Shown here in pieces: positions 1 through 64,000 of a DNA stretch of 64,000 nt. Source of the DNA: a virus. The notes under the pieces were generated by a model. It saw nothing but the letters and a program-made list of their open reading frames with translations, was not told where the DNA came from and ran no database searches. Both the position numbers and the translations under genes were made by a program. Positions within the stretch are counted from its first letter, which is position 1; every line of letters starts with the position of its first letter. The DNA lies in UHGV virus genome UHGV-0248979; one strand, written 5' to 3'.

Positions 1-238
1 AGAACAACGGTTGCGACGCAGCGATCAGTTCTTCAGGCTGTTCACGCGCAACACAAAGTAAGCGTATCAAATCAGGGTTAGAATCCGATAAAATATACCG
101 GCTGTAATTCGTATTTAGGAAAACAGACCCTGCACCCACAAACGGTTCTACAAAGGTTGTACGTTTAGGCAAGACCTTTTGTAATTCCCCTAAAACACGT
201 GTTTTCCCACCCATCCACTTAATAATTGGTTTCCGCAT
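1..238 (-). CDS. dam: DNA adenine methyltransferase (Dam-like), N-terminal part only; gene runs off the window start
   Basis: Minus-strand translation from ATG at 238 gives MRKPIIKWMGGKTRVLGELQKVLPKRTTFVEPFVGAGSVFLNTNYSRYILSDSNPDLI..., closely matching the N-terminus of E. coli Dam as recalled (KWAGGK, VEPFVGAGSVFLNT, SRYIL, DLI). Absent from ORF track because truncated. Overlaps the 3' end of the upstream gene. Confidence 0.8.
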   Translation of the reverse strand, partial: MRKPIIKWMGGKTRVLGELQKVLPKRTTFVEPFVGAGSVFLNTNYSRYILSDSNPDLIRLLCVAREQPEELIAASQPLF

Positions 239-1217
239 TATATCCGCCTTGTAACGATGATACTTCGTCGCCTAACACCAGCTCGACACGATTTTTCCGA
301 CGCTCCCAACTGACGACGTCATCGTCGCGCACTAAAACAAATTCGTACTCGTAGGACCGAAATTTAAATAATTCGACGACCAGGTGTCTAAATGCAGGGT
401 TGTTATTGAAACACCCTATCTCCAATGGTGCCGCTGTTGTCGATGCAATCTGCAGAGCACGGTATAACAAAGTCCGTCCGATACCACGCCCCCGATGTGT
501 TTCACTTACCGCAATGGCTTTTAATTCACACTCGTTAAGATTACGCAATTTAACTTGCACCACGCCCACAACATCGTTGCCGTCCATCCAAACGTAGGTG
601 TGGTGGTTGACGTGACGTACTAACTCCACCAACGTTTCGACTTGTGGCATGATTTGTCGTGAGCGGCCCACAGGGTCAGCGTTGATGTTTTCAACTACGC
701 TCGCGCCTAAAAGCAACATAAGCTGTTCTCGTTGTGCAGCGGTTAACTCTTTATAAAAATCACCAGAGATGTTCTTCACGTTCGTTGGTAGAGCGATATC
801 CAATAACGAGCGTGTACCTAAACGGTATGTGGTGTGGGTGTGTCTAAATCCTAAGTCATTAAGCTCAGAGATTTCTTCTACACCACTGGCGATTCGATTA
901 AGATACGTAAAACCGGTGTAGTCGAGTACCAGTAGTAGGTTCAGTTTGTTCAAACAACCTGGTACAATTTCATGCATATACAAGCAGTGTAACGTTGGAT
1001 CGCCGTAAATGTGTTTTGTGATGATAAACCCTTGAATTGTTTTTCCTTTTTGTAAAGAGAACGTATTCAGTTCACTATTGCACAACGCCTCACGAATCAC
1101 CGCACCGTTAGGGCCAGATAAACAAGCCTGAAGTTGAGGGTTGCGAATATCTCTACGTGCTAACCGACCTACTGTTAAATCCGTGGCGGTACGTTCTATA
1201 GTCTTCCTAAAAGCCAT
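219..1217 (-). CDS. Two-domain protein with C-terminal GNAT acetyltransferase domain
   Basis: 332-aa ORF; C-terminal part has GNAT motif A-like HRGRGIGRTLL; N-terminal ~200 aa unrecognised. SD AAGGAG upstream of ATG at 1217. Confidence 0.6.
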   Translation of the reverse strand: MAFRKTIERTATDLTVGRLARRDIRNPQLQACLSGPNGAVIREALCNSELNTFSLQKGKTIQGFIITKHIYGDPTLHCLYMHEIVPGCLNKLNLLLVLDYTGFTYLNRIASGVEEISELNDLGFRHTHTTYRLGTRSLLDIALPTNVKNISGDFYKELTAAQREQLMLLLGASVVENINADPVGRSRQIMPQVETLVELVRHVNHHTYVWMDGNDVVGVVQVKLRNLNECELKAIAVSETHRGRGIGRTLLYRALQIASTTAAPLEIGCFNNNPAFRHLVVELFKFRSYEYEFVLVRDDDVVSWERRKNRVELVLGDEVSSLQGGYNAETNY

Positions 1218-1265
1218 GTTAATTACTCCTTAAAAGGTCGTCTCAAAACAATACGCTAAAGCTGT

Positions 1266-1300
1266 AAAAACAAAAAAGAAAGGGGAACCGAAGTTCCCCA
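1266..1300 (-). terminator. intrinsic terminator
   Basis: Hairpin GGGGAAC-CGAA-GTTCCCC preceded on plus strand by an A-run; just downstream of stop at 1312. Confidence 0.6.
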
Positions 1301-1311
1301 ATTATTAAACA

Positions 1312-1968
1312 TCACGCAAAAGGGGCAGAGCTTGTGAAAGCAAGATTGGGTGTCATGCCAGCTTTCCCTAATTTTTCATACAGGTAATTGAAAAATCTGA
1401 GATGGACCTCGTAGTGGCCAGTCGCTACTCGCTGGCCGTAAACTTCTACCAAGTCAGGCGAAAACTTAATATGGCAGTTTTGTCTAGAGAACAAAGGTTG
1501 TTGCACCCCACCCTTAATTAAGATGCGATACTTTTTACCATCGTCTGTTACGGCGTGAAGAATATTTGTATTGAAATGGAAATAGATAGAAGGGTTAAAA
1601 CTCAACCAGTCGGCAGCATTGACTAGTAGGTCAGCTAACTTAACACCGATTTTGTCAAGTTCAGGCCCTTCAAACTTATGCATTAACCGCAGGAGAATTT
1701 CAGTAATAACCGTACCTGTAAGTAACTTGTCTCTATTAAGGCCAGGCGCAACCGCCAAAATGTCGCCATTATAAGTGCAGACAAGTGTGAATAAGTTGAA
1801 AGGCTGGTCTTGATAAAAATCGAAAACCAGGTCAGTATACGGATTAAAAGTTAAGAATTTCACCCCAATTATTTCATTAACGCAGGGTAAAAGTTCAACC
1901 TTCGCAGCCGGTTGAACTTCGTTGGCTTTAGTCTCGTTCTTTACAGTTTCTTTAGTTTTCGGTGCCAT
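1312..1968 (-). CDS. hypothetical protein
   Basis: 218-aa ORF, SD AGGAG upstream of ATG, hairpin terminator downstream; no motif recognised. Confidence 0.5.
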   Translation of the reverse strand: MAPKTKETVKNETKANEVQPAAKVELLPCVNEIIGVKFLTFNPYTDLVFDFYQDQPFNLFTLVCTYNGDILAVAPGLNRDKLLTGTVITEILLRLMHKFEGPELDKIGVKLADLLVNAADWLSFNPSIYFHFNTNILHAVTDDGKKYRILIKGGVQQPLFSRQNCHIKFSPDLVEVYGQRVATGHYEVHLRFFNYLYEKLGKAGMTPNLAFTSSAPFA

Positions 1969-1989
1969 GATATTACTCCTTCAGGTTGA

Positions 1990-2349
1990 TTAGTGTGTTA
2001 CAGTGTTAGTGATAAAACGCACATTCTTCTTGGTACGTTTAATGGACGTGTTTGCAACGTAGTCCAATGCGGACTCTACGTGAACGGTTACTGAGCAACG
2101 ACCCTTAACGGAATTAAAACTAATCTGATATTTCAGACGAATCGCATCAGCAACTTTCATCATAATCGGCAAGCTTAAACGTTCTACGCGTTCGTTCTTA
2201 ATAGATGAGATAACGGGTTGTGAAACTTTCGCAAGCTGGGCAAGCTCACGCTGGGTAATGTCTTTCGTGGTCAAATGACAAACTACGTAAGACAAATGAA
2301 GGCCAAATTTACGTTTTGCCAGAACGATGGAATTGTGATTGTAAGCCAC
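1990..2349 (-). CDS. XRE-type helix-turn-helix DNA-binding protein (candidate early regulator)
   Basis: 119-aa ORF with HTH-like ITQRELAQLAKVSQPVISSIKN; apparent GTG start at 2349 preceded by AGGAG; conserved upstream motif at 2398-2423. Confidence 0.55.
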   Translation of the reverse strand: MAYNHNSIVLAKRKFGLHLSYVVCHLTTKDITQRELAQLAKVSQPVISSIKNERVERLSLPIMMKVADAIRLKYQISFNSVKGRCSVTVHVESALDYVANTSIKRTKKNVRFITNTVTH

Positions 2350-2397
2350 GGTAATACTCCTTTAGGTTAACAAGTCGGTGTAAAGAGTTAATTGTAA

Positions 2398-2423
2398 CTC
2401 TCACCTAAGTAATATATATCTGA
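2398..2423 (-). promoter_or_regulatory. conserved promoter-like motif, copy 1 (candidate phage early promoter)
   Basis: Plus-strand CTCTCACCTAAGTAATATATATCTGA; on coding strand TCAGATATATATTACTTAGGTGAGAG, 48 nt upstream of start at 2349. Confidence 0.45.
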
Positions 2424-2462
2424 GAAAAAATAAAATATAGGTACCACCGTTGGGTGGTACCT
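2424..2462 (-). terminator. intrinsic terminator
   Basis: Hairpin GGTACCACC-GTTG-GGTGGTACC preceded by A-rich run; downstream of tmk stop. Confidence 0.6.
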
Positions 2463-2468
2463 AAGCGG

Positions 2469-3092
2469 TTAGTTTGCTAAAATGTACGTAACAATCTCTG
2501 CGGCTTTCAAACGGTAATCGTCATTCTGCGTTACCGGTAATAACGCGTGAAGACAACCGCCTTCTGTTAAGATGTGGTGCGCGAATCGATAACGGTCACG
2601 TAAACCATCCCAACATTGGTTGTCCTTTAGATACTTAACTGTAAGTACCTCATCATCCCAATTCTTACCTTGTTCTTCTACACGTTTCTTAAATCGTGTT
2701 AACGCTGTTGGGTAATCAACATCTGTCCAAACATAAAGGTCAGGAGTGTGGAAATGACGAGTTAGCTTACGTTGGAAAACCACATCCTTACCATCTGTCC
2801 CCTGATAAACGATCGTTGAAGGACAGAAGCGATCGAAAATAACGACATCGTACTCGTCAACAACATGGTCCAACGTGTGAAGGAAATCATCACACATCGC
2901 TTCAGCAATTTTTGTATTCGAAGCAGACTGTACAACCAAACTGCGTGCACGAATGCCCGCCTCGGTTTCAGATGTCGGATGGTTCCGAACGCAAACTTTT
3001 AATCCGGCGGATTCCAACATCGCTTTTACCATTTTACACAACGTTGATTTCCCAGAAAAGTCAGGACCATCAATAGACACTGTCTTAAGCAT
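2469..3092 (-). CDS. tmk: thymidylate (dTMP) kinase
   Basis: 207-aa ORF with N-terminal P-loop VSIDGPDFSGKSTL and downstream DRF motif, the thymidylate kinase arrangement; ATG at 3092 verified; terminator downstream. Confidence 0.7.
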   Translation of the reverse strand: MLKTVSIDGPDFSGKSTLCKMVKAMLESAGLKVCVRNHPTSETEAGIRARSLVVQSASNTKIAEAMCDDFLHTLDHVVDEYDVVIFDRFCPSTIVYQGTDGKDVVFQRKLTRHFHTPDLYVWTDVDYPTALTRFKKRVEEQGKNWDDEVLTVKYLKDNQCWDGLRDRYRFAHHILTEGGCLHALLPVTQNDDYRLKAAEIVTYILAN

Positions 3093-3161
3093 TATAGTTT
3101 TACCTTTTTACGCACGTTAAGTGAAACTTCTCACAATGAGGGTAACAGTTGTAATAATTTA

Positions 3162-3210
3162 CAATAAAAAAGAAACCCGCCCCTACCGTTAAGTAGGGGT
3201 AAGGTTTTAT
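3162..3210. terminator. hairpin terminator (bidirectional-looking)
   Basis: CCCCTAC-CGTTAA-GTAGGGG flanked by A-run and T-run. Confidence 0.5.
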
Positions 3211-3812
3211 TGGTGGTCAACAATCGGACCACTCCACACTTCTGACGTTTCCGGTGAGGTGAGGTTAGCAGCCTGTGCAGAAGTTACGCACAGCAAGACT
3301 AACCCTTGTTTAGCAAGATAATGTTGCATTCTTGCTGCCTGCACGGCGGTGTCCACAATAACGAGCTCAGCGTCACGTAGAAGCGTTAGAGCTGCTTGCC
3401 CCTCTTGCGGTGTGGTTAAAGCATCACTGTCGTCCAGAATGCGTTTAAGGCGGTTATACGCCAACCCAGTTACATTACTCCGACCTGCACGAAGATCAAC
3501 GACCATATTGCTGTATTCCCCCACCACTTGTTGCGTCGAGTTTGGATAAAATCGAAACGCAGCACGGCGACGTTTACGTCGCACCTCAGAAATCGCGCGT
3601 TGTAAAACCAGCAATACGTATTTCGGAGCCGCTTCGCTATTCGGTCGACGCATCTTGGCTAAACGTGCAGCTAAATCCAAAATTTTCGTTAAGGGATAGC
3701 GGTGTTTAAACCCGTCACGTTCGATAGTAACGCCACGTTTAGGCAACTTGCCTGTTTTGTTGATATACGATACTGTAATCAATAGTAATGAATCGAGAAT
3801 CATCTCTGACAT
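3207..3812 (-). CDS. hypothetical protein
   Basis: 201-aa ORF in co-directional block; no motif recognised. Confidence 0.5.
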   Translation of the reverse strand: MSEMILDSLLLITVSYINKTGKLPKRGVTIERDGFKHRYPLTKILDLAARLAKMRRPNSEAAPKYVLLVLQRAISEVRRKRRRAAFRFYPNSTQQVVGEYSNMVVDLRAGRSNVTGLAYNRLKRILDDSDALTTPQEGQAALTLLRDAELVIVDTAVQAARMQHYLAKQGLVLLCVTSAQAANLTSPETSEVWSGPIVDHQ

Positions 3813-3826
3813 TACAAGGCCCTCTC

Positions 3827-4198
3827 TTAGAACCCCTCAAGAACAGCTTTCACAAATTCGTAAACCGTGCGTCGGTGTTCTTCAAGCGGATAAACAAACT
3901 TAGAATAATCGTTGTTCCAGACAACCGGATAGAGGTCGCCATCACAACTTAAATAGCTCTTACGAACCATGTAATAATCTAAACCTACACGGAAGTTTAA
4001 CGACAGACTACCGTGTTTACTACAAACGTGTAGCTGGAGCGATTTCACACCGTCGTGAGTTGGCGATTCAATCGTTTCCGCATACAATACATCCGAACAC
4101 TGTTCTATAGCGCTAACGACATCTCTGAGGTTGTTGTCTGCATCGATGGTCGCTTTTCGGAGAGCGTCGGTGTATTGCTGAAGTTCTCGATAGAACAT
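3827..4198 (-). CDS. hypothetical protein
   Basis: 123-aa ORF; AGGAGA SD 8-9 nt upstream of ATG at 4198; overlaps 3' end of upstream gene. Confidence 0.45.
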   Translation of the reverse strand: MFYRELQQYTDALRKATIDADNNLRDVVSAIEQCSDVLYAETIESPTHDGVKSLQLHVCSKHGSLSLNFRVGLDYYMVRKSYLSCDGDLYPVVWNNDYSKFVYPLEEHRRTVYEFVKAVLEGF

Positions 4199-4737
4199 CC
4201 TGCTAATCTCCTGTCTCTACCGTAAGGTAGGGGAAATGCTTTGTGTTCATATTCTGCAACGACATACGCAGGATAGAACAAAAGGTATTTATAGAACGTA
4301 GACAACGTAACGTTTTTCTGGGTGGCTAAAAAGTAATTAAGATCGGGGTTGTCTGGAAAAGCAAAATGCAATCCTGTGTATACCTGACCTTTATACTCCC
4401 CATTAAAGGGTGTGACTGCACATCGTGGGTGTGTCGGCTCGACGTGTAACCAACGACTTCTTACGTGATAAACGCCACGGACTGTCGCGTTTCGTGTTTT
4501 ACCCAAATAACGACAACGAATATTCTTTTCCCACGCCGCACGTTGAGTGGGTGAACCCAGAGAAACAAACCGCGTTAAAGCTTCAGGTGTAAAGTAATCA
4601 AAAATGCCGGTCGGTAAACACCAACACGCTTTATCGATTCGTACCACTCTCCAACCAGGACGAAAACCCACAGCGTAACGCTCTACACCAAAAGTATATC
4701 TAGACCCGTCATGAAACGGTACTAATCTTGCAGCCAT
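4105..4737 (-). CDS. hypothetical protein
   Basis: 210-aa ORF immediately downstream of the GNAT gene; no motif recognised. Confidence 0.45.
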   Translation of the reverse strand: MAARLVPFHDGSRYTFGVERYAVGFRPGWRVVRIDKACWCLPTGIFDYFTPEALTRFVSLGSPTQRAAWEKNIRCRYLGKTRNATVRGVYHVRSRWLHVEPTHPRCAVTPFNGEYKGQVYTGLHFAFPDNPDLNYFLATQKNVTLSTFYKYLLFYPAYVVAEYEHKAFPLPYGRDRRLAGCSIENFSNTPTLSEKRPSMQTTTSEMSLAL

Positions 4738-4738
4738 T

Positions 4739-5206
4739 TTAGATTTCCTTTATCATTTCCCTGCATTCGGTACGGAATCCCATCTTCTCATACAAGGAGA
4801 TAGCTTTAACGTTGTTGTCTAACACATCCAGACTCATCCAACCACAGCCTTTGGACTTTCCGTATTCACGGACTTTGTCCATAAGCGCACGGCCTACCCC
4901 TTGAGAGCGTGCTTCAGGAACCACATAGTAATTCCCGATGTAAACAAACGTGTCCTTTGAGCAAGAACCCATTGAGAACGTCATAAATCCCAGAAGCTGT
5001 TCGTTGTCGTCCACCGCACACGCACAGAGATAATCTTGAGGCCAAATCTCTTCTAAACGTTCGATGGGGTTGAACGTGTCACGTCCGGTTAACTGACTAA
5101 TACGCACTTTCTCTTCTGCGAACAGCATGTTGTGCAGTTTGAGTACCTGGTCGCCGTATAACTTTCCGTATTTACTGTCGGGTTTGAGAATAATAGTAAT
5201 ACGCAT
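4739..5206 (-). CDS. GNAT family N-acetyltransferase
   Basis: 155-aa ORF with canonical GNAT motifs (VPEARSQGVGRALM; NNVKAISLYEKMGF); ATG at 5206 overlaps upstream stop (TAATG). Confidence 0.8.
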   Translation of the reverse strand: MRITIILKPDSKYGKLYGDQVLKLHNMLFAEEKVRISQLTGRDTFNPIERLEEIWPQDYLCACAVDDNEQLLGFMTFSMGSCSKDTFVYIGNYYVVPEARSQGVGRALMDKVREYGKSKGCGWMSLDVLDNNVKAISLYEKMGFRTECREMIKEI

Positions 5207-6339
5207 TATTTAACCTCAATCAGCGACAACCTGCACCATTCCAGTAAGCCCTCCGCAACACGCACCAACGAAGTAGTAAAGGCATCTTCTAAACGCAGCG
5301 CGTTTTTATACCGGACAGTAGCATCGCGTAACTCACGGCCATCTAACGATTTCAGCTCTTTTTTCATTCGCTGAACTTCATCGTAAATACCGGTATAACC
5401 AACACTACGTCGTTTCGTACCACGCTGACGTAACGCTCGGATAATGTTTCTAACAGCGTCTAGAGCTGAACCGATTTCGTGCAAGTTCAGAGATTTGATT
5501 GTGTGGCCAAAATCACCATCGCGGGCAATCGCCCACTCAATCTTACCGTTGTCGTGTTCAACGACCACCACGTTACCAGGCCACGGATACGCTTTCACCG
5601 TTTTAAACGGATCAATAATACCGAACAGTCCTGCGCTTCGTTTAATCGCCCAGTTCGTCGACCGACCCACTTTCTCCAAACCGCTCTCGGTAACTTTCTT
5701 GCTCTTACCGATAATAGTGCGTGTTTTAACGGTATACTCGTTGACCATCGCATCCATTGCGCTCAGGTTCTTACTGAATTCAATACATGCTTTTACGTTA
5801 GGCTTGTCTTCTAAACAAACTTTGGTTGTCCAACTTCCCGTGTCGCAGTCGACAGGCTTTAACGTGTCCTTGATGCCGAGTAAACTTAGCTTTGCGGTTA
5901 ACTTTTGCAGTTTGCGTTCTAAAGTCGTCGCTTTAGACGTCGCTTCTTTTAATTCCTTTATGACTTCTTTACCGGCGGCTTCCGCGAAGTCGACAAAACG
6001 TAACGCAAGTTGCTTAGAATGCTTACCTGCGAAGTTTCCAGTTGCCTTAGCCCCCGCTACCGCTGCCTTTCCAGCAACACGACTAGCCCCTTTAACCGCT
6101 CTGCCGGTCGCGCGTGCGACCGCTTTACCTACTCCTGCGTAAGGCTCAGTGTCCGCAACAAATTGCGCGCGTTCCATCATCGCTGCAGACTCTAGCGCAA
6201 CCTGCACATCGTCTAAAACCCACCGTTTTCGGATAGCGACAATCGCCGGATAATTGTCTTTAACATTAAGCGACTCTAACGCGACCAATCGATCGTAGTC
6301 ATCGCAAAGGACTTCTAAATCGGAATCTAATGTTGACAT
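5206..6339 (-). CDS. hypothetical protein
   Basis: 377-aa ORF; Ala/Lys-rich central region; no motif recognised. Confidence 0.5.
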   Translation of the reverse strand: MSTLDSDLEVLCDDYDRLVALESLNVKDNYPAIVAIRKRWVLDDVQVALESAAMMERAQFVADTEPYAGVGKAVARATGRAVKGASRVAGKAAVAGAKATGNFAGKHSKQLALRFVDFAEAAGKEVIKELKEATSKATTLERKLQKLTAKLSLLGIKDTLKPVDCDTGSWTTKVCLEDKPNVKACIEFSKNLSAMDAMVNEYTVKTRTIIGKSKKVTESGLEKVGRSTNWAIKRSAGLFGIIDPFKTVKAYPWPGNVVVVEHDNGKIEWAIARDGDFGHTIKSLNLHEIGSALDAVRNIIRALRQRGTKRRSVGYTGIYDEVQRMKKELKSLDGRELRDATVRYKNALRLEDAFTTSLVRVAEGLLEWCRLSLIEVK

Positions 6340-6389
6340 CCTTTACCCCATTTTAAGCTAAAGCGGGGAGAAGCCCGCCCTGACTAACT

Positions 6390-6938
6390 TCATAATAAGC
6401 GTAGGTCTTCTAACCACTTAGATGCATCCGTAACATGATAATAGCAAGGGATGTTCAGTGACTGCGCATAGCGGACACCCATTGCTGTACCACCTTTTGG
6501 ATTTCCCTTTTTATCGTGTTCAGCGTAATAATAGACCGCATCTACGGGGTTGTCTAAAGCGTCACCGGATACAATATTTAAGTTTCGTCCATGCAAAGCC
6601 CAAGCTATATCCGATAGCTTATCGGGATTAGGGTGAAGCGATGCCACAATCCCACGATAACGAATGTCTTGAGGGATAACGAGAAAGTCAACATTCGGAT
6701 GTAACTTACGTAACCACAACTTACGATCGTCGGGCAAATAGCAAATATGTGGACCTGGTTCAGTACGCGCTAACATAAACTGTAATTGGTCTGGCCCTTT
6801 ATAACAACCACCCGAACGGGTTTCGATTTTGTGCTGTTTATTACGAAGAATTTTGAACCCGCGTTGCAACACGTCCAACATTTCTTGCATCGTGTCTTCG
6901 GGAGTTTCTCGAGAACCAATAATAGCGATTTTATACAT
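6390..6938 (-). CDS. hypothetical protein, possibly Rossmann-fold SLOG/DprA-like
   Basis: 182-aa ORF starting MYKIAIIGSRE..., reminiscent of SLOG/DprA-type N-termini; assignment weak. Confidence 0.35.
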   Translation of the reverse strand: MYKIAIIGSRETPEDTMQEMLDVLQRGFKILRNKQHKIETRSGGCYKGPDQLQFMLARTEPGPHICYLPDDRKLWLRKLHPNVDFLVIPQDIRYRGIVASLHPNPDKLSDIAWALHGRNLNIVSGDALDNPVDAVYYYAEHDKKGNPKGGTAMGVRYAQSLNIPCYYHVTDASKWLEDLRLL

Positions 6939-6967
6939 TTGTCACCTCCATACTGAAGTTGTGAAGT

Positions 6968-7010
6968 GAAAAAAAGAAAGCAGGAGAGAACCCCGAAAAG
7001 GTTCTCTCCT
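6968..7010 (-). terminator. intrinsic terminator
   Basis: 10-bp stem GGAGAGAACC...GGTTCTCTCC preceded by A-run; downstream of stop at 7024. Confidence 0.6.
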
Positions 7011-7023
7011 ATCGTTGACGATA

Positions 7024-7686
7024 TCACTCTTCTAAACTACTTAAAACGGCAGTTTCGAGTAACGCTTTACCCATCCAGACATCCAACTCACCATCTAAGT
7101 CAGCTAAAGGGCGCTTATCCAGTTCGTTGTTGTAGTTAAGTCCGTCAAGGGTTTTATTCGTAATAATTTGCCCAATATGAAGCGGTAGAATAAAACGATT
7201 TCGTGCGCTATAAATAAACGAATCACATTCGTAAACTACCGCATAGCGCTCAAGATCGTCATCATACTCAACATGGCACTGCGAGCCAGTGTCCCATGCA
7301 CGTGACAAAACCATACCACGATCTTGACACATCTTCTCTACTGACGCTTTCGCGGACTTTGCCCATTTATCGTAATTTTTCGGTTGGCCGTTTTCGAAAT
7401 CGAACCAATCCAGATACTTACCGGGAATCTCAAGAAAGTCGTTTAGTTGAAGTTTTGTGTAAGATACCATCACCGCGTCATTAATATCGTTGCGGTTAGT
7501 TAACTTTACCCGATACCGACCTTCCGGTGTGGGTGCACCCATTAAAGAAACATCCACTTTCTCAGCCGAAAGCTTTTTACGTACACTGCCGTTATTACAG
7601 TAGCTGACGAGGTTGAGTAAGTTCTGTCTATGACCAACTTCAAAATCAATTACAAAAGACATACAAACTCCGCGGGGGTTAATCAC
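7024..7686 (-). CDS. hypothetical protein
   Basis: 220-aa ORF; terminator hairpin downstream (6968-7010). Confidence 0.5.
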   Translation of the reverse strand: MINPRGVCMSFVIDFEVGHRQNLLNLVSYCNNGSVRKKLSAEKVDVSLMGAPTPEGRYRVKLTNRNDINDAVMVSYTKLQLNDFLEIPGKYLDWFDFENGQPKNYDKWAKSAKASVEKMCQDRGMVLSRAWDTGSQCHVEYDDDLERYAVVYECDSFIYSARNRFILPLHIGQIITNKTLDGLNYNNELDKRPLADLDGELDVWMGKALLETAVLSSLEE

Positions 7687-8078
7687 TAATACCCGTATAA
7701 CGGGTAGCGTGCGGTGATCTCATCACCGACATAAAAAGTTAAACGTTGGATTTTAATACTTTTATTTACATAGGGTACAGTTTCTAACGTTACCTTTACA
7801 CCGGCAGAACAGCTTCCAGGATCAACAAACTGATATGTACGTCGTTTGATATTTACCAAATAGTAGCCACCCGCTGGGCACAGTTCGGTTTTGCCATAAT
7901 TTACCGTGGCAAACTCATCGTTTTGAACCGCAACGACTGGTTGGTCGGTAGATTTAAATACGACAGGTTTATCCCCTGGCACCGTAGGTTCAAAACGACT
8001 AATATCGTGCGGTTTAAATTCCGCTATCGCGGAAAATGAAAGTAACGTTAGAAAAAGGGTAATAACAGATCTTTTCAT
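7686..8078 (-). CDS. secreted/periplasmic protein with N-terminal signal peptide
   Basis: 130-aa ORF; N-terminus MKRSVITLFLTLLSFSAIA looks like a Sec signal peptide; ATG at 8078 verified. Confidence 0.5.
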   Translation of the reverse strand: MKRSVITLFLTLLSFSAIAEFKPHDISRFEPTVPGDKPVVFKSTDQPVVAVQNDEFATVNYGKTELCPAGGYYLVNIKRRTYQFVDPGSCSAGVKVTLETVPYVNKSIKIQRLTFYVGDEITARYPLYGY

Positions 8079-8554
8079 CAGTATACCTCATCAAGATGTT
8101 CGCGTAGCCATGGTTTCGACTCTAAGCGCGGAATCATGTTCCGCGTGTTCGGCGAAAACCATAACGCTTCGCGATATTTCTTTTTGAAACGTTCCCAGTG
8201 ATACGAGAATGGCTTGGGTGTAAAACCGCGCTCTTTTAGCACCTCCTCCCAAACCAAGTCTTTAATAAAATCATCCACTAAAATTAATACCAGCGCTTTC
8301 CATTTACTACGTCGGTAGTGCCGTGTAAAAGATTTGCGGAGATCAGAAAAGTCCTCTCGTCGCCGAGAACGTACTACTGGAGTTGCCTTCTCTTTAAATT
8401 GCGAACAAGGATTATGTTCTATTATCGTTACAGGAACACCCCGAACACGACCTGTACGCAAGTCAATCTCGTGAGCGGGGATAACTTCAACGCAACGTAA
8501 CACTTTTGCTTTATTGCCTTCCAAGCACCGCGTCTCATATTCGACACGAATCAT
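8078..8554 (-). CDS. hypothetical protein
   Basis: 158-aa basic ORF; stop overlaps downstream start. Confidence 0.5.
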   Translation of the reverse strand: MIRVEYETRCLEGNKAKVLRCVEVIPAHEIDLRTGRVRGVPVTIIEHNPCSQFKEKATPVVRSRRREDFSDLRKSFTRHYRRSKWKALVLILVDDFIKDLVWEEVLKERGFTPKPFSYHWERFKKKYREALWFSPNTRNMIPRLESKPWLREHLDEVY

Positions 8555-8573
8555 TTTGGGCTCTCAACCATTT

Positions 8574-9050
8574 CTAATAAATCTTATCCGCAACAGAGAG
8601 AAAGATGGGGGTGTTTTCAATAAAATCCACCAAATATCCTTCTTCTGGCGGGGTGTATGACGAATCAATGTTACTGTTCGTCATACGAAAATACCGACGG
8701 GAGTCACTGGCAATAAACCATCGGTCTATTTGGAAGCCTTTTTTGGAAAAGAAACACAGCCCGTCGATGTTTGAGGGATGAACACGACACATCACCATTT
8801 GACGATCTGAATTGAGTTGAACGTATTTCAGTAAAAAGGAACCTACACCACTGCGACGAGAACCCTCGGCCACCACCAGATAAATAAGATTCCCCGGTTC
8901 CCAGATTGCAACCCCATGTGTAATATCGTCTTCAACGGCCAAAGTGATTCTAACCGGCGTTTCACGAATCGAATTTAAGTCTTTCACATATTCGCACAAT
9001 TCAGGAAATTTAGCAGAGATTTTGTCTTCGGTAATATTTAACGGTTGCAT
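8574..9050 (-). CDS. GNAT-like acetyltransferase
   Basis: 158-aa ORF with GNAT motif A-like AEGSRRSGVGSFLL and motif B-like FFSKKGF. Confidence 0.55.
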   Translation of the reverse strand: MQPLNITEDKISAKFPELCEYVKDLNSIRETPVRITLAVEDDITHGVAIWEPGNLIYLVVAEGSRRSGVGSFLLKYVQLNSDRQMVMCRVHPSNIDGLCFFSKKGFQIDRWFIASDSRRYFRMTNSNIDSSYTPPEEGYLVDFIENTPIFLSVADKIY

Positions 9051-9712
9051 TATTGTTCCCCTATCGATAAAACATTTTTAACAAATTCATCCCACGTGGT
9101 GTTCCCACCAGAAGTAAATAAACTGCTAAGTGGGACGTTTCGATGTTGTGGAATAATTGCATCGAGTTTCGTTACTGGAACTTCGCTCCATAAAGCCCAA
9201 CCGTACAACCCTTCCACCGTTTTTCTCTCACCACGTAGGGTCGGCACCCACCAAGCAAACTGAATGAATCTTTTACCGCGACAGATTTTAAGGGCGGTAG
9301 TAAAACCGTGGTCTAACATCCGAACGTCGTCAAACTTACAATTAATCGAGAAAATACCATAGCGGGTGAGTAATCTCCTTATCTGAAGTCTTAGGTCATT
9401 CTGATACTCGTTCAATTCGACAGCGTCTACAAAAACCTGTCCCTTCCCAACCCCAAACCCTTTCTTTTCTAAGTGCTCCGCTATTAACGCAGACGTACTC
9501 CCCTCCACACCCGGACAATCTAAACTGCCGGATAAAGGCACTGCACGATAATAGCGATGGACCGTCTCTTGAAAAGCGGTCGTAACAATTTTTTCGTCTT
9601 TAACGAAATCAACAATTTCCCCATTAGAGGCGACCAACGGTCCAACCTTCAGCTCCTGAATAGGTATCAGCAACGTTCTGGTCATTAAGCGTAACGGTTC
9701 CACAATTAACAC
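9050..9712 (-). CDS. hypothetical protein
   Basis: 220-aa ORF; no motif recognised. Confidence 0.5.
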   Translation of the reverse strand: MLIVEPLRLMTRTLLIPIQELKVGPLVASNGEIVDFVKDEKIVTTAFQETVHRYYRAVPLSGSLDCPGVEGSTSALIAEHLEKKGFGVGKGQVFVDAVELNEYQNDLRLQIRRLLTRYGIFSINCKFDDVRMLDHGFTTALKICRGKRFIQFAWWVPTLRGERKTVEGLYGWALWSEVPVTKLDAIIPQHRNVPLSSLFTSGGNTTWDEFVKNVLSIGEQ

Positions 9713-9749
9713 TCCTTCTTTTAAGTCTCACACTATGTTTAAAAATTGT

Positions 9750-9800
9750 AAAAATAAAAAGAAGTAACCTCTACCCGAAGGTAGAGGTTAATATTATTTC
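9750..9800. terminator. hairpin terminator
   Basis: AACCTCTACC-CGAA-GGTAGAGGTT with A-rich and T-rich flanks. Confidence 0.55.
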
Positions 9801-10372
9801 GTTGTTGGGCTTTCTGTCTTCGACTTAAGCTGGCCTGATTTCTCAAGCTTCTTCTCAACAACTTTTGTGGCTATCTCAAGAGACTTATAAGCCAACGTTT
9901 TAATCGGCCAAGTCGCAAAAACAACCAATGCAAAGAACGGTACCAACGTCACAATCAGAACATCTAGACTGTCTTCTGGAAAATGTTGATGTGTGTCGTA
10001 ACCCAGGAACCCCGTTACAATAACCGTCGCCAACGTCAGAATGGCAATAATGAACTTCTGGGAAGCGGCTAATTTCGGCCATAAGGTTAGCATGGTTTCT
10101 TTACTAACCTCATCCCCGAGAGATTCCACAGCATCAGTTGCCTGCTGATGGAATTGTTCTGATAGTTTGCCTAAATTATCAATTAACGTCGGTCGTAAGT
10201 CGGAAAGAATCTTTGTTCCCGAACGGGTAACGTCAACATCGACTTCATCCCCATACGCCGCTTTCAAGAGTTTCGTTAACTGTTCAGATTGTTCTTTACT
10301 TAACTTTTTGTTTCCAGCTTGAATCAGCAAGTCAAGTATTTCAGTGGGTAGTGCTTGTGTGCTTGGTTCCAT
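9794..10372 (-). CDS. membrane protein (two predicted TM helices)
   Basis: 192-aa ORF; hydrophobic stretches FIIAILTLATVIVTGFLGY and VLIVTLVPFFALVVFATWPI; ATG at 10372 verified. Confidence 0.5.
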   Translation of the reverse strand: MEPSTQALPTEILDLLIQAGNKKLSKEQSEQLTKLLKAAYGDEVDVDVTRSGTKILSDLRPTLIDNLGKLSEQFHQQATDAVESLGDEVSKETMLTLWPKLAASQKFIIAILTLATVIVTGFLGYDTHQHFPEDSLDVLIVTLVPFFALVVFATWPIKTLAYKSLEIATKVVEKKLEKSGQLKSKTESPTTK

Positions 10373-11016
10373 TAACGTTTTCTCCGACGCCTTCTCCGCC
10401 TGGAGGTCTTAGTCGACTTTTGTTTAGGCGGTAGCAAGCTATTTAAGTTTAACAGATTTACCCTGACGAAAATATTTCCCACCGCCACAGCATCAATGCT
10501 GTGCTCATCTAACGTTGTAATATCAAACAAAGCATGTTCACGGTAGAGCTTGGTCACGGCCCGAAACATATCGGTTTTATCCGTCCCCTTCGCTTCCACC
10601 CCAACGAATGATTTTACAATGATAGGATTGAAGCCGTGTAAAATTTTCTCCGGGTAAATATCCCACAAAGTACGTCGCAACATTAATTGTAGTTCGACGC
10701 CAGATTCATAAGCGGAGAGTTTTGCTCTCCGCATGAACGGTGTCTCAGTTGCAACGAAAGTTGGGCAGGCAATCCGAAGAAATTCACGGTAACAAGCTTC
10801 GAGCTTAACTAAACGATCGTCACGTTTACCGACACACTCTGCGAACGCATTTGGATGCGTTGGGTCTAATACATGCATGGTATCAGCCCAAACCACTTCG
10901 GCTTGATCGCTGCCGTATTCCCAATCCAATACTGCCATACCAAGATGGCTCGTACCGGGGTCTATTGCCGCGATTCTTACCATCTTATCTGGAAGTCTCG
11001 GCTCGGGTATCAACAT
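10372..11016 (-). CDS. RuvC-like Holliday junction resolvase with poly-arginine C-terminal tail
   Basis: 214-aa ORF; N-terminal IAAIDPGTSHLGMAV resembles RuvC ILGIDPGSRVTGYGV, with later acidic residues in RuvC-like positions; C-terminus is RRRRRRRKR; ATG at 11016 verified. Confidence 0.7.
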   Translation of the reverse strand: MLIPEPRLPDKMVRIAAIDPGTSHLGMAVLDWEYGSDQAEVVWADTMHVLDPTHPNAFAECVGKRDDRLVKLEACYREFLRIACPTFVATETPFMRRAKLSAYESGVELQLMLRRTLWDIYPEKILHGFNPIIVKSFVGVEAKGTDKTDMFRAVTKLYREHALFDITTLDEHSIDAVAVGNIFVRVNLLNLNSLLPPKQKSTKTSRRRRRRRKR

Positions 11017-11903
11017 CAGTTAGCTGTCCCCAGGAAGAACGGCGCAGGTTGTCCGATGCGAATGGTCAAAGACAGTTTGTCATTCGTCTGTGCCAGGTTG
11101 GTAAACATCGAAATATAGTACAGCGCCTGGACCCCAATCGCCTCGTTATAGCTGAATTTAGACCCAGCTGCAGAATCCCCGGACGCTACCTGGTCTAACC
11201 CAGAACAGAGTGCCAGTTCAGAGATAATTGAACTACGCGGACTACCACGCATAATGCTCGTTACGTTCATGTATTCCTGAACATCAAAGTCTGTCCACGG
11301 AATAACCAGGTCAGCACCAGATTCGACATAACGTCCGTCTGGAATTGCGACAGTACCATCGTCATCGTAATCGTAATCCGGCAATACTTTCGGCACGGGG
11401 TTTAATTCCGTGTCTGTGTACACAAAGTCTTCGACCGTCTCAACGCCGTTCTCACGCTTGATATCGTAGTCTGACGTTTTTACAGCACGCATGTCGATAC
11501 GTTTTAAGTAATACGCCCAATACTGACGTTTATTGATGGTTTCCAGAGTACGGAAGGCGTATTTCTTACGCTGTTCGTCAGACAGATCATTGTCTTTTGT
11601 ACGCAGGACAAACGGAACGCGGGAAAACATCCCGGAAGCAATAGGTTCTTTACCTACAGGTACAACGTCAGCCACCACATCAGAGGTGTCGACCATATGA
11701 CCACGGTTGCCAATTGCCATGTACTGCAAATGAGGACGCGCTTTACCATCCGGCACTGGCGTTTGCATGAGTTTATAGAACTCATTCAGTGTGGATTTTT
11801 GTGGGTATTGCACGTCAGCACCGGTAATTAATGCGGTAGCTAAACGCATCGCATTAAGCGTTACCGTCGAGAGTTTACCGTCGTAAACTTTGACATTAGA
11901 CAT
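11016..11903 (-). CDS. hypothetical protein
   Basis: 295-aa ORF; no motif recognised. Confidence 0.5.
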   Translation of the reverse strand: MSNVKVYDGKLSTVTLNAMRLATALITGADVQYPQKSTLNEFYKLMQTPVPDGKARPHLQYMAIGNRGHMVDTSDVVADVVPVGKEPIASGMFSRVPFVLRTKDNDLSDEQRKKYAFRTLETINKRQYWAYYLKRIDMRAVKTSDYDIKRENGVETVEDFVYTDTELNPVPKVLPDYDYDDDGTVAIPDGRYVESGADLVIPWTDFDVQEYMNVTSIMRGSPRSSIISELALCSGLDQVASGDSAAGSKFSYNEAIGVQALYYISMFTNLAQTNDKLSLTIRIGQPAPFFLGTAN

Positions 11904-12423
11904 TGATTAATTCTCCTGGGCGGAACCCATCCAACGCCAATTTCGTCACAAGAGACGCCAATTTGCGTGGAGTGGAATCAGTAAATACGACCGGAATCGT
12001 TCCTTTAAAAGACAAATGATTCGGGACGAGACGAACATCATAAGAATCCAGTTCCTCTGAAATCGGCTCAATCATAATGTCGTCGGCACGCAGGTCGAGC
12101 CCTGTTTGTGCGACGATATAATCAGCCAACTCTTCGCTGGACGTTACTGCGCCTTTCGGTACACTCACCGGTTCATCGGCCAAGAACGTTGCCAAATCAA
12201 CGCGAGTTAAAATGAATTCCTGGTTACCGACAACGCCGTTACGGAAGACGGCAGCAACCTTTGATTCTAGTCCGTAACGTTGACGTTCTGCTAAGGTTAG
12301 CGGTTGAACGCCGTTTGCGTTAAACTCGATGTTATCAGCAGTATAGGATAGACTAAATACGTAGTTAATCCGGTCTACTAAAATTTGTTTAGGTGCTTTC
12401 GTTAAATCGACACGATATGCCAT
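11896..12423 (-). CDS. hypothetical protein
   Basis: 175-aa ORF; no motif recognised. Confidence 0.5.
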   Translation of the reverse strand: MAYRVDLTKAPKQILVDRINYVFSLSYTADNIEFNANGVQPLTLAERQRYGLESKVAAVFRNGVVGNQEFILTRVDLATFLADEPVSVPKGAVTSSEELADYIVAQTGLDLRADDIMIEPISEELDSYDVRLVPNHLSFKGTIPVVFTDSTPRKLASLVTKLALDGFRPGELINV

Positions 12424-12430
12424 GGTTTTC

Positions 12431-14614
12431 TCACTTAGGTAGCTGGTCTAACGTAAACCCTTCGAGATCGTTAATTTTCACCTGTTCGCTTAACGACCAG
12501 TCGTCAAGTGAAGACTTGACCTTAACAACCCCGGTGGTCGGTTCATTAATATTCACCACGACTTGCTGATTCACTCTCACACGGATACCCATGTAAATGT
12601 TCATCCGTAGTTTGATGTGTTGCGGCATGGACAGCTCTTTAATCACCGGCGCTGCGGGAAGCACTTTGTCCGTCGTCATGTGTTGATGTCGCGTAACTGA
12701 CTGTACGCCTAAGAGAGGTTCAATGATGGTAACTGTACCCTCCCCACTCATAGGGATATCCCCTAAGATTGGACAAAGCGGGTCCATAACGTCGTAAGAA
12801 TCTGACCCCATCCGCGCAGCAAAATGTACGGTATACGACGAAAGCTTGGTCATCAATCGAACCATCGCACGTTGTATTTCAGATTGCGAAATAGTTGCAC
12901 GCGTTTCGAGGTTTGTTGCGGTGTTCAATGCATCAGTTGCGATATCTTGCCACGTCTCTGCGGAGACCAGTGTGTAGTCTAAACCGAAGGTCTTAAAGAA
13001 CTCATCGTAGTTACGATACTTTAACTTTAAATCACATCGGTAATCGCGATAATGGTAATCGAACAACATTAGGCCCGCTGCACGGTCGGGAATTTTACGG
13101 CGGTTTTGGCTGTAACGCCAACGGCGTCGCTTCTGCAAAATAATTTCATTAACAGTGTCGTAAAGTTCATCGGCACTGAGAATGGTTCCGACTACCTCGG
13201 TGTGGGTGTCGGTGTAGTAGTTAATCAGTGCGTCGAAACGGTGTTCCCAACTCGGGATAAGATGTTGTTCCATTTCATCGAACGAAACCCATCGTTTAAT
13301 CAAAACATCAAAAACGTTAAATACCGGGATTTCTTCAAGAGCGACATCGGAGTAACCTTTGTACGCGGCGTACAAAAACAACGCCAACAGCTCTTTCGAA
13401 CTCATTTTTAACGTGTCGCCGTTGGTCGGGTTAAGAATCTCGTGGTAGATGCTGTATTTTCCCTTCGCGACCAAATGCACCCATTCATTAAAGAGGTTAT
13501 GTGTGTATTCAAAACGCTCAATAGCTTCTGGGTCAACAGCGGTGACTTCTACGAGTTTCGTCGTTAAGTTGGGGTATTGTGTCAGACTCAGTCGGGTGTC
13601 TAAGTCTTCTTGATACTCCGGTTCGTACGCCGGGTTATTATACGCTAACCCCACCTCTTTTTGGATTATGTCCGTAGTGGCAACAATATCCAAATCGCGT
13701 CCAGAGTCTTTCTCTGTGTAGTTTAAAGATTGCTGATAGCCGATAGGTAACGGTGTTAAGGAATTATCATCGTTATCTTTCGGTTCGTGAATCTGCTGTG
13801 CAACATTATACCCAACCGCAGGCATTCCCCAACCTGTCAATAGCGCATCGATTTGCCAATCGAAGATCTCCTCTTTCCCTGAATTGCGTTCCCAGTATCG
13901 GATATTCCGATAAAGAATGAATTTTTGTTTCTGAGTCAGATACGGCATAAACTCATGCAGTTCCTGATGCGAAGCTAAAAATTCGGTAACGAAGAAAGAG
14001 TGCGTTTCTGTCGTATGCTGTAAAGAAGAACGTATATAACCAATTATGCCTGGTAACTGAGGAAACAACATGCAATAGAAAGCTAACACAAACGCATCGT
14101 TGTGGACCTTCCAACCCTCAGCCATGTAACGGACATGTGCCGCACGAATTCTCGCTTCCAGTCGGCTAATCAATGACGTCTCTTGCGATTCTACTAACGA
14201 GCTGTCGTAATACAAAATAGAACAATCGTCTACACGTAAAGCGTATTTTAAATCGATTGGCGTAAAGACGCCGCGAATATAAATCGCGTATTCGGGATAA
14301 CTTGCGATCAACGCCTCGATGTACTCAGCATTCGAACGAAAAACGTTAGAGGTCTTTTTATGACGGGACAGGTTGGCTGTCGTTAATTCTATCTGCTCTT
14401 GCGTGTCGAGCGACGTTATGTAAATGGGTTTATCCATTTCGTGACGTTGTCCTGCTAAATGCAGGTAGTATCGCCACGTACTACGGTTATCGGAAACGAA
14501 ACCGCCGTTCTCGGTTATTGCCAGATTCATCTGTTGTGCGATTGATTCTGATTTAATAATCAGCGATTTCGCCAACGTGATGTTCTGATCACGAAATATG
14601 TTAAATCTCTGCAT
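12431..14614 (-). CDS. large hypothetical protein (possible virion protein)
   Basis: ~727-aa ORF; track start at 14626 is TTG, first ATG at 14614 preferred; divergent from the plus gene at 14626. Confidence 0.5.
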   Translation of the reverse strand: MQRFNIFRDQNITLAKSLIIKSESIAQQMNLAITENGGFVSDNRSTWRYYLHLAGQRHEMDKPIYITSLDTQEQIELTTANLSRHKKTSNVFRSNAEYIEALIASYPEYAIYIRGVFTPIDLKYALRVDDCSILYYDSSLVESQETSLISRLEARIRAAHVRYMAEGWKVHNDAFVLAFYCMLFPQLPGIIGYIRSSLQHTTETHSFFVTEFLASHQELHEFMPYLTQKQKFILYRNIRYWERNSGKEEIFDWQIDALLTGWGMPAVGYNVAQQIHEPKDNDDNSLTPLPIGYQQSLNYTEKDSGRDLDIVATTDIIQKEVGLAYNNPAYEPEYQEDLDTRLSLTQYPNLTTKLVEVTAVDPEAIERFEYTHNLFNEWVHLVAKGKYSIYHEILNPTNGDTLKMSSKELLALFLYAAYKGYSDVALEEIPVFNVFDVLIKRWVSFDEMEQHLIPSWEHRFDALINYYTDTHTEVVGTILSADELYDTVNEIILQKRRRWRYSQNRRKIPDRAAGLMLFDYHYRDYRCDLKLKYRNYDEFFKTFGLDYTLVSAETWQDIATDALNTATNLETRATISQSEIQRAMVRLMTKLSSYTVHFAARMGSDSYDVMDPLCPILGDIPMSGEGTVTIIEPLLGVQSVTRHQHMTTDKVLPAAPVIKELSMPQHIKLRMNIYMGIRVRVNQQVVVNINEPTTGVVKVKSSLDDWSLSEQVKINDLEGFTLDQLPK

Positions 14615-14625
14615 CGGAGACCCCA

Positions 14626-17343
14626 ATGGACGATATTAGTAAATTAACGGGCGACCCCGCCGTAGCTGCAATTCTTCGTAAAACTACGGGCCCAGCACCC
14701 CAGCAACAACGCGGTACGCGTAGCGAGGGTGGTTCTACGCCAACACGTCAGGAACTTGCAGGAATTGTAAGTTCGCGTATTCGTACTATCAAAAATGCGG
14801 AACGTATCTTTGATGCGTTACCTGAACTCGAAACGATTGTTACCATTGCAACTTCGAGCTTGCTGTCGACAAAAGACTTAATCAACACCACGTTGATTTA
14901 CGACAACATCGCAGACATTCCAATTGACTTACGTAATGACTTACTGACACCAACGCGTGATTATCATGATAACGTACGTCAATTACCTAAGAAATTATAT
15001 CAGTGGATTTACGACGCGTTAAAAACAAAAGGCGCAAGTCCAGTGATGATAATCTCGGACAATGGATTTGACCAGCTGTTCGGTTTAGACACCAAAATCG
15101 CTACCGAATCCATGCGTCGTTCTCAAGCCGCGTATTTCGAAGAACAACTCGGTATTCTCGGCCCAATCAACTCGCAAGATGACGGGCAACGCGTGGGTGT
15201 GGAATCTATTCTGAGTCGTGTCCGTGGACCTGTTAAAGGACCACAATCACTGAAAATCAATTTCAGTAACCATGATAAGATGTTCTCAGATAAGTTCGAA
15301 ATGGACATCTCGATTACCGACAACCCACGTATCACGTTACTGCCCCATGCTTATCGTCGAATCGCGCATGAGAACGCTCGTACTGGTCTCTACGGCCAAT
15401 TAGAGCAAGCCGCATATGAAAAGCCTGCCACACCGACAGGTGCTGCGCCGTATGAAGTTAATCAACAGTTTAACGATCGTCAGCGCGATGCGGCTGAAAA
15501 AGGTTTCATTAACTTAGGTGATCTGAACGAAGCGTACAAAAGTACACCAAAAACTCAGCTTTATGGTAACATCCCGATTATTTCGATGGATGAAAACAAC
15601 CAGATCGACTATTTCGAATGTTTACTCCCTGCTGAGTCTACCGCCCCGTTGGTTATTGGTGACGACGTTCGTAACCCTATTGGGTTTCTGACCATTATTG
15701 ACGATATGGGTAACTTCATCAACTCACGTTCCTCACTTTACGGGGACGCGAACTTTATGAACTACCTTAATAACGACGGCATGACAGACAGTATTATCAA
15801 CCGCTCTAATTTAGGCTTGGGTAATACCTCTCGTATAACGCCTGAAATCGCCAACCGTTTAAGTGCACGTTGCAGCGAGATTGCTGAGAACGAATTTACC
15901 CGCGCTTTAAGCCAGGCGTTGGGTGGTGCCGAAATCAGCATGAAAATTACCGAAACCTTCGGTCGTATTCTACTGGCACGTCACCTCGCAAAACGTCACA
16001 CACAGGTTGTCTATATCCCGGTTAATAACTTATGCTACTTTGCAACCGACTTTAACGAAGATGGTATCGGGGTGTCTATTACCGAACGTTCCTTTATCAT
16101 CTCCACGGTCAGGATGGCGCTGTTGTTCGCAACAATGAACTCTTCAGTGTTGAACTCAGCGCGTCACATGCAATATGACATTGAGCTATCGCCGGACGAT
16201 ATGAACGGTCAGAAAACAGTTGACCAAGTTAAATCGGATATCCTCAACTCCTATAATCGTCGTTTACCGATGTGGGGCGATATCAACGATGCCTGGTCAA
16301 TGGGGGCTAATGCCGGGATTGCATTTAACGTGACGGGTAACGAATACTACGCCAGTCATAAAGTGTCAGTTTCGGACACAACGCCTGAGTATAAAGTGCC
16401 CGATCAGCAAATCGATGAAAACTTACTCCGCCGTACTTGCCACATCGCGTGTGTAGACCCGGATCTTGTTTTGACACCAGAAAACCTGGAATTTGCTTCG
16501 CAGATTTATTCCAAGTCACTGCTGGTGACTCAACAAATCGTGAAGAAACAAGAAATCCTGTCTACGCCGTTAACACGCTACGTGACAAACAGTTTGCAAG
16601 CCTCTCCTAAGTTACAAGCAGAATTGATTCGTATTATCGTTGAGTATATTCGCAATCAAAATCCTAACGTAACAGGTGAAGACTTGACCAAGCAAACGTC
16701 AGAGTATCTGGCGAAGTTCATCAATGGCATGAAAGTCACCTTACCACCACCAGACACATCAGCTTCTTCTTCACAAGCGGATCTGTTCGATAAACGCTAT
16801 GAGTTCATTGAGAAACTGGCGGATCTGGTTGTTACCGACGACATTTCAAATATGCTTCAGAATGAAGGTATCGAAATGCAACCTGATGATCTCAAGACGA
16901 TGATTAAATCGTTCTATACGCGTAACTGGCTACGCAATCAGGGCATCGAAACCGATCTGTTTGATTTGATCTACGACGAAGATAAACGTGGCGAAAACGT
17001 CAAGATGATTTCTGATGAAATTGCATCGGCATCTAAAACGTTGATTCAGTTAGCAAAGCGTGCAACAGGTAAAGTTGAAACCTTAGCAAAAGCGGCTGAT
17101 TTGAATCCTGAGTACGCCAATAACTTCGGCGGGGGTAGCGACTTTGGTGGCGGGTCTGAAGACGACGGCGGCTTAGGTGGCGATGAGGACTTAGGTGGTG
17201 ACGATCTGGGTGGTGATGAAGACATGGACATGTCTGATGAAGAAACGACGGAAACCGATACGACAACGGAAGAAGACGTTTCTGCTGAAGACACGGACGA
17301 GACGGATACCGGTACAGACGACAACACCGACGAAACTCTCTAA
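14626..17343 (+). CDS. large hypothetical protein with acidic low-complexity C-terminal tail
   Basis: 905-aa ORF, ATG at 14626 verified; last ~70 aa are Gly/Asp/Glu/Thr-rich repeats; followed by bidirectional terminator. Confidence 0.55.
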   Translation: MDDISKLTGDPAVAAILRKTTGPAPQQQRGTRSEGGSTPTRQELAGIVSSRIRTIKNAERIFDALPELETIVTIATSSLLSTKDLINTTLIYDNIADIPIDLRNDLLTPTRDYHDNVRQLPKKLYQWIYDALKTKGASPVMIISDNGFDQLFGLDTKIATESMRRSQAAYFEEQLGILGPINSQDDGQRVGVESILSRVRGPVKGPQSLKINFSNHDKMFSDKFEMDISITDNPRITLLPHAYRRIAHENARTGLYGQLEQAAYEKPATPTGAAPYEVNQQFNDRQRDAAEKGFINLGDLNEAYKSTPKTQLYGNIPIISMDENNQIDYFECLLPAESTAPLVIGDDVRNPIGFLTIIDDMGNFINSRSSLYGDANFMNYLNNDGMTDSIINRSNLGLGNTSRITPEIANRLSARCSEIAENEFTRALSQALGGAEISMKITETFGRILLARHLAKRHTQVVYIPVNNLCYFATDFNEDGIGVSITERSFIISTVRMALLFATMNSSVLNSARHMQYDIELSPDDMNGQKTVDQVKSDILNSYNRRLPMWGDINDAWSMGANAGIAFNVTGNEYYASHKVSVSDTTPEYKVPDQQIDENLLRRTCHIACVDPDLVLTPENLEFASQIYSKSLLVTQQIVKKQEILSTPLTRYVTNSLQASPKLQAELIRIIVEYIRNQNPNVTGEDLTKQTSEYLAKFINGMKVTLPPPDTSASSSQADLFDKRYEFIEKLADLVVTDDISNMLQNEGIEMQPDDLKTMIKSFYTRNWLRNQGIETDLFDLIYDEDKRGENVKMISDEIASASKTLIQLAKRATGKVETLAKAADLNPEYANNFGGGSDFGGGSEDDGGLGGDEDLGGDDLGGDEDMDMSDEETTETDTTTEEDVSAEDTDETDTGTDDNTDETL

Positions 17344-17344
17344 A

Positions 17345-17408
17345 TAGCAAAAAAAAAATAATTCGAGCTTACTCCGACCCTTCTGGGGTCGGAGTAGCTT
17401 TTCTTTAT
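17345..17408. terminator. bidirectional terminator between convergent genes
   Basis: A10 run, ~12-bp stem TACTCCGACCC...GGGTCGGAGTA, then T-rich run. Confidence 0.7.
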
Positions 17409-17710
17409 TCGGACCATGCTATTTCGTCTTTATTAATAACATGGTCTAACATAATTCCTATCGCTAAAGGATCGTTATCAAACGCCATCAGTTTCGCTAA
17501 CAATTCTTGCTGACCTGATTTCTTGACGGCTTTCAGTAACTCATTACGTGCATTATAGTAGATAAGCCAGTATCTACCGCGATTGACTTTGGTGTTTGAA
17601 TGCTCTAAAAAGTAACGATTAAACTCCATGGTTGCATTGGTTTCAGGTAATTCGAAGCGAAAACGTGGACTACGTTCGTAGTTTACATTAATAACAACAT
17701 ATTTAATCAT
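17405..17710 (-). CDS. hypothetical protein
   Basis: 101-aa ORF; palindrome CACTATAGTG lies just upstream. Confidence 0.45.
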   Translation of the reverse strand: MIKYVVINVNYERSPRFRFELPETNATMEFNRYFLEHSNTKVNRGRYWLIYYNARNELLKAVKKSGQQELLAKLMAFDNDPLAIGIMLDHVINKDEIAWSE

Positions 17711-17798
17711 TTCCTCATTCCCTCACTATAGTGGGCGGCTATAATAAATTGGGGAATAAAAATAAAGGAGGAGAGCCGAAGCTCTCCTGTGGGGGCGA

Positions 17799-18047
17799 TT
17801 AAACAATAGCGGCAATGCGTTCTTCTAACAACAATTTCTCTGCGGCCATTACCTCCAGTTCCGCAGTGATCAGTTTCACTTGGCGTTCGTCAATGAAAAT
17901 TGGGCGTTTTTCAATGAGCTGTTCGCGTTCATGTATCCGAACTTGGAGTTGGTATAACTCCAGATTAAGTTGTTGTTTTAAACGTGCGGCGGTATCAATC
18001 TCCTTTAACTCAATTTTTGTTTTACTATAATCAACATAGGCTGCCAT
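17799..18047 (-). CDS. small coiled-coil protein
   Basis: 82-aa ORF with heptad-like, charged sequence; terminator hairpin downstream. Confidence 0.45.
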   Translation of the reverse strand: MAAYVDYSKTKIELKEIDTAARLKQQLNLELYQLQVRIHEREQLIEKRPIFIDERQVKLITAELEVMAAEKLLLEERIAAIV

Positions 18048-18091
18048 GATACTGTCCTGTGGTGTCTATAGATTAGGGGGCACGAAGCCCC

Positions 18092-19732
18092 TTAGTAACG
18101 CACCGGCGCGGTAATTTCACCATTGCTAAGCAGCGTGTACGATGCCGACGGCGTAGCCAGCTTCACAATAGCTTCAGGTGCGCGTTGGTTAATTGCTTCA
18201 TAGATACCGACGATAGGTTCAAACGCATTACCGAATGAGGAAATCTCTACGATATTGCGTCCTTTCGCAGACGGATAATCCGCAGGCAGCTGAATGGTGT
18301 ACGTTACGCGGCAAATTTCAATAGCATGATCGTTAGATTTCAGACGGAAATGTAGCTTACGAACAGAACGTGCGACCAGCAAGCACAGTTCGCGGAAGAA
18401 ATCCGCAGCCGTGGTTACGCCATTTTCACCGATGGTGCGCGGGAACAGAGTGTCACGGAAATATTCGAGATCGCTTAAGTTGCAATCGAATTGCACAAAT
18501 TTCGTACCTGGGATACCTTTACCGTAGTTTGTCGCAACAGAAATAGCGTTGTGAACCAAAACAGTGAGTGTTGCGTTAAACTGCTGACAGAACTCCACAC
18601 AGCTTTGTTTCAACGTTTCTGGCTCCTCAGCCTGGCTATTGAAATATTGCAGTAGGCATTCAGACATTTTACGGATGTGGAACACCATTTCGATAGTATT
18701 CTTCAGCATCTCTTCCGGATCGTCAATATCGCGAATGTCTTCAATACCATCAATTGCCTGACGGGTGGCGGTATAAAATTCTTGAAGGTAAGTTTTGCTC
18801 GAGTCCGTACTTACCATCGGGAACAATTTATACTCGCTTTCGGTTTTCACCATCACGTCCGCTTCATCATAGACGCAATAATCGATGTCTTTATTATCGA
18901 TGATTTCGTCAACCTTTTCAGACCAATTGCGGTGGCTTGAATACGGTGAATTTTTGATGCGTTCGTTGAGTTCTTTTGGCGTAAGAATGTTTTTCTTAAT
19001 CTGTTCTCTAAGTTCGTGATCTAAATAGTCTTCCACAATTTCTACCCGGAAATGATCGATGATAGGTTTATTGTAACGTTCGACAAGTTCTTCGATGGTT
19101 TTCTCGTCGAGCTCACGCGGCTTGTTAGCTTCCACCATAGAGTGCGAAACAGTCGGTTGTGGCTGTGCCTGTTGCACTGGTTGTTGTGCAGGCTGACCGA
19201 AGTTACCTTGCGGTTGCGCTGTTTGCTTCTGTTCCGCTGTGCGCGGATCGTAAGTTGACATTGGGATAGAACCCCCTTCTACCGCTGTTGCTGGTCGTGG
19301 GCTACCGTGGCCACTGCCTGTAAAGCTAGACGCGGGCATCGCTAAGCTCGGCGAAGCGGGCATTGTTGGGCCAGCGAAAGAGCTCGAATGTCCCATAAGC
19401 TGTTTAGCTTGTACCGCATACTGATTCGCCGTACGGAATTCCTGTTCCAGCTGGCTGTGAATACGCGGGTCCAATGGCTGCATACCACGCCCCAGTAAGT
19501 CACTATACAGCGTCGATTTAAATGTTGCCAGAATCGCCGATGCAGTTTCGTTATCTGGACGACGGTTGTATACAAACCACGTGGCGACGGTAACAGCATT
19601 ATCCATGTATTTGTCGTCATTCATTCCGGCAGCACGTGCTTGATTACAAAGGTATGATAAAAGTTCGTCGCGGCCACTAGAGATTGTGCTATAGATGTGG
19701 TTACGAATTGCGTCTTTATTGACAGTTGCCAT
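18092..19732 (-). CDS. hypothetical protein with Gln/Pro-rich linker
   Basis: 546-aa ORF; ATG at 19732 verified; internal QPQGNFGQPAQQPVQQAQPQP segment. Confidence 0.5.
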   Translation of the reverse strand: MATVNKDAIRNHIYSTISSGRDELLSYLCNQARAAGMNDDKYMDNAVTVATWFVYNRRPDNETASAILATFKSTLYSDLLGRGMQPLDPRIHSQLEQEFRTANQYAVQAKQLMGHSSSFAGPTMPASPSLAMPASSFTGSGHGSPRPATAVEGGSIPMSTYDPRTAEQKQTAQPQGNFGQPAQQPVQQAQPQPTVSHSMVEANKPRELDEKTIEELVERYNKPIIDHFRVEIVEDYLDHELREQIKKNILTPKELNERIKNSPYSSHRNWSEKVDEIIDNKDIDYCVYDEADVMVKTESEYKLFPMVSTDSSKTYLQEFYTATRQAIDGIEDIRDIDDPEEMLKNTIEMVFHIRKMSECLLQYFNSQAEEPETLKQSCVEFCQQFNATLTVLVHNAISVATNYGKGIPGTKFVQFDCNLSDLEYFRDTLFPRTIGENGVTTAADFFRELCLLVARSVRKLHFRLKSNDHAIEICRVTYTIQLPADYPSAKGRNIVEISSFGNAFEPIVGIYEAINQRAPEAIVKLATPSASYTLLSNGEITAPVRY

Positions 19733-19771
19733 TATTATACTCCTGTTACGTCTTTTCTATAATTTAATTCG

Positions 19772-21547
19772 TTAACGGCCAATCTTCGCAATGTCTTCTT
19801 CGGTTGCTTGGATCAAGTCGTTGAGTTTTGGATTACGTACCATCACCAGTTGGGTATTCGTCTTCATATACGGATTGAGAATGCCCGATTTGAACGGTGA
19901 TGATTTCGGAATGTAATACACGTTACCACATTCCAGATGAGATGCAGAGGCATGTTTTGTCCGGTCGTTAAGGTTAACCGTCTTACCGCCCTTGCTGCTA
20001 CGTTTTGATTCTGTTTCTGTCTGGCTGATAGCATGGGTTGAAACCCCCAGCACCATAGACTCTGTAGAAGCGTTGAAATAACTTACACCGCCGTTACCGG
20101 TAATGTTCCGCAATACCAGGCTGGTTACAATGTCTTTATTCAACGCACTGCGTATCATGTTCGCACAAGACTCCGGTGTTCTATTCTCCGTTTGTCCCAA
20201 GTGAAAACGAATCGCAGCAATGGTAGGTGTAAAACCACGCTCACCTAATAACAGGTAATCTGTTACGGTCAGACGTTTTCCATACATTGACGGAATATCG
20301 CCTTGTTTCGTGAGACGCGTTCTCACCATCAACTTCGTCGCGTACCAGAAGAAATCAAACATATCCATATCGTCCGGGATATCGGGATCTGACATCATTA
20401 ACTCGCCACGGAATGTTGAGTTAACGTAGCGTTCACACTCCGTATAGTGTTTCGTCATGCTGTGTGCCAGTTCAATATCAGACGGTTTAAGTCCAACAAT
20501 ACTTCTCCCCAAAATCTCCCGCCAAATTGCGGAGGAATTCAGGTTTACAACATCGTCCTCCATTGCAAGTTCATTAATAGCGGTAAACAACGGCGGTAAA
20601 GGAACAACGTTGCCGTTTTTAATCGCTTGTTTTCCGCAATAATAGTGCGCTGCTTTAAAGAATGCAGAAATCGCTACGAGTAATAAGTGTTCGTTTTGAT
20701 CCCATCCCGCTTTATCGAGATTCGGTAAAGCCTCTGCAGGAACCGTCACTACGTACATAATCGCCCGATTATGCTTAGGTTCACCTGAACCGATTACTAC
20801 TTTTTTATCGAGATCGATTTCAGGTACTTTGAATGCAGGATATATCTCTACATCCACACCAGTATAACGTTTGATGGCTTCCTTAAATCCATAACGTCCG
20901 AATAACCAGTACATTAACGGTTTCTCGTCCGTATCAGGATGTGTGGCGTTTTTGGCTTTAAACAAATTGTTTGTTCCGGGCAAGAACAACTCTTCTTTCT
21001 TCCCATTCACTAAAATACGTACCGGGTGCTTACAGAATTTTAGTGACGCTTTACGTTTAAAGTCAAAATTAACAAACACCCCGCCATGCTCACGACAGAT
21101 ACCCGGCTGATGAATAACAGGCGCAACGTGGTACGTTGTCCCGTAATAGTTCATCAACCCACCACGACGAATGAATGGCAAGTTAATCGGTCTTGAGATC
21201 GGCCTTGAGTCGCCAGGAATACGGAACGACGACATGACCATATACGCATCGGTATTCGCTATAGACATCACCCCACGACGTTTATCCATTCTGCTGCTCT
21301 CTGAGCGAGACAACTTGTAGATAAAAGTTTCGAACGGCGACATTAAACGAACACCCAATACAGCCAAGCCTTCAGGAACACGCGGATTCTCTACAGGATG
21401 GTAATCTAGCTCACGTTTCAAGATACGATGCACACGATCGTGAATACCATCTTTGGCTTGTGTATATCCGACTCCTTCCGCAATCGCGCGGTTAAAGGGT
21501 ACTATTTTACCACTCTCTTTAAGCTTTTTGATTGCATCTTTAAACAC
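19772..21547 (-). CDS. hypothetical protein
   Basis: 591-aa ORF; apparent GTG start at 21547 with AAGGAG 6 nt upstream. Confidence 0.5.
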   Translation of the reverse strand: MFKDAIKKLKESGKIVPFNRAIAEGVGYTQAKDGIHDRVHRILKRELDYHPVENPRVPEGLAVLGVRLMSPFETFIYKLSRSESSRMDKRRGVMSIANTDAYMVMSSFRIPGDSRPISRPINLPFIRRGGLMNYYGTTYHVAPVIHQPGICREHGGVFVNFDFKRKASLKFCKHPVRILVNGKKEELFLPGTNNLFKAKNATHPDTDEKPLMYWLFGRYGFKEAIKRYTGVDVEIYPAFKVPEIDLDKKVVIGSGEPKHNRAIMYVVTVPAEALPNLDKAGWDQNEHLLLVAISAFFKAAHYYCGKQAIKNGNVVPLPPLFTAINELAMEDDVVNLNSSAIWREILGRSIVGLKPSDIELAHSMTKHYTECERYVNSTFRGELMMSDPDIPDDMDMFDFFWYATKLMVRTRLTKQGDIPSMYGKRLTVTDYLLLGERGFTPTIAAIRFHLGQTENRTPESCANMIRSALNKDIVTSLVLRNITGNGGVSYFNASTESMVLGVSTHAISQTETESKRSSKGGKTVNLNDRTKHASASHLECGNVYYIPKSSPFKSGILNPYMKTNTQLVMVRNPKLNDLIQATEEDIAKIGR

Positions 21548-21557
21548 GCCATGCTCC

Positions 21558-22568
21558 TTACGTTAGCATCCCTATAAATGCGACACCCGCCGCCAAATAC
21601 GCAGGGACAGATTTAAATAGGTCTGAGCCGTCCTTACGAATGTAAGAACGCGTCTCGTAGAATTCTTTACGCGCCTCAGCCCGTGACTTCGCTTCCAATT
21701 CCTGTTGTTTGAATGCTAAAGTCAATCGCTCCTTTTCTAAAGCCATGCTCTGTAGTTGTTTCTTGTGTTCCAATTCTAGCTTGTCTTTTGCCGAATCCAA
21801 GCTTTCTAATTTTTCTTTGTACTGCTCCTCTAAACGTTGCTTAATCTCAAAGAGACCGGGAACTGCTTCTTGCCATCGAAACGCGTCCGCCGCTGCCTCA
21901 TCCTTAAATAATCTAAATGGTGAAGTAATGTCGTCAAATTCAAAATGAATCATACGACTCCCTTCCACCCTCGTACCACCTCCTATTATCATGTAAACGC
22001 CTGGTTCATAATAGCGAGACGTTATTGGCTCGATTTTCATTTTCGTGCCGTAGAAACGTAGCCACCGATAGTTGTCAGGCTCATCGTAGCGCTGCACAAC
22101 AACAACACCCAATGTAAATTCAGTGCGCTCACCTCCAGGGCGCGTGGTCGGGGGTTTACTATCTAAGCGTATTGGTGTTGTTGAGAAAGCAAAGCCTAAC
22201 TGCTTTAGTACAACCAAATCTCCTCGCAGCAACGCACCAACATCGTTTACTGCATACTCTAACGTCACCTCCCCTTTTTCTTTCAATTGGTCGCAAAAGC
22301 GAGAAAATTGTTTTCCCGGCAACAGTTCAGCAAACCCATTGAGATTCGCACATCTTCCGTACGATTGATACGTCACGTAAACGATAACCCCATGCTCATC
22401 AGCGGGGTTTTTCGAAGCATTTAAAATAAAGCTACCGCCACTGGTTTCAGTGACGTGAATAGGTACGCCAGTGTTATTTTCAAACGTAACGAGTTTCCTC
22501 AATCCAGACGTTTGATACAACGAGCGTTCAGAGATACTGGGCACCACATCGATATCAAGACGTTTCAT
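21558..22568 (-). CDS. hypothetical protein with coiled coil and C-terminal membrane anchor
   Basis: 336-aa ORF; charged coiled-coil segment then C-terminal hydrophobic VPAYLAAGVAFIGMLT; ATG at 22568 verified. Confidence 0.5.
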   Translation of the reverse strand: MKRLDIDVVPSISERSLYQTSGLRKLVTFENNTGVPIHVTETSGGSFILNASKNPADEHGVIVYVTYQSYGRCANLNGFAELLPGKQFSRFCDQLKEKGEVTLEYAVNDVGALLRGDLVVLKQLGFAFSTTPIRLDSKPPTTRPGGERTEFTLGVVVVQRYDEPDNYRWLRFYGTKMKIEPITSRYYEPGVYMIIGGGTRVEGSRMIHFEFDDITSPFRLFKDEAAADAFRWQEAVPGLFEIKQRLEEQYKEKLESLDSAKDKLELEHKKQLQSMALEKERLTLAFKQQELEAKSRAEARKEFYETRSYIRKDGSDLFKSVPAYLAAGVAFIGMLT

Positions 22569-22699
22569 GGGTGACCCAAGCTAAATTTTAATGATGTTAC
22601 ATATCTTTAGTTTAAACTGTATTTTTTCCATACATACTCCTTTAAAGCCAACTGACTGTCTCCCTTTAATAATATCTATCCAAAAAATAATAGAAAGAA

Positions 22700-22742
22700 A
22701 AAAATAAAAGGTCTAAGCCCCGAAGGGCTTAGACTCTTTTTA
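22700..22742. terminator. terminator downstream of the capsid candidate
   Basis: A-rich run, hairpin GTCTAAGCCC-CGAA-GGGCTTAGAC, then T-run. Confidence 0.7.
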
Positions 22743-22749
22743 AGCAAGA

Positions 22750-25044
22750 TTACTTACCGGCAGCAGCTTTGCCTTCGCCAGCAACGTTACCTGCTACACC
22801 ACCTTCGGTTTGTTTCTGACCGTTCTGTTCAACAGAAACATTGTAAGCCAGTTTTTCTTCAACCAGTTTGGTGATGCCTTTAACCCAGATCAGACCAGTG
22901 ATCGGGCAGTGGCAGATGTGCGCGTTACGCGGCTGTACGGCCAGCTCTTTAGAGGTAGAGCCGTTACGCTGAATGTTGATGTTAGTAACCATGATCGGAG
23001 ACCAGAAGTGGTTACCCCAGTTCAGCACGTTGTAGGAACCATCGTCCGCAGTCGGAACTTTCAGGAACCATTGCAGACGACGAGTCCAGGAACCGTCAGC
23101 TGCGTTGTAGATACGCCAGCGGTCATCGTTGGTGGTGATCACTTCGTATTCGTAGCGATCGCCCAGCAGACGTTGGTCGCCCTGTACCAGCAGCAGCATG
23201 GATGCAGTCGGTTCGTCGGTTGCAATAACAACCTTCGGCAGAATGTCCGGATCAGCAGTGTACAGACGCAGCGCAGGAATGAAGCGAGATTCCTGGATAG
23301 CCTGAGTTACCTGATTACCGATACGCTGTACCAGACCCTGACGAGCGTTGATCAGTGCTTCTTTGGTATCCAGGGACTGTACAACTTTATCAACGTTGTA
23401 GTCAGACTCTTTGAACCACGGAGCAACCCAGTGACGGCCCAGACCACGAATGGCCGGTTTGTCCCACGGAGTGATCATGCTTGCAGCAGCGTTACGTACC
23501 GCTTCGGTGTAAGACAGTGTCTGAGTGATAGCCAACTGTTCGTTACGGATGTTAACTGCGGAAATCAGGTCGTCCAGACGCTCGGTATCGTCGTATTCAA
23601 CGCCAACCGGAGACTTGGTCAGAATCGGAGAACCGTATTGCAGCTTGTAGTTTTCTTGTTCCCAGATTGGGTCGAGCAGCAGACCCTGGGTACGACGGTT
23701 TTCGTTGGTACGAGTACCATCGAAACGCCAGCCGATCAGTTCAAGTTTCAGATTTTCCAGGACAGCTTTGCCGGTACCAGTCTTAATATCAACTTTGTTA
23801 CCGGTAGCGTCGTACAGACCTTCGATTTCCAGTTTGTGACCAGCGATGTCAACTTTACCACCGAACTGACCGGTAGTGAACAGAGACATGTTGATGGTGA
23901 TCACATAACGCAGGGTGTAGGAGTTCTGTTCCAGTGTTTTCAGAGCCGGAATAGCTTCGCCTTTCCAGTCGGTAGTTTTCGCGTTCAGAGAGAACGCAGT
24001 ACGACGGAATTGCAGTACCAGCTCACGGCCATCACCTTCAGCAGGGCGCTGGAAGGTTGCGAACTGCATGTCGCGAACGTGCAGTTTAATGAATTTACCT
24101 GCTTTTGCATCTTCAGCCGCTTTACGTACGGAAATCAGCAGGCTGCCCAGAGCACAGCCCGGCGCGATTTCATCAGTTTCGTCGTAACCTTCGATTACGA
24201 TACCCGGATGCGCGGACAGCTGGAACAGGTTCAGAGTGTCTTTAGCAAAGCTCAGGTAGTTAGTCGGGTACGGAGGTACACGACCCAGACGAACAGATTC
24301 GTTCGGTACCAGATCTTCGCTTACGAAGTATTCAGCGTTTTCACCGGTTTCCATTACGTAAGGAACGATGTTGATCGCTTCGTCCTGGAGAACAGTGTGG
24401 TCAGTCAGCGCTTCATGTAAGTTACGACGATGATCTTCAACAACGTCTTTGCTCAGCAGTGCGTTCATTACACCGCGAGAAACGGTGGTCACTTTGGTAC
24501 GTACGGTAATACCAACATCGTTAGTGTCAACAGTGATGGTCGGGAACAGAGTCTCAGCAAAACGAGACTGGGTTTCCAGAGCACGTACGTTCAGCGTCCA
24601 GGTCAGACCCAGGTTTTTGTCGTAGTCTTTGTTGGTGTAGTATTCCTGAGCGACAACCATACGCTCTTTGCCCCAGTCGCCGTTACCAGCTTGGGAGCCA
24701 GGAATCGCAACGTCCAGGTTAAAACGGCTATGGAATTCCGGTTTAGCGTATTCTTGAGCTACTTTTTCTTGCAGGTCCATACCGTGACCAGCAGCACCCA
24801 GAATCATTGCAGAAGCAACTTCCGCAGCGTGGGACATTTTCTTACCGCCAGCAAACGCGTTTGCGTAGTGCTGTGCAGCGTCGTCACGCAGGGTACCAAA
24901 AACTTTAGTGTTGCTACGTACAGATTCACCAGCAACGATGGTGTTCCACATTTCGCCAGCAGTGTTGTTACTAATGACGCTTTGTACCAGCGAGTTACCA
25001 GCTTGTACGAGTTTCTCCAGATTAGAGATTCGGGTATCTTTCAT
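22750..25044 (-). CDS. major capsid protein candidate
   Basis: 764-aa ORF, in the size range recalled for jumbo-phage capsid proteins; codon usage visibly host-optimised, unlike neighbours; strong terminator downstream; N-terminal region has repeated A-Q-E motifs. No direct homology check. Confidence 0.45.
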   Translation of the reverse strand: MKDTRISNLEKLVQAGNSLVQSVISNNTAGEMWNTIVAGESVRSNTKVFGTLRDDAAQHYANAFAGGKKMSHAAEVASAMILGAAGHGMDLQEKVAQEYAKPEFHSRFNLDVAIPGSQAGNGDWGKERMVVAQEYYTNKDYDKNLGLTWTLNVRALETQSRFAETLFPTITVDTNDVGITVRTKVTTVSRGVMNALLSKDVVEDHRRNLHEALTDHTVLQDEAINIVPYVMETGENAEYFVSEDLVPNESVRLGRVPPYPTNYLSFAKDTLNLFQLSAHPGIVIEGYDETDEIAPGCALGSLLISVRKAAEDAKAGKFIKLHVRDMQFATFQRPAEGDGRELVLQFRRTAFSLNAKTTDWKGEAIPALKTLEQNSYTLRYVITINMSLFTTGQFGGKVDIAGHKLEIEGLYDATGNKVDIKTGTGKAVLENLKLELIGWRFDGTRTNENRRTQGLLLDPIWEQENYKLQYGSPILTKSPVGVEYDDTERLDDLISAVNIRNEQLAITQTLSYTEAVRNAAASMITPWDKPAIRGLGRHWVAPWFKESDYNVDKVVQSLDTKEALINARQGLVQRIGNQVTQAIQESRFIPALRLYTADPDILPKVVIATDEPTASMLLLVQGDQRLLGDRYEYEVITTNDDRWRIYNAADGSWTRRLQWFLKVPTADDGSYNVLNWGNHFWSPIMVTNINIQRNGSTSKELAVQPRNAHICHCPITGLIWVKGITKLVEEKLAYNVSVEQNGQKQTEGGVAGNVAGEGKAAAGK

Positions 25045-25056
25045 TTGTTTAATACC

Positions 25057-25581
25057 TTAATGAGATAAATGACATGCGTATAATTGCGTCAGCACTTCGT
25101 TAGCGGCAAACTGCGTTGAGGTACTGAAGCAGTCATCCACGACGCGAGTCTTGGTACGCATATATTTAAAAAGTTCTGCGCAGAACATCTTTTTCGCAGC
25201 GTGGTCTTCACCCGAAGAAAAACCCGAACCGGACTTTGCTTCTGCAAATGACGCCACAATCGTATCACCACGTTGAGTAAACACCCAACGTACGCGACAA
25301 GGAATTGTTTCCCCATATAAATCGTCAAGGGAAACCTTTTCGCCTGATTCGACCAGACGTAACACCTGATCATAATATTTACCTGGAAGCACAGGCGGAG
25401 CCATCAGTGCTTTATAAATAGCAGAACGACTTACTTCAGGTAAGATGATAGAACTGAAACCATTCGGACAGTCATATAACCAGTTAAAGAACCCTGCCTG
25501 GAGCAATTCTATACTTTTAACGGCAGCGCCTTTATCTATGTTAGGTTGAACTTCCCACGGTGGACTAAAACGAATTTGCAT
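25057..25581 (-). CDS. hypothetical protein
   Basis: 174-aa ORF directly upstream of the capsid candidate; ATG at 25581 verified. Confidence 0.45.
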   Translation of the reverse strand: MQIRFSPPWEVQPNIDKGAAVKSIELLQAGFFNWLYDCPNGFSSIILPEVSRSAIYKALMAPPVLPGKYYDQVLRLVESGEKVSLDDLYGETIPCRVRWVFTQRGDTIVASFAEAKSGSGFSSGEDHAAKKMFCAELFKYMRTKTRVVDDCFSTSTQFAANEVLTQLYACHLSH

Positions 25582-25594
25582 TTAAGGATGCTCC

Positions 25595-27157
25595 ATGAAT
25601 AACAAAATGATGTTGATAACCGCCTTAGCCACATTATACGCTGAAAGTCTTCTGACCGATCCTGAAAAGGACCACGACATCATAAGAAAAGTGCTGTTAG
25701 AGGCTAAGCTTCCTGATTACGCAGAGGAAGGTGACGAACGTGCCGCCCTCGTCGAAATCAAGGATATCATCACATCCATCATAGACGGCGGTATGCCTTA
25801 CGACCACACAAACGTCATGAAACGTTTGAAACTGGCCACTACGCAAATACGTCCTCTATACGATACGATTACCAAATTCCTGGAAGATGATATTCCAGAA
25901 GAACCAGAAGCACGCATCGAGCATCTTAATCGCCAAGTAGCACAATACTACTTTCAGTTACGTCAAGCTATTCAAGGCGTACAACTGAAACAAAAATTGG
26001 GTCGTACGTTAGGCGCACTGAACGGTACCGAAACGCGCGTTGATTTACAAACGGCGCTCAACGACCTTAAGGATACCTTATCCACGTTCAGTGAACGCTC
26101 TCATAATAAGATTCCTTCTCTGGTAGGGGAATTGATTACTGATAATAAAGCACCTTTCGTGCACGTTTTCGACTCTATCAGTAAGAAAGCGGCAGGGAAC
26201 GGGTTGCGTACAGGCTGGAAAGCAATTAACCAGATGCTCGGTTGTAACAAAGGGATCACCGAAGAACTCTGGCTGATGCCTGCTCTCCCCTTTAACTGTA
26301 AGTCATTATTCAGTTTATTGCTCTCTATTAGCATTCCTGTTTTCAACACCCCAGAAAAAGTGATGGCGAATGTTAAAGGTGATCTACAACCGGTTATTCT
26401 AGATTTAAGTTTAGAAAACGAATTGGATGTTAACTTGGCTTACGCGTATCAGGCACTTTACGGACACTTTGAAGGTACAGCCCCGGTGATGGTTGCGCCA
26501 GAAACCGCAACTGACGAAGAAAAAGCGTCACATAATGCACAAATGTCAGACTACCTCTGTAGTAAGATGCGGGCGAACGGTTGGGAGTATATTTTCCAAA
26601 AACACACAAACTCCGATTTTAAAATTCACTATTTGAACGATTTGATTTTAGATTTAAAACGTCGAGGTTATCATGTAGCTGGAATACGCGGAGACTATTT
26701 CGGTACTATCAGCAAAGCAGGGCACGGTAACGGCATTGCGGGTAGCGACATTAAAGAAATTTATCGTATCGCACGAAACATCCAAGTGGTACGTAATCGT
26801 GGTTTCCTGTTAGCACCACACCAAATCTCACCAGAAGGCAAAAAATTAAAAGCACTCGACCCAGCAAGTTTCTGTAAGAACTTACCTGGTCGTGGTCTTT
26901 ACGACAACTGCTCTAGCTTAGACAACGAAGCTGACGGTGAGATGTATTTTAACAAACGTGTCGTCAACGGTCACAGCTATTTAGAAGTACAACGCGGTAA
27001 ACACCGTACCATTATCGATACCAAAGAAGCTTATCATTATACTGTAATACCTTTCCGTGATGTTGGCATTTTGCCATGGGATTGTGATAAAGAAGAAACT
27101 GTAACAGCCTCGTCGATTAACGTATTTACCGGCGGCATGGGTGACGAACTCTTTTGA
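25595..27157 (+). CDS. hypothetical protein
   Basis: 520-aa ORF; ATG at 25595 with AAGGA SD; isolated plus-strand gene followed by hairpins. Confidence 0.5.
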   Translation: MNNKMMLITALATLYAESLLTDPEKDHDIIRKVLLEAKLPDYAEEGDERAALVEIKDIITSIIDGGMPYDHTNVMKRLKLATTQIRPLYDTITKFLEDDIPEEPEARIEHLNRQVAQYYFQLRQAIQGVQLKQKLGRTLGALNGTETRVDLQTALNDLKDTLSTFSERSHNKIPSLVGELITDNKAPFVHVFDSISKKAAGNGLRTGWKAINQMLGCNKGITEELWLMPALPFNCKSLFSLLLSISIPVFNTPEKVMANVKGDLQPVILDLSLENELDVNLAYAYQALYGHFEGTAPVMVAPETATDEEKASHNAQMSDYLCSKMRANGWEYIFQKHTNSDFKIHYLNDLILDLKRRGYHVAGIRGDYFGTISKAGHGNGIAGSDIKEIYRIARNIQVVRNRGFLLAPHQISPEGKKLKALDPASFCKNLPGRGLYDNCSSLDNEADGEMYFNKRVVNGHSYLEVQRGKHRTIIDTKEAYHYTVIPFRDVGILPWDCDKEETVTASSINVFTGGMGDELF

Positions 27158-27261
27158 GTCTGGGGAGCTTCGGCTCCCCCTATAACCCCTTATGCGTCTC
27201 GAAAAGCAAAAAAAAACAGAAGGCTATTAATTATGAACGGAAAACAACTACCGAACTAAGT

Positions 27262-27290
27262 AGGGGGTGTTGCTACCACCCCCTTTATTA
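27262..27290 (+). terminator. hairpin plus T-run (H3-type)
   Basis: GGGGGTG-TTGCTAC-CACCCCC followed by TTTATT; ~105 nt downstream of the plus gene stop and abutting small ORF copy 1 stop. Confidence 0.5.
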
Positions 27291-27299
27291 GTTAGTAAC

Positions 27300-27461
27300 T
27301 TATCTCCTTAGAGGTGGTTGCTGAACATTGTGGTTGTTAACCGTTTTCGGTGCCGCAACGAGGCCGAGACGAACATATTCGTCCATGCGTTGGTTAAACT
27401 GAATTTGTTTTTCACGATTTCGCATCGCGGTATTGAACATCTGTATTTGATATTCGTTCAT
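27300..27461 (-). CDS. small protein, copy 1 of a tandem paralogue family (53 aa)
   Basis: Below ORF-track size cutoff. MNEYQIQMFNTAMRNREKQIQFNQRMDEYVRLGLVAAPKTVNNHNVQQPPLRR; AAAGG SD upstream; H3-type hairpin right after the stop. Confidence 0.4.
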   Translation of the reverse strand: MNEYQIQMFNTAMRNREKQIQFNQRMDEYVRLGLVAAPKTVNNHNVQQPPLRR

Positions 27462-27520
27462 TTTTCATTACCTTTCGTAATGTTGTAAAAACGTCAACAA
27501 CTTTATGTGTTGACACCGTA

Positions 27521-27610
27521 CAGCAGAGACTGGCGGAACAGCCTCTGCTGCTTTAACTTCTCTTTCGAAAAGTTAAAGCTATGAAAAGGGGTGGTGGTGC
27601 ACCCCTTTTT
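27521..27610. repeat. three-hairpin module, copy A (candidate structured RNA / regulatory element)
   Basis: H1 27521-27550 (CAGCAGAG...CTCTGCTG), H2 27550-27579 (GCTTTAACTT-loop CTCTTTCGAA-AAGTTAAAGC), H3 27584-27609 (AAAAGGGGTG...CACCCCTTTT). Confidence 0.45.
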
Positions 27611-27685
27611 ATTATACCTACGACCACCATCTCGGCAGGTTACTGTACGAGGAGGAGAGGCGTGTCAGCGCCTCTCCTTTATTTG

Positions 27686-27859
27686 TTAGTAGTGTTCACT
27701 CCTCTTTTCGGTGAATATCTGCGTGAAACGGTTGGTAGACGGTTTTAACCGTTTATCCATGCCGAGCTGACTATACTTGTAGATACGTTGCTGTAAATTG
27801 GTCTTTGCTGCACTCTGTTCTGCAAGCATTTTGTCAGTAAAGTAGTAACCATTGTTCAT
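27686..27859 (-). CDS. small protein, copy 2 of tandem paralogue family (57 aa)
   Basis: MNNGYYFTDKMLAEQSAAKTNLQQRIYKYSQLGMDKRLKPSTNRFTQIFTEKRSEHY; AAGAGGG SD upstream; hairpin 27654-27677 right after stop; shares C-terminal consensus with copy 3. Confidence 0.45.
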   Translation of the reverse strand: MNNGYYFTDKMLAEQSAAKTNLQQRIYKYSQLGMDKRLKPSTNRFTQIFTEKRSEHY

Positions 27860-27949
27860 GGTAGGCCCTCTTTGTAGGGTGATTAAAGAAATCCACTACG
27901 GAAACGTAATGGTGTTGTAAAGGGGTGTGACAGCACCCCTTTATTTTAT

Positions 27950-28120
27950 TTAGTAGTTACTTCTCCTTTCGGTGAAGATTTGTACTCGAGGATTATTAGA
28001 AGGTTTAAGCCTTTTATTTAATCCTAGCTGTTGAACTTCTCTTAATCGTTCATTAAACCTCGCTTGTTCTGCATAGCTGTTTGAAATAGAAGTAAAGATA
28101 CGTGAATTGTTGTTAGTCAT
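27950..28120 (-). CDS. small protein, copy 3 of tandem paralogue family (56 aa)
   Basis: MTNNNSRIFTSISNSYAEQARFNERLREVQQLGLNKRLKPSNNPRVQIFTERRSNY; GAGG SD upstream; hairpin 27919-27942 right after stop. Confidence 0.45.
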   Translation of the reverse strand: MTNNNSRIFTSISNSYAEQARFNERLREVQQLGLNKRLKPSNNPRVQIFTERRSNY

Positions 28121-28175
28121 GTTAAAACCTCACACGAGTTGGGGATTAAGCTATTACGTGACTGTAATAGCGACA

Positions 28176-28264
28176 AGTAGGGACTGCTGGTACAGCCCCT
28201 ACTGCTTTATCTTCTCTTTCGAAAAGATAAAGCGCCTAAGGGGAGTGCGCCAACACACCCCTTT
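28176..28264. repeat. three-hairpin module, copy B
   Basis: H1 28176-28203 (AGTAGGG...CCCTACT, loop ACTGCTGGTACAGC), H2 28204-28233 (GCTTTATCTT-same loop-AAGATAAAGC), H3 28238-28264; same order and spacing as copy A with compensatory stem changes. Confidence 0.45.
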
Positions 28265-28270
28265 AGGTTG

Positions 28271-28321
28271 TTACCTTCTTTCAACTATCAACTGGATGTT
28301 TCTTGGGTATGCAACCTTGGG
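28271..28321 (-). pseudogene. decayed fourth copy of the small-protein family (C-terminal remnant)
   Basis: Minus frame ending at stop 28271-28273 reads ...PKVAYPRNIQLIVERR, matching the family C-terminus (PRVQIFTERR); no in-frame start, upstream frames disrupted; stop abuts an H3-type hairpin. Confidence 0.3.
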
Positions 28322-28449
28322 CTACGTTAACGTTGGTCGCGGTATTGCACTAACCCTTCGCTGAAACTCAAGTTGTTTTGTTGACAACTCGTTTAACCGT
28401 CGAAACAGCAGTTCATGTTTCGTGAACTCATCTCCTATGTCGAATTTGC

Positions 28450-28493
28450 GAAAATAAATAAAGTGTACCCCTAATCCCGAAAAGGATTAGGGG
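28450..28493 (-). terminator. intrinsic terminator
   Basis: CCCCTAATCC-CGAAAA-GGATTAGGGG preceded by A-rich run; immediately downstream of stop at 28500. Confidence 0.6.
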
Positions 28494-28499
28494 TTGCTT

Positions 28500-29315
28500 T
28501 TATTTAGTCGCTACGTATTGAACATGGCCACATTCCTTACATTCCACGTTGGCTTTCGGGATTGTCAGGCCGGTTAAAGGAACACGTATTTGATACTGTG
28601 CTCCACATTCTTCACAAACAAAATCGTATTCTGGATAAACACGACCTTCTAATTTCTCTTCTTTCCTTAGTGTGCCTGCTAAGAACAGCATTGCGCCTAA
28701 CGCTTCATTAATCTGCTGTTCCCATTCTCCGTCTAACGGGTAAGCGAACGCGCGAGTCAACGTTTCCACCATCTCTGGAGTATTACTTACATAAACGTGT
28801 TTCAGTTCAAACTCAACACGTTCTAAACCAAACAATACGCGCGCCGTCACCGTAACATTATCCAACGTTTGTGCAAACACAACGGGATTATCGTCACCGT
28901 GCATTGCGAATAACGCAGCACGTTCGTATTCGATATCACTCCACTCGATTAGTTCTACAGATTTAATCGCTTCCGCAATCTCAGCATTACCGAACGTTTC
29001 GTGTTCCAATAATCCGACGATAACTTCATTCAACGATTTCAATTGCTGTAATCGAATCGTAGGATCGGTATTCACGATAAGTAAACGATGCATTCTGGAT
29101 TTCAACCAGTTAATCGTTCCTTCTACACCGCCCCTAAACGAGCAGATGCTTATCACTTCAGGTTCACGAAGGATAAGAGTAGATTTTCCTGCTGCCGTAC
29201 TCAAGTAGAGTTTAAAAGACTTATCGTTAGACTCTGCAACGATGGCAATGTCTTCAGTTGGAACGAAGTTTTCATTGCTCAGCCCACGCGGAAAATAATC
29301 TTTAATAGTAATCAT
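28500..29315 (-). CDS. hypothetical protein with C-terminal CxxC...CxxC zinc ribbon and degenerate P-loop
   Basis: 271-aa ORF; C-terminus CEECG...CKECG; N-terminal LSTAAGKST resembles a non-canonical Walker A; terminator directly downstream. Confidence 0.5.
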   Translation of the reverse strand: MITIKDYFPRGLSNENFVPTEDIAIVAESNDKSFKLYLSTAAGKSTLILREPEVISICSFRGGVEGTINWLKSRMHRLLIVNTDPTIRLQQLKSLNEVIVGLLEHETFGNAEIAEAIKSVELIEWSDIEYERAALFAMHGDDNPVVFAQTLDNVTVTARVLFGLERVEFELKHVYVSNTPEMVETLTRAFAYPLDGEWEQQINEALGAMLFLAGTLRKEEKLEGRVYPEYDFVCEECGAQYQIRVPLTGLTIPKANVECKECGHVQYVATK

Positions 29316-29369
29316 CTTTTATGCTCCAATTAATAAAAAAATTAAGGGCACCCGAAGGTGCCTTATACA

Positions 29370-29513
29370 TTAACCACGACCAGTGCACTGTGCAACGGAA
29401 TTACCGTTGTCGATGCAAGTGTCGTAGCCTTTGTCGATATCCAGGTACAGGCAACCCAGAACAACAGCGATAACAACAGCGAAGATAGCTTTTTTGTGTT
29501 TTACAGAAATCAT
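29370..29513 (-). CDS. small lipoprotein (47 aa precursor)
   Basis: Below track cutoff. MISVKHKKAIFAVVIAVVLGCLYLDIDKGYDTCIDNGNSVAQCTGRG: signal peptide with lipobox VLGC; AGGAG SD 8 nt upstream; terminator downstream; conserved promoter-like motif upstream. Confidence 0.5.
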   Translation of the reverse strand: MISVKHKKAIFAVVIAVVLGCLYLDIDKGYDTCIDNGNSVAQCTGRG

Positions 29514-29558
29514 GATATAACTCCTAATTAGGTATTCGATAAATGAGTATTACGTAAA

Positions 29559-29584
29559 CTCTCACCTAGGTAATATATATCTGA
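29559..29584 (-). promoter_or_regulatory. conserved promoter-like motif, copy 2
   Basis: Plus-strand CTCTCACCTAGGTAATATATATCTGA, 45 nt upstream of the lipoprotein start (29513). Confidence 0.45.
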
Positions 29585-29702
29585 AATCTTTTTGAATCCA
29601 TATACCCTCTAGAACGCTCTAAAACGCATTCTAACGCAATTTTCTTTTTAAAGGGTAATTAGTCGTCTTAATGGAGAAATGACTTCTGTGTGGCGTTTAG
29701 GG

Positions 29703-29748
29703 ATAAATAAAAGGTATTCCCGTTACCCACAGAGGTAACGGGAAGTTT
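29703..29748. terminator. hairpin terminator
   Basis: 11-bp stem TTCCCGTTACC...GGTAACGGGAA with A-rich and T-rich flanks; adjacent to stop at 29749. Confidence 0.6.
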
Positions 29749-30549
29749 TTACAGACCTTGCATCTTATCCATTACAGCGATTTCAGGATCGCTAATGCCC
29801 GTCTTCGAAGAAATCATAAAGCGCTTATCGCTAATAGCTTCTACGGATTCGCGAATAAACAATGACTTTTCTTCCGCAACAGGAAGAATAGAATCGTTAT
29901 CCTGCGGACCCACAAGCTGGCAACTGAAAGGTACATAGCTGTTGAAGGTCACATAAGGACCTAACTGCAAGACCGGATACACTTCATTGAAGTTATTTGA
30001 TGTGCCACTGTCTGTAGAAATAACAGAATAGCGCACCACCGCACGCACAGCCGTGGTATATTCAGGGTCGCGGGCTTCACCCACTACGGTAAAACGAAAC
30101 GCATTGAAGTCATAGTCTTCCGACTCACTAAAGTGTGAAGGGAGAATACGTTCAATATACTGAGGATAGGTTTCCTGTTGCCCTGGGGTAACCGCTGCAG
30201 CCAATTTCTGAGCATAGAAGTAACAATAAGCAAAGCCGTATTGCGCTTCTAAAGCACCAGACACCACAGCAGTTGTGATCGCGTGCAGGAACAACAAATG
30301 ACCTAACGTCCCTTTTTCTTCGATTGATAATAAGCGACAATTCTGTACACCGTCTACGGTATAGATAACAGAAATCGTTTTGTCAGCACTGGACGCCATG
30401 ATGTAATCCAACTGGCGTTGTTCGCCACCAGGAATAACATTAAGGCAACGTTCTAACAACTTCGACGGTTTCGAAAAATTCTCTTCTTCGAATTTGTCGA
30501 TTTGAATTAACGTTTGACCAGACATTCTGAAAGTAAGTAGATTACTCAT
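29749..30549 (-). CDS. hypothetical protein
   Basis: ORF 29749-30555 in track (TTG start); ATG at 30549 preceded by AAGGA preferred; terminator downstream. Confidence 0.5.
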   Translation of the reverse strand: MSNLLTFRMSGQTLIQIDKFEEENFSKPSKLLERCLNVIPGGEQRQLDYIMASSADKTISVIYTVDGVQNCRLLSIEEKGTLGHLLFLHAITTAVVSGALEAQYGFAYCYFYAQKLAAAVTPGQQETYPQYIERILPSHFSESEDYDFNAFRFTVVGEARDPEYTTAVRAVVRYSVISTDSGTSNNFNEVYPVLQLGPYVTFNSYVPFSCQLVGPQDNDSILPVAEEKSLFIRESVEAISDKRFMISSKTGISDPEIAVMDKMQGL

Positions 30550-30581
30550 TAACAAATCCTTTAGGTTACGGACAACATAAT

Positions 30582-31901
30582 TTACGTAGCGGTTGTAAAT
30601 TTTTCATTAGTCAACCACAACGTCAATTGACTAATGGTATTAAATTGTGGGGACGCCATCGAACCGCCATCAACGGCAGCTTGGAAAACTTCACCAACCA
30701 ACGTCCCATAACGAGTGTATACACCGTAATTATTCGCATACAGATATTTTACTGCCATACCCGGCTGTAATAAACCGTACGCCGAACGGTTCCAGGTCGT
30801 TGCGGTAAGTGTCCCTCTAGCGGCAGCCAACTTAGAACGACGGGGTTTATCTGTGTCGCTGAAGTGTTCGTTTGGATCAATAGGCGCATTAACAACACCA
30901 CCAGGGTACTGTGTAGGGTCTGCCGCTGAAACAAACGAATCTGACGTCGTTGCCGAAACATCGCCTGGAGAGAAAGAACTTGCACGTCCATCTAAGGCAC
31001 GGATTGAACCCACACGGTAACCCGTTCCCTGATTTAGCGCAAGGGCGTCTTTGTCTTCGAAGGTGTGAACATCGCCACCACAAATCAGATAAATGACGTC
31101 ACCTGCAATGTGACACGTTTTATCTAAATAGGCAACCTTCTCTCTTGGAAGGTTAATTACCACCAGTTTCTTTTTCGCCGTAGAGAATTTCTTAGAGTCC
31201 CACGGCTGAAAGATATGCCAACGGTGTTTATACAAGAAGACACCTAATCCTTGGCTATACACACCGTAACGGTTCTGAATGAAATCGAAAACCGAAAGAA
31301 AACTTTGCGAATCGGGAATCAAAATGTCACGATAAGGCTGTTGTTCTTCTTCCTCGTATTCCACACCAACCAACTGACCTTCTGGTGCATCCCCAGTAGG
31401 TAACGTATCAGCAAGTAATGCACGAACGACACTTAATCCATCCGTCTCGTGGTAAATCCCTCCTACCTGCCGACAGCGAAGGAACCACATCGATTCGTCC
31501 ATCAGTTCCAGCGTCACCACGCCCAACCCTTTTTGATCAGACTCACCCAAGAACATCGTGGGCGATTCCATATCAGGATCGTGATTGTTAACCACGATTC
31601 CTCGGTAGTTCAGCTGAGCAATGGTTTTCTTGTTCATTGTCCGCATCAGGATTTTAACTGATAAATCCCCTTCTGCCGACGACGTAAGAATACGTTGCTG
31701 GCTCAGTGGAATTACCACACTGAGATGTGTGATAGTCGTTAAATCCTGAGCGAAATTACTGGCATGGATTATCGACATGGTTTTGTAAACGTCGATCGTC
31801 ACCCCACGAACTGTAATAAGGGGTACGTAGTCGATGGCCGGTAATCCCGCCGCTTGTGCAATGTGCACGTTTGCTATGTTCTGTAACCGACCAAACGACA
31901 T
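30582..31901 (-). CDS. hypothetical protein
   Basis: 439-aa ORF; ATG at 31901 overlaps upstream stop. Confidence 0.5.
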   Translation of the reverse strand: MSFGRLQNIANVHIAQAAGLPAIDYVPLITVRGVTIDVYKTMSIIHASNFAQDLTTITHLSVVIPLSQQRILTSSAEGDLSVKILMRTMNKKTIAQLNYRGIVVNNHDPDMESPTMFLGESDQKGLGVVTLELMDESMWFLRCRQVGGIYHETDGLSVVRALLADTLPTGDAPEGQLVGVEYEEEEQQPYRDILIPDSQSFLSVFDFIQNRYGVYSQGLGVFLYKHRWHIFQPWDSKKFSTAKKKLVVINLPREKVAYLDKTCHIAGDVIYLICGGDVHTFEDKDALALNQGTGYRVGSIRALDGRASSFSPGDVSATTSDSFVSAADPTQYPGGVVNAPIDPNEHFSDTDKPRRSKLAAARGTLTATTWNRSAYGLLQPGMAVKYLYANNYGVYTRYGTLVGEVFQAAVDGGSMASPQFNTISQLTLWLTNEKFTTAT

Positions 31902-32455
31902 TACAGAATTCCTCCACGTCTACGGTATATCTGTTCAATACGGTGCATAATCGTATCGTTGAACTGATGCCGTTCTGTTTCCAATCGGACTTCGCCAAAT
32001 AACGCTTGTACGGAAACCACCATGGTTACTTCAGGTTTCTTAAAGTAACCGTAACGGTTCGCTACCGGGAACAGTTTACGCGCTAACGCATTAAACTGAC
32101 GCAACCCCTCCATAGGGACTTTACGTATTGTTAAGTGTGGGGTCTGCATGTAATTTAGCCAATCGGCTAAGTGCTCCATGATATACCCGTACACGATAAT
32201 CCCGTCATGTGGGTCGTGGACGTCTAATGCCGCACCCGTTTCTGCATAAACCGCAACTTCGAAAGGTCGCATGTATACGGTCTTTTTATTTAGCAGTATC
32301 GCGCGTGCTTTTTTCTCGTCTTCCGGTAAGAACAACCCATGTTCCTGAGACATATACGTTGAAATCGTCGTCCATTCAGGAACACGCCATCCTACCCACT
32401 TGTGAAACAGCATAAATGCTGCGCTACGTTTTTCAGCCACGTTAATCCCTCGCAT
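31901..32455 (-). CDS. hypothetical protein (start uncertain)
   Basis: Track ORF 31901-32542 starts with TTG and overlaps upstream gene by ~100 nt; internal ATG at 32455 or 32413 more likely. Confidence 0.4.
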   Translation of the reverse strand: MRGINVAEKRSAAFMLFHKWVGWRVPEWTTISTYMSQEHGLFLPEDEKKARAILLNKKTVYMRPFEVAVYAETGAALDVHDPHDGIIVYGYIMEHLADWLNYMQTPHLTIRKVPMEGLRQFNALARKLFPVANRYGYFKKPEVTMVVSVQALFGEVRLETERHQFNDTIMHRIEQIYRRRGGIL

Positions 32456-33812
32456 ACCGTAACAACAAATACACCATCGGGATGTAATAGAATTGCGCAT
32501 CCTTCGGCAAACGGTAAACTTCTTCAAACAACCGCAACGCAATTACTGTCGACAGTGGACGTTTATTCAGATAGAGATATAAACCGTATTCTAATAACGA
32601 ACTGTACGAGCCCTCGTAAAACGTTGGGCTTAACAAATACGGCTTGTAGGTCAGCGGTAAAAACGCAGGGATCGATTCGCCTTCGTTACCCCGATAGTTC
32701 TCCACTTCAACCGGTTCAAACTCCGTCCACTTCGGCCACTGTCCAGGAAAACGTTGTGCCATCCCATAACCTGGTTTTAATTCATCGGTAAAGAATCGGG
32801 TATCCGAAATTAATGACCAGGTCACAGAATTCCGATGCTGCATCGTGCGGAAGGTTTTTACCTGCCAGACACTGGAATCACGTTTGTAATCCGCTAAGAA
32901 CGTTGGCGATTGATTTAACAATGCTGTCCAGACCGTTTCAATATCTTCCACACGCATCGGCGGGTGCGGGTAGATTTGAATATCTTTACCGACGGTCCGT
33001 AAGCCTACAGAGCGTACAAACTGTGCCAAGAACACATCGTAATACGCTCGACTACGCAGCCCATCACTGTGACGATCGTGGGGGAAAAGCAACGTTGCCG
33101 TTTCCCCATCGTAAAACCGTTTTACGTAAGTCTGTTCAATATCCGCAATCGCATCAACAACTTTCAAAAACGCACGGTATTCTTTCGGTGTCAGTAACGT
33201 ATCACCGCCCGTCCAGGCACGTTCAGAAACGTAATAATACTCACGAACCGTACAGCGACGAATGGTTTCTGCAACGCCCGGATCAACTTCAAACAGCAAT
33301 GTATACTCGATGTTATATGTTGCAATTTTGTTATTGGACATCCGCACGACGTTAGTGACGTTGAACAACGCAAACCGTCCGTCTCCAATCGGGGCAACGA
33401 AAAAACACCCTTCATTGGGAATCACCGAGTTCGCCATTGTTGCGGCACCGGACATGGTGAACGTTTTGTTTGTTGTGTCCTGAGAACGATCTAACGGTGT
33501 AGTGACACGCAATTCTAACCCGATGATTTTCTCTACTTGCTGGTCAGGCGTAAGCACCTTCGAATCGAAGAATTTCTTCGCGTCGTTACGTCCTTTCAAG
33601 AAGTTAAAGAAATCAACAGTCCAGGAAGACCCTTCCAGGTATTTCATCAGGTACTGCTTCGGTATACGCTCTAAATCCGTCACCGTTGTACGGGTCGGCT
33701 GTGTCACCACGTTCGTGGTTTCCTTCACGCCGTCTTGCGGTTTATTCAACTCAGGTATCGGGCGTTCCACCGGTTCGAAAGAAGACGGTTTATCACGCTT
33801 CGCTTTGAGCAT
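32442..33812 (-). CDS. hypothetical protein
   Basis: 456-aa ORF; no motif recognised. Confidence 0.5.
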   Translation of the reverse strand: MLKAKRDKPSSFEPVERPIPELNKPQDGVKETTNVVTQPTRTTVTDLERIPKQYLMKYLEGSSWTVDFFNFLKGRNDAKKFFDSKVLTPDQQVEKIIGLELRVTTPLDRSQDTTNKTFTMSGAATMANSVIPNEGCFFVAPIGDGRFALFNVTNVVRMSNNKIATYNIEYTLLFEVDPGVAETIRRCTVREYYYVSERAWTGGDTLLTPKEYRAFLKVVDAIADIEQTYVKRFYDGETATLLFPHDRHSDGLRSRAYYDVFLAQFVRSVGLRTVGKDIQIYPHPPMRVEDIETVWTALLNQSPTFLADYKRDSSVWQVKTFRTMQHRNSVTWSLISDTRFFTDELKPGYGMAQRFPGQWPKWTEFEPVEVENYRGNEGESIPAFLPLTYKPYLLSPTFYEGSYSSLLEYGLYLYLNKRPLSTVIALRLFEEVYRLPKDAQFYYIPMVYLLLRYARD

Positions 33813-35301
33813 TCTCTGTTCCTCGCATGGTAATAATGGTCGAGTTCAGCACCGTCAGTAACACACGGGCTTCTACGTTCGGAATCAGTTTATTAATGTC
33901 ATCGATAACACTCGGCGGTAACACCGGCTTATCCCACCACCAATCAGGAACGTCCCATTTCGGGAACAACCATTCAATTAACACTTTCGCTGCCTGCGGA
34001 TATAACTGTAATGGCCAGAGGTTCATTCCACGCCAGTCAAACATAACCGATTCGGTTAAGTAATAACCCTTATTTACTTTCAGGTCACGACCTTTAAGCG
34101 AAAACGTATTTCCTTCCCAATGGTAGAAACGCGGTTCGATAATCTGTCCCTCTTCGAACAGCTCGACACGGAATACGCCCGTCTGTCCTGTCGGGTCTAT
34201 CGCACGACAATGTTCGATATACGGCAGCAACGCTTCGTTCCACTCGTAGGGTAAATCTTCCGTAGACATCACCTTCGGCGATAACATGTTGTCCGGTTCA
34301 AAAACAACATCTGTACCAAAAATCGGTAAGAGTTTATCTTTAAGCGGAGAGTGTGTACGATGGAACTGTTCCGTGGGGGATAACAAATACGGGAGACGAA
34401 TATACTGACGAGTTTCGTTAATCCACCAGGTCGAATCCAGATTGCGTTGCTGAGAATGGCGGTAAACTAACTCCTCGTTAGATACCCACGGAGGATCTAT
34501 CTCCGGCCAATATTCATCAGGCAGTGGTGTCTGATTGATGATATACGGATACGAAACCACAATCTCTTCAGGGCGCTGATAAGAGAAACGGATAACGAAC
34601 GTTGCTTCCCAGCGGTTTTCATCTTTATCCCAGGCCGGTGTTTGAACGTCATATACCGTTTCTAAACGCGTAGGTGCGTAACGTACCGCAATGGTTTCCT
34701 GACCGCCAGCAACATTAGCTGCCCGAAATACATCGGGCGTAAAATACGCTTTCAAATAGGCTTTAAAATCGTCAAACGTTGATACTCGCGTTCCCGCAGC
34801 AACGTAGCAGGCATTCAACAATTTTAAAGCAGGTTTAGGGATATAATAGAACGCTTCTGACTCCGTCATGGTCGAATATCGACCCATGTCCACTAACGAG
34901 TCTAAACGGTTCGTCCAGCGCAATAACTCATCACGTGAGGCACTGGTACGTCGTAACGTTACTGTTACGTTATACATCGTTCTAACGGGCCAGGCGCGTA
35001 CCTGATCGACACGGTTCTCAAAGAAGTACGGTTCAGCCTGCTGACCAACCTGACGGTTGATTCTTGCCCACTCATCGCGTTCTTCTTCTACTTCAACGTA
35101 AACCTTTTCAGGTGAACTGTACTCTACATCAGTACCGTCACCTAACGTGGAATCTGGTTGATGGGCGCTATTGAATTCATCGAGGAAAACAACCGCTGCT
35201 GTATCGATACCAGACTCATTAAGTACACGTTGTATAACACCATCGATTATTGGTTTGCGAATGGTCGCGTCTAACGACGGAATTTCAAAATACTGTTGCA
35301 T
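33793..35301 (-). CDS. hypothetical protein
   Basis: 502-aa ORF; ATG at 35301 verified. Confidence 0.5.
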   Translation of the reverse strand: MQQYFEIPSLDATIRKPIIDGVIQRVLNESGIDTAAVVFLDEFNSAHQPDSTLGDGTDVEYSSPEKVYVEVEEERDEWARINRQVGQQAEPYFFENRVDQVRAWPVRTMYNVTVTLRRTSASRDELLRWTNRLDSLVDMGRYSTMTESEAFYYIPKPALKLLNACYVAAGTRVSTFDDFKAYLKAYFTPDVFRAANVAGGQETIAVRYAPTRLETVYDVQTPAWDKDENRWEATFVIRFSYQRPEEIVVSYPYIINQTPLPDEYWPEIDPPWVSNEELVYRHSQQRNLDSTWWINETRQYIRLPYLLSPTEQFHRTHSPLKDKLLPIFGTDVVFEPDNMLSPKVMSTEDLPYEWNEALLPYIEHCRAIDPTGQTGVFRVELFEEGQIIEPRFYHWEGNTFSLKGRDLKVNKGYYLTESVMFDWRGMNLWPLQLYPQAAKVLIEWLFPKWDVPDWWWDKPVLPPSVIDDINKLIPNVEARVLLTVLNSTIITMRGTENAQSEA

Positions 35302-35390
35302 TGGCTTGTTCCTTCGTTATAGTCATATCACAGGCGCGAAATGAAAAAAAAATAAAAGGGAACCGAAGTCCCCTTTTACGGTTAAACTAC

Positions 35391-35690
35391 CTATAACAGA
35401 TAAGGTATACCTTCAAAGATAATCTCGTCGTTAGCGAAGCCAACAGACGCTTCCTCGCCCCCAGATGTGGTTGCCCAAATCTCTGCCGCAAAACTCTGAT
35501 TGTTAATCAACAGCCCACGGTTGTTTTCGAACAACACTATCAAGACCAGCCTGACACTTTTCTCTTGATGTAAACGACGTATGAACGCGTGTTTTGCAGG
35601 GGAAGGATACCAAGTGAAGCGCGCTATTTTCCTTTTCGCAACGCTACCTAAAAAGAGCTTTTCTAAGGTTGCAAACTCAGTGCCCATCTC
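35391..35690 (-). CDS. hypothetical protein (start uncertain)
   Basis: Track ORF 35391-35723 overlaps DHFR 3' end; internal ATG at 35690 preceded by GGAAAAGAG preferred. Confidence 0.35.
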   Translation of the reverse strand, partial: EMGTEFATLEKLFLGSVAKRKIARFTWYPSPAKHAFIRRLHQEKSVRLVLIVLFENNRGLLINNQSFAAEIWATTSGGEEASVGFANDEIIFEGIPYLL

Positions 35691-36213
35691 TTTTCCAAAT
35701 CTGATAATGCCAACGTGGAACATCGCTATCCGGTTTGGAAGCGTGCGTTAAGTTATAAACCAGTCCAAACTTGTTACGATCGATTTCAGGAAAGAACGCA
35801 TCTGCACCATCGACTTTAACTTCTACACGTGACAAGTAAATCTTATCCACGTAAGGTAACGCCTGACGGTAAATTTCTGCGCCGCCGATAATAAAGATTT
35901 CCTTAGGATAACCCTTTTTCTCAACCTCGGTTTTGAGGAATTCAATAATCGAACCCATTTCACCCTTAAGGTTAAGCACCCCGTCTATATCGGGCACACC
36001 GCCAGGTCTTCTCGTTAACACAACGTGGTGACGATTGGGTAGGGGTTTATACCCTAACGATTCCCATGTCTTGCTTCCCATCACGATAACTTTACCTGAT
36101 GTAAGTGCCTTAAAATTCTTTAAGTCATCAGGAATACGCCACGGTAGTTTATTGTCTTTCCCGATTTCGTTATTCAACCCAGCAGCAGCTATCATCGAAA
36201 CTGTAATTGTCAT
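35677..36213 (-). CDS. folA: dihydrofolate reductase
   Basis: 178-aa ORF: MIAAAGLNNEIGKDNKLPW...VIVMGSKTWESLG...FIIGGAEIYRQALP matches the DHFR fold signature (compare E. coli FolA LIAALAVDRVIGMENAMPW, VIMGRHTWESIG, VIGGGRVYEQFLP); ATG at 36213 verified. Confidence 0.9.
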   Translation of the reverse strand: MTITVSMIAAAGLNNEIGKDNKLPWRIPDDLKNFKALTSGKVIVMGSKTWESLGYKPLPNRHHVVLTRRPGGVPDIDGVLNLKGEMGSIIEFLKTEVEKKGYPKEIFIIGGAEIYRQALPYVDKIYLSRVEVKVDGADAFFPEIDRNKFGLVYNLTHASKPDSDVPRWHYQIWKRDGH

Positions 36214-36515
36214 TTCTCTATCTCCAGTGAGCCCCTTAAATGCCGTATAAAATCTCTTCGGGTATACCGGCTCGTTTTGTATTGATCGGCCAAATGGTAA
36301 ACGGTGATGTACCGCCCTTTGGCTTCCATGTGCAAATGCGTTATATTACCATCGTTCGTAGGAAGTGGTCTGATCAGTGGAATCATCAAATCCCCATTCC
36401 AACCAGGTTCATTAAGTCTCGGTATCAGTAATCGGATGTCTAGCCGTTTTACGCAATACACCACATTACTTTCCGGCAACTTAACAACACATATCGCATC
36501 GGCTTTGAGTTTCAT
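36210..36515 (-). CDS. hypothetical protein
   Basis: 101-aa ORF overlapping DHFR start by 4 nt. Confidence 0.45.
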   Translation of the reverse strand: MKLKADAICVVKLPESNVVYCVKRLDIRLLIPRLNEPGWNGDLMIPLIRPLPTNDGNITHLHMEAKGRYITVYHLADQYKTSRYTRRDFIRHLRGSLEIEK

Positions 36516-36516
36516 T

Positions 36517-37068
36517 TTAACCTTCCTGATATTGTCTAATTCCGTAATCAGGTAGAATGTTTTCTACTGTGGCTTTCGGTACAACTGAAAGTTGGTTGTA
36601 TAGATTCAACAAATCCTCACGCAGTAACTTCTGCTCGATATCAAGTTTATAGCAAGCCATTTCTTTTTCTAGCGGTTTAAGTAATACAACACGGGTTTGA
36701 AAACCGTCAATAGGCTCAGGAACACGATAACTACGACGACGATAGAACGTTTCCAGCTTCGAATAATCACGAATGTATGTTTTCGTCAGTGTAGAATAAC
36801 CTGCGTCTAACATAAACTTGTAGAACGGGCGTAAAGCGATGAAGCGATTATATTCCAAGTGCTCTGGAATATAGAATTCGTAATTGCCGTAAGTGAGCGT
36901 AGAGAGTTGAGAACCATTACAATGCACACAGTTAATAAAAATAGCCAGTCCAATCATTACCGGGCGTGGGACGATAAGAGTTTTATCGCCAAACTGAATA
37001 CGAAAGATTTCCTGCTGTAGGCTGGTTTCAGATACGACTTCAGCGTCTAAGATATTAAATTTGTTCAT
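36517..37068 (-). CDS. hypothetical protein
   Basis: 183-aa ORF; ATG at 37068 with AGGAG SD; terminator downstream. Confidence 0.5.
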   Translation of the reverse strand: MNKFNILDAEVVSETSLQQEIFRIQFGDKTLIVPRPVMIGLAIFINCVHCNGSQLSTLTYGNYEFYIPEHLEYNRFIALRPFYKFMLDAGYSTLTKTYIRDYSKLETFYRRRSYRVPEPIDGFQTRVVLLKPLEKEMACYKLDIEQKLLREDLLNLYNQLSVVPKATVENILPDYGIRQYQEG

Positions 37069-37121
37069 TTCTATTCTCCTAAAGGTCGAAAAAAATAAAG
37101 CCCTCCGAAGAGGGCTTTAAC

Positions 37122-37763
37122 TTACAAGTTTTCAAAGAAAGTAACAACTGCTTCCGAAAGGCTAAGTTCAAATAGTCCGAACGTGTTCTCTTCTTCGAAT
37201 TCTTTACTGGCTATTAGGGGTAATAATTTAAAACAATCGATAGCACCATCAGTAACTTTCAACACACGTGGGATTCTTTTCATCCCTTCTACAAGTTCTG
37301 ATACCGTTTCCATAACAGCTTCCGCCGATTTTTCAATGGTATTATACACAGCATCGTTCTCTGTTGGTGCAATTAAATGAAAGAAACAAACAGAATCGTA
37401 CATTCCATTTTCTTTTTCACGCAACGCTACGTGGCTATCAAGAAATGCATGGTACGTTACTCCGTCGTATTCGGCACTCCCGATCCCGTTGGTTTTAAGT
37501 TTGGCGTTCAGTTCGTTAGCAAAGCTGTCCAGTTTATCTTGGTTTATGGCTTTGAAAACAAACTCGCGTGTACCGACTAATAAGCCACCCTTCGTTTGCT
37601 CTTTAGGTTTCTTACCAGAAAGTAAGCGCAACCAGGTAGAAATAGAAATCACTTCTACCGGATTTAAAGTAACAACTTTACTGTTCGGTGCCACCATCGT
37701 AACGACACCTTTCTCCATAGACACAACACCATCAACAAAATCAGTTAAATTAATGCGGCTCAT
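37122..37763 (-). CDS. hypothetical protein (candidate early gene)
   Basis: Track gives 37122-37790 (TTG); ATG at 37763 preceded by AGGAGA preferred; conserved promoter-like motif at 37815-37838. Confidence 0.5.
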   Translation of the reverse strand: MSRINLTDFVDGVVSMEKGVVTMVAPNSKVVTLNPVEVISISTWLRLLSGKKPKEQTKGGLLVGTREFVFKAINQDKLDSFANELNAKLKTNGIGSAEYDGVTYHAFLDSHVALREKENGMYDSVCFFHLIAPTENDAVYNTIEKSAEAVMETVSELVEGMKRIPRVLKVTDGAIDCFKLLPLIASKEFEEENTFGLFELSLSEAVVTFFENL

Positions 37764-37814
37764 GATATTTCTCCTAAACGTAATAAACAAGTCGTAAAGA
37801 GATTATTGTATAAT

Positions 37815-37838
37815 CCCACCTAGGTAATATATATCTGA
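37815..37838 (-). promoter_or_regulatory. conserved promoter-like motif, copy 3
   Basis: Plus-strand CCCACCTAGGTAATATATATCTGA, 51 nt upstream of ATG 37763; flanking CAAGTCG / TAAAGAG / ATTGTA blocks shared with copy 1. Confidence 0.45.
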
Positions 37839-37852
37839 AATTATTTTTAATC

Positions 37853-37900
37853 GAAAAAAAAAAGAAAAGAGAGAACCACCCTGTAATAGGGTGGTTCTCT
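37853..37900 (-). terminator. intrinsic terminator downstream of paralogue A
   Basis: A-run then 13-bp stem AGAGAACCACCCT...AGGGTGGTTCTCT. Confidence 0.65.
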
Positions 37901-37917
37901 TACTAAACAATCAGAGA

Positions 37918-39183
37918 TTATTTAGATTTTTCGTAAGCAGCGATACCTGCGGAGATATAGCCGTTCAGACCGCCAGCCAGATGTTTCTGAGTAGAAGCAA
38001 TAACTTTCTCACCCAGAGACAGGGCCTGGTTAATGCTGGTGATGTAACGACGGGCAGCACGTACAGCTTCGGTCAGTTCCGGTTTTTCGTCGATCTTAAC
38101 TTTATCGACTTCTTTCAGGAGCTTATCGATATTATCTTCAAAAGTTTTCCGCGCACTTTCGACTTTACGATAATCCTGAACGTTCTTCTCAATCTGTTTG
38201 CCCACTTCATTGAAGAAGGCGTTGATTTTAGCCAATTCGCCAGCAGACGGAGTTTTCACACTAGTTTCAACGCTATTTTCTGCTGCAACAAAGGTGGAGC
38301 TGAAACCGCCTTCGTTGTCATACTCGGTTTTCAACGCCATGTTACCGAGTTTGAAGTTTTGTTGACTGTCTTTTTCGGCCAGTTCGGTAAAGTCGGCTTT
38401 CAGTTTTTCAACTTTAGCACCATTACCTTTGGTAACATCGGAAACCATTTCAGCAGCTTTAGCGGCCATGGAAGGCATCTTAGTGCTATAGAATGTGGAA
38501 ACCTGGCTAAGGATACCTTTCAGTTTCGGAATATTATCGCCGACGAACTTGCCATCGATAGACAGAGACTTGATAAACCCACCAGAGATCTCATCTTTCT
38601 TCTGTTTGCCCAGCTTACGAATAACTTCATCGTATTTCTTAGCACGCGCCTGGATAGATTTACCCTGGTTGGAGAATTTCAGCCAACGATCTTTGATCTT
38701 ACGGCCTTGTTCTTTCAGCCATTCCCAGATACGACCCAGGAAGGCTTTAATGTCTTCCCACAGGGATTCACGAGCCACCTGGCGACGGTTACGAGAACCG
38801 TAGGATTCGTGTGCAACGGAAGAACGGTGATCGAAGTTCCAACGAGAACGGATAGATTCCTGAGCAACGTCCAGCGCGGTCGCAGCGTCGTCCGGCATAT
38901 CTTCTTCGGCGTCCATCGGGTCTTCGCCGTCTTCGCCAGCACCTTCACCGTCAGCAGCGGCCTGAGCTTCATCCAGAACATCCAGCTGAGCGTCAGTTTC
39001 GTCGCCGTCTTCTGCCAGCAGTTCAGCGTCAGCGTCCAGGGCTTCGATCGGTTTGGTGTCATGCTCGATATCGGCCAGAGTGCCTTCTACGGATTCTGCT
39101 GGCAGTTCGATGCCGTCTGGAACTACAGTAGCGGTAGACTCCATAGACTCACGAGCAATTTTGTTTTTGTAGAAATTCGCCAT
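37918..39183 (-). CDS. abundant virion protein candidate, paralogue A (acidic N-terminal region)
   Basis: 421-aa ORF, ATG at 39183 verified; host-optimised codon usage; shares MANF N-terminus, VAQESI after the acidic region, LGKQKKDEISGGFI core and AYEKSK C-terminus with paralogue B; strong terminator downstream. Confidence 0.6.
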   Translation of the reverse strand: MANFYKNKIARESMESTATVVPDGIELPAESVEGTLADIEHDTKPIEALDADAELLAEDGDETDAQLDVLDEAQAAADGEGAGEDGEDPMDAEEDMPDDAATALDVAQESIRSRWNFDHRSSVAHESYGSRNRRQVARESLWEDIKAFLGRIWEWLKEQGRKIKDRWLKFSNQGKSIQARAKKYDEVIRKLGKQKKDEISGGFIKSLSIDGKFVGDNIPKLKGILSQVSTFYSTKMPSMAAKAAEMVSDVTKGNGAKVEKLKADFTELAEKDSQQNFKLGNMALKTEYDNEGGFSSTFVAAENSVETSVKTPSAGELAKINAFFNEVGKQIEKNVQDYRKVESARKTFEDNIDKLLKEVDKVKIDEKPELTEAVRAARRYITSINQALSLGEKVIASTQKHLAGGLNGYISAGIAAYEKSK

Positions 39184-39265
39184 TTTAAGCTTTTCCTCTA
39201 AGGGGAACGCGTTGTTCCCCTGATGATTTATTTCAAGAACTGTACGGAACTACGAATCTAAATTA

Positions 39266-40537
39266 TTATTTAGATTTTTCGTAAGCACCGATACCAGCAC
39301 CCAGGTAACCATTCAGACCGCTAATAACGGTGTTAGCAACATAGCTAACGGCGCGGTTCAGGGTCTGGTAGTTCTTAACAGACCAATCAGCAGCTTGACG
39401 TGCGTTACGCAGGCCATCCCATTTGCTTTCGTCTTTCTCGTTATTCAGCTCTTTGGTTGCTTTTTCAGCAGCCTGTTGCAGTTTCACGATTTCAGAATCG
39501 TAAGCACGGAAATCTTTCAGTACGGCTTCGAAGCCTTTACCGATTGCTTCCAGAGCAGAAGCAGCACCAGCCATTTCAGAAACAGACGGAGTTTTCACGT
39601 CTTTATCGTCAGAAGCGTCACCGGTGCTCATGAAAGCAATTGCGGTGAACTTGTGGCCGCCAGCCAGTTCTTTAGTACCAGCCTGAATGTATGCGTTGCC
39701 TGGCAGTGCCAGCAGTTTAGACGCATCGCCTTTTTCAAAATTCGGCAGAGAATGCAGTTTAGACGCTGCTTTACCGAACAGGTCTACAGGCTGATCGCCG
39801 CGCATTGCTTTGAAGGAATCGTCGTCACCCTTGCTCACAGCAGTTACAGCTTCACCGGCCTGTTTTTCCAGAGCACTGATGGAACCTTTAGCTTTACCAG
39901 CGGTAACTTCTTTCGCAATAGCGATAGAGCCAGCAGCATCGAATTTACCTTCGATAGACAGCTTGGTGATAAACCCACCAGAGATCTCATCTTTCTTCTG
40001 TTTGCCCAGCTTACGCAGCATTTCCTGATATTTCTTCGCACGTTTCTGTGCGGTCTTACCGACGTTGAAATATTTCAGTTTCAGGTCTTTGATCTTCGCA
40101 ATCACTTCTTTACAGAACTGAATGAAACGATCGTAAAGATCTTTCAGGGTTTCTTTCCAACCTTCCTGGGCAGCAGCAGTCATACCACGACCACGGCGAT
40201 AGGATTCGCGAGCCAGTTTAGTACGTTCCAGGCACCAACGACGTGCGATGGATTCCTGTGCCACTTCGTGCAGGGCAACCGCTTCTTCCGGCATTTCTTC
40301 ACCGTTAGCAACGGCTTCTTCCGCCTGTTCGATAGCGTCTTCAGTACGCTCGGTATCGGCAGCCAGGGTTTCACCGTCGGTTTCCAGCTGATCGAGCTGA
40401 CCGTCGATAGATGCAACGTCCGCAAGTTGGACGTCCAGGTTCTCTTCTGCCGGTTCAACGTTGCTGATACCGTCGATTACTTCATCGGCCGCTTCCATCG
40501 ATTCACGAGCGGCGCGAGTTTTTGCGAAATTTGCCAT
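39266..40537 (-). CDS. abundant virion protein candidate, paralogue B (acidic N-terminal region)
   Basis: 423-aa ORF, ATG at 40537 verified with AAGGAAA SD; same conserved blocks as paralogue A. Confidence 0.6.
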   Translation of the reverse strand: MANFAKTRAARESMEAADEVIDGISNVEPAEENLDVQLADVASIDGQLDQLETDGETLAADTERTEDAIEQAEEAVANGEEMPEEAVALHEVAQESIARRWCLERTKLARESYRRGRGMTAAAQEGWKETLKDLYDRFIQFCKEVIAKIKDLKLKYFNVGKTAQKRAKKYQEMLRKLGKQKKDEISGGFITKLSIEGKFDAAGSIAIAKEVTAGKAKGSISALEKQAGEAVTAVSKGDDDSFKAMRGDQPVDLFGKAASKLHSLPNFEKGDASKLLALPGNAYIQAGTKELAGGHKFTAIAFMSTGDASDDKDVKTPSVSEMAGAASALEAIGKGFEAVLKDFRAYDSEIVKLQQAAEKATKELNNEKDESKWDGLRNARQAADWSVKNYQTLNRAVSYVANTVISGLNGYLGAGIGAYEKSK

Positions 40538-40596
40538 TTCGTTTATTTCCTTTGGTTATATAACCCAATTACACGCCCCTAGAATGAGGGGCCCCC

Positions 40597-41157
40597 TTAG
40601 GGACGTGCGATTTTCAAAAACACTGCTAACGACGAGATCATGTCGGACAACCCGTTCGGGCGTGTCATCCAGCGTGCCAGCAGTTCATGGTCTGCATAAG
40701 ATAAAAGACGTTTGCTACACTCAATGGATTGGTGAGCGGAGCCCATATTACGTACAGTACCTCGGCGACCAAACGCAGCAGCTAACAGACGCGAGCCTAA
40801 TGCACCCGTCTGTTCAACATTCTTCGTGTTACGAACATCGTTCATATACGACGACAGCAAAGTCGACCACTGCCCTAACGTCACATTACGTCGCTTACCA
40901 TCCAGCAGGAAGGCTACGCTTTCGTTATAAAACGTATTAAAGGTAAATCCGACCTGCGGATATTCGTCATATAATACCTGCTGCAATGAGTCAGCAGCCA
41001 TCAGACGAAAATACGGTAAAAGAACGGCAGCCGCTTCCAATGTTTTGTGAATAACTTCGTCATCGTGTGTGTCGATTGGGTTCTTCGATAAAATCGACAT
41101 GTAGGATTTAATGCGCTCTACAGCAACACTAAATTCTGGACTATCGTGCTCAAACAT
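40597..41157 (-). CDS. hypothetical protein
   Basis: 186-aa ORF; no motif recognised. Confidence 0.5.
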   Translation of the reverse strand: MFEHDSPEFSVAVERIKSYMSILSKNPIDTHDDEVIHKTLEAAAVLLPYFRLMAADSLQQVLYDEYPQVGFTFNTFYNESVAFLLDGKRRNVTLGQWSTLLSSYMNDVRNTKNVEQTGALGSRLLAAAFGRRGTVRNMGSAHQSIECSKRLLSYADHELLARWMTRPNGLSDMISSLAVFLKIARP

Positions 41158-41174
41158 TCGCCTCTCCTAACGGT

Positions 41175-42110
41175 TTACGCTAAACCGTATTTCTTTTCAA
41201 GACGCTCACGCTTGTGCTTGAGTTCCATCAGATGCTTTTCACTGATTTCAATCAGTTTCTCAATGTGGGCATCACCCTTACCTTCTGCGACTTGCTTTTT
41301 GTAAAGTAAGATACGCAGTTCCGCCGCTTTCGCCGCTTCTACACACTCGTCGTACTTATCCATCTGCCGTTCAGCGATATTTAAACGTACGCGCAGTATC
41401 AGTGAGATTGGGAACGGTACACTGCTCATTCCCAGTGGGTCAACGGAGCTCGAACCGAACTGTTGCGCCAACTCACCGTAAGTTTCGTCGTTAAAGATCG
41501 CTTCAGGAATTTCCGCATAATCCGCTTTCAGTTTATTCAGCGGCGTTGCCAGCACACGGACAGCAATGCAGTAAGAAATAGAACGAGTATTGAGGTATTG
41601 AAGGTCATTCGGACCGACGCCTTTTACTTCAATATTCGAGCCTTCTACGGCGGCTATTTCTTCTGCGGTTACGTAGTTAAGTAAGGTGGCACTGTAGCCT
41701 GTAAAGAAATCAATCAGGTCAAGCAGTCTGAGCACCGTTAATTTATTAAACGTCATTGAAGACGTGACTAACGCTTTACCAATGTCACGTGTAATACATT
41801 GGTCTAAGAAAGAACGCAATTGTAGCGTGTTTTCCATCGAGGCAACGATGTATTCCAGCATCGAAGGATTACGGAGACCTTTGGCTTCCAGACCGGAATT
41901 CCGCAGGTACTTAACCAAATCATCCGACATGTCCTGCACCGTTTTCGATTTGAACGGCTTGCCTTCTTTCGACGCTACCAGCTCTTGCAGAGACTGGAAA
42001 CGCGGTAAAAGTTGTTCACCAATCGCATCACAGTTTGATGAGAGCTGGTTTTTCAAGTTTGTTGCTTCAAAGCTCGGCAACAACATAGCGAGCATATTCG
42101 GGATTGCCAT
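41175..42110 (-). CDS. hypothetical protein
   Basis: 311-aa ORF; no motif recognised. Confidence 0.5.
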   Translation of the reverse strand: MAIPNMLAMLLPSFEATNLKNQLSSNCDAIGEQLLPRFQSLQELVASKEGKPFKSKTVQDMSDDLVKYLRNSGLEAKGLRNPSMLEYIVASMENTLQLRSFLDQCITRDIGKALVTSSMTFNKLTVLRLLDLIDFFTGYSATLLNYVTAEEIAAVEGSNIEVKGVGPNDLQYLNTRSISYCIAVRVLATPLNKLKADYAEIPEAIFNDETYGELAQQFGSSSVDPLGMSSVPFPISLILRVRLNIAERQMDKYDECVEAAKAAELRILLYKKQVAEGKGDAHIEKLIEISEKHLMELKHKRERLEKKYGLA

Positions 42111-42120
42111 GCCTTACCCC

Positions 42121-43227
42121 TTAAAGAACTGGCTGAGCGCCAGAGCGATACGCTTCGATGATTTTATTCACATCGGCGCTACCAGACTTCGATTTACTAA
42201 AGTCAGATTTATCGAGTTCCTGAGAGCCATTCTGACCACGGGTATAAATAGTGACACGATTCCAGGTGGTGTCCACAACAACATAGTAGACAGTCAGGGT
42301 GTCTTTGAATACACGTTGACGGATATTGAAATCGTCGAATTCGCCACCTAGCTGTGCGGTCAAGCCGTCGATTGTGTCTTGAGAAACCACCATGACGGAA
42401 GAAGCGTTATTGATAGACGGTGCCAGAGACAGCAAACCAGATAACCAGTTACCGTTCTTCTTCTCCATCATCTTACGGTAATAGCCGGACTTATCGCGAT
42501 AACGGTTCTTACGATATTCTTCTACCAGGTCGTTACAGAACGCGATGTCTTTTACGTAACTCAACGCACCAACACGTGCACGCAGCCAACGTTCCCAGAA
42601 TGTTTTCGTCTGGTCACTGAACGCAATCAGCGTTTCAATTTGTTCGGTCGGTAAGGATTTCACATCCAAACGTAGGCGCATTGGGAGTTCGACTTTATTA
42701 CCGTCACGTTCGAATGTTACTGAGAACATTTTCCCGTTGGACAACCCTTCTTGATCGAAAAGCAGTTTAATCGGTTCACCTTTCCCGCCACTGACCGAAC
42801 CTTTTGATTCCTGGGCGACCCGTCGGGCAGATTCGCCGACTGCAATGCCGATTTTATCGTATGATGGTAAACCATAACGGGCAGATTCGCCGACTGCAAG
42901 CGCTGCTAAGCGGGAACCGGTGCGGACTGCGTTATCAAGCGCACTACGACGTGTGCTGACCTGATCCAGGGTACCGATAATGTCAACATCCGGTACACCG
43001 GTTAACAGTGAGATAGCCGTTAATTGGTTTCCTGCCAGCAAAATTTGGATTTTCTCCAGAATTCCCGGAAGGTAATCTAAACCCAGCAGGCTTTGTTCGA
43101 CTAAGGTAATGTGCTCGTTATAGAGCACTGAGTTAAATTCCTCCATCGACTCCGCACGCGAACGAAACAGCATGGGAAGTCTGGAGAGGAAAGAGACAAC
43201 GCTTGTCTCAAACGTTTTTTCTAACAT
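42121..43227 (-). CDS. hypothetical protein with internal 18-codon duplication
   Basis: 368-aa ORF; 22-nt exact direct repeat at 42824-42845 and 42878-42899 encodes repeated AVGESAR segments. Confidence 0.5.
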   Translation of the reverse strand: MLEKTFETSVVSFLSRLPMLFRSRAESMEEFNSVLYNEHITLVEQSLLGLDYLPGILEKIQILLAGNQLTAISLLTGVPDVDIIGTLDQVSTRRSALDNAVRTGSRLAALAVGESARYGLPSYDKIGIAVGESARRVAQESKGSVSGGKGEPIKLLFDQEGLSNGKMFSVTFERDGNKVELPMRLRLDVKSLPTEQIETLIAFSDQTKTFWERWLRARVGALSYVKDIAFCNDLVEEYRKNRYRDKSGYYRKMMEKKNGNWLSGLLSLAPSINNASSVMVVSQDTIDGLTAQLGGEFDDFNIRQRVFKDTLTVYYVVVDTTWNRVTIYTRGQNGSQELDKSDFSKSKSGSADVNKIIEAYRSGAQPVL

Positions 43228-43253
43228 TTTCCTAATGAACTCCGGAGTTAAAG

Positions 43254-44552
43254 ATGAGTGACGAGACAGATAAGAACGATCCGGGGTATGACCCGAATAC
43301 TGACTACGACGATTCTCTCCACAATCCGAATAACGCGGACGCGGTGCCTTCGGTCGCAGGATATTTCGACGGACGGATTAGTAATGCTAACCCCCCGACG
43401 CCTTACGACGCTAATACTGAACTTACGGCATGGAACGATCGTATCCGTCTTACTGTAGGTTTGGGTCTTGCTGCGCAGCGTTTGACCAACCCCTACATGG
43501 GGTTCAACCATATGATGGCGTCTAACCCCACGCCAATCAACCGAGAATACGGTGGACTAACTTTTATTACCCGGCCCGATTTTAACCTGTGCTACGACAA
43601 CATTGCTAAGTCACGTAAAATGTCGAACATGGCAATGCAGCCAAAGGACTCCATAGATTATTCGATTTTAGCTGCGCTTGACCCTGATTTTGAACTCGGG
43701 TTTACAGACGCACCTATGGAAAACGGTAGACGAAAGAATCGCTTAGGTACGCCGTTTATGCCTCAAGTAAAATTCGATAATCTACAAGCGTTCATACCAA
43801 TACTCAGTACGCAACTGATCAGCCTTAGTGGTGCACCCGATCAATCGATTGATAACTGGATGGCAAGTGAAGGTTTAATGCGTGAACAATGGGGGATGGT
43901 TGACTCTACCCACGAAGTTAACAATAGCTTTTCCATCAGCATGTCATTAAACAACCCTTATGGCGACCCGTTAATGAAAATGATGGGCGTGTGGCTAGAG
44001 TATATGTCTGGCGTGAAGATGGGTAAATTCCGTCCGAAGATGCGCAACTCCATTCAACGCAGAATCGATTATCAGTCACGAATTTACGGGATGCGTTACG
44101 ATGCTCTGGGAAACATCACCCGCTTCTGGACGATTTGTGTCGCGTGGCCAATGAACGATAACGCAGGACAAATGGCGAACGTTGATAACTCCAAACCGCA
44201 GTTAAACGACGACGTTACGATTACTATTAACTGGCAAGCTATCGGAGCACGGTTTAACGATCCACTATACATGGAAATGTTTAACCGCACCGTCTCCATT
44301 TTTAATCCGGATATGCTCCCACAGCCAGGCTCTATTCAATCGGGCAACTTCATCCCGATTGCTAGTGACCAATTAGTGCCCATCGCGCCACAATTACTGC
44401 CGTTATTCAACTATTACGGTTATCCGCACATCGATTCCGTACGACGCAAACTTACCTGGTATGTTTACCAGGCAGACTACCAACATATTCTCAAGAAAGC
44501 GGGATTACTGGATAATGCTAATGCCGCTTCACTACCGACAGGTAATAACTGA
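43254..44552 (+). CDS. hypothetical protein (possible structural protein)
   Basis: 432-aa ORF; stop overlaps next start (TGATG at 44550-44554). Confidence 0.5.
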   Translation: MSDETDKNDPGYDPNTDYDDSLHNPNNADAVPSVAGYFDGRISNANPPTPYDANTELTAWNDRIRLTVGLGLAAQRLTNPYMGFNHMMASNPTPINREYGGLTFITRPDFNLCYDNIAKSRKMSNMAMQPKDSIDYSILAALDPDFELGFTDAPMENGRRKNRLGTPFMPQVKFDNLQAFIPILSTQLISLSGAPDQSIDNWMASEGLMREQWGMVDSTHEVNNSFSISMSLNNPYGDPLMKMMGVWLEYMSGVKMGKFRPKMRNSIQRRIDYQSRIYGMRYDALGNITRFWTICVAWPMNDNAGQMANVDNSKPQLNDDVTITINWQAIGARFNDPLYMEMFNRTVSIFNPDMLPQPGSIQSGNFIPIASDQLVPIAPQLLPLFNYYGYPHIDSVRRKLTWYVYQADYQHILKKAGLLDNANAASLPTGNN

Positions 44553-47506
44553 TGAGTTCTACGACTTACGATACTTTGGCAAAGAACATATTGTTGTTTG
44601 CCCACCATCCGGCAGCGATGCAAACACTGCTCTTGAATCAGCTTCTGGATGTAGAAGACGCCGAAGGCCAAATAGTGTTACGTGACCCAACAGACCCTGT
44701 TGTTTACTTGGCGGAAATGGGGACAATGTTAGGTCATGCGACGCTCATGGGTTTGCAAGAATCGGTACCAAAGACTTTTCCATCGATGGCGCAAACGTAC
44801 GATGACCTGTTCCGACATATGTCTGATGTAGACTATGTTGATGTGTTCGCCCAACCTTCGACCACCGAGTTGTTGTTATTAATCGACGTTGACAGTTTAA
44901 TCTCCAAGGCGTACCCTTTGCAAATAGCGGGTGTGCGTAAGGTTGTTATCCCTCGAGACACAATTTTCACGGTTTCAGGTTACACCTTCGCCATCCAATA
45001 CCCGATTGAAATCAGGGTACTTCCTTACGGCACCAATGAAAACCCAGCTTTTCAGGTTCTATGGATTACCGAAACACAGTCACCTATTTCTCCTGTCTCA
45101 ACGAATGCGCTGGACTGGGAATTGACATCGTCTAACACCACGGCTTCGCAACTGCTGGCAATCCATATCCCCGTCATGCAGTATGCGGTGAAGAACGAAA
45201 GCGACACCGTTGCGGGGAAAAATACCTTTGTCATGACCCGCCACTACACTAACAAATTTTTCTACGTAAGGGTGTGGATGAAATCAACCAACGATAACAA
45301 GTGGGTTGAGATTCAGCATACGCACAGTCGTGACGTTTACGACCCCAACACCCCAACGGCGTTGATTCAGGTCGGTGACGGTGTTATACGGTGTACCATC
45401 CCTTCGATCTACATGGCGAAGAATTTGGTAAGTGGCGAAATTCGCATGGATATCTACACGACCTTAGGGCCTTTGAGTGTCGATATCTCGGCTTATCCGT
45501 CTGATGAATACACGTTCACATTGCGCGATTTAAACGGCGAATATGACGAAAACTACGTTAACCCGATTAAGAGTTTTTCCATCAAACAGATGGCTGCAAA
45601 AGCGGGTAAAATGTTATCAGGTGGCCGTAGCCAGCTCACGTTCGAAGATTTGCGTACACGTGTGGTCAATAACGCTGTAGGTGCACGAAAACTCCCTGTT
45701 ACGGAGAAGCAATTAGAAGCAACGGTTTCCGATTACGGCCTAACGTTGTCGAAACCAAACGACTATGTTACCAGTCGTACATACTTCTTAACGGCACCGA
45801 TGCTCGATTCGACAATCCCCAACGTCAGTTCTCCCATCGGGACAATCACGGCACCGTTCTATTTCTCTTGGAATGAATTGGTTAATCTGCCGACGGTAAA
45901 GGTTAACGGTAATCGTCTGACGATTCTTCCTGATACACTTTATCGATTCACCGACACCAGCCTGACGGTTGATGCGGAAATGACGGTCTTAGCAAAAACC
46001 ATGCGTAAAGAAGATTTGATTAACGCGGCCAACGCTAATCGTTATCTCTTTACGCCATTCCATTACGTTGTGGATATCAACAATAAAGCCATTGACGTTC
46101 GTATTTATCAATTAGATAAACCGACGTTAAACTCCAAACGCTTTATTGCTACTAACGTAAGCACGGAACTCAGTGTGGTAACGGCCGACTACACTATCGA
46201 AAAGACCGAAGCAGGTTATGTTTTGCGTACCGTAACGAAGTCGGAGGCACCTTATCAAGCACTGACTGACGACCAAGTTTTTGCGCAGCTATCGTTCCGT
46301 CCGCGTAACGCAGACAACACTTTAGCGTACATCAACGGTACGTTAGTCGGTAAGCAGGGTAGCGAACGTGTATGGGAGTTCCTACTGGAAACCAACCTGG
46401 ACGTTGACCGTAATGACGAATTGGTACTAACGAATACGCGTATTAGTAGTAGCACGCCCACGGAAACGCCTGTGCCGCTGACAACAGACTTCAACCTGTT
46501 CTACGGCTGCACGGGTTACTACCCTGGCAATTACGAACGTGCGGAAATGGATGCGTTAATCACTGCCCCATCACGTGATGCGATTGGTATTACCCATGAA
46601 ATTTTCAAAATCGAATTGGGTAAAGCAATGACGTACTACTGGCGTAAAGCGCGTGCTGTTACTGACAGCATTAACTACCAGTATTACGAACAAGACGTGA
46701 TGGCAACGTGGGAGATCGATGTTGTTAAACGCGATGAGAATGGTGTACCAATCTATACTTACGATGCAGGCCGCACACCACCACTTCAGATTACGTACGA
46801 GCATCGTAAAGGCGATCCTAAACTCGACGAAGCTGGAGAACAGATCGTCCTACATCGTGAAGGCGACTTAGTTAAAGACGAGTTTGGTAATCCGAAAATT
46901 GCGAAATCACGTTCTATCAAATTCCGGAGTGAGATGGCAGTGTTCGATGCGCGATATAAATTCGCGACGACACCTTCTGCGAAATCGTATCTGAATGAAG
47001 TTATCGAAAACATCGTTAACTACGTCACGGTAATACTCCCGACTTTGAAGCCTATGTTGTTAGAACGCACCGAAGGTTACTTTGTGCCGATTACAACAAT
47101 GGGGTATATCGACGCTCGTACAGAGGACGGGGTAGTAACACCTGTCCCTGCGGAAAACCAGTTCACAGTACGCTATTACCTAACGGCTGCTAACCGTAAT
47201 AACACCGAGCTCTTAACGCAGATTCGTAAGAAAACTTCTCAGGTTATCAACGATTACTTGGGTAGCCATCTAACAATCTCTGCAACCGAAATCGGTAATG
47301 CGTTGAGTGAAACCCTCGATGCGTCTATTATCGGTGTTGAACTCGATGCTATGGGGCCAGATAAAGACATGCGTCTCTTTACCGTTGTCTCAGAAGCATC
47401 AAGAGCAACTATAGGTAAAAAGCTGGACATTGAGGCCAGCGGCGACATCGGACTTAAAGACGATATCGTTATTGTTTATAACCGCCACGATACTACCGCC
47501 GATTAA
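44552..47506 (+). CDS. large hypothetical protein (possible tail/baseplate component)
   Basis: 984-aa ORF, ATG at 44552; strong bidirectional terminator at 47507-47560; function not recognised. Confidence 0.55.
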   Translation: MSSTTYDTLAKNILLFAHHPAAMQTLLLNQLLDVEDAEGQIVLRDPTDPVVYLAEMGTMLGHATLMGLQESVPKTFPSMAQTYDDLFRHMSDVDYVDVFAQPSTTELLLLIDVDSLISKAYPLQIAGVRKVVIPRDTIFTVSGYTFAIQYPIEIRVLPYGTNENPAFQVLWITETQSPISPVSTNALDWELTSSNTTASQLLAIHIPVMQYAVKNESDTVAGKNTFVMTRHYTNKFFYVRVWMKSTNDNKWVEIQHTHSRDVYDPNTPTALIQVGDGVIRCTIPSIYMAKNLVSGEIRMDIYTTLGPLSVDISAYPSDEYTFTLRDLNGEYDENYVNPIKSFSIKQMAAKAGKMLSGGRSQLTFEDLRTRVVNNAVGARKLPVTEKQLEATVSDYGLTLSKPNDYVTSRTYFLTAPMLDSTIPNVSSPIGTITAPFYFSWNELVNLPTVKVNGNRLTILPDTLYRFTDTSLTVDAEMTVLAKTMRKEDLINAANANRYLFTPFHYVVDINNKAIDVRIYQLDKPTLNSKRFIATNVSTELSVVTADYTIEKTEAGYVLRTVTKSEAPYQALTDDQVFAQLSFRPRNADNTLAYINGTLVGKQGSERVWEFLLETNLDVDRNDELVLTNTRISSSTPTETPVPLTTDFNLFYGCTGYYPGNYERAEMDALITAPSRDAIGITHEIFKIELGKAMTYYWRKARAVTDSINYQYYEQDVMATWEIDVVKRDENGVPIYTYDAGRTPPLQITYEHRKGDPKLDEAGEQIVLHREGDLVKDEFGNPKIAKSRSIKFRSEMAVFDARYKFATTPSAKSYLNEVIENIVNYVTVILPTLKPMLLERTEGYFVPITTMGYIDARTEDGVVTPVPAENQFTVRYYLTAANRNNTELLTQIRKKTSQVINDYLGSHLTISATEIGNALSETLDASIIGVELDAMGPDKDMRLFTVVSEASRATIGKKLDIEASGDIGLKDDIVIVYNRHDTTAD

Positions 47507-47560
47507 GAAAAAATAATAAAAGTTACCCTACTCCTCCGGGAGTAGGGTAATCTTTTTTTA
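47507..47560. terminator. bidirectional terminator between convergent genes
   Basis: A-rich run, stem TTACCCTACTCC...GGAGTAGGGTAA, T-run; stem nearly identical to the 52871-52920 terminator. Confidence 0.7.
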
Positions 47561-49228
47561 ATCAACTAATTTATTGAACTTCCCGCCTTTTACAAGTGGG
47601 TTGGACTTGGCGCGTTTCAACACCGTTGCCATAGACCCTGCAGCCTTGCACCACATGTTAATCATATTTGCACTGTGCGCAACAGAATCCCAGACATTAC
47701 GGTCAGGGTTTAACACCATCATCGTGGTCAATTCACGACCGTGAATGTTAAAATTTTCCCTTCGCGTCACCTGGTCTTTAAACGCCTGTTCCATCGCCTG
47801 CCATTTCTCAGTGTCAACACCAGAACGTGACTGACGCGCCATCTCTTTCAGCGTTTTTACAACCTGATCGACACGTTTTTCCAACACTTTATACTTGTCC
47901 AGCGCAGTATTCGCCACACCGTCCGAGATACCACTACGTGCCAGCGTAATCAGACATGCTAACAGCTCACGATAGTCGCCGTTACTTAAGCTCAACTCCT
48001 GGCGCATCATCTCCAGGTTTGTTGTGGAGCCAAAGAAAGAGTTAACACCGACTGATGCAATCATCCAACCGTTGTCTAATTCACGTGTGGTATAACCGAG
48101 AAGCTCAACCTTGTCTTTTACACGCAAAATTGGGCCCGGGCTACCTTTCTGTCGACCGAACTCCGTGGCAGTAAATTCAATTCGGCCATTGATCTCACCT
48201 AACGCACGGACCAGATGCACCGCAGCAACTTGGTTCTCTTGCGACGTGCCTACCTTCGGGTTATTTGACAGGTAGTAAGTTTTGATATCTTTCAGCGACT
48301 GGTCTAAGTCCTGAAGCGCACGAGCAAAACTGTCAAGAATCATGCTCATTAGGTTGAACTGGGTATCTGACGGAATGTTCACCCCAGCACGTTTCACATC
48401 AGGTGGCAAGCCATTATAGACTTCCTCAGCAACCCCGAAATCAAATACACCGTAACCGATGTTCGTCCGTAGCAGCGTATCTAGCAGATCCTGAATAACC
48501 TGCAGCTCATTCTGACGTCGTTTAAGGTGGTTCTTAAACGTATCGATAAACGGCGATTTCCCTAACGCGGCAGCGAGTTTATTTAGAAACTCTTCAGCTT
48601 CCATGTTCACGAAAACATCGTCGGCCAGTGAAAGAGATAACTCCAGGTTGCTTAACTCGCTGTCTTTCAAACCTTTTGACAGTACCAGATAAACTTCTTT
48701 CAGTACAGTAGTTTTCAAGCGCTCTGTGAAAGGAACATCGGCCAGCTTCTCTTCCAGTTTCTCGCGATAGTCGTTCCCGTCAATGTTCGCAGCGCCCGCA
48801 AAAGGAACAGCGTTGCTGATAATCCAACTGAGGATTTTCATTATCCCCATCATCACCATCACGATAAGGCTAATCTTACCGAAATTAGCGTAAGACTCTA
48901 ATGCCACCACCGTTTCTTTCTGGTGTGTTTTGGAATAATTCGACGTCAGTACACTTTGTACAGCCTTCGGGATCGTGCCAGGACGCAAAGATTCAGTCGC
49001 TACAGCAACATCACGGTTCAATCCTGCTTTACGGATTTCACGCAGAATCGCTTCAATCTGTGCGATAAGACGAGAACCGTAGATCAGGTCTGCTTCATTA
49101 CGCTGCATGTAGAGATTGAGTTGGCTAACAGAATCGATTCGTTCTTCCATACGTTGTTCTAATAACGCAGGAAGTTCATCGAGTTTCCACTGCGGTTGCG
49201 CAATGTTTGCCATCATCTCCATGCTCAT
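47558..49228 (-). CDS. hypothetical protein with one hydrophobic segment
   Basis: 556-aa ORF, ATG at 49228 verified; hydrophobic ISLIVMVMMGIMKILSWIISNAV. Confidence 0.5.
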   Translation of the reverse strand: MSMEMMANIAQPQWKLDELPALLEQRMEERIDSVSQLNLYMQRNEADLIYGSRLIAQIEAILREIRKAGLNRDVAVATESLRPGTIPKAVQSVLTSNYSKTHQKETVVALESYANFGKISLIVMVMMGIMKILSWIISNAVPFAGAANIDGNDYREKLEEKLADVPFTERLKTTVLKEVYLVLSKGLKDSELSNLELSLSLADDVFVNMEAEEFLNKLAAALGKSPFIDTFKNHLKRRQNELQVIQDLLDTLLRTNIGYGVFDFGVAEEVYNGLPPDVKRAGVNIPSDTQFNLMSMILDSFARALQDLDQSLKDIKTYYLSNNPKVGTSQENQVAAVHLVRALGEINGRIEFTATEFGRQKGSPGPILRVKDKVELLGYTTRELDNGWMIASVGVNSFFGSTTNLEMMRQELSLSNGDYRELLACLITLARSGISDGVANTALDKYKVLEKRVDQVVKTLKEMARQSRSGVDTEKWQAMEQAFKDQVTRRENFNIHGRELTTMMVLNPDRNVWDSVAHSANMINMWCKAAGSMATVLKRAKSNPLVKGGKFNKLVD

Positions 49229-49668
49229 ACCAGTTTGCCTCGCGTTTCATCCATATAGAATTTCACCGTTTCCATGAAGCGTTCCAGCCACAGGTTAACG
49301 GTATCCCATACATCATCGCCCAGCGCTTCATTGAAAATCTCACGAACAGAGAAATTCTCAATAGCGCGACGACCGCCCCAAGCACTGTCGTAACGGTTAC
49401 AGAATAGCCCAACGGTCAAATCTTCGATGCTGCCCAGGTCGACACAATAGAGTTCATTCACATCGGACACAACGTTTTTCATCAGCGGACGAAGTTTAAG
49501 TTGTGCTACCTCATTCGCTCCCAGTGGTCCATTATCGGGCATATCGGCGTTATACGCCAGTGTGAATGCAACCAGGCCAGTCAGAGCACGTTGTGCCTGT
49601 ACTCCCTTACCCTCGTTCGTACGTTTAAAGTCCAGAACTAAGGAGTTTAAAGAAACTTTATGCGTCAT
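49225..49668 (-). CDS. hypothetical protein
   Basis: 147-aa ORF overlapping downstream start by 4 nt. Confidence 0.45.
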   Translation of the reverse strand: MTHKVSLNSLVLDFKRTNEGKGVQAQRALTGLVAFTLAYNADMPDNGPLGANEVAQLKLRPLMKNVVSDVNELYCVDLGSIEDLTVGLFCNRYDSAWGGRRAIENFSVREIFNEALGDDVWDTVNLWLERFMETVKFYMDETRGKLV

Positions 49669-49682
49669 GATTTTACCTTTAC

Positions 49683-51017
49683 TTATTCGACATTAAACAT
49701 GGCTGAAGCAATACGAAGGTCGTTCGACATGTACTTCCCGATTGCACGCTGATAGTCCACAGCAGCACGTGAACGACGACCCTTCGGCGTCAAGGTATTC
49801 CAGATAAACTGATACAGATTATCTTTGTCTTTTACCGTTTCTAACAACTTGTCGATAACCGCAATACCATCCAGAATACGTTTACGTTGTTCGTTAGCAG
49901 CTTTCGTATTCTTGTCTTTAATCGTATTGAGTTCTTCAACGAGTGTACGACGCATCGCCTCAAAACGCTGCTGCGGCGGATCGTAAATGGTGTTATCCGG
50001 GTCATTTAAGATCATTCCGAACGTCACAGAGATCACCGGAATAATTGGAATCGTAGAAGAAACTATCAGCGCAGTCACGCGGAAAAGCTCCAGTGTCAAA
50101 TGGACACCCATGTTCATATACGCTGAGTTCCGCAGCAAATAGAACGGACTGGTTTCCATTTTATACAGTGCCGAGGCCAGATAAGGAGCGCCGCCAAAGC
50201 GGGAAGCAAAATCATCCGCAGCACGTTCCCATGTCCTGTTAGCAAAGCCTTGACTGCCGCTAATGTACGGACGATCTAATAACAGCTGTGTGACTAGGTG
50301 CATATAGACGTTTTCTTTTTTGTACTCAGTACAAATCGTTTCCGGCTGATTCACTTTCGTGTTCAGCATCTTTTCCACGTCTTTAACGATACGCAGGCGG
50401 ACAGTTTGGTCTTCCGTTTCCATAATGCGGTTAGCCGCAGCATCTGCCAGCAAATCAGTCACTACAGTGCGCATCAGCGTACGGAAATAATAGTAGATGT
50501 GGCCCACCTCGTGAAGAACCACCGAAGCGATCTCCAGATCGGCCAAGTTTAGTTTTTCCAGCAGCACCGGGGTAAGGTAAAGCGGAGAACCCACTTTGCT
50601 CAGGTCACCACTGATTTTTGCACTGCTGTCATCGATTGTTGTGTTTAACTCGTTTTCTTTGATGAACTTACTGTACATATCCAGGTCTTTGTTACCTGCG
50701 TACAGTGCACGAGTCATCGATGCGATGATTGGGCTGTTTGCATCCAATTTCGGTGGTTCTACACCTGCAAAAGCAACGTCAGCAAGACCCAGTTCGCTAC
50801 CGTTCTTAAAGTGAATCGTAATGCCGATATTCTTAAATACCCAATCCGAAACCCCGGCACTTTCGTAGCCCGCAGGACTGAAATCGCCTGCCCCACGAAA
50901 CTTAGCAATAACATCAGCCAATTCTGCCAGCTTCTTTTTGTCTTGGAATTTAATCGATTCTGCGGCTACAACCTTTGCATCCGCAACTGATGCAATGTGA
51001 TTTTGCCAATATCCCAT
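49683..51017 (-). CDS. hypothetical protein with HExxH motif (possible zinc metallopeptidase)
   Basis: Track ORF 49683-51050 (GTG); ATG at 51017 preceded by AAGGAA preferred; contains VVLHEVGHIYY and a C-terminal hydrophobic stretch. Confidence 0.4.
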   Translation of the reverse strand: MGYWQNHIASVADAKVVAAESIKFQDKKKLAELADVIAKFRGAGDFSPAGYESAGVSDWVFKNIGITIHFKNGSELGLADVAFAGVEPPKLDANSPIIASMTRALYAGNKDLDMYSKFIKENELNTTIDDSSAKISGDLSKVGSPLYLTPVLLEKLNLADLEIASVVLHEVGHIYYYFRTLMRTVVTDLLADAAANRIMETEDQTVRLRIVKDVEKMLNTKVNQPETICTEYKKENVYMHLVTQLLLDRPYISGSQGFANRTWERAADDFASRFGGAPYLASALYKMETSPFYLLRNSAYMNMGVHLTLELFRVTALIVSSTIPIIPVISVTFGMILNDPDNTIYDPPQQRFEAMRRTLVEELNTIKDKNTKAANEQRKRILDGIAVIDKLLETVKDKDNLYQFIWNTLTPKGRRSRAAVDYQRAIGKYMSNDLRIASAMFNVE

Positions 51018-51088
51018 TTGTGTTTCCTTTTGAGAAATTACATTACCCACAAATCAGTATAGCAGCCGCTAGATTTGAGAGTGAAATC

Positions 51089-52870
51089 ATGAATAACTAT
51101 TACGCACCGGAAGACGTTATTGCCAAGGAGTGCAAGTTTGTTTCTTACGCAACCGATCAGCAGAAAGAAAACGACTTCGTGCTCATAAAGGAGGTCGTCC
51201 ATACTAAAGATGGCAGATATATCCCACGAATTGTCATGCGTGAAAATCTGAAACGTCCCATCTACATTACTTTACCACAACATCGTAACCACAAGGAAAA
51301 GAAGGAATACGAGGAACGTAGTAAGTGTCAGGAATATTTAACAACGGATGTAATGATGTCCTCAACCATACAGATGGGTTTGGGGATTCGTTTTCCCGAC
51401 AAAAAGAAACCACTCCGCCAAGTTTGTACTTCACCGTTTGTTTACTGGGCCGATTTGCCCATTACGAGCTGGATTAAAGAAAAGTACACGCGTAAGTGGC
51501 CTAATGCTGTTTCACCCAACCGCATCTGTGTATACGACGTGGAAACTCGAGAAGAAGACAAATCTCGAGACCCCTGGATTATGAGTTTTGTTTTAGACGA
51601 CGAGATTCATTTCTTTGCTACGAAAGACTATGTCACACGCTGCGGACGTGAAAACTTTGAAGCGCGACTCGTCAATCGTGCTCAGGAATTGCTTTCTAAA
51701 ATCGCTTTTCGTGGGAAAGACGAGGACGACAATCCTATCGTTAAATACAAAAACGTTATCGACGGTTACAAAATCTTCGTTTACGAATGTCTCAATTCGG
51801 GTTGTTGTATTCAACGGATGTTTGAGGAAATTCACCCTCGTCTCCCTGACTTACTCGTCGCATGGAACCACGAGTTCGATATTTCACGTATGTTAGAAGC
51901 TTTAGAAGCAGCGGGCATTCCACCGGAAGACGTCTTCTGTCATCCAGACGTGCCGAAACAGTACCGTCGCGTCTACTTTAAGAAAGACGAAGCATCGAAG
52001 AAAACGGAATCAAAGTCACTAACAAAAGCACCTTCACAGCAGTGGCACATTCTTTATTGCACGGCGTCATTCTACTGTGTAGATGCGATGTGTCTATTCC
52101 GTTCATTGCGTGTACACGAAGGGCAACGTCCTTCTTACAAACTTAACGCGATACTGGAAACCGAGTTGGGTTTAAACAAGTTAGACTTACCGGATTTACC
52201 CTACGAGGAAAGATTGGAATGGCACTTAAAGGCACAGAAAGATTTCCCGTTAGAATACTGCGTTTATAACATCTTCGATAACCTGATGATTGTTCTGCTT
52301 GATAAAAAGACGAACGATCTGTCTTCTGCTATTTCAGTGTTGGCAGGTTATTCGATGTACGATATCTTCCCTTCTCTGCCGAAGCGAATCTGTATTGCGT
52401 ACACGTACTACCTCTATGAACAAGGTCTGGTTATCGGCTGTGTGGGTAGCGCGATGCGTAACGATTTTGACAATGAAGTCATTGGGACAGACGGTTGGAT
52501 TGTTACATTGACCGCGTGTATGAACGCAGAGAATGGCCTACGAAACATCATCAAGGAGGTTGATGATTTCTACACGGCTTTCCGTGGTCAAACCGCAGAT
52601 GCTGACTTAACCCAGGCATACCCATCCGCAACAAACATGATGAACCAGTCTCGTGAGACGACGTTAATCGAGTTATTAAGCATTCACGGTGTTCCTGAAG
52701 AAGTACGGCGTCGCGTCGGTATTAACCTTACTGCAGGTCGCGTTAACGCAATGGAGATCGCGACAGATTTCTTCCTATTACCCGATAAAAACGACGTCTT
52801 AGAAGCCTTTCTACGTCGACAAGGAGAAGCAATTACCGATCCTTTTGAATACATCAAAGCCGCAAAGTAA
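51089..52870 (+). CDS. family-B DNA polymerase fragment: 3'-5' exonuclease domain plus motif A
   Basis: Track ORF 50975-52870; ATG at 51089 preferred. Exo I-like YDVETRE, Exo II-like WNHEFDISRM, Exo III-like YNIFD, motif A-like DLTQAYPS; ORF stops before motifs B/C and is followed by a terminator. Confidence 0.6.
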   Translation: MNNYYAPEDVIAKECKFVSYATDQQKENDFVLIKEVVHTKDGRYIPRIVMRENLKRPIYITLPQHRNHKEKKEYEERSKCQEYLTTDVMMSSTIQMGLGIRFPDKKKPLRQVCTSPFVYWADLPITSWIKEKYTRKWPNAVSPNRICVYDVETREEDKSRDPWIMSFVLDDEIHFFATKDYVTRCGRENFEARLVNRAQELLSKIAFRGKDEDDNPIVKYKNVIDGYKIFVYECLNSGCCIQRMFEEIHPRLPDLLVAWNHEFDISRMLEALEAAGIPPEDVFCHPDVPKQYRRVYFKKDEASKKTESKSLTKAPSQQWHILYCTASFYCVDAMCLFRSLRVHEGQRPSYKLNAILETELGLNKLDLPDLPYEERLEWHLKAQKDFPLEYCVYNIFDNLMIVLLDKKTNDLSSAISVLAGYSMYDIFPSLPKRICIAYTYYLYEQGLVIGCVGSAMRNDFDNEVIGTDGWIVTLTACMNAENGLRNIIKEVDDFYTAFRGQTADADLTQAYPSATNMMNQSRETTLIELLSIHGVPEEVRRRVGINLTAGRVNAMEIATDFFLLPDKNDVLEAFLRRQGEAITDPFEYIKAAK

Positions 52871-52920
52871 AAAAAATAAACGTTACCCTACTCCCGATGG
52901 GAGTAGGGTAATACTTTTAT
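52871..52920. terminator. bidirectional terminator between convergent genes
   Basis: A-rich run, stem GTTACCCTACTCC...GGAGTAGGGTAAT, T-rich run. Confidence 0.7.
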
Positions 52921-53426
52921 GCCGCGTTGAAGCAGTAAGCCAGTAAGTGTTGCAGCTCTGGATCGGTCACACGTTGTACCAAACGACCAACGTTGTCACG
53001 CTGAGCGAAGTTTGCTTTATCCTGGGAATTTGCGAAACGTACTAACATATTGATGAACACGACGTATGTTTCACGTTCGGCGGAATCGTAAAACCAATCT
53101 AAATGGTAGTTCACATTCGGATAGTAGAAGATACCGCGCTTGTGTTTAATTGCAGCTTCAACGAACACGTTGAAAGCATCAACGAACGCCTGACCGCGTA
53201 GTTCAAATAACGAACGGAACGATTGATGCAGCTTACGGAAAGCATCGTCAGCTTCTGGAGTATCTTTCGGTTTATTTTGGCTAATTGCCGCGCCAGCCTC
53301 ATCGAGCTGGGTAGCAATAAGTCGCACCTGGTACGCGTCATCTTGGCTGTAATTTACCGCATTTTCCTCAGCACGTCTTACAGCTGACGGACGCTCGTCT
53401 TGTGTCGAAATATCTTTAGTTGCCAT
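52917..53426 (-). CDS. hypothetical protein
   Basis: 169-aa ORF; terminator downstream. Confidence 0.45.
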   Translation of the reverse strand: MATKDISTQDERPSAVRRAEENAVNYSQDDAYQVRLIATQLDEAGAAISQNKPKDTPEADDAFRKLHQSFRSLFELRGQAFVDAFNVFVEAAIKHKRGIFYYPNVNYHLDWFYDSAERETYVVFINMLVRFANSQDKANFAQRDNVGRLVQRVTDPELQHLLAYCFNAA

Positions 53427-53439
53427 TGGCTAATAATCC

Positions 53440-54759
53440 TTACGTAATGTGGATCGATGGATTAAATTCGTGTACCACAGTCTCTTTACCGTGCATCGCG
53501 GCCATTGCCACGGACATAACGTTAGAGAACGCCGAGGATATATCCGCAGCGATTGCACGAGGTTCTTCCCCTTTATTCGCAGACGAACACGCTGTGCAGG
53601 TGTCGATGTGGCCATACTGACATAAGATGGGTCGGCGTAACCGCACCACCTTACCTAACTGCTGCTTTAAATATTCTTCAGACAGTGGTGTCAGTTTACC
53701 ATTAACCATCGCATTCATCCCAACGTAACGTTTTACGTTATCTTCGGTAATCACAACCGGGTACGTTAGTTTCGTTCCGCAGTCGCCAGGGACGATTCGG
53801 TGGTTCTGGAAAATCATCTGGATAATACGTACCTGCTCACCCCCTTTCGCTGTTTCCGCACCACGAGAGAATGAACCTTCACGAATAGAGTTGAATTTCG
53901 CAACCAGGTTTTCCATCCCCGCCTTATCAACCTCAACTAACGCGTTCGGAATGAGCGTATAATGCCCCCCTTCCTGAAAAGACGATTCAATACCGTACAT
54001 CAGCATTAATTTACGTCGACGCATCCGTGATTTCGGCGAGTTATAAAACTCAATAGATTGGTCACCTGACAACCACTCTTTGTCTAACTCATCCAACGCT
54101 TTTTCAATCTTAACGATAACGGCAGGATCGTCTAATTCATCCTTGTGCTTCAACAGCAACGCATCGCGGATTTTATACGCATCAGGATGCACCGTAAGGC
54201 TTCGTAACGTACCGGTTGGTGCAATACCTGACGTGAGTGGAGCGAGTTCGTGTAAGCCGCTTACGAAGCGTTCGATCATACTCGGTCGAATCGCACCTTC
54301 GTTTTCTGGCTCATCGGATTCATGGTCTAAACAACGCCGATGCATCTCTTTGCGGTATTCCAACGGGTTTTGTGAAATCGCCAGATAGGGTAAACGTGTA
54401 CCGAAAGCATACCAGATAACAATCCAGTTAAAAACGTATCGTCCTACTGTCGTGGGGATAGGACCTTCTAAACCGGGATAGTCGTCGGGACGGAGTTCGA
54501 ACTGTTCTTCAGGAATAAACAGCTCCTGATCCTTTACACCATCGGTAATCGGTTCCCAACTGCCCTTGCCGTCTTCTACAGCGTAATAATGCGGTAAGCC
54601 GTCAATGTACGTAATATCAAACGCTTCGGGTTCTTCACGCCCAGTTGGAAACACCGACATGTTAAAGATAGCAATACGCCAGACCAAGCGACGCCATGCT
54701 TCGGCTTTACATGCCGCTACTAAGAACTCAAACCTCGTCATCGTGCTCTGCCTCCTCAA
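53440..54759 (-). CDS. hypothetical protein
   Basis: 439-aa ORF; contains KLMLMYG, faintly like polymerase motif B, but no YGDTDS-like motif C. Confidence 0.5.
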   Translation of the reverse strand: MRRQSTMTRFEFLVAACKAEAWRRLVWRIAIFNMSVFPTGREEPEAFDITYIDGLPHYYAVEDGKGSWEPITDGVKDQELFIPEEQFELRPDDYPGLEGPIPTTVGRYVFNWIVIWYAFGTRLPYLAISQNPLEYRKEMHRRCLDHESDEPENEGAIRPSMIERFVSGLHELAPLTSGIAPTGTLRSLTVHPDAYKIRDALLLKHKDELDDPAVIVKIEKALDELDKEWLSGDQSIEFYNSPKSRMRRRKLMLMYGIESSFQEGGHYTLIPNALVEVDKAGMENLVAKFNSIREGSFSRGAETAKGGEQVRIIQMIFQNHRIVPGDCGTKLTYPVVITEDNVKRYVGMNAMVNGKLTPLSEEYLKQQLGKVVRLRRPILCQYGHIDTCTACSSANKGEEPRAIAADISSAFSNVMSVAMAAMHGKETVVHEFNPSIHIT

Positions 54760-55594
54760 CCCGATAAATTACCCGTAGGCTTTTTAATGCAGGTTGTAAA
54801 ACAGTAATGGGTTGTAACCCATTATTATTAAGTTTCTCTAAGTTCGTCGAAAGATCAGCATACGCGTCATCGAAGTCATCGTTATCGATAATCGAAAGTC
54901 CTACCGTATACATCTCGAGCAATTCTGTTTCGCTGTAATCCTCGACGTCAAAGACTAACGATTGTTGGACAACCGTCAAATCAGGATCTTCAGGTAAGTT
55001 TAAGAATACGAACGCAGAGGGGTTTTGCGGATAAAGACGCAAGTATTCTGCAATACGCGTCAGACGTACATCGTTACCTACAGCGAGTTGCTCATCCACA
55101 ACCATAGCTGAGAGATAATTACGCATCACTGTCATTACACGGGGTGAAACACGAATGACCAAATCTTCAAAATGGATATTATCGTCGCCGTACACGTAAC
55201 GGCAGATACTTTCCAGGATAAACTCTGGCGTTTCTCCAGACATCACGAGACCGTATAACGTATCGGTGTCTTCGAACTCTTCGAATTTAGACGTAATGCC
55301 GTCTAGAATACGTACGGTCTCTTTCGGTTTACGGAAAACTTCTTGTGGGTTTAAAGCAACGCCTAAACGGTTACCTAACGCCACTGCGCATTTTACAATA
55401 ATCCCTTCCAGTCTTACGGTTTCGTCGGCAGGATCAGACGACGGTTGCCAATACACATCGCTTAACGCAACATCGTAACCGTAATCCATGCACAGCGTTA
55501 CTAAGTCCAGGAAAGGCGCAGCACGTTCTTCCGCACGATTGACGGTAAGAACGGCAGCGTAATCGGTATAAATGTCAATCATAGCCTTTTCCAA
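54728..55594 (-). CDS. hypothetical protein (acidic)
   Basis: 288-aa ORF; no motif recognised. Confidence 0.45.
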   Translation of the reverse strand: MEKAMIDIYTDYAAVLTVNRAEERAAPFLDLVTLCMDYGYDVALSDVYWQPSSDPADETVRLEGIIVKCAVALGNRLGVALNPQEVFRKPKETVRILDGITSKFEEFEDTDTLYGLVMSGETPEFILESICRYVYGDDNIHFEDLVIRVSPRVMTVMRNYLSAMVVDEQLAVGNDVRLTRIAEYLRLYPQNPSAFVFLNLPEDPDLTVVQQSLVFDVEDYSETELLEMYTVGLSIIDNDDFDDAYADLSTNLEKLNNNGLQPITVLQPALKSLRVIYRVEEAEHDDEV

Positions 55595-55616
55595 TACAAG
55601 GGGTTCATACCAAAGC

Positions 55617-55658
55617 GAAAAAAAAAAGAAAAAGCTAAGGGAGTCGTAAAGACTCCCT
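55617..55658 (-). terminator. intrinsic terminator
   Basis: A-run then AAGGGAGTC-GTAAA-GACTCCCTT; adjacent to stop at 55664. Confidence 0.6.
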
Positions 55659-55663
55659 TATAC

Positions 55664-55969
55664 TTAATTTTTCAGCTTAAGTTCTTTCTCCAAACCTTGT
55701 AGCTCTGGATCACCGGCAGTAACGTCACTCATGACTTTCTTAATCGCGGCTTTACGTCGATTAAGCACACGGAGCATCATCAAAATCTCCCACCGTGGTC
55801 GATTTAACCACTCGTCGAAGGTCATTCTGAAATGCTCACCTATCTGCTCGCGCAGATACACTTCCATCCAGATTTCATACAGACTCCCATATTCGGGGTT
55901 TTCGAAATCTGATAAGCCAACATGTCTCGTCCCGGTATCTAGTCCGACCGATAAATCGTACGCACCCAA
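55664..55969 (-). CDS. hypothetical protein
   Basis: 101-aa ORF with terminator directly downstream. Confidence 0.4.
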   Translation of the reverse strand: MGAYDLSVGLDTGTRHVGLSDFENPEYGSLYEIWMEVYLREQIGEHFRMTFDEWLNRPRWEILMMLRVLNRRKAAIKKVMSDVTAGDPELQGLEKELKLKN

Positions 55970-56085
55970 AAGCTCATCGTGGGCTTCCTGATAAGTTATC
56001 GGGCGCGTGCTACGTTGTTTGAACAGTGAGGTGGTATCAAGCTTAAGCGTATTAATGACGTGATCCGAAGGAATCTCGTTCGGGT

Positions 56086-58044
56086 CTAGCCAATAACGGC
56101 GTATTGATCCCTCAGATACCGCTGAATCTCGGACACCACTCGAGATAGCTCGAAAAAAACGCGGTCCGGTGAGATCGTCACGATACCACGGTAAGTGCCT
56201 TCTTTCTCGCCTTCATGCGTTTTGCCGCACGACGGACATTTCTGTCCCATATATCCGAACACCGCCAAACGACTACGTTCGTTATAGTTCGCCGCAGCCG
56301 CCTCAAACTCATACACATAATGACGATCGGAAGACAGCTCCTCCAGAATCTGGATAATCTTATCGGTATCCGTTTCTGTGGTGCTTACCTCACGAACTTC
56401 ATCGTCCTGCACAACTTCTTCAGTTACTGTAATGGATTCCACCATATACGCATAACGTGTTAGGCGACGTGCTTCGGTAATGAGACGAAGATGATCTTCA
56501 CGCTCACGTTCGGTACCTTTCTCAGCCAATGCAGATGTAGACGCGGTGTTGTTCTCTTCGACCCAACGTTCCGTATTGTCAAAGAACTTACCTAACGTCG
56601 AACGGCCGAATTTAACGGTAATACCATCGCTTACGAATGTCGCAGACGGATCTTTCAGATGTTCTTCAACAAACTTACGTTGCTCCAAACGACTGATCGT
56701 AACGTCTTCTTTACCGCGCTGCTGGGCCCACAGGCTACGCTGCATATCGGTGTAAAGTGACGTACCCATACGGATACAACGAGCCAGGTTCAGACGAATG
56801 TCTTCCTGATAGCCGCAACCCTCATGGCCACAGATTAACGTCCACGGCAAACCACCCGGATATTTCGCTTGCATCACGCCAATCAGCAACAGCCAATAAT
56901 CCGCAAGATCGATAGTATCCAACAGCACAGTCTTCATGTCGTTCCCTTCGCAATCCAACGTGCAGTCGGTGACGAAGCGTAACGCAAATTCAACCATATG
57001 GCTTAAATAGATACCCGAAGACGCAGATAACATCAGACCGTAAGTCTGCATACCGATTTTTGCAGTTTCCAGGGTCAGCTGAATATCAAAATCACAGATT
57101 TCGCGTTCTAACGGTGCGCGGAAACCTACGAAGATGCCCGTTGCGGGTAACCATACCCAGTTAGGGATACCTGACTTACGGCGACGACGAAGTGCCGCAA
57201 TGGCACCAGTGTGCTGGCTGTTACGTGGCGTAATGAAGCCAACCGGCTTAGACATTCCCGGCAACTGCACACGCTGTTCCCAGGCGGTATCTTCACGAGA
57301 CAATGCACCATCGAACGCTTGCTGTTGGTTTTGTAAACGCGGCGGCATCATGTTCAATGCACGATACAAACGCTCGTACAGATCGCGCTGTTCTTCCGAT
57401 TTAAACAAGAGTCGACCGTCATTACCACGCGGAACGCTGGAAAAGAATTTCTTCAGCTCGCTACCGATGAGATTAGGGTCTTCACGTAAACCAATCAGTG
57501 TATTGAACTCTGTCAGAACTCGACCTGGGTCGTCTTCGGGCAATTCACTGATCTCTTCGTGCGGTGGTTGCGTACCGAAATTCACATGGTGTTCAGCCGG
57601 TTGTTCTTTCACTGCCGGTGACGCTTCAGGTTCGTGATCAGCGGCAATCTGCGAACCTTCAATCGCCTGAGGAACGTAAGGTTCTTCGACTTTCTTTTCT
57701 ACCGCAGGCTCAGGTTTGTGTACGGCAGGGGCAGCATCGGTTTGCTGAATAACCGGTTCAACGACGACGGGTTCTGGCTCGGTAATTGTCACTACCGGAG
57801 CAGGTTCTTCTTCATAAACCGGTTTAGGTAGAACGGGTTCTTCAGCAGGTTTCGCTTTTACGAGATTGTGATACATCTCTTCTGCTTGAGCAAATGAAAA
57901 TTGGGGATTACTGCGCTTGATTGCCATAATCCCATCGTCGGCGGACATCGTAGACAAGTCAACCTCGGGCACGACGACATGAGGTGCGTCTTCCTGAGCC
58001 CGACGACGCCCATTGCCTGGGCGTTGGTCTAAAGTATCTGACAT
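56086..58044 (-). CDS. hypothetical protein with Pro/Glu-rich N-terminal region and Cys clusters
   Basis: 652-aa ORF; N-terminal PEPV-type low complexity; CGHEGCG and CPSCGKTHEG cysteine clusters. Confidence 0.5.
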   Translation of the reverse strand: MSDTLDQRPGNGRRRAQEDAPHVVVPEVDLSTMSADDGIMAIKRSNPQFSFAQAEEMYHNLVKAKPAEEPVLPKPVYEEEPAPVVTITEPEPVVVEPVIQQTDAAPAVHKPEPAVEKKVEEPYVPQAIEGSQIAADHEPEASPAVKEQPAEHHVNFGTQPPHEEISELPEDDPGRVLTEFNTLIGLREDPNLIGSELKKFFSSVPRGNDGRLLFKSEEQRDLYERLYRALNMMPPRLQNQQQAFDGALSREDTAWEQRVQLPGMSKPVGFITPRNSQHTGAIAALRRRRKSGIPNWVWLPATGIFVGFRAPLEREICDFDIQLTLETAKIGMQTYGLMLSASSGIYLSHMVEFALRFVTDCTLDCEGNDMKTVLLDTIDLADYWLLLIGVMQAKYPGGLPWTLICGHEGCGYQEDIRLNLARCIRMGTSLYTDMQRSLWAQQRGKEDVTISRLEQRKFVEEHLKDPSATFVSDGITVKFGRSTLGKFFDNTERWVEENNTASTSALAEKGTEREREDHLRLITEARRLTRYAYMVESITVTEEVVQDDEVREVSTTETDTDKIIQILEELSSDRHYVYEFEAAAANYNERSRLAVFGYMGQKCPSCGKTHEGEKEGTYRGIVTISPDRVFFELSRVVSEIQRYLRDQYAVIG

Positions 58045-58047
58045 TAA

Positions 58048-58620
58048 TTAACCCTCTGCTTCAACGACGGTGTCTGGTTGTTTTACAGCCTGCTCGGCCT
58101 GCTGTAGAAGTTCGTACGCTTCAGCGAACGTGCTACCTTGCTGCATTGCACGTTTTACGAAATCGGCGCGACTATTGTACAGTGACAAGATCTCAATCGC
58201 GGCACCCTGGATATCTTTACCCAGGAACATCGCATCGGTTTCCAGGTTAGTCACCAGCAAAGTATCCAGTTCATATTGCTCTTTGACGTTGGACCAATTC
58301 GTGCTTTCCAACATCGTTTTGGTTTTGGTTGCCACTTCATCGATCGCAATCAATTTGGCACCCAGCTTTTCTTTCCCCTCTGCCATCAGACCCACGAAAG
58401 CCGCTTTCGCTTCATCTAACGCGTTAATGGCAAATTCTTTATATTCTGGTTCTTGCAGCGCGTCCAGAATTTCGCGTTCTTTGTCGATACGCTCAGCCAA
58501 AATTTTCATTTGGTCTTCGAACAGAATGACCAGTTTATACACGTTCTTCACGCTTTCACGAAGGGTTTTCTTCGCCAGAGCACGTGGGTTATAAGCGGGT
58601 TTCTTTTTACGACGTGACAT
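58048..58620 (-). CDS. hypothetical protein
   Basis: 190-aa ORF, basic N-terminus; terminator downstream. Confidence 0.5.
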   Translation of the reverse strand: MSRRKKKPAYNPRALAKKTLRESVKNVYKLVILFEDQMKILAERIDKEREILDALQEPEYKEFAINALDEAKAAFVGLMAEGKEKLGAKLIAIDEVATKTKTMLESTNWSNVKEQYELDTLLVTNLETDAMFLGKDIQGAAIEILSLYNSRADFVKRAMQQGSTFAEAYELLQQAEQAVKQPDTVVEAEG

Positions 58621-58682
58621 TTTTTATATTCCTTTAGCAAAAAAAGAAAGGGTGTACACATTATACACCCGTTCTGTTCTTT

Positions 58683-59066
58683 TTAACCGTTATCATGAGG
58701 AACGGTTACCCAACTGTGCCATTTCTCGGAGTATAACCGATAAGCCACTTTCGGGTTTTGGTCTACGTTACCTGCGGGGTTTTCAGACCACAGAACCCAG
58801 CTGTACAATTCATAAGACGAGGTATTACGAATACTGGAGTTACGTGTGATGTAATAACATTTACCACGTTGGAAAATCTGCATTCCTGCGAAGTGTTCAT
58901 TCACCATGTAATAGTGAAATGCGCCACCCATTACAGGATCAGTGCAGAGTTTATTTACGACGTCTAAAACGTCGGGATACGCCTTTAAAACTTTTTCGAG
59001 AAAACTTGCTAAGTTCAGACCGGCATACGGCGCGGTTGGCTCTGTTGGCTGCGGCGGTAGTAACAT
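58683..59066 (-). CDS. hypothetical protein (start uncertain)
   Basis: 127-aa ORF overlapping helicase 3' end by ~116 nt; internal ATG near 58931 may be the real start. Confidence 0.35.
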   Translation of the reverse strand: MLLPPQPTEPTAPYAGLNLASFLEKVLKAYPDVLDVVNKLCTDPVMGGAFHYYMVNEHFAGMQIFQRGKCYYITRNSSIRNTSSYELYSWVLWSENPAGNVDQNPKVAYRLYSEKWHSWVTVPHDNG

Positions 59067-60660
59067 CAGCTTTCCTTACAATATACGGTGAAGTGGCTAT
59101 CTTAAACGACAACACGGAATCACTCAGTGATTTTTGACGCGCATTCAAGTAATTACAATGCTTCGGTATCGAGTAAGAATGGAATAACCACACAACGGGA
59201 TCGAGTTCACCCCAGTCGTTGTGGAGGATCTTACGTGGGCGTCCGGCCATCTGACGGTTTAACTGCTGGTCTTCCACAGGGGTGGTAATGTACATGTGAA
59301 CCAAGCCCGGTTTGTCAACCGCAGTACCCGCTTTCCCTGGTGTTGAAATAGAGAAATCCGCTTGAATGAAGTCGTCATACGAATCCCCCGCGTTATATTT
59401 CGCAACCATCAAAGCGTGGAACTTATCGGATTGTGCAAGCTTCTCTCGCACATACTCCGTAAAGAACTCGCACATCGCGACAGTTGCAAACAACACCAAC
59501 ACTTTCTGACCAGGTTGATACCCTGCCAGATACGTGCGTTCTATTACATCCCAGACCATATCCGCGTACGACTGATGAAGGTTTTCGCTAATCAACTTCC
59601 CTTCAAATAGTTTGTGGTTGTACGGGGTCATTTTCGATGCCCACCACGCAAACCGTTTATTCTCAATCCGGTAATACAACGCTTTCACGTGTACCGCAGG
59701 AATAATCGGAATGGTGATACGTGCCCCTTGTGGGAAACGTTCTTTATACCGTTCTGCCAAGAACGCTTTCGATTCACCCGGTTGGAGTGTAGCCGACATT
59801 TCAACAGAGGGTGGCGGATTCAACATAATTCCAGCCATGTACACCAAGTGGAAATGTTCGTGCACTTCATCCATCGATAAAAACCCAACACCTAACGTGT
59901 TATAGAAATCATCGATATTCACCGGATTAGTCGCGGCGGTATTGATATACTCTTTCAAAAACCGCTGTAGCGTCACTGTAGAGACGATAATAACTTTGAT
60001 GCCACGTTTATCCAACTCACCACTTTCACCCATTTCTAGCGCTTCGTAGACCGCTTGTACGCCCTGTATAACCAAGACGTCTTCTTTCGATTCGCGAAGT
60101 CCGGTGGGATCTTCCGTTAAGTCGAATAACCATTTAGAAATGTACGTGGGTCGATGGATCAATAACGTTCTTACCCCTTTACGAACCATCACTTTCATGT
60201 TCGTCTTCGACTTACCCATCCCTGTACCAATCTCAAAGATGGTTTGCAGCCGGTTCGGCTGGCACGCCGTTTCTACAACGCCGTTCTGATAAAAGAAGCG
60301 CGACGACTCATCTTCTTCTATCATCTTAAAGCCGTAGTTTTCAAACGTACAGCGGTAAGGTGTTCCCTGGGTTAAGTGGTGCTCGTAAAGTTTGAAATCG
60401 ATTGCAAACTCGGCAGCCGTTCGGTTAATAATGATTCGTAAACGTTCGGAAAAATTCCGATGGAATATAAAGGTACGGATAGAAGGTATATGCGCGTAAT
60501 ACGGATCGCCACGTTCAGTGATGATTCTTCCGTACTGTTTGCCCATCTTCGGGGCGTGCATATTCTCTTCTGCCCACTTTAAAATTGCCGACTCTATAGG
60601 TCGACAAGGGACTTCGACCCTCACGCCCATACTCGTAAAGGTCATGTGGAATTCGTACAT
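58951..60660 (-). CDS. superfamily-2 (DExH-type) helicase
   Basis: 569-aa ORF, ATG at 60660 verified; Walker A GTGMGKS, DExH-like DEVHEHF, motif VI-like QMAGRPRK. Confidence 0.65.
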   Translation of the reverse strand: MYEFHMTFTSMGVRVEVPCRPIESAILKWAEENMHAPKMGKQYGRIITERGDPYYAHIPSIRTFIFHRNFSERLRIIINRTAAEFAIDFKLYEHHLTQGTPYRCTFENYGFKMIEEDESSRFFYQNGVVETACQPNRLQTIFEIGTGMGKSKTNMKVMVRKGVRTLLIHRPTYISKWLFDLTEDPTGLRESKEDVLVIQGVQAVYEALEMGESGELDKRGIKVIIVSTVTLQRFLKEYINTAATNPVNIDDFYNTLGVGFLSMDEVHEHFHLVYMAGIMLNPPPSVEMSATLQPGESKAFLAERYKERFPQGARITIPIIPAVHVKALYYRIENKRFAWWASKMTPYNHKLFEGKLISENLHQSYADMVWDVIERTYLAGYQPGQKVLVLFATVAMCEFFTEYVREKLAQSDKFHALMVAKYNAGDSYDDFIQADFSISTPGKAGTAVDKPGLVHMYITTPVEDQQLNRQMAGRPRKILHNDWGELDPVVWLFHSYSIPKHCNYLNARQKSLSDSVLSFKIATSPYIVRKADVTTAAANRANRAVCRSELSKFSRKSFKGVSRRFRRRK

Positions 60661-60672
60661 GCTCCCCTCTTA

Positions 60673-60700
60673 CAAAAAAAGAGGGGCGCAGGCCCCTCTC
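60673..60700 (-). terminator. intrinsic terminator downstream of beta-prime homologue
   Basis: A-run then GC-rich hairpin GAGGGGC...GCCCCTC. Confidence 0.5.
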
Positions 60701-60702
60701 GT

Positions 60703-62802
60703 TTACTCAATGATAGTCGCGGCCACCGTATTGTCGTATAACGACGCCGGACGTTTACGCGACGTGTAGAAACGCACGTTGTCCAGGTTTTTCTGTTGGC
60801 CTTCGAATAACAACATCGGTACAGCTGAACGCATCGCAATCAACGTATTGTGATCCTCGAAACGTTTGCCATCCATCACATCAGCATCTTCACTATCAAA
60901 CCCAACCGCCGGGAAAGGATTGGTCGGTGATTCAACGCGTGATATCGCCAGCATAATCGCGATGTGTGTCATCGGAATACCACCGAGCTTACGTTGGATA
61001 TATTTAAACACATCAAATAACGCGTGCGTGCATTGCTTTTCTGTAGCACCACGCATCTGAACCAGTGTCGTTGGTTTTACCTTACCCGACTTCTTGCTCA
61101 AGCGCATTGAGTCATCAGAGAACTGTTCGAAAGTATCCGATTTATCAGACGCAACCGAACGAAGTTTCAATTCTAACCCTGCTACAAACTCCGCCATAGA
61201 TTCAGACCGATTCGTATAAATTAGTATCGGCCAACTCGGCTTCCAACCTTTCAGAGGAATCCGTACCAGTTTCTTCGACGGAAACGTAATGTTATCACGC
61301 TGCTTCAGGAAGAAATGCAAGAAGGCTTTCGAGAAGTTACCACAAACGCCCATACGGACATCAATGGGATCTTCGGCCAGCACATTCCCGGCTTCGTCCA
61401 ATCGCAAAAAGGTCAGTTCGTTAATCTCCGGCAATGCCGTTTCGTCGATCACTTCCAAATCGTCATGATAGGCGATTTGGCTGATTTCAGAATAGACTTC
61501 ATCAGAAATAACGAGTTGGTATTCATCCCAATTACCGTACTGCGGTTTCTCTCGTAAACTCAACCCTTTTACGGAGTTGTGTTTATACTCCCCAAGATAA
61601 TCCCGCATTCTTGGAGTCAGCACCAGGTTCAGCAGATAGCGTAAGAAGTCCAGGTGTTTCGTTGAGAGAATCCCCTGTGTACCCTTTTCAGATATCGAGG
61701 TTGAGGCCAAGTGACCTGGGGACGTTCCCGGCGAAAGGTTATAAATCAAATCACCCATACACGTAGCACAAATACTTTGACGTGCCATCCCCTTACAACA
61801 CATCGCACTACGAAACTCAATAGGTTTGCCTAAGACTTTCTCAAACTCCCCTTTCTCGAATCGTAACCACGGACCGCCCACGCCTTCAAAACGATAACGC
61901 ATTCCCACCATCGCATCGTACTTCTTACGCTCCAGTTTACTTTCTGTAAACGTGTGACGGTGAACATGATGCGTACCACAATCGTCGTATTCGAAATACA
62001 TTAACACGTTAGCTGCTAACTGTAGCTTACGTGACGCATATTCCGCATCGGCGATTTTATCGGTGTTATACAGGTGAGAACGTGACGTTGCACCTGCTTC
62101 TTTCAGACGGCTAATTACAGAATGTAGGCCCGTGAAGAAACCTTCCCATACCTGGTTAGAATAAACACGAGAATCAATCTCTGATGTTTTCCCGCGTATA
62201 TACGCCTGAAGAACCTGGTTCATTTTGATGGTCTTATCCAAGACCGACATCACCACAGGGTTTAAACGAAGTTGTGGGTCTTTGAAGATATCTTCGATAA
62301 GAAGATACGCTTCCTCAACCATATCCCGACCTTCTTCGTCGTATCCAGTAGGATACATTTGTGCCCACTGATGAATCTGCGTAAAGTTTCGGTGTTGGTA
62401 AATTTCCATCATCGTATCGTAGTCAATCGTGACGCAATACGATAACAGATTTTTCACCGATAAGTTAAACGCATCCGCATAAACGTGCTGCTGTAATAAA
62501 TAACGGGTGTCTGCTAAATCCACACCCGCTTTACGAGCCGCTACAGCTGCCAATGACATAAACTTCAGATGTGCGTCGTCTGTAGCGGTGTCACCATGTT
62601 TATACGCCATTTGCGAACTGATTGGGATCTGCGGATAAAACCGTGTTAGCCCCCAATAAGGCCAACTGATTTTAATGTGACGTCCTGACATGTTTAAGGT
62701 TACCCCGTCATCAAACGTCACTTCATATCTGCCGCGCAATAGCCACACCTGATCCGAGTTCAGCTTACACAGATCACGCACGTGAACTGGAGTGCCCTTC
62801 AT
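60703..62802 (-). CDS. multisubunit RNA polymerase beta-prime homologue, C-terminal half
   Basis: 699-aa ORF; DDCGTH matches beta-prime region G (E. coli EDDCGTHEG); CATCMGDL...ASTSISEKGTQGILSTKH parallels CAHCYGRDL...AAQSIGEPGTQLTMRTFH; ATG at 62802 overlaps upstream stop. Confidence 0.65.
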   Translation of the reverse strand: MKGTPVHVRDLCKLNSDQVWLLRGRYEVTFDDGVTLNMSGRHIKISWPYWGLTRFYPQIPISSQMAYKHGDTATDDAHLKFMSLAAVAARKAGVDLADTRYLLQQHVYADAFNLSVKNLLSYCVTIDYDTMMEIYQHRNFTQIHQWAQMYPTGYDEEGRDMVEEAYLLIEDIFKDPQLRLNPVVMSVLDKTIKMNQVLQAYIRGKTSEIDSRVYSNQVWEGFFTGLHSVISRLKEAGATSRSHLYNTDKIADAEYASRKLQLAANVLMYFEYDDCGTHHVHRHTFTESKLERKKYDAMVGMRYRFEGVGGPWLRFEKGEFEKVLGKPIEFRSAMCCKGMARQSICATCMGDLIYNLSPGTSPGHLASTSISEKGTQGILSTKHLDFLRYLLNLVLTPRMRDYLGEYKHNSVKGLSLREKPQYGNWDEYQLVISDEVYSEISQIAYHDDLEVIDETALPEINELTFLRLDEAGNVLAEDPIDVRMGVCGNFSKAFLHFFLKQRDNITFPSKKLVRIPLKGWKPSWPILIYTNRSESMAEFVAGLELKLRSVASDKSDTFEQFSDDSMRLSKKSGKVKPTTLVQMRGATEKQCTHALFDVFKYIQRKLGGIPMTHIAIMLAISRVESPTNPFPAVGFDSEDADVMDGKRFEDHNTLIAMRSAVPMLLFEGQQKNLDNVRFYTSRKRPASLYDNTVAATIIE

Positions 62803-64000
62803 TATTCATCGCCCCTTTTCATTTTCACCAATTCAAACCCTTCACAGTTGTGGATGTTTTTCATCATCCTGTCAATCTGCGAATCCCCTAACGGGAATTT
62901 ATTCCGGTCTACTAATGGACCCGGATTAGATGGGGTTTGAGATCGATAAAGCCCTACTAAAATCTCACGATGTACCGCAGGGTTATTTGCCCTATCGTGA
63001 ACTTCTTCGTAGTTACCTGGACCATAACCCGCTAACAGTCGTTCTTCCGAAGGACCAGCCCATTTTAGCGTTTTATAGTTTATCGGATACGAGCCACGAC
63101 CTTGGTTAGACGCGTCTATCGTACCCAGATAATTCAGATACATTGACGAGATACTGGAAAACTCACGACCTGTTTTATCCAGACGCAATGTTTCCACACC
63201 ACCTACGTAAAATTCATCTTTTGTCCATTCCTGCTTACCATCGAAGTTAGTAAGTAGAAGTTTTGATTTACGTGGTTTAAATTCACCCAACCGTTCACTG
63301 ATATCGACTGGCGTGTCGTCAAGTTCATGTGGCAAGTAAATACGTATTGTAAAATCGTAAATCTCTTTAAAGAGTTCGCGTTGTAAATCCTCCGTAGGAT
63401 GTGTTACCTGTAGTGTGTTGGCCCATTCAGGATTATAACGTGACAGATAATCCATCAGGATTTCCCAACATTCACTGATACGGCCTTCGTCCAGCATTGG
63501 TTTAAGACGCATCTTCAACTGCTCAGACGCAGCTGACCAATACATGTGGAATAGTGCTGCATAAGTCGAGCGACGAATTACAGCGTTCATCGAACGTAAA
63601 ACGTGAACACGTTCACCGAATTCGTTAATCGGCATCTGTTCAACGGGTAACACGCGTCCAACAATCCCTTTCGTACCCGAACGGTCAGTAATCTTAGACG
63701 ACACCGTTACCGGGATCGGATAACGAACAGCAATACGAATGGTATACGTGTTGATGGGATCGCTGAGTCCACGCTGTACTGGTGCGGTCAACTTAGAAAG
63801 AATTTGCTGACTGACATTTTCTTTACCATATTCACCACGACGAATCGCTTCATCAATCACCACGCGAATCTCTTCACGAAACTCGTGATAGACTTCGTAC
63901 GTTTCGGAAGCGAAGGCTTTTTCCAACAGCACACACGCCTTCGGCGACCAAATAATATTTTTGTCACGAGACATCGAGAAATAGAAACGTACAATGGCAT
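62802..64000 (-). CDS. multisubunit RNA polymerase beta homologue, C-terminal region (5' end may lie beyond window)
   Basis: ITDRSGTKGIVGRVLPVEQMP...GERVHVLRSMN parallels E. coli RpoB [21 protein letters not shown]...GTPVDIVLNPLGVPSRMN; later SNQGRGSYP parallels HARSTGSYS. Frame stays open upstream of the first ATG (63974) to the window edge. Confidence 0.65.
   Translation of the reverse strand, partial: AIVRFYFSMSRDKNIIWSPKACVLLEKAFASETYEVYHEFREEIRVVIDEAIRRGEYGKENVSQQILSKLTAPVQRGLSDPINTYTIRIAVRYPIPVTVSSKITDRSGTKGIVGRVLPVEQMPINEFGERVHVLRSMNAVIRRSTYAALFHMYWSAASEQLKMRLKPMLDEGRISECWEILMDYLSRYNPEWANTLQVTHPTEDLQRELFKEIYDFTIRIYLPHELDDTPVDISERLGEFKPRKSKLLLTNFDGKQEWTKDEFYVGGVETLRLDKTGREFSSISSMYLNYLGTIDASNQGRGSYPINYKTLKWAGPSEERLLAGYGPGNYEEVHDRANNPAVHREILVGLYRSQTPSNPGPLVDRNKFPLGDSQIDRMMKNIHNCEGFELVKMKRGDE

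What the first reader, a model, noticed from the sequence alone, without database searches (positions are those of the whole stretch)
1..9050. Cluster of three GNAT acetyltransferases with Dam methyltransferase, thymidylate kinase and an HTH regulator
Within 9 kb there are three GNAT-motif proteins (219-1217, 4739-5206, 8574-9050), a Dam-like methyltransferase, dTMP kinase, an HTH protein behind the promoter-like motif, a secreted protein and a possible SLOG/DprA-like protein. Three acetyltransferases is unusual for a phage and suggests host-takeover or anti-defence functions such as modification of host proteins or nucleotide pools.
Basis: partly seen in the sequence, partly recalled or inferred. 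Interest (0 to 1): 0.5.

Follow-up and report, generated by a model that had tools for sequence, protein, structure and literature searches.

The report
Conserved jumbo-phage gene block, three acetyltransferases
The three acetyltransferase genes, the Dam methylase, the thymidylate kinase and the HTH regulator are all real, but they form an ordinary gene block already annotated in SPN3US-like giant phages and are three unrelated, separately transcribed enzymes, not a dedicated host-takeover cluster.

Summary
The window comes from an undescribed relative of Salmonella phage SPN3US and the Erwinia jumbo phages. The 1-12 kb stretch is collinear, gene for gene, with SPN3US_0084-0105 and with Asesino, phiEaH2, Caitlin and Kwan. 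Those records already annotate the three acetyltransferases, Dam, tmk, HTH and the DprA-like gene.

- **GNAT2 (4739-5206)** is the syntenic ortholog of the phiEaH2 and Caitlin proteins shown experimentally to N-acetylate spermidine. The SPN3US ortholog was inactive in the same assay.
- **GNAT3 (8574-9050)** is the ortholog of SPN3US_0088, whose crystal structure is PDB 7DQG. Its substrate is unknown.
- **GNAT1 (219-1217)** models as a tandem GNAT with a degenerate N-terminal half. Its 3' end overlaps the Dam start codon.

The three proteins show no pairwise similarity. Strong terminators place them in three separate transcription units, mixed with an internal head protein and a SLOG/DprA-fold protein. 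The clade's conserved early-promoter motif sits only in front of the HTH gene. The upstream regions of the GNAT units carry different motifs.

The parts
1..238 (-). N-terminal 79 codons of a D12-class (Dam-type) N6-adenine DNA methyltransferase. The gene runs off the left edge of the window, and its ATG (238-236) overlaps the last 20 nt of GNAT1.
   Evidence: Translation MRKPIIKWMGGK...EPFVGAGS. PF02086 E=3e-17. The full 271-aa gene with DPPY is in L008, the scaffold whose GNAT1 is 98% identical.
219..1217 (-). GNAT1, 332 aa, a tandem GNAT-fold protein. The N-terminal half (about aa 14-133) is degenerate and lacks the CoA motif. The C-terminal half (about aa 147-296) is catalytic-type and carries RGRGIGR.
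1240..1269 (-). Non-early promoter-like motif TTTTACA-N-TGAGAC upstream of GNAT1/Dam.
   Evidence: TTTTTACR-N13-TGTG is found at the same place in SPN3US and Caitlin, and a looser match in Kwan.
1282..1299 (-). Intrinsic terminator ending the HTH/218-aa unit.
   Evidence: GGGGAACTTCGGTTCCCC followed by a T-run.
1312..1968 (-). 218-aa protein of unknown function, syntenic with SPN3US_0103.
   Evidence: (no family hit).
1990..2349 (-). Cro/C1-type HTH DNA-binding protein, 119 aa.
   Evidence: HTH_37 1.7e-7, HTH_26 8e-7, HTH_3 5.5e-5. phrog_7126 2.8e-31.
2402..2422 (-). Clade-conserved AT-rich early-type promoter motif CAGATATATATTACTTAGGTG, followed by the small hairpin GAGAGTTA..TAACTCT.
   Evidence: Three exact or near-exact copies in the window against 0 expected. 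This is the only DNA in 1-9100 that is at least 81% identical to SPN3US-type genomes. Conserved in SPN3US, Asesino and phiEaH2. One copy per syntenic locus. It fits the description of jumbo-phage early promoters in PMC7598289.
2438..2463 (-). Intrinsic terminator after tmk.
2469..3092 (-). Thymidylate (dTMP) kinase, 207 aa.
   Evidence: PF02223 2.6e-19. phrog_761 6.8e-39. TIGR00041 scores 57 bits, below its equivalog cutoff.
3180..3199 (-). Intrinsic terminator ending the DprA-like/IP/GNAT2 unit.
3207..4737 (-). Three conserved genes of unknown function: 201 aa (3207-3812), 123 aa (3827-4198) and 210 aa (4105-4737). The last two overlap by 94 nt.
   Evidence: phrog_8075, phrog_8535 and phrog_9255. 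The same genes and the same overlap are in SPN3US_0096-0098 and relatives.
4739..5206 (-). GNAT2, 155 aa, a member of the phage spermidine N-acetyltransferase family. Its start overlaps the stop of the internal head protein gene (ATGA).
   Evidence: Acetyltransf_1 2.6e-19. phrog_3810 1.6e-44. It is 50% identical over its full length, and syntenic, to phiEaH2 YP_007237670, and 45% to Caitlin YP_009292176; both are active SATs. The closest solved relative is SSAT2, 2BEI.
5206..6339 (-). phiKZ-type internal head protein, 377 aa.
   Evidence: PF12699 29.2 bits against a cutoff of 27. phrog_2497 1.9e-73. The SPN3US homolog gp94 was detected by mass spectrometry of heads (PMC10052503).
6390..6938 (-). 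SLOG-superfamily, DprA-like Rossmann protein, 182 aa.
6945..6952 (-). TATGGAGG, 16 nt after the terminator T-run, immediately upstream of the DprA-like gene. It resembles the phiKZ late-promoter core TATG.
   Evidence: TAT(A)GGAGG is present at the same place in SPN3US, Caitlin, Kwan and Asesino, making 5 of 5. The phiKZ late TATG is described in PMC7598289.
6981..7011 (-). Strong intrinsic terminator (14-bp stem) ending the GNAT3 unit.
7024..8554 (-). Three conserved genes: 220 aa (7024-7686), a 130-aa protein with a Sec-type signal peptide (7686-8078) and 158 aa (8078-8554).
   Evidence: phrog_10571, phrog_5248 and phrog_9187. The signal peptide MKRSVITLFLTLLSFSAIA was read directly.
8574..9050 (-). 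GNAT3, 158 aa, a minimal GNAT and ortholog of SPN3US_0088 (PDB 7DQG). Its start overlaps the stop of the upstream 220-aa gene.
   Evidence: phrog_7861 1.3e-69. 7DQG 1e-62. The SRRxG motif and 44 invariant columns across 5 genera.
9050..9712 (-). 220-aa protein of unknown function and first gene of the GNAT3 unit. It is preceded by TTTTACA-N-GTGTGAGAC (9725-9753) and the terminator at 9765-9790.
   Evidence: phrog_8034 3.7e-12..

Best explanation
**What it is.** This is the conserved 'accessory' gene block of an SPN3US-like, phiKZ-related jumbo phage. It lies next to the virion-structural and RuvC-like genes and is read right to left. The window also encodes a major head protein, a multisubunit RNAP beta subunit and a DNA polymerase.

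**How it is organised.** The three GNATs are three independent, anciently acquired enzymes, not one system. The block contains at least six terminator-bounded units:
1. 220 aa, GNAT3, 158 aa, the secreted protein and 220 aa.
2. The SLOG/DprA-like protein, the internal head protein, GNAT2 and three unknown genes.
3. tmk.
4. HTH and the 218-aa protein, behind the clade's early (virion-RNAP-type) promoter.
5. GNAT1 and Dam.

**Most likely functions.**
- GNAT2 acetylates spermidine or a related polyamine using acetyl-CoA. This lowers free polyamine in the infected cell. The activity is shown for orthologs and inferred here.
- GNAT3 is an acetyl-CoA-dependent N-acetyltransferase of unknown acceptor. 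Its fold is shown by the ortholog's crystal structure.
- GNAT1 is a tandem GNAT in which only the C-terminal half binds acetyl-CoA and the degenerate N-terminal half probably shapes the acceptor site, as in MshD-type enzymes. This is inferred from the model. GNAT1 is co-expressed with the Dam methylase.

**Timing (inferred from motifs only).** HTH is early. GNAT1/Dam, the GNAT3 unit and tmk share a middle-like motif, TTACR-N13-TGTG. The unit containing the internal head protein and GNAT2 has a late-like TAT(A)G.
For: - **Synteny:** the block is collinear gene for gene with SPN3US, Asesino, phiEaH2, Caitlin and Kwan.
- **Distribution:** each GNAT is found in 48-62 genomes of this clade and, apart from a few weak GNAT2 matches in other phages, nowhere else among 50,697 phage records.
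- **GNAT2:** its orthologs have experimentally shown SAT activity (PMC9992855). The Asp in the VLDNN segment is shared with SSAT2 (VLDWN) and with the active orthologs, and is Gly in the inactive SPN3US protein.
- **GNAT3:** it is the ortholog of the protein solved as 7DQG.
- **Independence:** there is no pairwise similarity among the three.
- **Transcription signals:** terminators; early motif; other motifs.
- **Context:** major head protein, RNAP beta subunit and DNA polymerase elsewhere in the window.
Against: - The SPN3US ortholog of GNAT2 (48% identical) gave no N-acetylspermidine in the same assay, so SAT activity of the window protein is not guaranteed.
- The temporal classes rest on motif analogy with phiKZ. 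No transcript data for this clade could be read, because the SPN3US proteome time course PMC6384053 is not held.
- The middle-like motif is imperfect upstream of the window's own GNAT1, and its pattern was derived post hoc.
- Terminator read-through from the early promoter into GNAT1/Dam cannot be excluded.
- The GNAT1 model has only 8 sequences behind it (pLDDT 78.8).
Confidence: 0.8

Rival explanations
1. The three GNATs, with Dam, tmk and HTH, would form a coordinated early host-takeover or anti-defence module. It would acetylate host proteins such as RNAP or ribosomal proteins (like phiKMV/LUZ19 Rac), defence effectors (like AcrVA5), or nucleotide pools.
For: - An early-type promoter lies inside the block.
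- Jumbo-phage GNATs have been predicted to modify host RNAP or ribosomal proteins (PMC7824862).
- The authors of PMC9992855 speculate that an early-expressed phage SAT could blunt CRISPR adaptation and restriction fidelity.
- The acceptors of GNAT1 and GNAT3 are unknown, so protein targets are not excluded.
Against: - The early motif precedes only the HTH unit. GNAT2 and GNAT3 lie upstream of it on the transcribed strand, and the next early copy is 20 kb away.
- There are three separate terminator-bounded units.
- GNAT2 is translationally coupled to a head protein.
- The three proteins are mutually unrelated.
- None reaches any NCBIfam equivalog cutoff, RimI included.
- There are no PADLOC hits.
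Confidence: 0.12
2. GNAT1 and the overlapping Dam methylase would form a DNA-modification pair. The tandem GNAT would add or process an acyl group on DNA or on a nucleotide, by analogy with the GNAT-fold Mom enzyme of phage Mu, alongside N6-adenine methylation.
For: - The GNAT1 stop overlaps the Dam start by 20 nt in the window and in L008.
- The two genes are adjacent in SPN3US, Caitlin and Kwan.
- GNAT-superfamily DNA-modifying enzymes are described in jumbo phages (PMC7824862).
Against: - Erskineviruses (Asesino, phiEaH2) keep Dam but have lost GNAT1, so Dam does not need it.
- The whole region is collinear, so adjacency alone carries little weight.
- GNAT1 has a canonical acetyl-CoA motif, and its structural neighbours are small-molecule and protein acetyltransferases.
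Confidence: 0.05
3. GNAT2 would be a virion-delivered enzyme. It would be made with the internal head protein, packaged in the capsid and ejected with the DNA, so that it acts at time zero despite late synthesis.
For: - The start/stop overlap or tight linkage of the internal head protein gene and GNAT2 is conserved in five genera.
- SPN3US heads carry many ejection proteins, and gp94 (the internal head protein homolog) is detected in heads.
Against: - gp95 is not mentioned in the three SPN3US head-proteome papers whose main text could be searched. Their supplementary tables were not checked.
- GNAT2 is small, and no propeptide or protease site was examined.
Confidence: 0.06

Closest known systems
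Salmonella phage SPN3US genes SPN3US_0084-0105, and the same block in Erwinia phages Asesino, phiEaH2, Caitlin and Kwan
   Same: Gene order, orientation and content match: RuvC-like, TM protein, X, GNAT3, secreted protein, DprA-like, internal head protein, GNAT2, three unknowns with a conserved overlap, tmk, early promoter, HTH, GNAT1 and Dam. RefSeq already names the three acetyltransferases, the DNA methyltransferase, thymidylate kinase, the HTH protein and the DprA-like protein.
   Different: Protein identities are low: GNAT1 31%, GNAT2 48-51%, GNAT3 61-67%. DNA identity is only about 66-71%, in patches, so this is a distinct lineage. The window lacks the small gene between DprA-like and the internal head protein, and the extra genes between the 201-aa gene and tmk. 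Erskineviruses lack GNAT1.
Phage spermidine N-acetyltransferases of Erwinia phages phiEaH2 (YP_007237670) and Caitlin (YP_009292176), PMC9992855
   Same: GNAT2 is the full-length ortholog in the same position, with the same length (154-155 aa) and 41 invariant residues. These include the RxxGxG motif, the Tyr of the A..Y...GF segment and the Asp of VLDNN.
   Different: Identity is only 45-50%. The equally related SPN3US ortholog was inactive in E. coli delta-speG. The activity of the window protein is untested.
Human SSAT2 / thialysine N-acetyltransferase (PDB 2BEI) and other diamine/polyamine GNATs
   Same: This is the best solved sequence relative of the GNAT2 family (E=3.7e-12 with the family profile), with shared motif A and the VLD(W/N)N..A..LY segment.
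   Different: The match covers only the C-terminal 72 residues. The NCBIfam PaiA (spermidine/spermine N1-acetyltransferase) equivalog cutoff is not reached: 26 bits against 250.
Tandem-GNAT enzymes: mycothiol synthase MshD (1OZP), MAB_4324 (7Q3A), VipF (6WQB), 3TT2
   Different: Sequence identity is 10-13%. The TIGR03448 MshD model scores 19.6 bits against a cutoff of 163. The full-length family is confined to a handful of phage clusters. The substrate is unknown.
PDB 7DQG, 'putative acetyltransferase' (SPN3US_0088)
   Same: GNAT3 is its ortholog (1e-62, about 61% identity over 155 aa), so the GNAT fold is established experimentally for this family.
   Different: No publication or acceptor substrate for 7DQG could be found in the paper library.
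Host-takeover and anti-defence GNATs (phiKMV/LUZ19 Rac acting on the RNAP alpha subunit; AcrVA5 acetylating Cas12a)
   Same: They belong to the same superfamily and show how a small phage GNAT can disable a host protein (Rac: PMC7824862; AcrVA5: my own knowledge).
   Different: No sequence link was found. tblastn of GNAT1 and GNAT3 hit only the SPN3US/Erwinia (and, for GNAT3, Cronobacter) jumbo-phage clade; GNAT2 also gave a few weak matches in Fusobacterium, Pseudomonas OBP and Shewanella phages. No direct comparison with Rac or AcrVA5 was run.

Membership tests
GNAT superfamily (each of the three proteins) | Significant match to a GNAT profile at the curated threshold | tested here: met
   GNAT1 scores 47.5 bits and GNAT2 70.1 bits against the Acetyltransf_1 cutoff of 20.7. 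GNAT3 is below the Pfam cutoff (22.9 against 27), but its ortholog has a solved GNAT structure, 7DQG.
GNAT superfamily (each of the three proteins) | Acetyl-CoA pyrophosphate-binding motif A, Q/R-x-x-G-x-G/A | tested here: met
   Read directly: RGRGIGR (GNAT1), RSQGVGR (GNAT2) and RRSGVGS (GNAT3). The motif is conserved in orthologs. The N-terminal half of GNAT1 lacks it.
GNAT superfamily (GNAT1) | GNAT fold (beta1-alpha1-alpha2-beta2-4-alpha3-beta5-alpha4-beta6) | tested here: met
Phage spermidine N-acetyltransferase (phiEaH2/Caitlin type) | Full-length orthology and conserved genomic position | tested here: met
   100% coverage at 45-50% identity, located directly downstream of the internal head protein gene.
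Phage spermidine N-acetyltransferase (phiEaH2/Caitlin type) | Formation of N-acetylspermidine | not testable with these tools
   This needs expression in E. coli delta-speG followed by LC-MS, as in PMC9992855. One ortholog (SPN3US) failed that test.
Named bacterial GNAT equivalogs (RimI, PaiA, AAC(6'), MshD and others) | Score above the NCBIfam curated cutoff | tested here: not met
   The best hits are RimI at 27, 51.5 and 18.6 bits against a cutoff of 86.4, PaiA at 26 against 250, and MshD at 19.6 against 163.
D12-class (Dam) N6-adenine DNA methyltransferase | PF02086 match and SAM-binding motif I (FxGxG) | tested here: met
   63.6 bits against a cutoff of 22 on the 79-aa fragment, which contains EPFVGAGS.
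D12-class (Dam) N6-adenine DNA methyltransferase | Catalytic motif IV (DPPY) | tested here: inconclusive
   This part of the gene lies outside the window. It is present (ADPPYIP) in L008, the scaffold whose GNAT1 is 98% identical.
Thymidylate kinase | PF02223 match with P-loop and DR(Y/F) motif | tested here: met
   70 bits against a cutoff of 27. GPDFSGKST and FDRF were read directly. The TIGR00041 equivalog cutoff is not reached: 57 against 83.
SLOG superfamily, DprA-like | Rossmann-like SLOG fold with the Gly-rich loops | tested here: met
SLOG superfamily, DprA-like | The SAM and winged-helix domains, and ssDNA/RecA loading, of bona fide DprA | tested here: not met
   The protein has 182 aa and consists of the Rossmann core only. 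There is no Pfam DprA hit. DNA binding is not testable here.
Jumbo-phage early (virion RNAP) promoter | Highly conserved AT-rich element of about 10 nt, repeated upstream of presumed early operons | tested here: met
   The 21-mer occurs 3 times in the window against 0 expected. It is conserved across genera. The criterion is taken from PMC7598289.
Jumbo-phage early (virion RNAP) promoter | Transcription start about 10 nt downstream, with protein-synthesis-independent early transcription | not testable with these tools
   This needs TSS mapping in infected cells.

The most novel reading that the evidence does not exclude
In this phage clade the spermidine acetyltransferase (GNAT2) may not be an early anti-defence device, as has been proposed. 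It may instead be a late function. It is translationally coupled to an internal head protein and sits behind a conserved TAT(A)G late-type promoter. On this reading, polyamine acetylation would be used during head filling, for example to lower spermidine-driven DNA condensation while the genome and the protein bolus are packaged, or to be delivered with the virion. The other two GNATs would be expressed from a separate middle-type promoter class.
Probability: 0.12. Interest if true: 0.5.

Novelty: new member of a known kind. Interest (0 to 1): 0.2.

Why it matters
As a finding it changes little. The gene block is already annotated in the SPN3US, Erskinevirus, Machinavirus and Wellingtonvirus phages. 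One GNAT family has published biochemistry, and another has a deposited crystal structure.

Three results are still useful:
1. The block is a clean, divergent extra lineage for comparative work.
2. One residue difference tracks the one inactive SAT ortholog against the two active ones (Asp to Gly in VLDNN), which gives a cheap mutagenesis test.
3. Conserved promoter-like motifs suggest that the three GNATs belong to different, non-early temporal classes. This bears on the published idea that phage SAT acts early against CRISPR and restriction.

Tried and rejected
- **Sub-classifying the GNATs with NCBIfam:** no equivalog cutoff was reached.
- **PADLOC defence-system models:** only a marginal HTH hit.
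- **Recent paralogy among the three GNATs, or extra copies in the window:** phmmer found none at E<1. A full Pfam scan of the other 43 or so window genes was not done.
- **The 8-mer TATATTAC as a promoter probe:** not significant alone (4 found against 1.8 expected). The 21-mer is significant.
- **The 5' hairpin after the early promoter:** it is present and conserved, but its folding energy is not distinguishable from shuffles (z=-1.9, +0.1, +0.4 and +0.3).
- **Sigma-70 promoter scan:** at chance level (19 found against 20.2 expected).
- **Literature on 7DQG and SPN3US gp88:** nothing relevant.
- **SPN3US infection proteome time course (PMC6384053):** not held.
- **SPN3US virion-proteome papers:** only gp94 is mentioned; gp88, gp95 and gp104 are not.
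- **Sequence search of the DprA-like protein against PDB, Pfam and NCBIfam:** nothing was found. Only the structure comparison resolved it.
- **First homolog search for GNAT1:** only 4 hits. The profile search gave 10, so the AF2 alignment is shallow.

Full report
**1. What is in the sequence**

Positions 1-12,423 are densely packed with minus-strand ORFs.

- **GNAT1 (219-1217, 332 aa):** matches Pfam Acetyltransf_1 at 2.5e-12 over aa 198-278.
- **GNAT2 (4739-5206, 155 aa):** matches at 2.6e-19 over most of its length.
- **GNAT3 (8574-9050, 158 aa):** only a sub-threshold Pfam hit. It matches the PHROG acetyltransferase family phrog_7861 at 1.3e-69 and PDB 7DQG at 1e-62.
- **Other genes:** ORF 2469-3092 is a thymidylate kinase, 1990-2349 is a Cro/C1-type HTH protein, and 5206-6339 is a phiKZ-type internal head protein.
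- **Dam:** the 'Dam-like methyltransferase' is real but truncated. Its ATG at 238-236 overlaps the last 20 nt of GNAT1, and only 79 codons (MRKPIIKWMGGK...EPFVGAGS) lie inside the window. That fragment alone hits PF02086 at 3e-17. The full 271-aa gene, with DPPY, is present on a 225-kb ENA metagenome scaffold whose GNAT1 is 98% identical.
- **Secreted protein:** ORF 7686-8078 starts MKRSVITLFLTLLSFSAIA|EF, a typical Sec signal peptide (read directly).

**2. What the region is**

Elsewhere the window encodes a major head protein, a multisubunit RNAP beta subunit and a DNA polymerase. At the DNA level only patches of the 9-kb region match known phages, at about 66-71% identity. All matches are to SPN3US-like Salmonella/Escherichia/Proteus phages and to Erwinia jumbo phages.

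The annotated records show the same genes in the same order in SPN3US (SPN3US_0084-0105), Asesino, phiEaH2, Caitlin and Kwan. That covers four genera. RefSeq already labels SPN3US gp178, gp171 and gp162 as acetyltransferases. It labels the neighbouring genes as DNA methyltransferase, thymidylate kinase, HTH DNA-binding protein, DprA-like protein and internal head protein.

tblastn finds GNAT1 in 48 phage records, GNAT2 in 61 and GNAT3 in 62. Apart from a few weak GNAT2 matches, all belong to this clade. Erskineviruses have lost GNAT1 but keep Dam. The 'cluster' is therefore an old, vertically inherited block, not a peculiarity of this genome. A comparative survey also reports numerous GNATs across all jumbo-phage groups (PMC7824862).

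**3. Sub-classifying the GNATs**

The three proteins have no detectable pairwise similarity (E>1). None reaches any NCBIfam equivalog cutoff.

*GNAT2.*
- Its syntenic orthologs in phiEaH2 (YP_007237670, 50% identity) and Caitlin (YP_009292176, 45%) produced N-acetylspermidine when expressed in E. coli delta-speG.
- The SPN3US ortholog (YP_009153389, 48%) did not (PMC9992855).
- The family's best solved relative is human SSAT2/thialysine acetyltransferase.
- In the alignment, the acidic residue of the VLDNN segment (VLDWN in SSAT2) is kept in the window protein and in both active orthologs, but is Gly in SPN3US. I infer, without proof, that this may explain the negative SPN3US result, and that the window enzyme is more likely active.

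*GNAT3.*
- PDB 7DQG is 100% identical to SPN3US_0088, so the fold is established for this family.
- No paper or substrate could be found.

*GNAT1.*
- The AF2 model (pLDDT 78.8, built on only 8 sequences) shows two GNAT-topology halves.
- Only the C-terminal half has the CoA motif.
- An exhaustive profile search finds just 7 full-length clusters at E<1e-30 among 1.84 billion representatives.

**4. Transcription architecture**

Five strong minus-strand intrinsic terminators lie in the intergenic gaps: 9790-9765, 7011-6981, 3199-3180, 2463-2438 and 1299-1282. They put the three GNATs in three different units.

The only DNA in 1-9100 that is at least 81% identical to SPN3US-type genomes is the 70 nt upstream of the HTH gene.
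- It contains CAGATATATATTACTTAGGTG. This 21-mer occurs three times in the window (2402-2422, 29563-29583 and 37817-37837, all on the minus strand) against 0 expected.
- It is conserved upstream of the HTH gene in SPN3US, Asesino and phiEaH2.
- It occurs once per syntenic locus.
- This fits the published description of jumbo-phage early (virion RNAP) promoters as highly conserved AT-rich elements of about 10 nt around position -10 (PMC7598289).

GNAT2 and GNAT3 lie upstream of this promoter on the transcribed strand. GNAT1/Dam lie downstream of it, but behind a terminator.

Two other conserved upstream motifs appear.
- **GNAT3 unit, GNAT1 and tmk:** the T-run of the preceding terminator is followed by TTACR-N13-NTGTG in most of the eleven sequences compared from five lineages. 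The motif is imperfect upstream of the window's own GNAT1.
- **DprA-like/IP/GNAT2 unit:** all five lineages have TAT(A)GGAGG 16-20 nt after the T-run. This recalls the phiKZ late core TATG.

These class assignments are inferences from analogy. No transcript data for this clade were available to me.

**5. Interpretation**

The block mixes a virion protein, DNA-metabolism genes, a regulator and three unrelated acetyltransferases. SPN3US gp94, the homolog of the internal head protein, is seen in heads. I find no evidence that the GNATs act together or are early takeover genes. No component resembles a defence-system protein.

That pool is a polyamine, not a nucleotide.

Rival readings remain possible at low probability. 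They are a GNAT1-Dam DNA-modification pair, a virion-delivered GNAT2, and a coordinated early module. Each is listed with its refuting experiment.

**6. Verdict**

The finding is a new, divergent member of an already annotated gene block, and interest is low (0.2).

Noticed in passing
window 2402-2422, 29563-29583, 37817-37837 (all minus strand): Three copies of a 21-nt AT-rich motif, CAGATATATATTACYTAGGTG. Each is followed by a short hairpin (GAGAGTT..AACTCT or GGGATTAT..ATAATCTC). The motif is conserved in SPN3US, Asesino and phiEaH2, and is probably the clade's early (virion RNAP) promoter. The hairpin's folding energy is not significant.
   Followed up: partly
window 29370-29513 (-): An unannotated-size 47-aa ORF, MISVKHKKAIFAVVIAVVLGCLYLD..., with a lipobox-like VLGC and an AGGAG ribosome-binding site. 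It lies directly downstream of the second early-promoter copy and is a candidate early small lipoprotein, of the kind used for superinfection exclusion.
   Followed up: no
window 27300-28120 (-): Three tandem small paralogous ORFs of 53, 57 and 56 aa share ..LG..KRLKPS.N..QIFTE.RS... Each is followed by its own GC-rich hairpin terminator, within a 949-nt stretch that otherwise has no large ORF.
   Followed up: no
window 4105-4198 (-): The 210-aa gene (4105-4737) and the 123-aa gene (3827-4198) overlap by 94 nt in different frames. An overlap of 40-94 nt between the orthologs is conserved in SPN3US, Asesino, Caitlin and Kwan. In the ENA scaffold whose GNAT1 is 98% identical, the 210-aa gene was not called at all.
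   Followed up: partly
window 5206 and 9050 (-): Two conserved ATGA stop/start overlaps: internal head protein with GNAT2, and the 220-aa protein with GNAT3. The same overlaps occur in SPN3US, which suggests translational coupling of each GNAT to its upstream neighbour.
   Followed up: partly
L008 (ENA ERZ28629423, scaffold ROBE23-1_SAMEA112437760_METAG-scaffold_16, 225,038 bp): A near-complete genome-sized metagenome scaffold encodes a GNAT1 98% identical to the window's and shows the same gene order. A partial 90%-identical GNAT1 is deposited as 'Escherichia coli' (P0003), and a related DprA-like protein is deposited as E. coli and Salmonella. These records hint at an enterobacterial host.
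   Followed up: partly
window 9725-9753, 3129-3154, 1240-1269 (-); L004, L006, L007, L001 at equivalent positions: A second conserved promoter-like pattern, TTACR-N13-NTGTG, directly follows terminator T-runs upstream of the GNAT3 unit, tmk and GNAT1 in several genera. A third pattern, TAT(A)GGAGG, lies upstream of the DprA-like gene in all five lineages compared.
   Followed up: partly

What the first reader, a model, noticed from the sequence alone, without database searches (positions are those of the whole stretch)
1..238. Dam methyltransferase very similar to the host-type enzyme
The N-terminal 79 residues are close to E. coli Dam as recalled, much closer than to T4 Dam. This suggests acquisition from, or adaptation to, an enterobacterial host and a role in evading restriction or Dam-dependent host processes.
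Basis: partly seen in the sequence, partly recalled or inferred. Interest (0 to 1): 0.45.

Follow-up and report, generated by a model that had tools for sequence, protein, structure and literature searches.

The report
Jumbo-phage Dam (GATC) methyltransferase, N-terminal fragment
The window begins inside an ordinary, intact DNA adenine (GATC) methyltransferase gene that this E. coli-associated jumbo phage shares with SPN3US-like phages; it belongs to the E. coli Dam family but was inherited within the phage lineage, not recently taken from the host.

Summary
Observation confirmed. Window 238..1 (minus strand) encodes the first 79 residues of a D12-class Dam methyltransferase (Pfam E 3e-17). 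This fragment is 49% identical to E. coli Dam. T4 Dam matches weakly (44% over 39 residues).

Near-identical ~225-kb metagenome contigs supply the rest of the gene. It is intact at 271 aa, with FxGxG, DPPY and every EcoDam GATC-contact residue. Full-length identity to E. coli Dam is 44% (227 bits, against 44 bits for T4 Dam).

"Very similar to the host enzyme" overstates this. The protein passes the Dam-subfamily model but fails NCBI's E. coli-Dam equivalog cut-off (259 against 441 bits).

Its true orthologues are SPN3US gp105 (67%) and phiEaH2 Dam (71%), in the same thymidylate kinase–HTH–GNAT–Dam gene block. The nearest non-jumbo relatives checked are Dams of P2/186-like prophages, not chromosomal Dam. 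GC content matches the phage and dN/dS is about 0.08. This points to old vertical inheritance under purifying selection, not recent host capture.

The biological role is untested. GATC is strongly depleted in the window and in relatives (O/E 0.53, 0.37, 0.26), so GATC appears to be a liability that methylation may cover.

This is a new member of a known, already annotated kind. Interest is low.

The parts
1..238 (-). Codons 1-79 of a 271-codon Dam-family (D12 class, GATC-type) DNA N6-adenine methyltransferase gene, cut by the window edge. The fragment contains the N-terminal K7-W8 DNA-contact motif, motif I (F33-x-G35-x-G37) and the motif II acidic residue D52.
   Evidence: Translation; Pfam PF02086 E 3e-17; PDB 2g1p E 3.4e-19; residue mapping. 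The full gene was recovered from contig L005, which is identical to the window over 1217 nt.
243..250 (-). Shine-Dalgarno-like AAGGCGGA, 4 nt upstream of the dam ATG. It lies inside the 3' end of the upstream GNAT gene.
   Evidence: Read directly from the sequence. The same motif occurs in the 81%-identical relative L014.
219..1217 (-). Upstream gene of the same transcription unit: a 332-aa protein with a C-terminal GNAT acetyltransferase domain. Its last 20 nt overlap the dam start. It is the orthologue of SPN3US gp104.
   Evidence: ORF list; Pfam PF00583 E 2.5e-12; synteny with SPN3US and with the E. coli element.
1282..1299 (-). Terminator-like hairpin plus T-run between the preceding 218-aa gene and the GNAT gene. 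It marks the likely upstream boundary of the GNAT-dam unit.
   Evidence: Consensus scan only. Function is inferred.

Best explanation
Window 238..1 is the 5' end of an intact, functional orphan Dam-family DNA methyltransferase gene (271 aa) of an uncultured ~225-kb jumbo phage. The phage belongs to the SPN3US/phiEaH2 (Chimalliviridae-like) lineage and is associated with E. coli/Shigella.

The enzyme should bind S-adenosylmethionine through motifs I and II, flip the adenine of GATC into the DPPY pocket and methylate N6, as E. coli Dam does. This is inferred from residue conservation, not shown.

The gene is an old resident of this phage lineage. It sits in the same place as SPN3US gp105, as the second gene of a GNAT-dam-257-aa unit with overlapping stop and start codons. 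It is not a recent copy of the host chromosomal dam.

Most likely biological role (inference only): it keeps the phage's own rapidly replicating DNA fully methylated at its remaining GATC sites. In this lineage that DNA is probably enclosed in a phage nucleus. Progeny DNA would then look like 'self' to GATC-reading systems: MutH/MutS/MutL and SeqA in Dam+ hosts, and GATC-cutting restriction enzymes elsewhere. The parallel depletion of GATC from the genome would address the same liability.
For: Identity of the gene:
- Pfam D12 domain.
- TIGR00571 dam subfamily at 254.6 bits, cut-off 114.85.
- PADLOC best match is 'orphan methyltransferase', E 2e-86.
- E. coli Dam PDB 2g1p at E 2e-66 over residues 3-269.

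Intactness: the 271-aa ORF is present in six near-identical contigs, with 0-3 mismatches to the window over 1217 nt. The 98%-identical protein cluster P0001 has 101 member sequences.

Catalytic and specificity residues:
- EcoDam K9, W10, F35/G37/G39, D54, Y119, N120, R124, P134, R137, Y138, D181-P-P-Y184 and R249 are all identical in the window phage enzyme.
- L122 is M, as in T4 Dam.
- The roles of most of these residues (K9, Y119, N120, L122, R124, P134, Y138, R249) are taken from PMC4417163.

Vertical inheritance:
- 71% identity to phiEaH2 Dam and 67% to SPN3US gp105, against 44% to E. coli Dam.
- The thymidylate kinase-HTH-(hypothetical)-GNAT-Dam-hypothetical order is conserved in SPN3US, a metagenomic relative, an E. 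coli isolate element and a 223-kb 'Shewanella' contig; phiEaH2 keeps the block but without the GNAT gene next to dam.
- Neighbour-joining bootstrap is 98% for the close phage clade. It is 78% for the split that puts the jumbo-phage and prophage-type Dams apart from E. coli chromosomal Dam.
- The two nearest 'bacterial' hits whose context was checked lie between integrase/cox/fil and gpA/portal genes of P2/186-like prophages.

Selection: dN 0.22 and dS 2.7 (dN/dS 0.08) against phiEaH2; dS is saturated against the other relatives.

No sign of recent transfer: dam GC is 44.9% and the window is 45.5%.

GATC liability: GATC observed/expected is 0.53 in the window (159 against 301, z about -8), 0.37 in SPN3US and 0.26 in phiEaH2. 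It is the first or second most depleted 4-bp palindrome in each. This matches the classical GATC avoidance of enterobacteriophages (McClelland 1984; Deschavanne & Radman 1991, as cited in PMC5014478).

Lineage context:
- Seoulvirus and Erskinevirus are classified in Chimalliviridae.
- The window carries a phiKZ-type major head protein, split RNA polymerase beta subunits and a core protein shared with PhiPA3 and RAY.
- Chimalliviridae nuclei exclude restriction and CRISPR enzymes (review PMC12707154).
Against: - Only 79 of 271 codons lie in the window. The remainder is taken from near-identical public contigs, not from this molecule.
- No methylation data exist for this phage or, as far as my literature searches found, for SPN3US-type phages.
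- The protective role is weak on its face. The hosts are Dam+ and so should not carry enzymes that cut unmethylated GATC. A phage nucleus should already shield the DNA from nucleases.
- Strong GATC depletion despite a phage Dam could mean that methylation is incomplete or is not the main defence.
- Chimallin itself was not identified in the window. Nucleus formation is inferred from relatives only.
Confidence: 0.8

Rival explanations
1. Recent capture of the host's chromosomal dam gene by the phage.
For: The protein belongs to the gammaproteobacterial Dam family. It is much closer to E. coli Dam than to T4 Dam. The phage lineage occurs in E. coli/Shigella assemblies.
Against: - Only 44% identity to E. 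coli Dam over the full length.
- It fails the E. coli Dam equivalog cut-off, 259 against 441 bits.
- Syntenic orthologues exist in phages of Salmonella and Erwinia and on a 223-kb 'Shewanella' contig.
- Synonymous sites are saturated between relatives.
- GC content equals the phage background.
- The tree places chromosomal Dam outside the group of jumbo-phage and prophage-type Dams, at 78% bootstrap.
Confidence: 0.03
2. The methylation mainly serves the phage's own programme rather than protection. Examples would be marking packaging or replication sites, as in phage P1, whose pac site needs Dam methylation, or tuning promoter use.
For: There is a precedent: P1 dmt is essential in dam- hosts because pac cleavage needs GmATC (review PMC12707154). 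If host Dam cannot reach DNA inside a phage nucleus, a phage-borne copy would be needed for any such signal (inference). The gene is under strong purifying selection across a lineage whose DNA is already shielded from nucleases.
Against: No GATC cluster resembling P1 pac was found in the 64-kb window. The only cluster of 4 sites within 150 bp (16822-16968) lies inside a structural gene and is not a repeat. GATC is depleted genome-wide and not concentrated in intergenic regions. Only about a quarter of the genome was examined.
Confidence: 0.2
3. Dam works as half of a two-gene module with the translationally coupled downstream 257-aa protein. That partner could be a GATC-reading nuclease or another effector aimed at unmethylated competitor or host DNA.
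For: The dam stop and the next start overlap (TAATG) in L005 and L014. A gene of similar size (257-282 aa), weakly similar in sequence (19-24% identity), follows dam in every relative examined, including the 48%-identical Dam of the 'Shewanella' contig.
Against: - The 257-aa protein has no Pfam, NCBIfam, PADLOC or PDB match.
- It shows no evident PD-(D/E)xK-type motif among its 17 invariant positions.
- Its AlphaFold model is unusable, at pLDDT 37.8.
- Gene overlap is common throughout these tightly packed phage genomes, so coupling alone is weak evidence.
Confidence: 0.1
4. The gene is a decaying or inactive remnant and is truncated in this genome.
For: Only a fragment is visible in the window.
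Against: The truncation is at the window edge. The complete ORF is present in six contigs that match the window at 0-3 of 1217 positions. All catalytic residues are kept. dN/dS is about 0.08.
Confidence: 0.02

Closest known systems
SPN3US gp105 and Erwinia phage phiEaH2/Asesino/Stratton 'DNA adenine methylase' (Seoulvirus and Erskinevirus, Chimalliviridae)
   Same: 66-72% identity over the fragment and 67-71% over the full length. Same length, about 271 aa. Same position downstream of the thymidylate kinase / HTH regulator block (with the GNAT gene also present in SPN3US) and upstream of a conserved protein of unknown function of about 260 aa.
   Different: A different, uncultured phage with no megablast-level DNA identity to any isolate in the phage collection. 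Here the GNAT gene overlaps the dam start by 20 nt. phiEaH2 lacks the GNAT gene next to dam.
E. coli Dam (PDB 2g1p; NCBIfam NF008152)
   Same: Same family (TIGR00571) and colinear over residues 3-269. All GATC-contact and catalytic residues are conserved. The same GATC specificity is therefore expected.
   Different: Only 44% identical, and below the equivalog cut-off (259 against 441 bits). It lacks the C-terminal tail of about 10 residues. It is phage-borne rather than in the chromosomal dam locus. It lies outside the chromosomal Dam branch in the tree.
Dam methyltransferases of P2/186-like prophages of Enterobacterales (for example Pectobacterium atrosepticum 'phage DNA adenine methylase', P0028; Salmonella P0037)
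   Same: These are among the best-scoring relatives outside the jumbo-phage clade (46-49% identity). They fall on the same side of the tree split as the jumbo-phage Dams.
   Different: They are longer (280-321 aa), belong to temperate phages and sit in the early/replication region next to gpA. Identity is no higher than to many chromosomal Dams, so the relationship is distant.
T4 Dam (PDB 1yfj, 1q0s)
   Same: Also a phage orphan GATC adenine methyltransferase of the D12 class. It shares the DPPY motif, R (EcoDam R124), P (P134) and M at the L122 position.
   Different: About 25% identity and 44 bits. It is a separate subgroup and not the source of this gene.

Membership tests
D12-class / Dam-family N6-adenine DNA methyltransferase (Pfam PF02086; NCBIfam TIGR00571) | Profile score above the curated cut-off | tested here: met
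   The 79-aa fragment scores 63.6 bits on PF02086, cut-off 22. The full-length protein from the identical contig scores 254.6 bits on TIGR00571, cut-off 114.85.
D12-class / Dam-family N6-adenine DNA methyltransferase (Pfam PF02086; NCBIfam TIGR00571) | AdoMet-binding motif I (FxGxG), motif II acidic residue and catalytic motif IV (DPPY) | tested here: met
   F33/G35/G37 and D52 lie inside the window fragment. D184-P-P-Y187 is in the remainder recovered from L005.
D12-class / Dam-family N6-adenine DNA methyltransferase (Pfam PF02086; NCBIfam TIGR00571) | GATC-recognition residues of EcoDam (K9, Y119, N120, L122, R124, P134, Y138) | tested here: met
   All are identical except L122M, which is the T4 Dam state. 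The residue list comes from PMC4417163.
D12-class / Dam-family N6-adenine DNA methyltransferase (Pfam PF02086; NCBIfam TIGR00571) | Actual N6-methylation of adenine in GATC | not testable with these tools
   This needs DpnI/MboI digestion or PacBio/Nanopore methylation calling of phage DNA. My literature searches found no such data for SPN3US-type phages.
E. coli chromosomal Dam equivalog ('host-type enzyme', NCBIfam NF008152) | Score at or above the equivalog cut-off (441 bits) | tested here: not met
   259.1 bits; 44% identity.
E. coli chromosomal Dam equivalog ('host-type enzyme', NCBIfam NF008152) | Phylogenetic placement within chromosomal gammaproteobacterial Dam | tested here: not met
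   The neighbour-joining split that places E. coli Dam and 52-62%-identical chromosomal-type Dams apart from the jumbo-phage and prophage-type Dams has 78% bootstrap. This is a distance method with sampling biased toward the query, so support is moderate.
SPN3US gp105 orthologue group (SPN3US-like jumbo phages) | Highest similarity to that group, plus conserved gene neighbourhood | tested here: met
   The top 27 database hits are of this group, many on contigs of 220-250 kb. The clade has 98% bootstrap. Synteny is shown.
Methyltransferase of a restriction-modification pair | Adjacent restriction endonuclease gene | tested here: inconclusive
   No neighbour matches any PADLOC, Pfam or NCBIfam nuclease model. 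The Dam's best PADLOC model is 'orphan MTase'. The coupled 257-aa neighbour remains of unknown fold.
T4-type Dam | Closer to T4 Dam than to other Dam subgroups | tested here: not met
   T4 Dam scores 44 bits, against 227 for E. coli Dam and 141 for DpnM.

The most novel reading that the evidence does not exclude
In nucleus-forming jumbo phages of Dam+ enterobacteria, host Dam may be shut out of the phage nucleus. The phage-encoded Dam would then be the only source of GATC methylation on phage DNA. It might act together with the translationally coupled 257-aa partner. Methylation would serve as a phage-private epigenetic mark for packaging, late transcription, or telling own DNA from competitor DNA, rather than as simple anti-restriction. 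The conserved Dam-257-aa pair would then be an undescribed functional module.
Probability: 0.12. Interest if true: 0.55.

Novelty: new member of a known kind. Interest (0 to 1): 0.15.

Why it matters
On its own this matters little. Orphan Dam methyltransferases are common in phages, and this one is already annotated as 'DNA adenine methylase' in SPN3US-like genomes and in a RefSeq E. coli 'plasmid' that is in fact a related phage.

The finding is useful in three ways:
- It corrects the idea of a host-derived gene. The gene is a long-standing, purifying-selected resident of one jumbo-phage lineage.
- It shows that phages with their own Dam still purge GATC from their genomes by a factor of two to four.
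- It raises a concrete question: what is GATC methylation for, in phages whose DNA is thought to be walled off from host nucleases and probably from host Dam?

Tried and rejected
- Megablast of window 1-6000 against the phage collection found no close isolate. The only match was a conserved intergenic element of about 75 nt. Orthologues therefore had to be found at the protein level and through exact-protein look-up of the neighbouring GNAT gene.
- Literature searches for methylation data or a tested function of the SPN3US-type Dam gave only annotation-level statements.
- The 257-aa gene coupled to dam was tested as a possible nuclease partner. It has no Pfam, NCBIfam, PADLOC or PDB-profile match. 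The homologue search returned only close relatives. The AlphaFold2 model from 9 sequences had pLDDT 37.8, so no fold search was run.
- I looked for chimallin in the window to confirm nucleus formation. Two candidate ORFs next to the RNA polymerase genes (652 aa and 569 aa) have no PDB match, and the 652-aa ORF has no Pfam match either. The 652-aa ORF is a conserved chimallivirus core protein but not chimallin: it matches PhiPA3 gene 074, and PhiPA3's chimallin is, from memory, gp053.
- The GATC cluster at 16822-16968 was checked for a tandem repeat. None was found, and it was treated as chance.
- My first definition of the jumbo-phage clade (P0001-P0027) was not monophyletic. The clade also contains P0048, P0089, P0050 and P0114. 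P0050 was then shown to sit on a 223-kb phage-like contig.
- Recent host capture and pseudogene status were considered and rejected.

Full report
**What is in the sequence.** The reverse complement of window 1-238 is an open frame of 79 codons. It starts at the ATG at 238-236 and runs off the left edge of the window. The other two frames on that strand are broken by stops. A Shine-Dalgarno-like AAGGCGGA lies 4 nt upstream, at 250-243. The start sits inside the last 20 nt of the preceding gene on the same strand, at 219..1217. That gene encodes a 332-aa protein with a C-terminal GNAT acetyltransferase domain. A terminator-like hairpin at 1299-1282 precedes the GNAT gene. GNAT and dam therefore look like one transcription unit.

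**Is it a Dam methyltransferase, beyond chance?** Yes.
- The 79 residues match Pfam PF02086 (D12-class N6-adenine DNA methyltransferase) at E 3e-17.
- They match the solved E. coli Dam at E 3.4e-19.
- Identity to E. coli Dam is 49% over 77 residues, including the identical run VEPFVGAGSVFLNT.
- T4 Dam aligns over only 39 residues and does not appear among PDB hits for the fragment.

**Recovering the rest of the gene.**
- An exact-sequence look-up of the neighbouring GNAT protein found it in 151 blocks of the public assembly collection, with contigs of up to about 225 kb from ENA metagenome assemblies.
- Six of those contigs match the window at 0-3 of 1217 positions, and L005 is identical.
- In all six the dam ORF is complete at 271 aa.
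- Its stop overlaps the start of a 257-aa gene (TAATG).
- The refutation condition 'the full gene being disrupted' is therefore not met, as far as near-identical genomes can show.

**Which kind of Dam.**
- Against solved structures, the full-length protein scores 227 bits on E. coli Dam (E 2e-66, residues 3-269), 141 bits on DpnM and 44 bits on T4 Dam.
- Full-length identities are 44% to E. coli Dam and 25.5% to T4 Dam (using recalled sequences consistent with the PDB alignments).
- NCBIfam places it in the Dam subfamily TIGR00571 (254.6 bits, cut-off 114.85).
- It does not reach the equivalog model of the E. coli enzyme (259 bits, cut-off 441).
- PADLOC's best model is 'orphan methyltransferase'.
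- The residues that contact GATC or intercalate in EcoDam are K9, Y119, N120, L122, R124, P134 and Y138 (PMC4417163). In the phage protein all are identical except L122M, which is the T4 state. Motif I, D54, DPPY and R249 are also identical.
- GATC specificity and catalytic competence are thus strongly predicted, but not shown.

**Where the gene comes from.**
- The closest proteins in the isolate phage collection are the annotated DNA adenine methylases of Erwinia phages phiEaH2, Stratton and Asesino (72% over the fragment). Next come Salmonella phage SPN3US and its relatives (66%).
- Over the full length, identity is 71% to phiEaH2 and 67% to SPN3US gp105.
- Gene order is conserved: thymidylate kinase, HTH regulator, hypothetical gene(s), GNAT, Dam, then a hypothetical gene of about 260 aa (phiEaH2 lacks the GNAT gene beside dam). 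This order is seen in SPN3US gp100-106, phiEaH2, an 81%-identical metagenomic relative, and a 223-kb contig binned as a Shewanella MAG.
- In the 5.8-billion-protein search, the first 27 hits (98% down to 49% identity) belong to this group, many on contigs of 220-250 kb.
- The next hits are 'bacterial' Dam-family proteins of Enterobacterales at 44-49% identity. They are themselves only about 48-50% identical to E. coli Dam, so they are not chromosomal orthologues.
- The two whose context I examined sit between integrase/cox/fil and gpA/portal/terminase genes, that is, in P2/186-like prophages.

**Tree and selection.**
- A neighbour-joining tree of 125 sequences with 300 bootstraps gives 98% for the close clade (the window phage, its nine best database hits, phiEaH2 and SPN3US). 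It gives 80% for a wider jumbo-phage clade.
- It gives 78% for the split that puts jumbo-phage and prophage-type Dams on one side. E. coli Dam, the chromosomal-type Dams and T4 fall on the other.
- Sampling was biased toward the query and the method is simple, so the last figure is moderate evidence.
- Between the window phage and phiEaH2, dN is 0.22 and dS 2.7. dS is saturated against the other relatives.
- The gene's GC content (44.9%) is that of the window (45.5%).
- Together these results describe an old, vertically inherited gene under purifying selection, not a recent acquisition from the host.

**Host and lineage context.**
- Seoulvirus and Erskinevirus are classified in Chimalliviridae, the nucleus-forming jumbo phages.
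- The window carries a phiKZ-type major head protein, a DnaB-like helicase, a DNA polymerase and split RNA polymerase beta subunits.
- It also carries a 652-aa core protein shared with PhiPA3, RAY and RSL2.
- Chimallin itself was not identified in the window.
- An 82.5%-identical stretch lies on a circular 221,873-bp 'plasmid' of E. coli strain 98232 (urine, Egypt). It has the same gene block, and PGAP annotates 'DNA adenine methylase' there.
- The 257-aa neighbour also occurs in a Shigella sonnei assembly.
- The host is therefore very probably Escherichia/Shigella, which is Dam+.

**What the enzyme is for.** This cannot be settled here.
- Papers on SPN3US-like phages only state that the methylase 'could provide defence against restriction-modification' (PMC6614189). 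I found no methylation data.
- GATC is strongly under-represented. The window has 159 sites against 301 expected from a second-order Markov model (O/E 0.53, z about -8). The ratio is 0.37 in 50 kb of SPN3US and 0.26 in 50 kb of phiEaH2. GATC is the first or second most depleted 4-bp palindrome in each.
- A phage that both removes GATC and carries a Dam appears to treat unmethylated or hemimethylated GATC as a liability.
- My preferred reading is an inference. The enzyme keeps the remaining sites on fast-replicating phage DNA fully methylated, where host Dam is limiting or cannot reach. Chimalliviridae nuclei exclude host nucleases (PMC12707154); whether they exclude Dam is unknown.
- A P1-like signalling role is the main alternative (PMC12707154). 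I saw no pac-like GATC cluster in the 64 kb available.
- A pairing with the coupled 257-aa gene cannot be excluded. That protein has no detectable family and its AlphaFold model failed at pLDDT 37.8.

**Verdict.** Two points are overstated or wrong. At 44-49% identity it is not 'very similar' to the host enzyme. It was not recently acquired from the host; it is the orthologue of SPN3US gp105. This is a new member of a known and already annotated kind, of low interest in itself. The GATC depletion and the purpose of a Dam in a nucleus-forming phage are the only aspects worth an experiment.

Noticed in passing
window 2353-2431 (with terminator-like hairpin at 2463-2438), minus strand, between the thymidylate kinase gene (3092..2469) and the HTH regulator gene (2349..1990): A non-coding leader of about 75 nt is 87-94% identical in SPN3US-like Salmonella, Escherichia, Proteus and Erwinia jumbo phages. 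These phages share no other megablast-level DNA identity with window 1-6000. Some have 2-3 copies per genome, unannotated. It has no tRNA or Rfam match. It may be a conserved phage promoter or 5' leader.
   Followed up: partly
L016 (NZ_CP173450.1, E. coli strain 98232 'plasmid' p98232-contig_4, 221,873 bp, circular): A complete RefSeq E. coli genome carries, labelled as a plasmid, what looks like a jumbo phage genome. It is 82.5% identical to window 120-4000 and has the same GNAT-Dam gene block. This gives a host assignment and suggests a carrier or pseudolysogenic state.
   Followed up: partly
L015 (GCA_051654845.1 JBOFYW010000579.1, 222.7-kb contig binned as Shewanella sp. MAG): The contig has the same order of GNAT genes, thymidylate kinase, Dam and a following hypothetical gene, plus an NAD-dependent ligase and DHFR. 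It is probably a jumbo phage genome mis-binned as bacterial. Its Dam is 48% identical to the window enzyme.
   Followed up: partly
L008 5001-5019 (SPN3US JN641803.1 96857-96875): The annotated start of SPN3US gp105 (MGGK...) appears to be 6-8 codons too short. The tblastn similarity begins 18 nt upstream. The annotated protein lacks the N-terminal K-W motif that corresponds to EcoDam K9/W10.
   Followed up: no
window, L012 (SPN3US 100001-150000) and L013 (phiEaH2 30001-80000): GATC is 2- to 4-fold under-represented (O/E 0.53, 0.37, 0.26) in phages that encode their own Dam. CTAG is also strongly depleted (0.38, 0.64, 0.18).
   Followed up: yes
beyond the window's left edge; L005 11795-12565 (the gene starting at the dam stop codon): A conserved gene of 257-282 aa is translationally coupled to dam (TAATG). 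It follows dam in every relative examined. It has no Pfam, NCBIfam, PADLOC or PDB match, and its AlphaFold model is unusable (pLDDT 37.8).
   Followed up: partly
window 4200-4740, minus strand: This stretch of about 540 nt lies between the small GNAT gene (5206..4739) and the 123-aa gene (4198..3827). It has no gene call in the metagenome contigs, and the equivalent stretch is also uncalled in phiEaH2 and in the PGAP-annotated E. coli element. The window nevertheless has a 210-aa ORF there (4737..4105). It may be an unannotated gene or a conserved non-coding region.
   Followed up: no
window 219-1217 and 4739-5206, minus strand: Two GNAT acetyltransferase genes lie within 5 kb of dam. One has an N-terminal extension of about 190 aa of unknown function. 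The Shewanella-associated relative has three tandem small GNAT genes at the corresponding place.
   Followed up: no

What the first reader, a model, noticed from the sequence alone, without database searches (positions are those of the whole stretch)
2398..2423. Conserved 26-bp motif with TATATATTAC core upstream of three minus-strand genes at fixed spacing
Coding-strand TCAGATATATATTAC(C/T)TAGGTG(A/G)G occurs at 2398-2423, 29559-29584 and 37815-37838, each 45-51 nt upstream of a start codon (HTH regulator, small lipoprotein, hypothetical 37122-37763). Copies 1 and 3 also share downstream blocks (TACAAT, CTCTTTAC, GACTTGTT), so a whole promoter plus 5' UTR cassette is repeated. From memory, phiKZ early promoters for the virion RNA polymerase have an AT-rich TATATTAC-type consensus; if that recollection holds, these would mark immediate-early genes.
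Basis: partly seen in the sequence, partly recalled or inferred. Interest (0 to 1): 0.6.

Follow-up and report, generated by a model that had tools for sequence, protein, structure and literature searches.

The report
Early promoters of a giant phage
The three repeated 24-26-base motifs are very probably the start signals that a giant SPN3US-like phage's own injected RNA polymerase uses to switch on its first genes; this is an expected feature of this phage family and not a new kind of element.

Summary
TCAGATATATATTACYTAGGTGRG occurs three times on the minus strand (2400-2423, 29561-29584, 37815-37838); shuffles give none. Each copy is intergenic, follows a terminator and lies 45-51 nt before a start codon.

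The window comes from an SPN3US/Asesino-like jumbo phage. It encodes split multisubunit RNA polymerase subunits, including a homologue of a virion-packaged one.

The core plus spacing, TATATTAC-6 nt-G, equals that of all seven sites I read in phiKZ, whose published early-promoter motif is TATATTAC. The longer motif fits the published 201phi2-1, OBP, N1M2 and AR9 early consensus. The 21-mer is invariant in 13 related genomes, found only in jumbo-phage contigs (plus one 7-kb fragment), and absent from 185,579 bacterial and archaeal genomes.

Additions:
- The three copies belong to a discrete "class A" subset of a larger promoter family. A "class B" variant (AGATAGATATTATCT) precedes the non-virion polymerase genes in SPN3US, and one class-B-like site lies at 22662-22682.
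- Class A carries a leader cassette of about 50 nt whose first bases form a hairpin starting at the predicted +1. The hairpin is kept through compensatory changes and is inconsistent in phiKZ and class B.

Verdict: a new member of a known kind, of modest interest.

The parts
2400..2423 (-). Class A early-promoter core, copy 1 (TCAGATATATATTACTTAGGTGAG). The predicted transcription start is G at 2402.
   Evidence: The start is predicted by the TATATTAC-6N-G rule.
2438..2463 (-). Terminator-like hairpin just upstream of copy 1, ending the thymidylate kinase gene unit.
   Evidence: ORF 2469-3092 is 64% identical to SPN3US thymidylate kinase.
2350..2402 (-). Predicted 53-nt leader of copy 1. It contains a 5'-terminal hairpin (2383-2402, GAGAGTTA/TAACTCTT), the pre-SD box CGACTTGTT (2369-2377) and the Shine-Dalgarno sequence AAAGGAG.
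   Evidence: hairpin from +1, 8 pairs. (box).
1282..2349 (-). Transcription unit of copy 1: HTH protein gene 1990-2349 (GTG start), ORF 1312-1968, and terminator 1282-1299.
29561..29584 (-). Class A early-promoter core, copy 2. The predicted start is G at 29563.
29514..29563 (-). Predicted 50-nt leader of copy 2. Its 5' hairpin is weak (GAGT...ACTC, -2.7 kcal/mol).
29347..29513 (-). Transcription unit of copy 2: a 47-aa membrane or lipoprotein-like ORF (29370-29513) followed by terminator 29347-29362.
29717..29744 (-). Terminator-like hairpin upstream of copy 2.
37815..37838 (-). Class A early-promoter core, copy 3. The predicted start is G at 37817.
37870..37900 (-). Terminator directly upstream of copy 3, ending the internal-head-protein gene.
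   Evidence: ORF 37918-39183 is 58% identical to the SPN3US internal head protein.
37764..37817 (-). Predicted 54-nt leader of copy 3. It contains a 5'-terminal hairpin (37799-37817, GGGATTAT/ATAATCTC) and the pre-SD box CGACTTGTT (37786-37794).
   Evidence: A compensatory C-G to T-A change relative to the 97%-identical relatives L149 and L126 is visible.
37096..37763 (-). Transcription unit of copy 3: a 213-aa hypothetical gene (37122-37763) followed by terminator 37096-37119.
22662..22682 (-). Class-B-like family member (TGGATAGATATTATTAAAGGG, predicted start G at 22662). It lies after the major-head-protein terminator and heads the unit that contains non-virion RNA polymerase subunit gene 19772-21547.
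   Evidence: It is the positional counterpart of SPN3US 72485.
53440..54759 (-). Homologue of virion RNA polymerase subunit beta'M (SPN3US gp42), part of the enzyme proposed to read the motif.
   Evidence: 73% aa identity. PMC5105663 for the virion mass spectrometry.

Best explanation
The three motifs are early promoters read by the phage's own virion-packaged multisubunit RNA polymerase (vRNAP), which enters the cell together with the DNA.

Proposed recognition and start. An AT-rich stretch (ATTAAAAATAATTT), the block CAGATA and the core TATATTAC, centred near -10, are recognised. Transcription starts at the invariant G six bases after TTAC, at 2402, 29563 and 37817.

Transcription units. Each promoter heads a short unit bounded by terminators: an HTH regulator plus one ORF; a 47-aa membrane peptide; and a 213-aa protein.

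Leader. The transcript begins with a leader of about 50 nt. Its first roughly 20 nt fold into a hairpin that leaves no single-stranded 5' end. I infer that this hairpin protects the mRNA from 5'-end-dependent decay by RppH and RNase E. A conserved box and a strong Shine-Dalgarno sequence follow.

What is shown: the motif, its placement, its conservation, its identity with the phiKZ-type core and spacing, and the presence of vRNAP genes.
What is inferred: the polymerase assignment, the exact start, early timing, and the role of the hairpin.
For: 1. Three exact copies against 0 in shuffles.
2. All three are intergenic, co-oriented with the next gene and downstream of terminators.
3. The phage is SPN3US-like. 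It encodes homologues of vRNAP beta'M and of non-virion polymerase (nvRNAP) subunits.
4. The published consensus sequences match: phiKZ TATATTAC; 201phi2-1 TTTRARR_BTATATTACDWHDGTG; OBP/N1M2 TTTCARRYAKATATTATYWAAGTG; AR9 AAATATATATTAT-(6N)-G+1 with mapped early, chloramphenicol-insensitive transcripts.
5. Seven of seven TATATTAC sites in the first 50 kb of phiKZ have a G 6 nt downstream, and five of them start GA.
6. In SPN3US the six class A copies are all on the gene strand and intergenic. Five of the six have leaders of 50-54 nt.
7. The 21-mer is invariant in 41 instances from 13 genomes. It occurs only in contigs of 107-246 kb plus one 7-kb fragment.
8. The 21-mer has 0 hits in 185,579 bacterial and archaeal genomes.
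9. Conservation peaks on the motif while the flanks diverge. The promoter plus leader are 87.5% identical to SPN3US, against about 73% for coding DNA.
10. No sigma-70-like site was called at any copy.
11. Hairpin: in 35 unique leaders the mean MFE of the first 24 nt is -5.23 kcal/mol, against -1.48 +/- 0.24 in dinucleotide shuffles. The +1 base is paired in a hairpin of at least 5 bp in 71%, against 21 +/- 7% in shuffles. The anchoring peaks at +1.
Against: 1. No transcript 5'-end or time-course data exist for any SPN3US-like phage in the searched literature, so polymerase, start site and timing rest on analogy.
2. Only one of the five vRNAP subunit genes lies in the window.
3. Taken singly, the window's three leaders do not fold better than shuffles (z = -1.74, +0.59 and -0.10), and the copy 2 hairpin is weak.
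4. Some inverted repeats extend 2 nt upstream of the predicted +1 (GTGAGAG/CTCTCAC). This would fit a start a little further upstream or a role at the DNA level.
5. The pooled leaders are related by descent, so the pooled statistics overstate independence.
6. The class A flanks are invariant over 21-26 nt, more than the phiKZ core. An overlapping regulator site could also explain this.
Confidence: 0.8

Rival explanations
1. The extended invariant part of the motif (YTAGGTGAG plus the inverted repeat just downstream) is an operator for a phage regulator. One candidate is the HTH protein encoded behind copy 1, which would switch a small regulon, including its own gene, off or on. The promoter function would be only the TATATTAC part. 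This reading can coexist with the main explanation.
For: Copy 1 drives an HTH protein gene. Class A is invariant over 21-26 nt, whereas class B promoters vary after the core. An inverted repeat lies at +1 to +20, a typical operator position, and some repeats extend upstream of +1.
Against: The arms of the inverted repeat differ in sequence between promoters of one genome, for example AGAGTTA/TAACTCT, AGATTGC/GTAATCT, ATAGAAG/ATCTATC and AGCGTTA/TAACGCT in SPN3US. The pairing is kept by compensatory changes. That fits a folded strand, not one sequence-specific protein. The HTH protein is only 40% identical between the window and SPN3US, while the motif is identical.
Confidence: 0.08
2. The motifs are promoters for the non-virion phage polymerase (middle or late) rather than for the injected virion polymerase.
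For: The polymerase assignment is untested here. The same genomes carry a second, related motif class (class B) that precedes the nvRNAP genes and must therefore itself be read early. One of the two classes could in principle belong to another enzyme.
Against: Described nvRNAP promoters look different: phiKZ late T-3ATG+1, a phiKZ middle AT-rich or TACT motif near -22 to -24, and AR9 late AACA-(6N)-TA/G. The core and spacing equal those of the seven phiKZ sites I read, which carry the published phiKZ early-promoter motif. The downstream genes are small, fast-evolving, non-structural genes.
Confidence: 0.06
3. The motifs are strong host sigma-70 promoters, with TATATT or TATTAC as a -10 box and an AT-rich UP element, used by the host polymerase at the start of infection.
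For: The core resembles an extended -10 element, and the upstream region is AT-rich like an UP element.
Against: No sigma-70-type site (two hexamers with 16-18 nt spacing) was called at any of the three copies. The strict conservation covers positions that sigma-70 does not read (CTAGGTG between -6 and +1). The 21-mer is absent from all 185,579 bacterial and archaeal genomes scanned. phiKZ development is reported as unaffected by rifampicin.
Confidence: 0.03
4. The repeat is not a transcription signal but the scar or boundary of a mobile or recombining gene cassette.
For: Each copy sits in a self-contained terminator-promoter-gene-terminator module. The genes behind the motif are poorly conserved or replaced between relatives.
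Against: The fixed orientation and the fixed distance of about 50 nt to a Shine-Dalgarno sequence and start codon in 39 instances point to expression signals. So does the identity with the phiKZ-type core, and no inverted or direct terminal repeats flank the units (for copy 2). Modular exchange of early genes is compatible with the promoter reading.
Confidence: 0.03

Closest known systems
phiKZ early promoters, assigned in the literature to the virion RNA polymerase (Ceyssens et al. 2014, not held in the library; Wicke et al. 2020, PMC8244752; Putzeys et al. 2024, PMC10914365)
   Same: Identical TATATTAC core. A G lies exactly 6 nt downstream, mostly followed by A. The upstream region is T/A-rich with CAG just before the core (tttaaaCAG-TATATTAC in phiKZ, TTTCAGATA-TATATTAC here). 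Sites are intergenic, co-oriented with the next gene and present in several copies per genome.
   Different: Here 21-26 nt are invariant, including CAGATA and YTAGGTGAG. The leader carries a consistent 5'-terminal hairpin, which only 2 of the 7 phiKZ sites examined have. The hosts are enterobacteria. There is no experimental 5'-end mapping.
Predicted early promoters of 201phi2-1, OBP and Klebsiella phage N1M2 (PMC7058600, Table 2)
   Same: The layout is nearly the same position by position: TTT-[CA]RR-..-(T/K)ATATTA(C/T)-4N-GTG. Class A fits the 201phi2-1 form and class B fits the OBP/N1M2 form.
   Different: Those phages are described with one consensus each. SPN3US-like genomes hold two discrete variants side by side.
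AR9 early promoters, AAATATATATTAT-(6N)-G+1 (PMC5312081)
   Same: The same ATATATATTA(T/C) core, the same 6-nt spacer and the same G start. AR9 transcripts were mapped, appear at 5 min and do not need new protein synthesis.
   Different: AR9 infects Bacillus, has uracil-containing DNA and lies outside Chimalliviridae. The last core base is T rather than C.
5'-terminal stem-loops that stabilise E. coli mRNAs (for example the ompA leader; from established knowledge, not tested here)
   Same: The hairpin begins at or within 2 nt of the 5' end and leaves no single-stranded 5' tail.
   Different: The function is inferred only; no half-life data exist. In some leaders the inverted repeat extends upstream of the predicted +1.
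Phage N4 virion RNA polymerase promoters (PMC4496689)
   Same: The concept of an injected, virion-carried polymerase that reads a small set of early promoters associated with a hairpin.
   Different: The N4 enzyme is single-subunit. From my own knowledge, not checked in a paper here, its promoter hairpin lies upstream of the start and is recognised as DNA. Here the inverted repeat is downstream of the predicted start and varies in sequence.

Membership tests
phiKZ-type (Chimalliviridae and relatives) virion-RNA-polymerase early promoter | The genome encodes a split multisubunit virion RNA polymerase. | tested here: met
   ORF 53440-54759 is 73% identical to SPN3US gp42 (vRNAP beta'M, detected in virions by mass spectrometry). 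nvRNAP subunit homologues lie at 19772-21547, 60703-62802 and 62802-63974. The other four vRNAP subunit genes lie outside the window.
phiKZ-type (Chimalliviridae and relatives) virion-RNA-polymerase early promoter | A highly conserved AT-rich core of about 10 nt centred near -10 (TATATTAC in phiKZ). | tested here: met
   An exact TATATATTAC is present in all three copies. For the literature consensus.
phiKZ-type (Chimalliviridae and relatives) virion-RNA-polymerase early promoter | A conserved start nucleotide (G) 6 nt downstream of the core. | tested here: inconclusive
   The sequence fits. A G 6 nt after TTAC is invariant in 41 instances and in 7 of 7 phiKZ sites, and the leader hairpin is anchored there. 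The real 5' end has not been mapped.
phiKZ-type (Chimalliviridae and relatives) virion-RNA-polymerase early promoter | A T/A-rich element upstream of about -19. | tested here: met
   ATTAAAAA(T/G)(A/T)ATTT precedes the core in most of the 41 instances. phiKZ is described as having a T-rich motif upstream of -19.
phiKZ-type (Chimalliviridae and relatives) virion-RNA-polymerase early promoter | Sites are intergenic, co-oriented with the downstream operon and present in many copies across the genome. | tested here: met
   Window: three class A sites plus one class-B-like site, all on the gene strand and after terminators. SPN3US whole genome: 6 class A sites and about 16 class B or intermediate sites, essentially all on the + strand and intergenic. 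The full genome of the window's own phage was not available.
phiKZ-type (Chimalliviridae and relatives) virion-RNA-polymerase early promoter | Transcripts appear immediately after infection, independently of host RNA polymerase (rifampicin) and of new protein synthesis. | not testable with these tools
   No transcriptome or 5'-end data for SPN3US-like phages were found in the library.
Bacterial sigma-70 promoter | -35 and -10 hexamers separated by 16-18 nt. | tested here: not met
   The consensus scan calls no such site at any of the three copies.
Phage N4 vRNAP hairpin promoter | A short DNA hairpin with conserved sequence upstream of the start site, read by a single-subunit polymerase. The hairpin definition is from my own knowledge and was not checked in a paper here; the single-subunit nature of the N4 polymerase is stated. 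| tested here: not met
   The inverted repeat lies at +1 to +20, downstream of the predicted start, and varies in sequence. The phage's RNA polymerase genes are of the multisubunit beta/beta' type.
Known structured RNA families (Rfam) | A match to a curated covariance model at its gathering score. | tested here: not met
   There are 0 matches in the whole window.

The most novel reading that the evidence does not exclude
SPN3US-like phages may run a two-tier early programme.

Class A is a 26-nt element, 21 nt of it identical in all 41 collected instances. It is fused to a modular leader of about 50 nt (5'-terminal hairpin, CGACYWT box, strong Shine-Dalgarno sequence). It drives a handful of short, fast-evolving, terminator-bounded 'immediate-early' genes.

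Class B is a looser variant (AGATAGATATTATCT) with short, unstructured leaders. It drives the non-virion polymerase and other early genes.

The two classes could differ in strength, in timing, or in mRNA stability inside the early infection vesicle, or they could be read by different forms of the injected polymerase. The two-class split, and a 5'-terminal hairpin as a regular part of vRNAP transcripts, did not turn up in the papers I could search.
Probability: 0.3. Interest if true: 0.45.

Novelty: new member of a known kind. Interest (0 to 1): 0.3.

Why it matters
How the injected virion polymerase of nucleus-forming jumbo phages finds its promoters is still unknown. [quoted passage not shown]

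This element gives a sharply defined template for in-vitro transcription and structural work in enterobacterial phages. Its 21-nt core is identical in all 41 instances from 13 genomes. The conserved block runs to about 26 nt, with an invariant start nucleotide.

It also marks the first genes expressed. These are small, rapidly changing proteins, including an HTH regulator and a membrane peptide, and they are the likely host-takeover or anti-defence candidates.

The practical value is for annotation. The motif lets early units be called directly from the sequence of uncultivated SPN3US-like phages.

Tried and rejected
I replaced it with the 21-mer.
2. MAFFT plus RNAalifold on the first 24 nt of 35 leaders predicted no pairs. 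The loops differ in length, so the 3' arms fall out of register. I used per-sequence folding with dinucleotide shuffles and a sliding-offset test instead.
3. Whole-leader folding of the three window leaders gave weak z-scores (-1.74, +0.59, -0.10). The hairpin claim therefore rests on the pooled, positional evidence only.
4. Ceyssens et al. 2014, the primary phiKZ promoter paper, is not held. The supplements of the two phiKZ TSS papers are not held either. I read phiKZ sequence directly instead.
5. A literature search for the SPN3US-type motif string found nothing, and no SPN3US transcriptome paper was found.
6. Rfam gave no hit in the window.
7. The repeat finder around copy 2 showed no flanking terminal repeats.
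8. The sigma-70 reading was rejected.
9. The operator reading was down-weighted because the arm sequences differ within one genome.

Full report
**Observation.** Reading the three sites and searching the window confirms the motif. TCAGATATATATTACYTAGGTGRG occurs exactly three times, all on the minus strand, at 2400-2423, 29561-29584 and 37815-37838. There were no matches in 100 dinucleotide-preserving shuffles. The 10-mer core alone with one mismatch is not significant (5 found, 3.6 expected), so the signal is the long motif. The blocks shared by copies 1 and 3 (TACAAT, CTCTTTAC, GACTTGTT) are present. No sigma-70-like site is called at any copy, and each copy lies downstream of a terminator-like hairpin (2438-2463, 29717-29744, 37870-37900).

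**What the window is.** Megablast finds only distant relatives (about 73-75% nt identity): Salmonella phage SPN3US and Erwinia phages Asesino and phiEaH2. The window is collinear, in inverted orientation, with SPN3US from about 30 to 97 kb. It encodes the following:
- the major head protein, a DnaB-like helicase and a DNA polymerase;
- homologues of non-virion RNA polymerase (nvRNAP) subunits (19772-21547, 60703-62802, 62802-63974);

Two IMG/VR contigs are 95-97% identical to the window (3300045988_113438 and 3300029126_000001). The lineage is therefore known only from metagenomes.

**Comparison with described promoters.**
- PMC7058600 (Table 2) lists the phiKZ early promoter as TATATTAC, 201phi2-1 as TTTRARR_BTATATTACDWHDGTG, and OBP/N1M2 as TTTCARRYAKATATTATYWAAGTG.
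- The AR9 study mapped early transcripts to AAATATATATTAT-(6N)-G+1. It showed that they appear at 5 min and do not need protein synthesis. It also states that phiKZ and phiR1-37 start 6 nt after the consensus.
- A review states that such a motif can be found upstream of presumed early operons in every polymerase-encoding jumbo phage.
- The window motif TTTCAG-ATA-TATATTAC-CTAG-GTG fits these position by position.
- As a direct check, the first 50 kb of phiKZ contain seven TATATTAC sites. All are on the gene strand, all are intergenic, all are preceded by tttaaaCAG-like sequence, and all have a G exactly 6 nt after TTAC (five GA, two GC).

By this rule the predicted starts are G 2402, G 29563 and G 37817. 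The leaders are then 53, 50 and 54 nt long.

**Distribution and conservation.**
- The 21-mer CAGATATATATTACYTAGGTG has 38 exact matches in IMG/VR. All but one lie in contigs of 107-246 kb from about a dozen jumbo phages; the other lies in a 7-kb fragment.
- It has no match in one genome each of 185,579 bacterial and archaeal species.
- Together with the window this gives 41 instances from 13 genomes.
- Alignment of the orthologous intergenic regions shows identity peaking on the motif while the flanks diverge.
- The promoter plus leader are 87.5% identical to SPN3US over 70 non-coding nt, against about 73% for coding DNA.
- The genes behind the motif are poorly conserved. The HTH protein is 40% identical at the protein level, and 37122-37763 and 28500-29315 have no tblastn hit in SPN3US.
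- In 39 instances the distance from the predicted start to the start codon clusters around 50 nt (median 51).

**Transcription units.** Terminator scans bound three short units:
- HTH gene 1990-2349 plus ORF 1312-1968, ending at terminator 1282-1299;
- the 47-aa peptide gene 29370-29513, ending at terminator 29347-29362;
- gene 37122-37763, ending at terminator 37096-37119.

These are typical early-gene modules.

**A larger family with two classes.** A scan of the complete SPN3US genome gave two groups.
- Class A: six copies with TATATATTACYTAGGTGAG.
- Class B and intermediates: about sixteen sites with the related core AGATAGATATTATCT, or close variants, followed by a G at the same distance. 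Essentially all are on the gene strand and intergenic. One site (4426) is intermediate between the two classes.
- Class B sites precede all the nvRNAP subunit genes of SPN3US: 15613 and 15706 before the unit containing 17704; 28968 before 29014/31251; 72485 and 72683 before the unit containing 73754. The literature describes these genes as early, vRNAP-transcribed genes in phiKZ.
- Both classes begin GA at the predicted +1 and +2.
- The exact class B 15-mer recurs several times per genome in the same jumbo contigs.
- The window holds one class-B-like site, at 22662-22682. It lies after the head-protein terminator, at the position orthologous to SPN3US 72485.

**The leader cassette.** The first bases of class A leaders form a hairpin that starts at the predicted +1.
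- In 27 of 35 unique leaders the hairpin starts at +1, and in 33 of 35 it starts within +1 to +3.
- Over the first 24 nt the mean MFE is -5.23 kcal/mol, against -1.48 +/- 0.24 in dinucleotide shuffles. The +1 base is paired in a hairpin of at least 5 bp in 71% of leaders, against 21 +/- 7%.
- In a sliding-offset test the anchoring peaks at +1.
- Arm sequences differ while pairing is kept (AGAGTTA/TAACTCT, AGATTGC/GTAATCT, AGCATTG/CAATGCT, ATAGAAG/ATCTATC). Between the window and its 97%-identical relatives, copy 3 shows a C-G to T-A double change.

Caveats on the hairpin:
- Taken singly, the three window leaders are not better than shuffles, and the copy 2 hairpin is weak.
- Some repeats extend 2 nt upstream of +1.
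- The pooled leaders share ancestry.

SPN3US class B leaders are short and fold no better than background (-3.6 against -4.0 kcal/mol). Only 2 of the 7 phiKZ sites have such a hairpin. The hairpin is thus a property of the class A cassette. I infer, without any test, that it shields the 5' end from 5'-end-dependent decay; a role at the DNA level is not excluded.

**Rivals.**
- Host sigma-70 promoter: no -35/-10 architecture, conservation at positions sigma-70 does not read, and absence of the motif from bacterial genomes.
- Operator for the HTH protein: the arm sequences differ within one genome. An overlapping regulator site could still explain the invariant YTAGGTGAG.
- nvRNAP promoter: described nvRNAP motifs are different.
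- Cassette scar: contradicted by the fixed orientation and fixed spacing to the translation signals.

**Verdict.** Polymerase, start site and timing remain inferred, because no transcript data exist for this phage group in the searched literature. This is a new member of a known kind, the phiKZ-type vRNAP early promoter. Two modest additions are the A/B split and the hairpin leader. Interest is about 0.3.

Noticed in passing
window 22632-22682 (-): A class-B-like promoter (TGGATAGATATTATTAAAGGG, predicted start G 22662) lies right after the major-head-protein terminator. A Shine-Dalgarno sequence and a 16-codon mini-ORF (MEKIQFKLKICNIIKI) follow, ahead of gene 21558-22568 and nvRNAP subunit gene 19772-21547. 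SPN3US has two class B sites (72485, 72683) in the matching gap.
   Followed up: partly
window 29608-29637 (-): There are three head-to-tail 10-nt units, GCGTTAGAAT / GCGTTTTAGA / GCGTTCTAGA, followed by GGGTAT. They lie 25-55 nt upstream of promoter copy 2. The block GCGTTT(T/G)AGAG..TAGAGGGT is conserved at the same place in SPN3US and in several other genomes. It may be a binding site for a regulator; its function is unknown.
   Followed up: partly
window 2369-2377 (-) and 37786-37794 (-); SPN3US 65456, 94281, 114031, 223319, and also 23832, 167593, 224198: A conserved box lies 15-25 nt before the Shine-Dalgarno sequence in class A leaders. It reads CGACTTGTT in the window clade, AATCGACYAT in SPN3US and TTGACYATCAAGGA in the Erwinia-type genomes. 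In SPN3US the same box plus Shine-Dalgarno sequence also precedes genes that have no class A promoter, so it is a separable module. It could be a translation element, a processing site or a second promoter. It remains unexplained.
   Followed up: partly
L124 about 15686-15783 (SPN3US 165686-165783): One SPN3US class A leader is 77 nt long. Between the 5' hairpin and the start codon it contains a GC-rich hairpin followed by a T-run (GGCTACCTTCGGGTAGCC TATTCTTTTTT). This could be an attenuator inside an early leader.
   Followed up: no
L129 and L156 (phiEaH2-type genomes): A class A promoter with a strong 5' hairpin (GAGCATTGAATGTCTCAATGCT) is followed by at least 78 nt without a recognisable Shine-Dalgarno sequence and start codon. 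It may drive a non-coding RNA or a gene with a long leader.
   Followed up: no
window 1990-2349, 28500-29315, 37122-37763 compared with SPN3US: Genes directly behind class A promoters evolve much faster than the promoters. The HTH protein is 40% identical at the protein level, and two other genes have no tblastn hit in SPN3US, whereas the 21-nt promoter core is 100% identical.
   Followed up: partly
window 27000-38000: Sigma-70-like consensus sites are somewhat fewer than in shuffles (14 against 19.7 +/- 3.7), while terminator-like hairpins are enriched (27 against 9.9 +/- 3.1).
   Followed up: no
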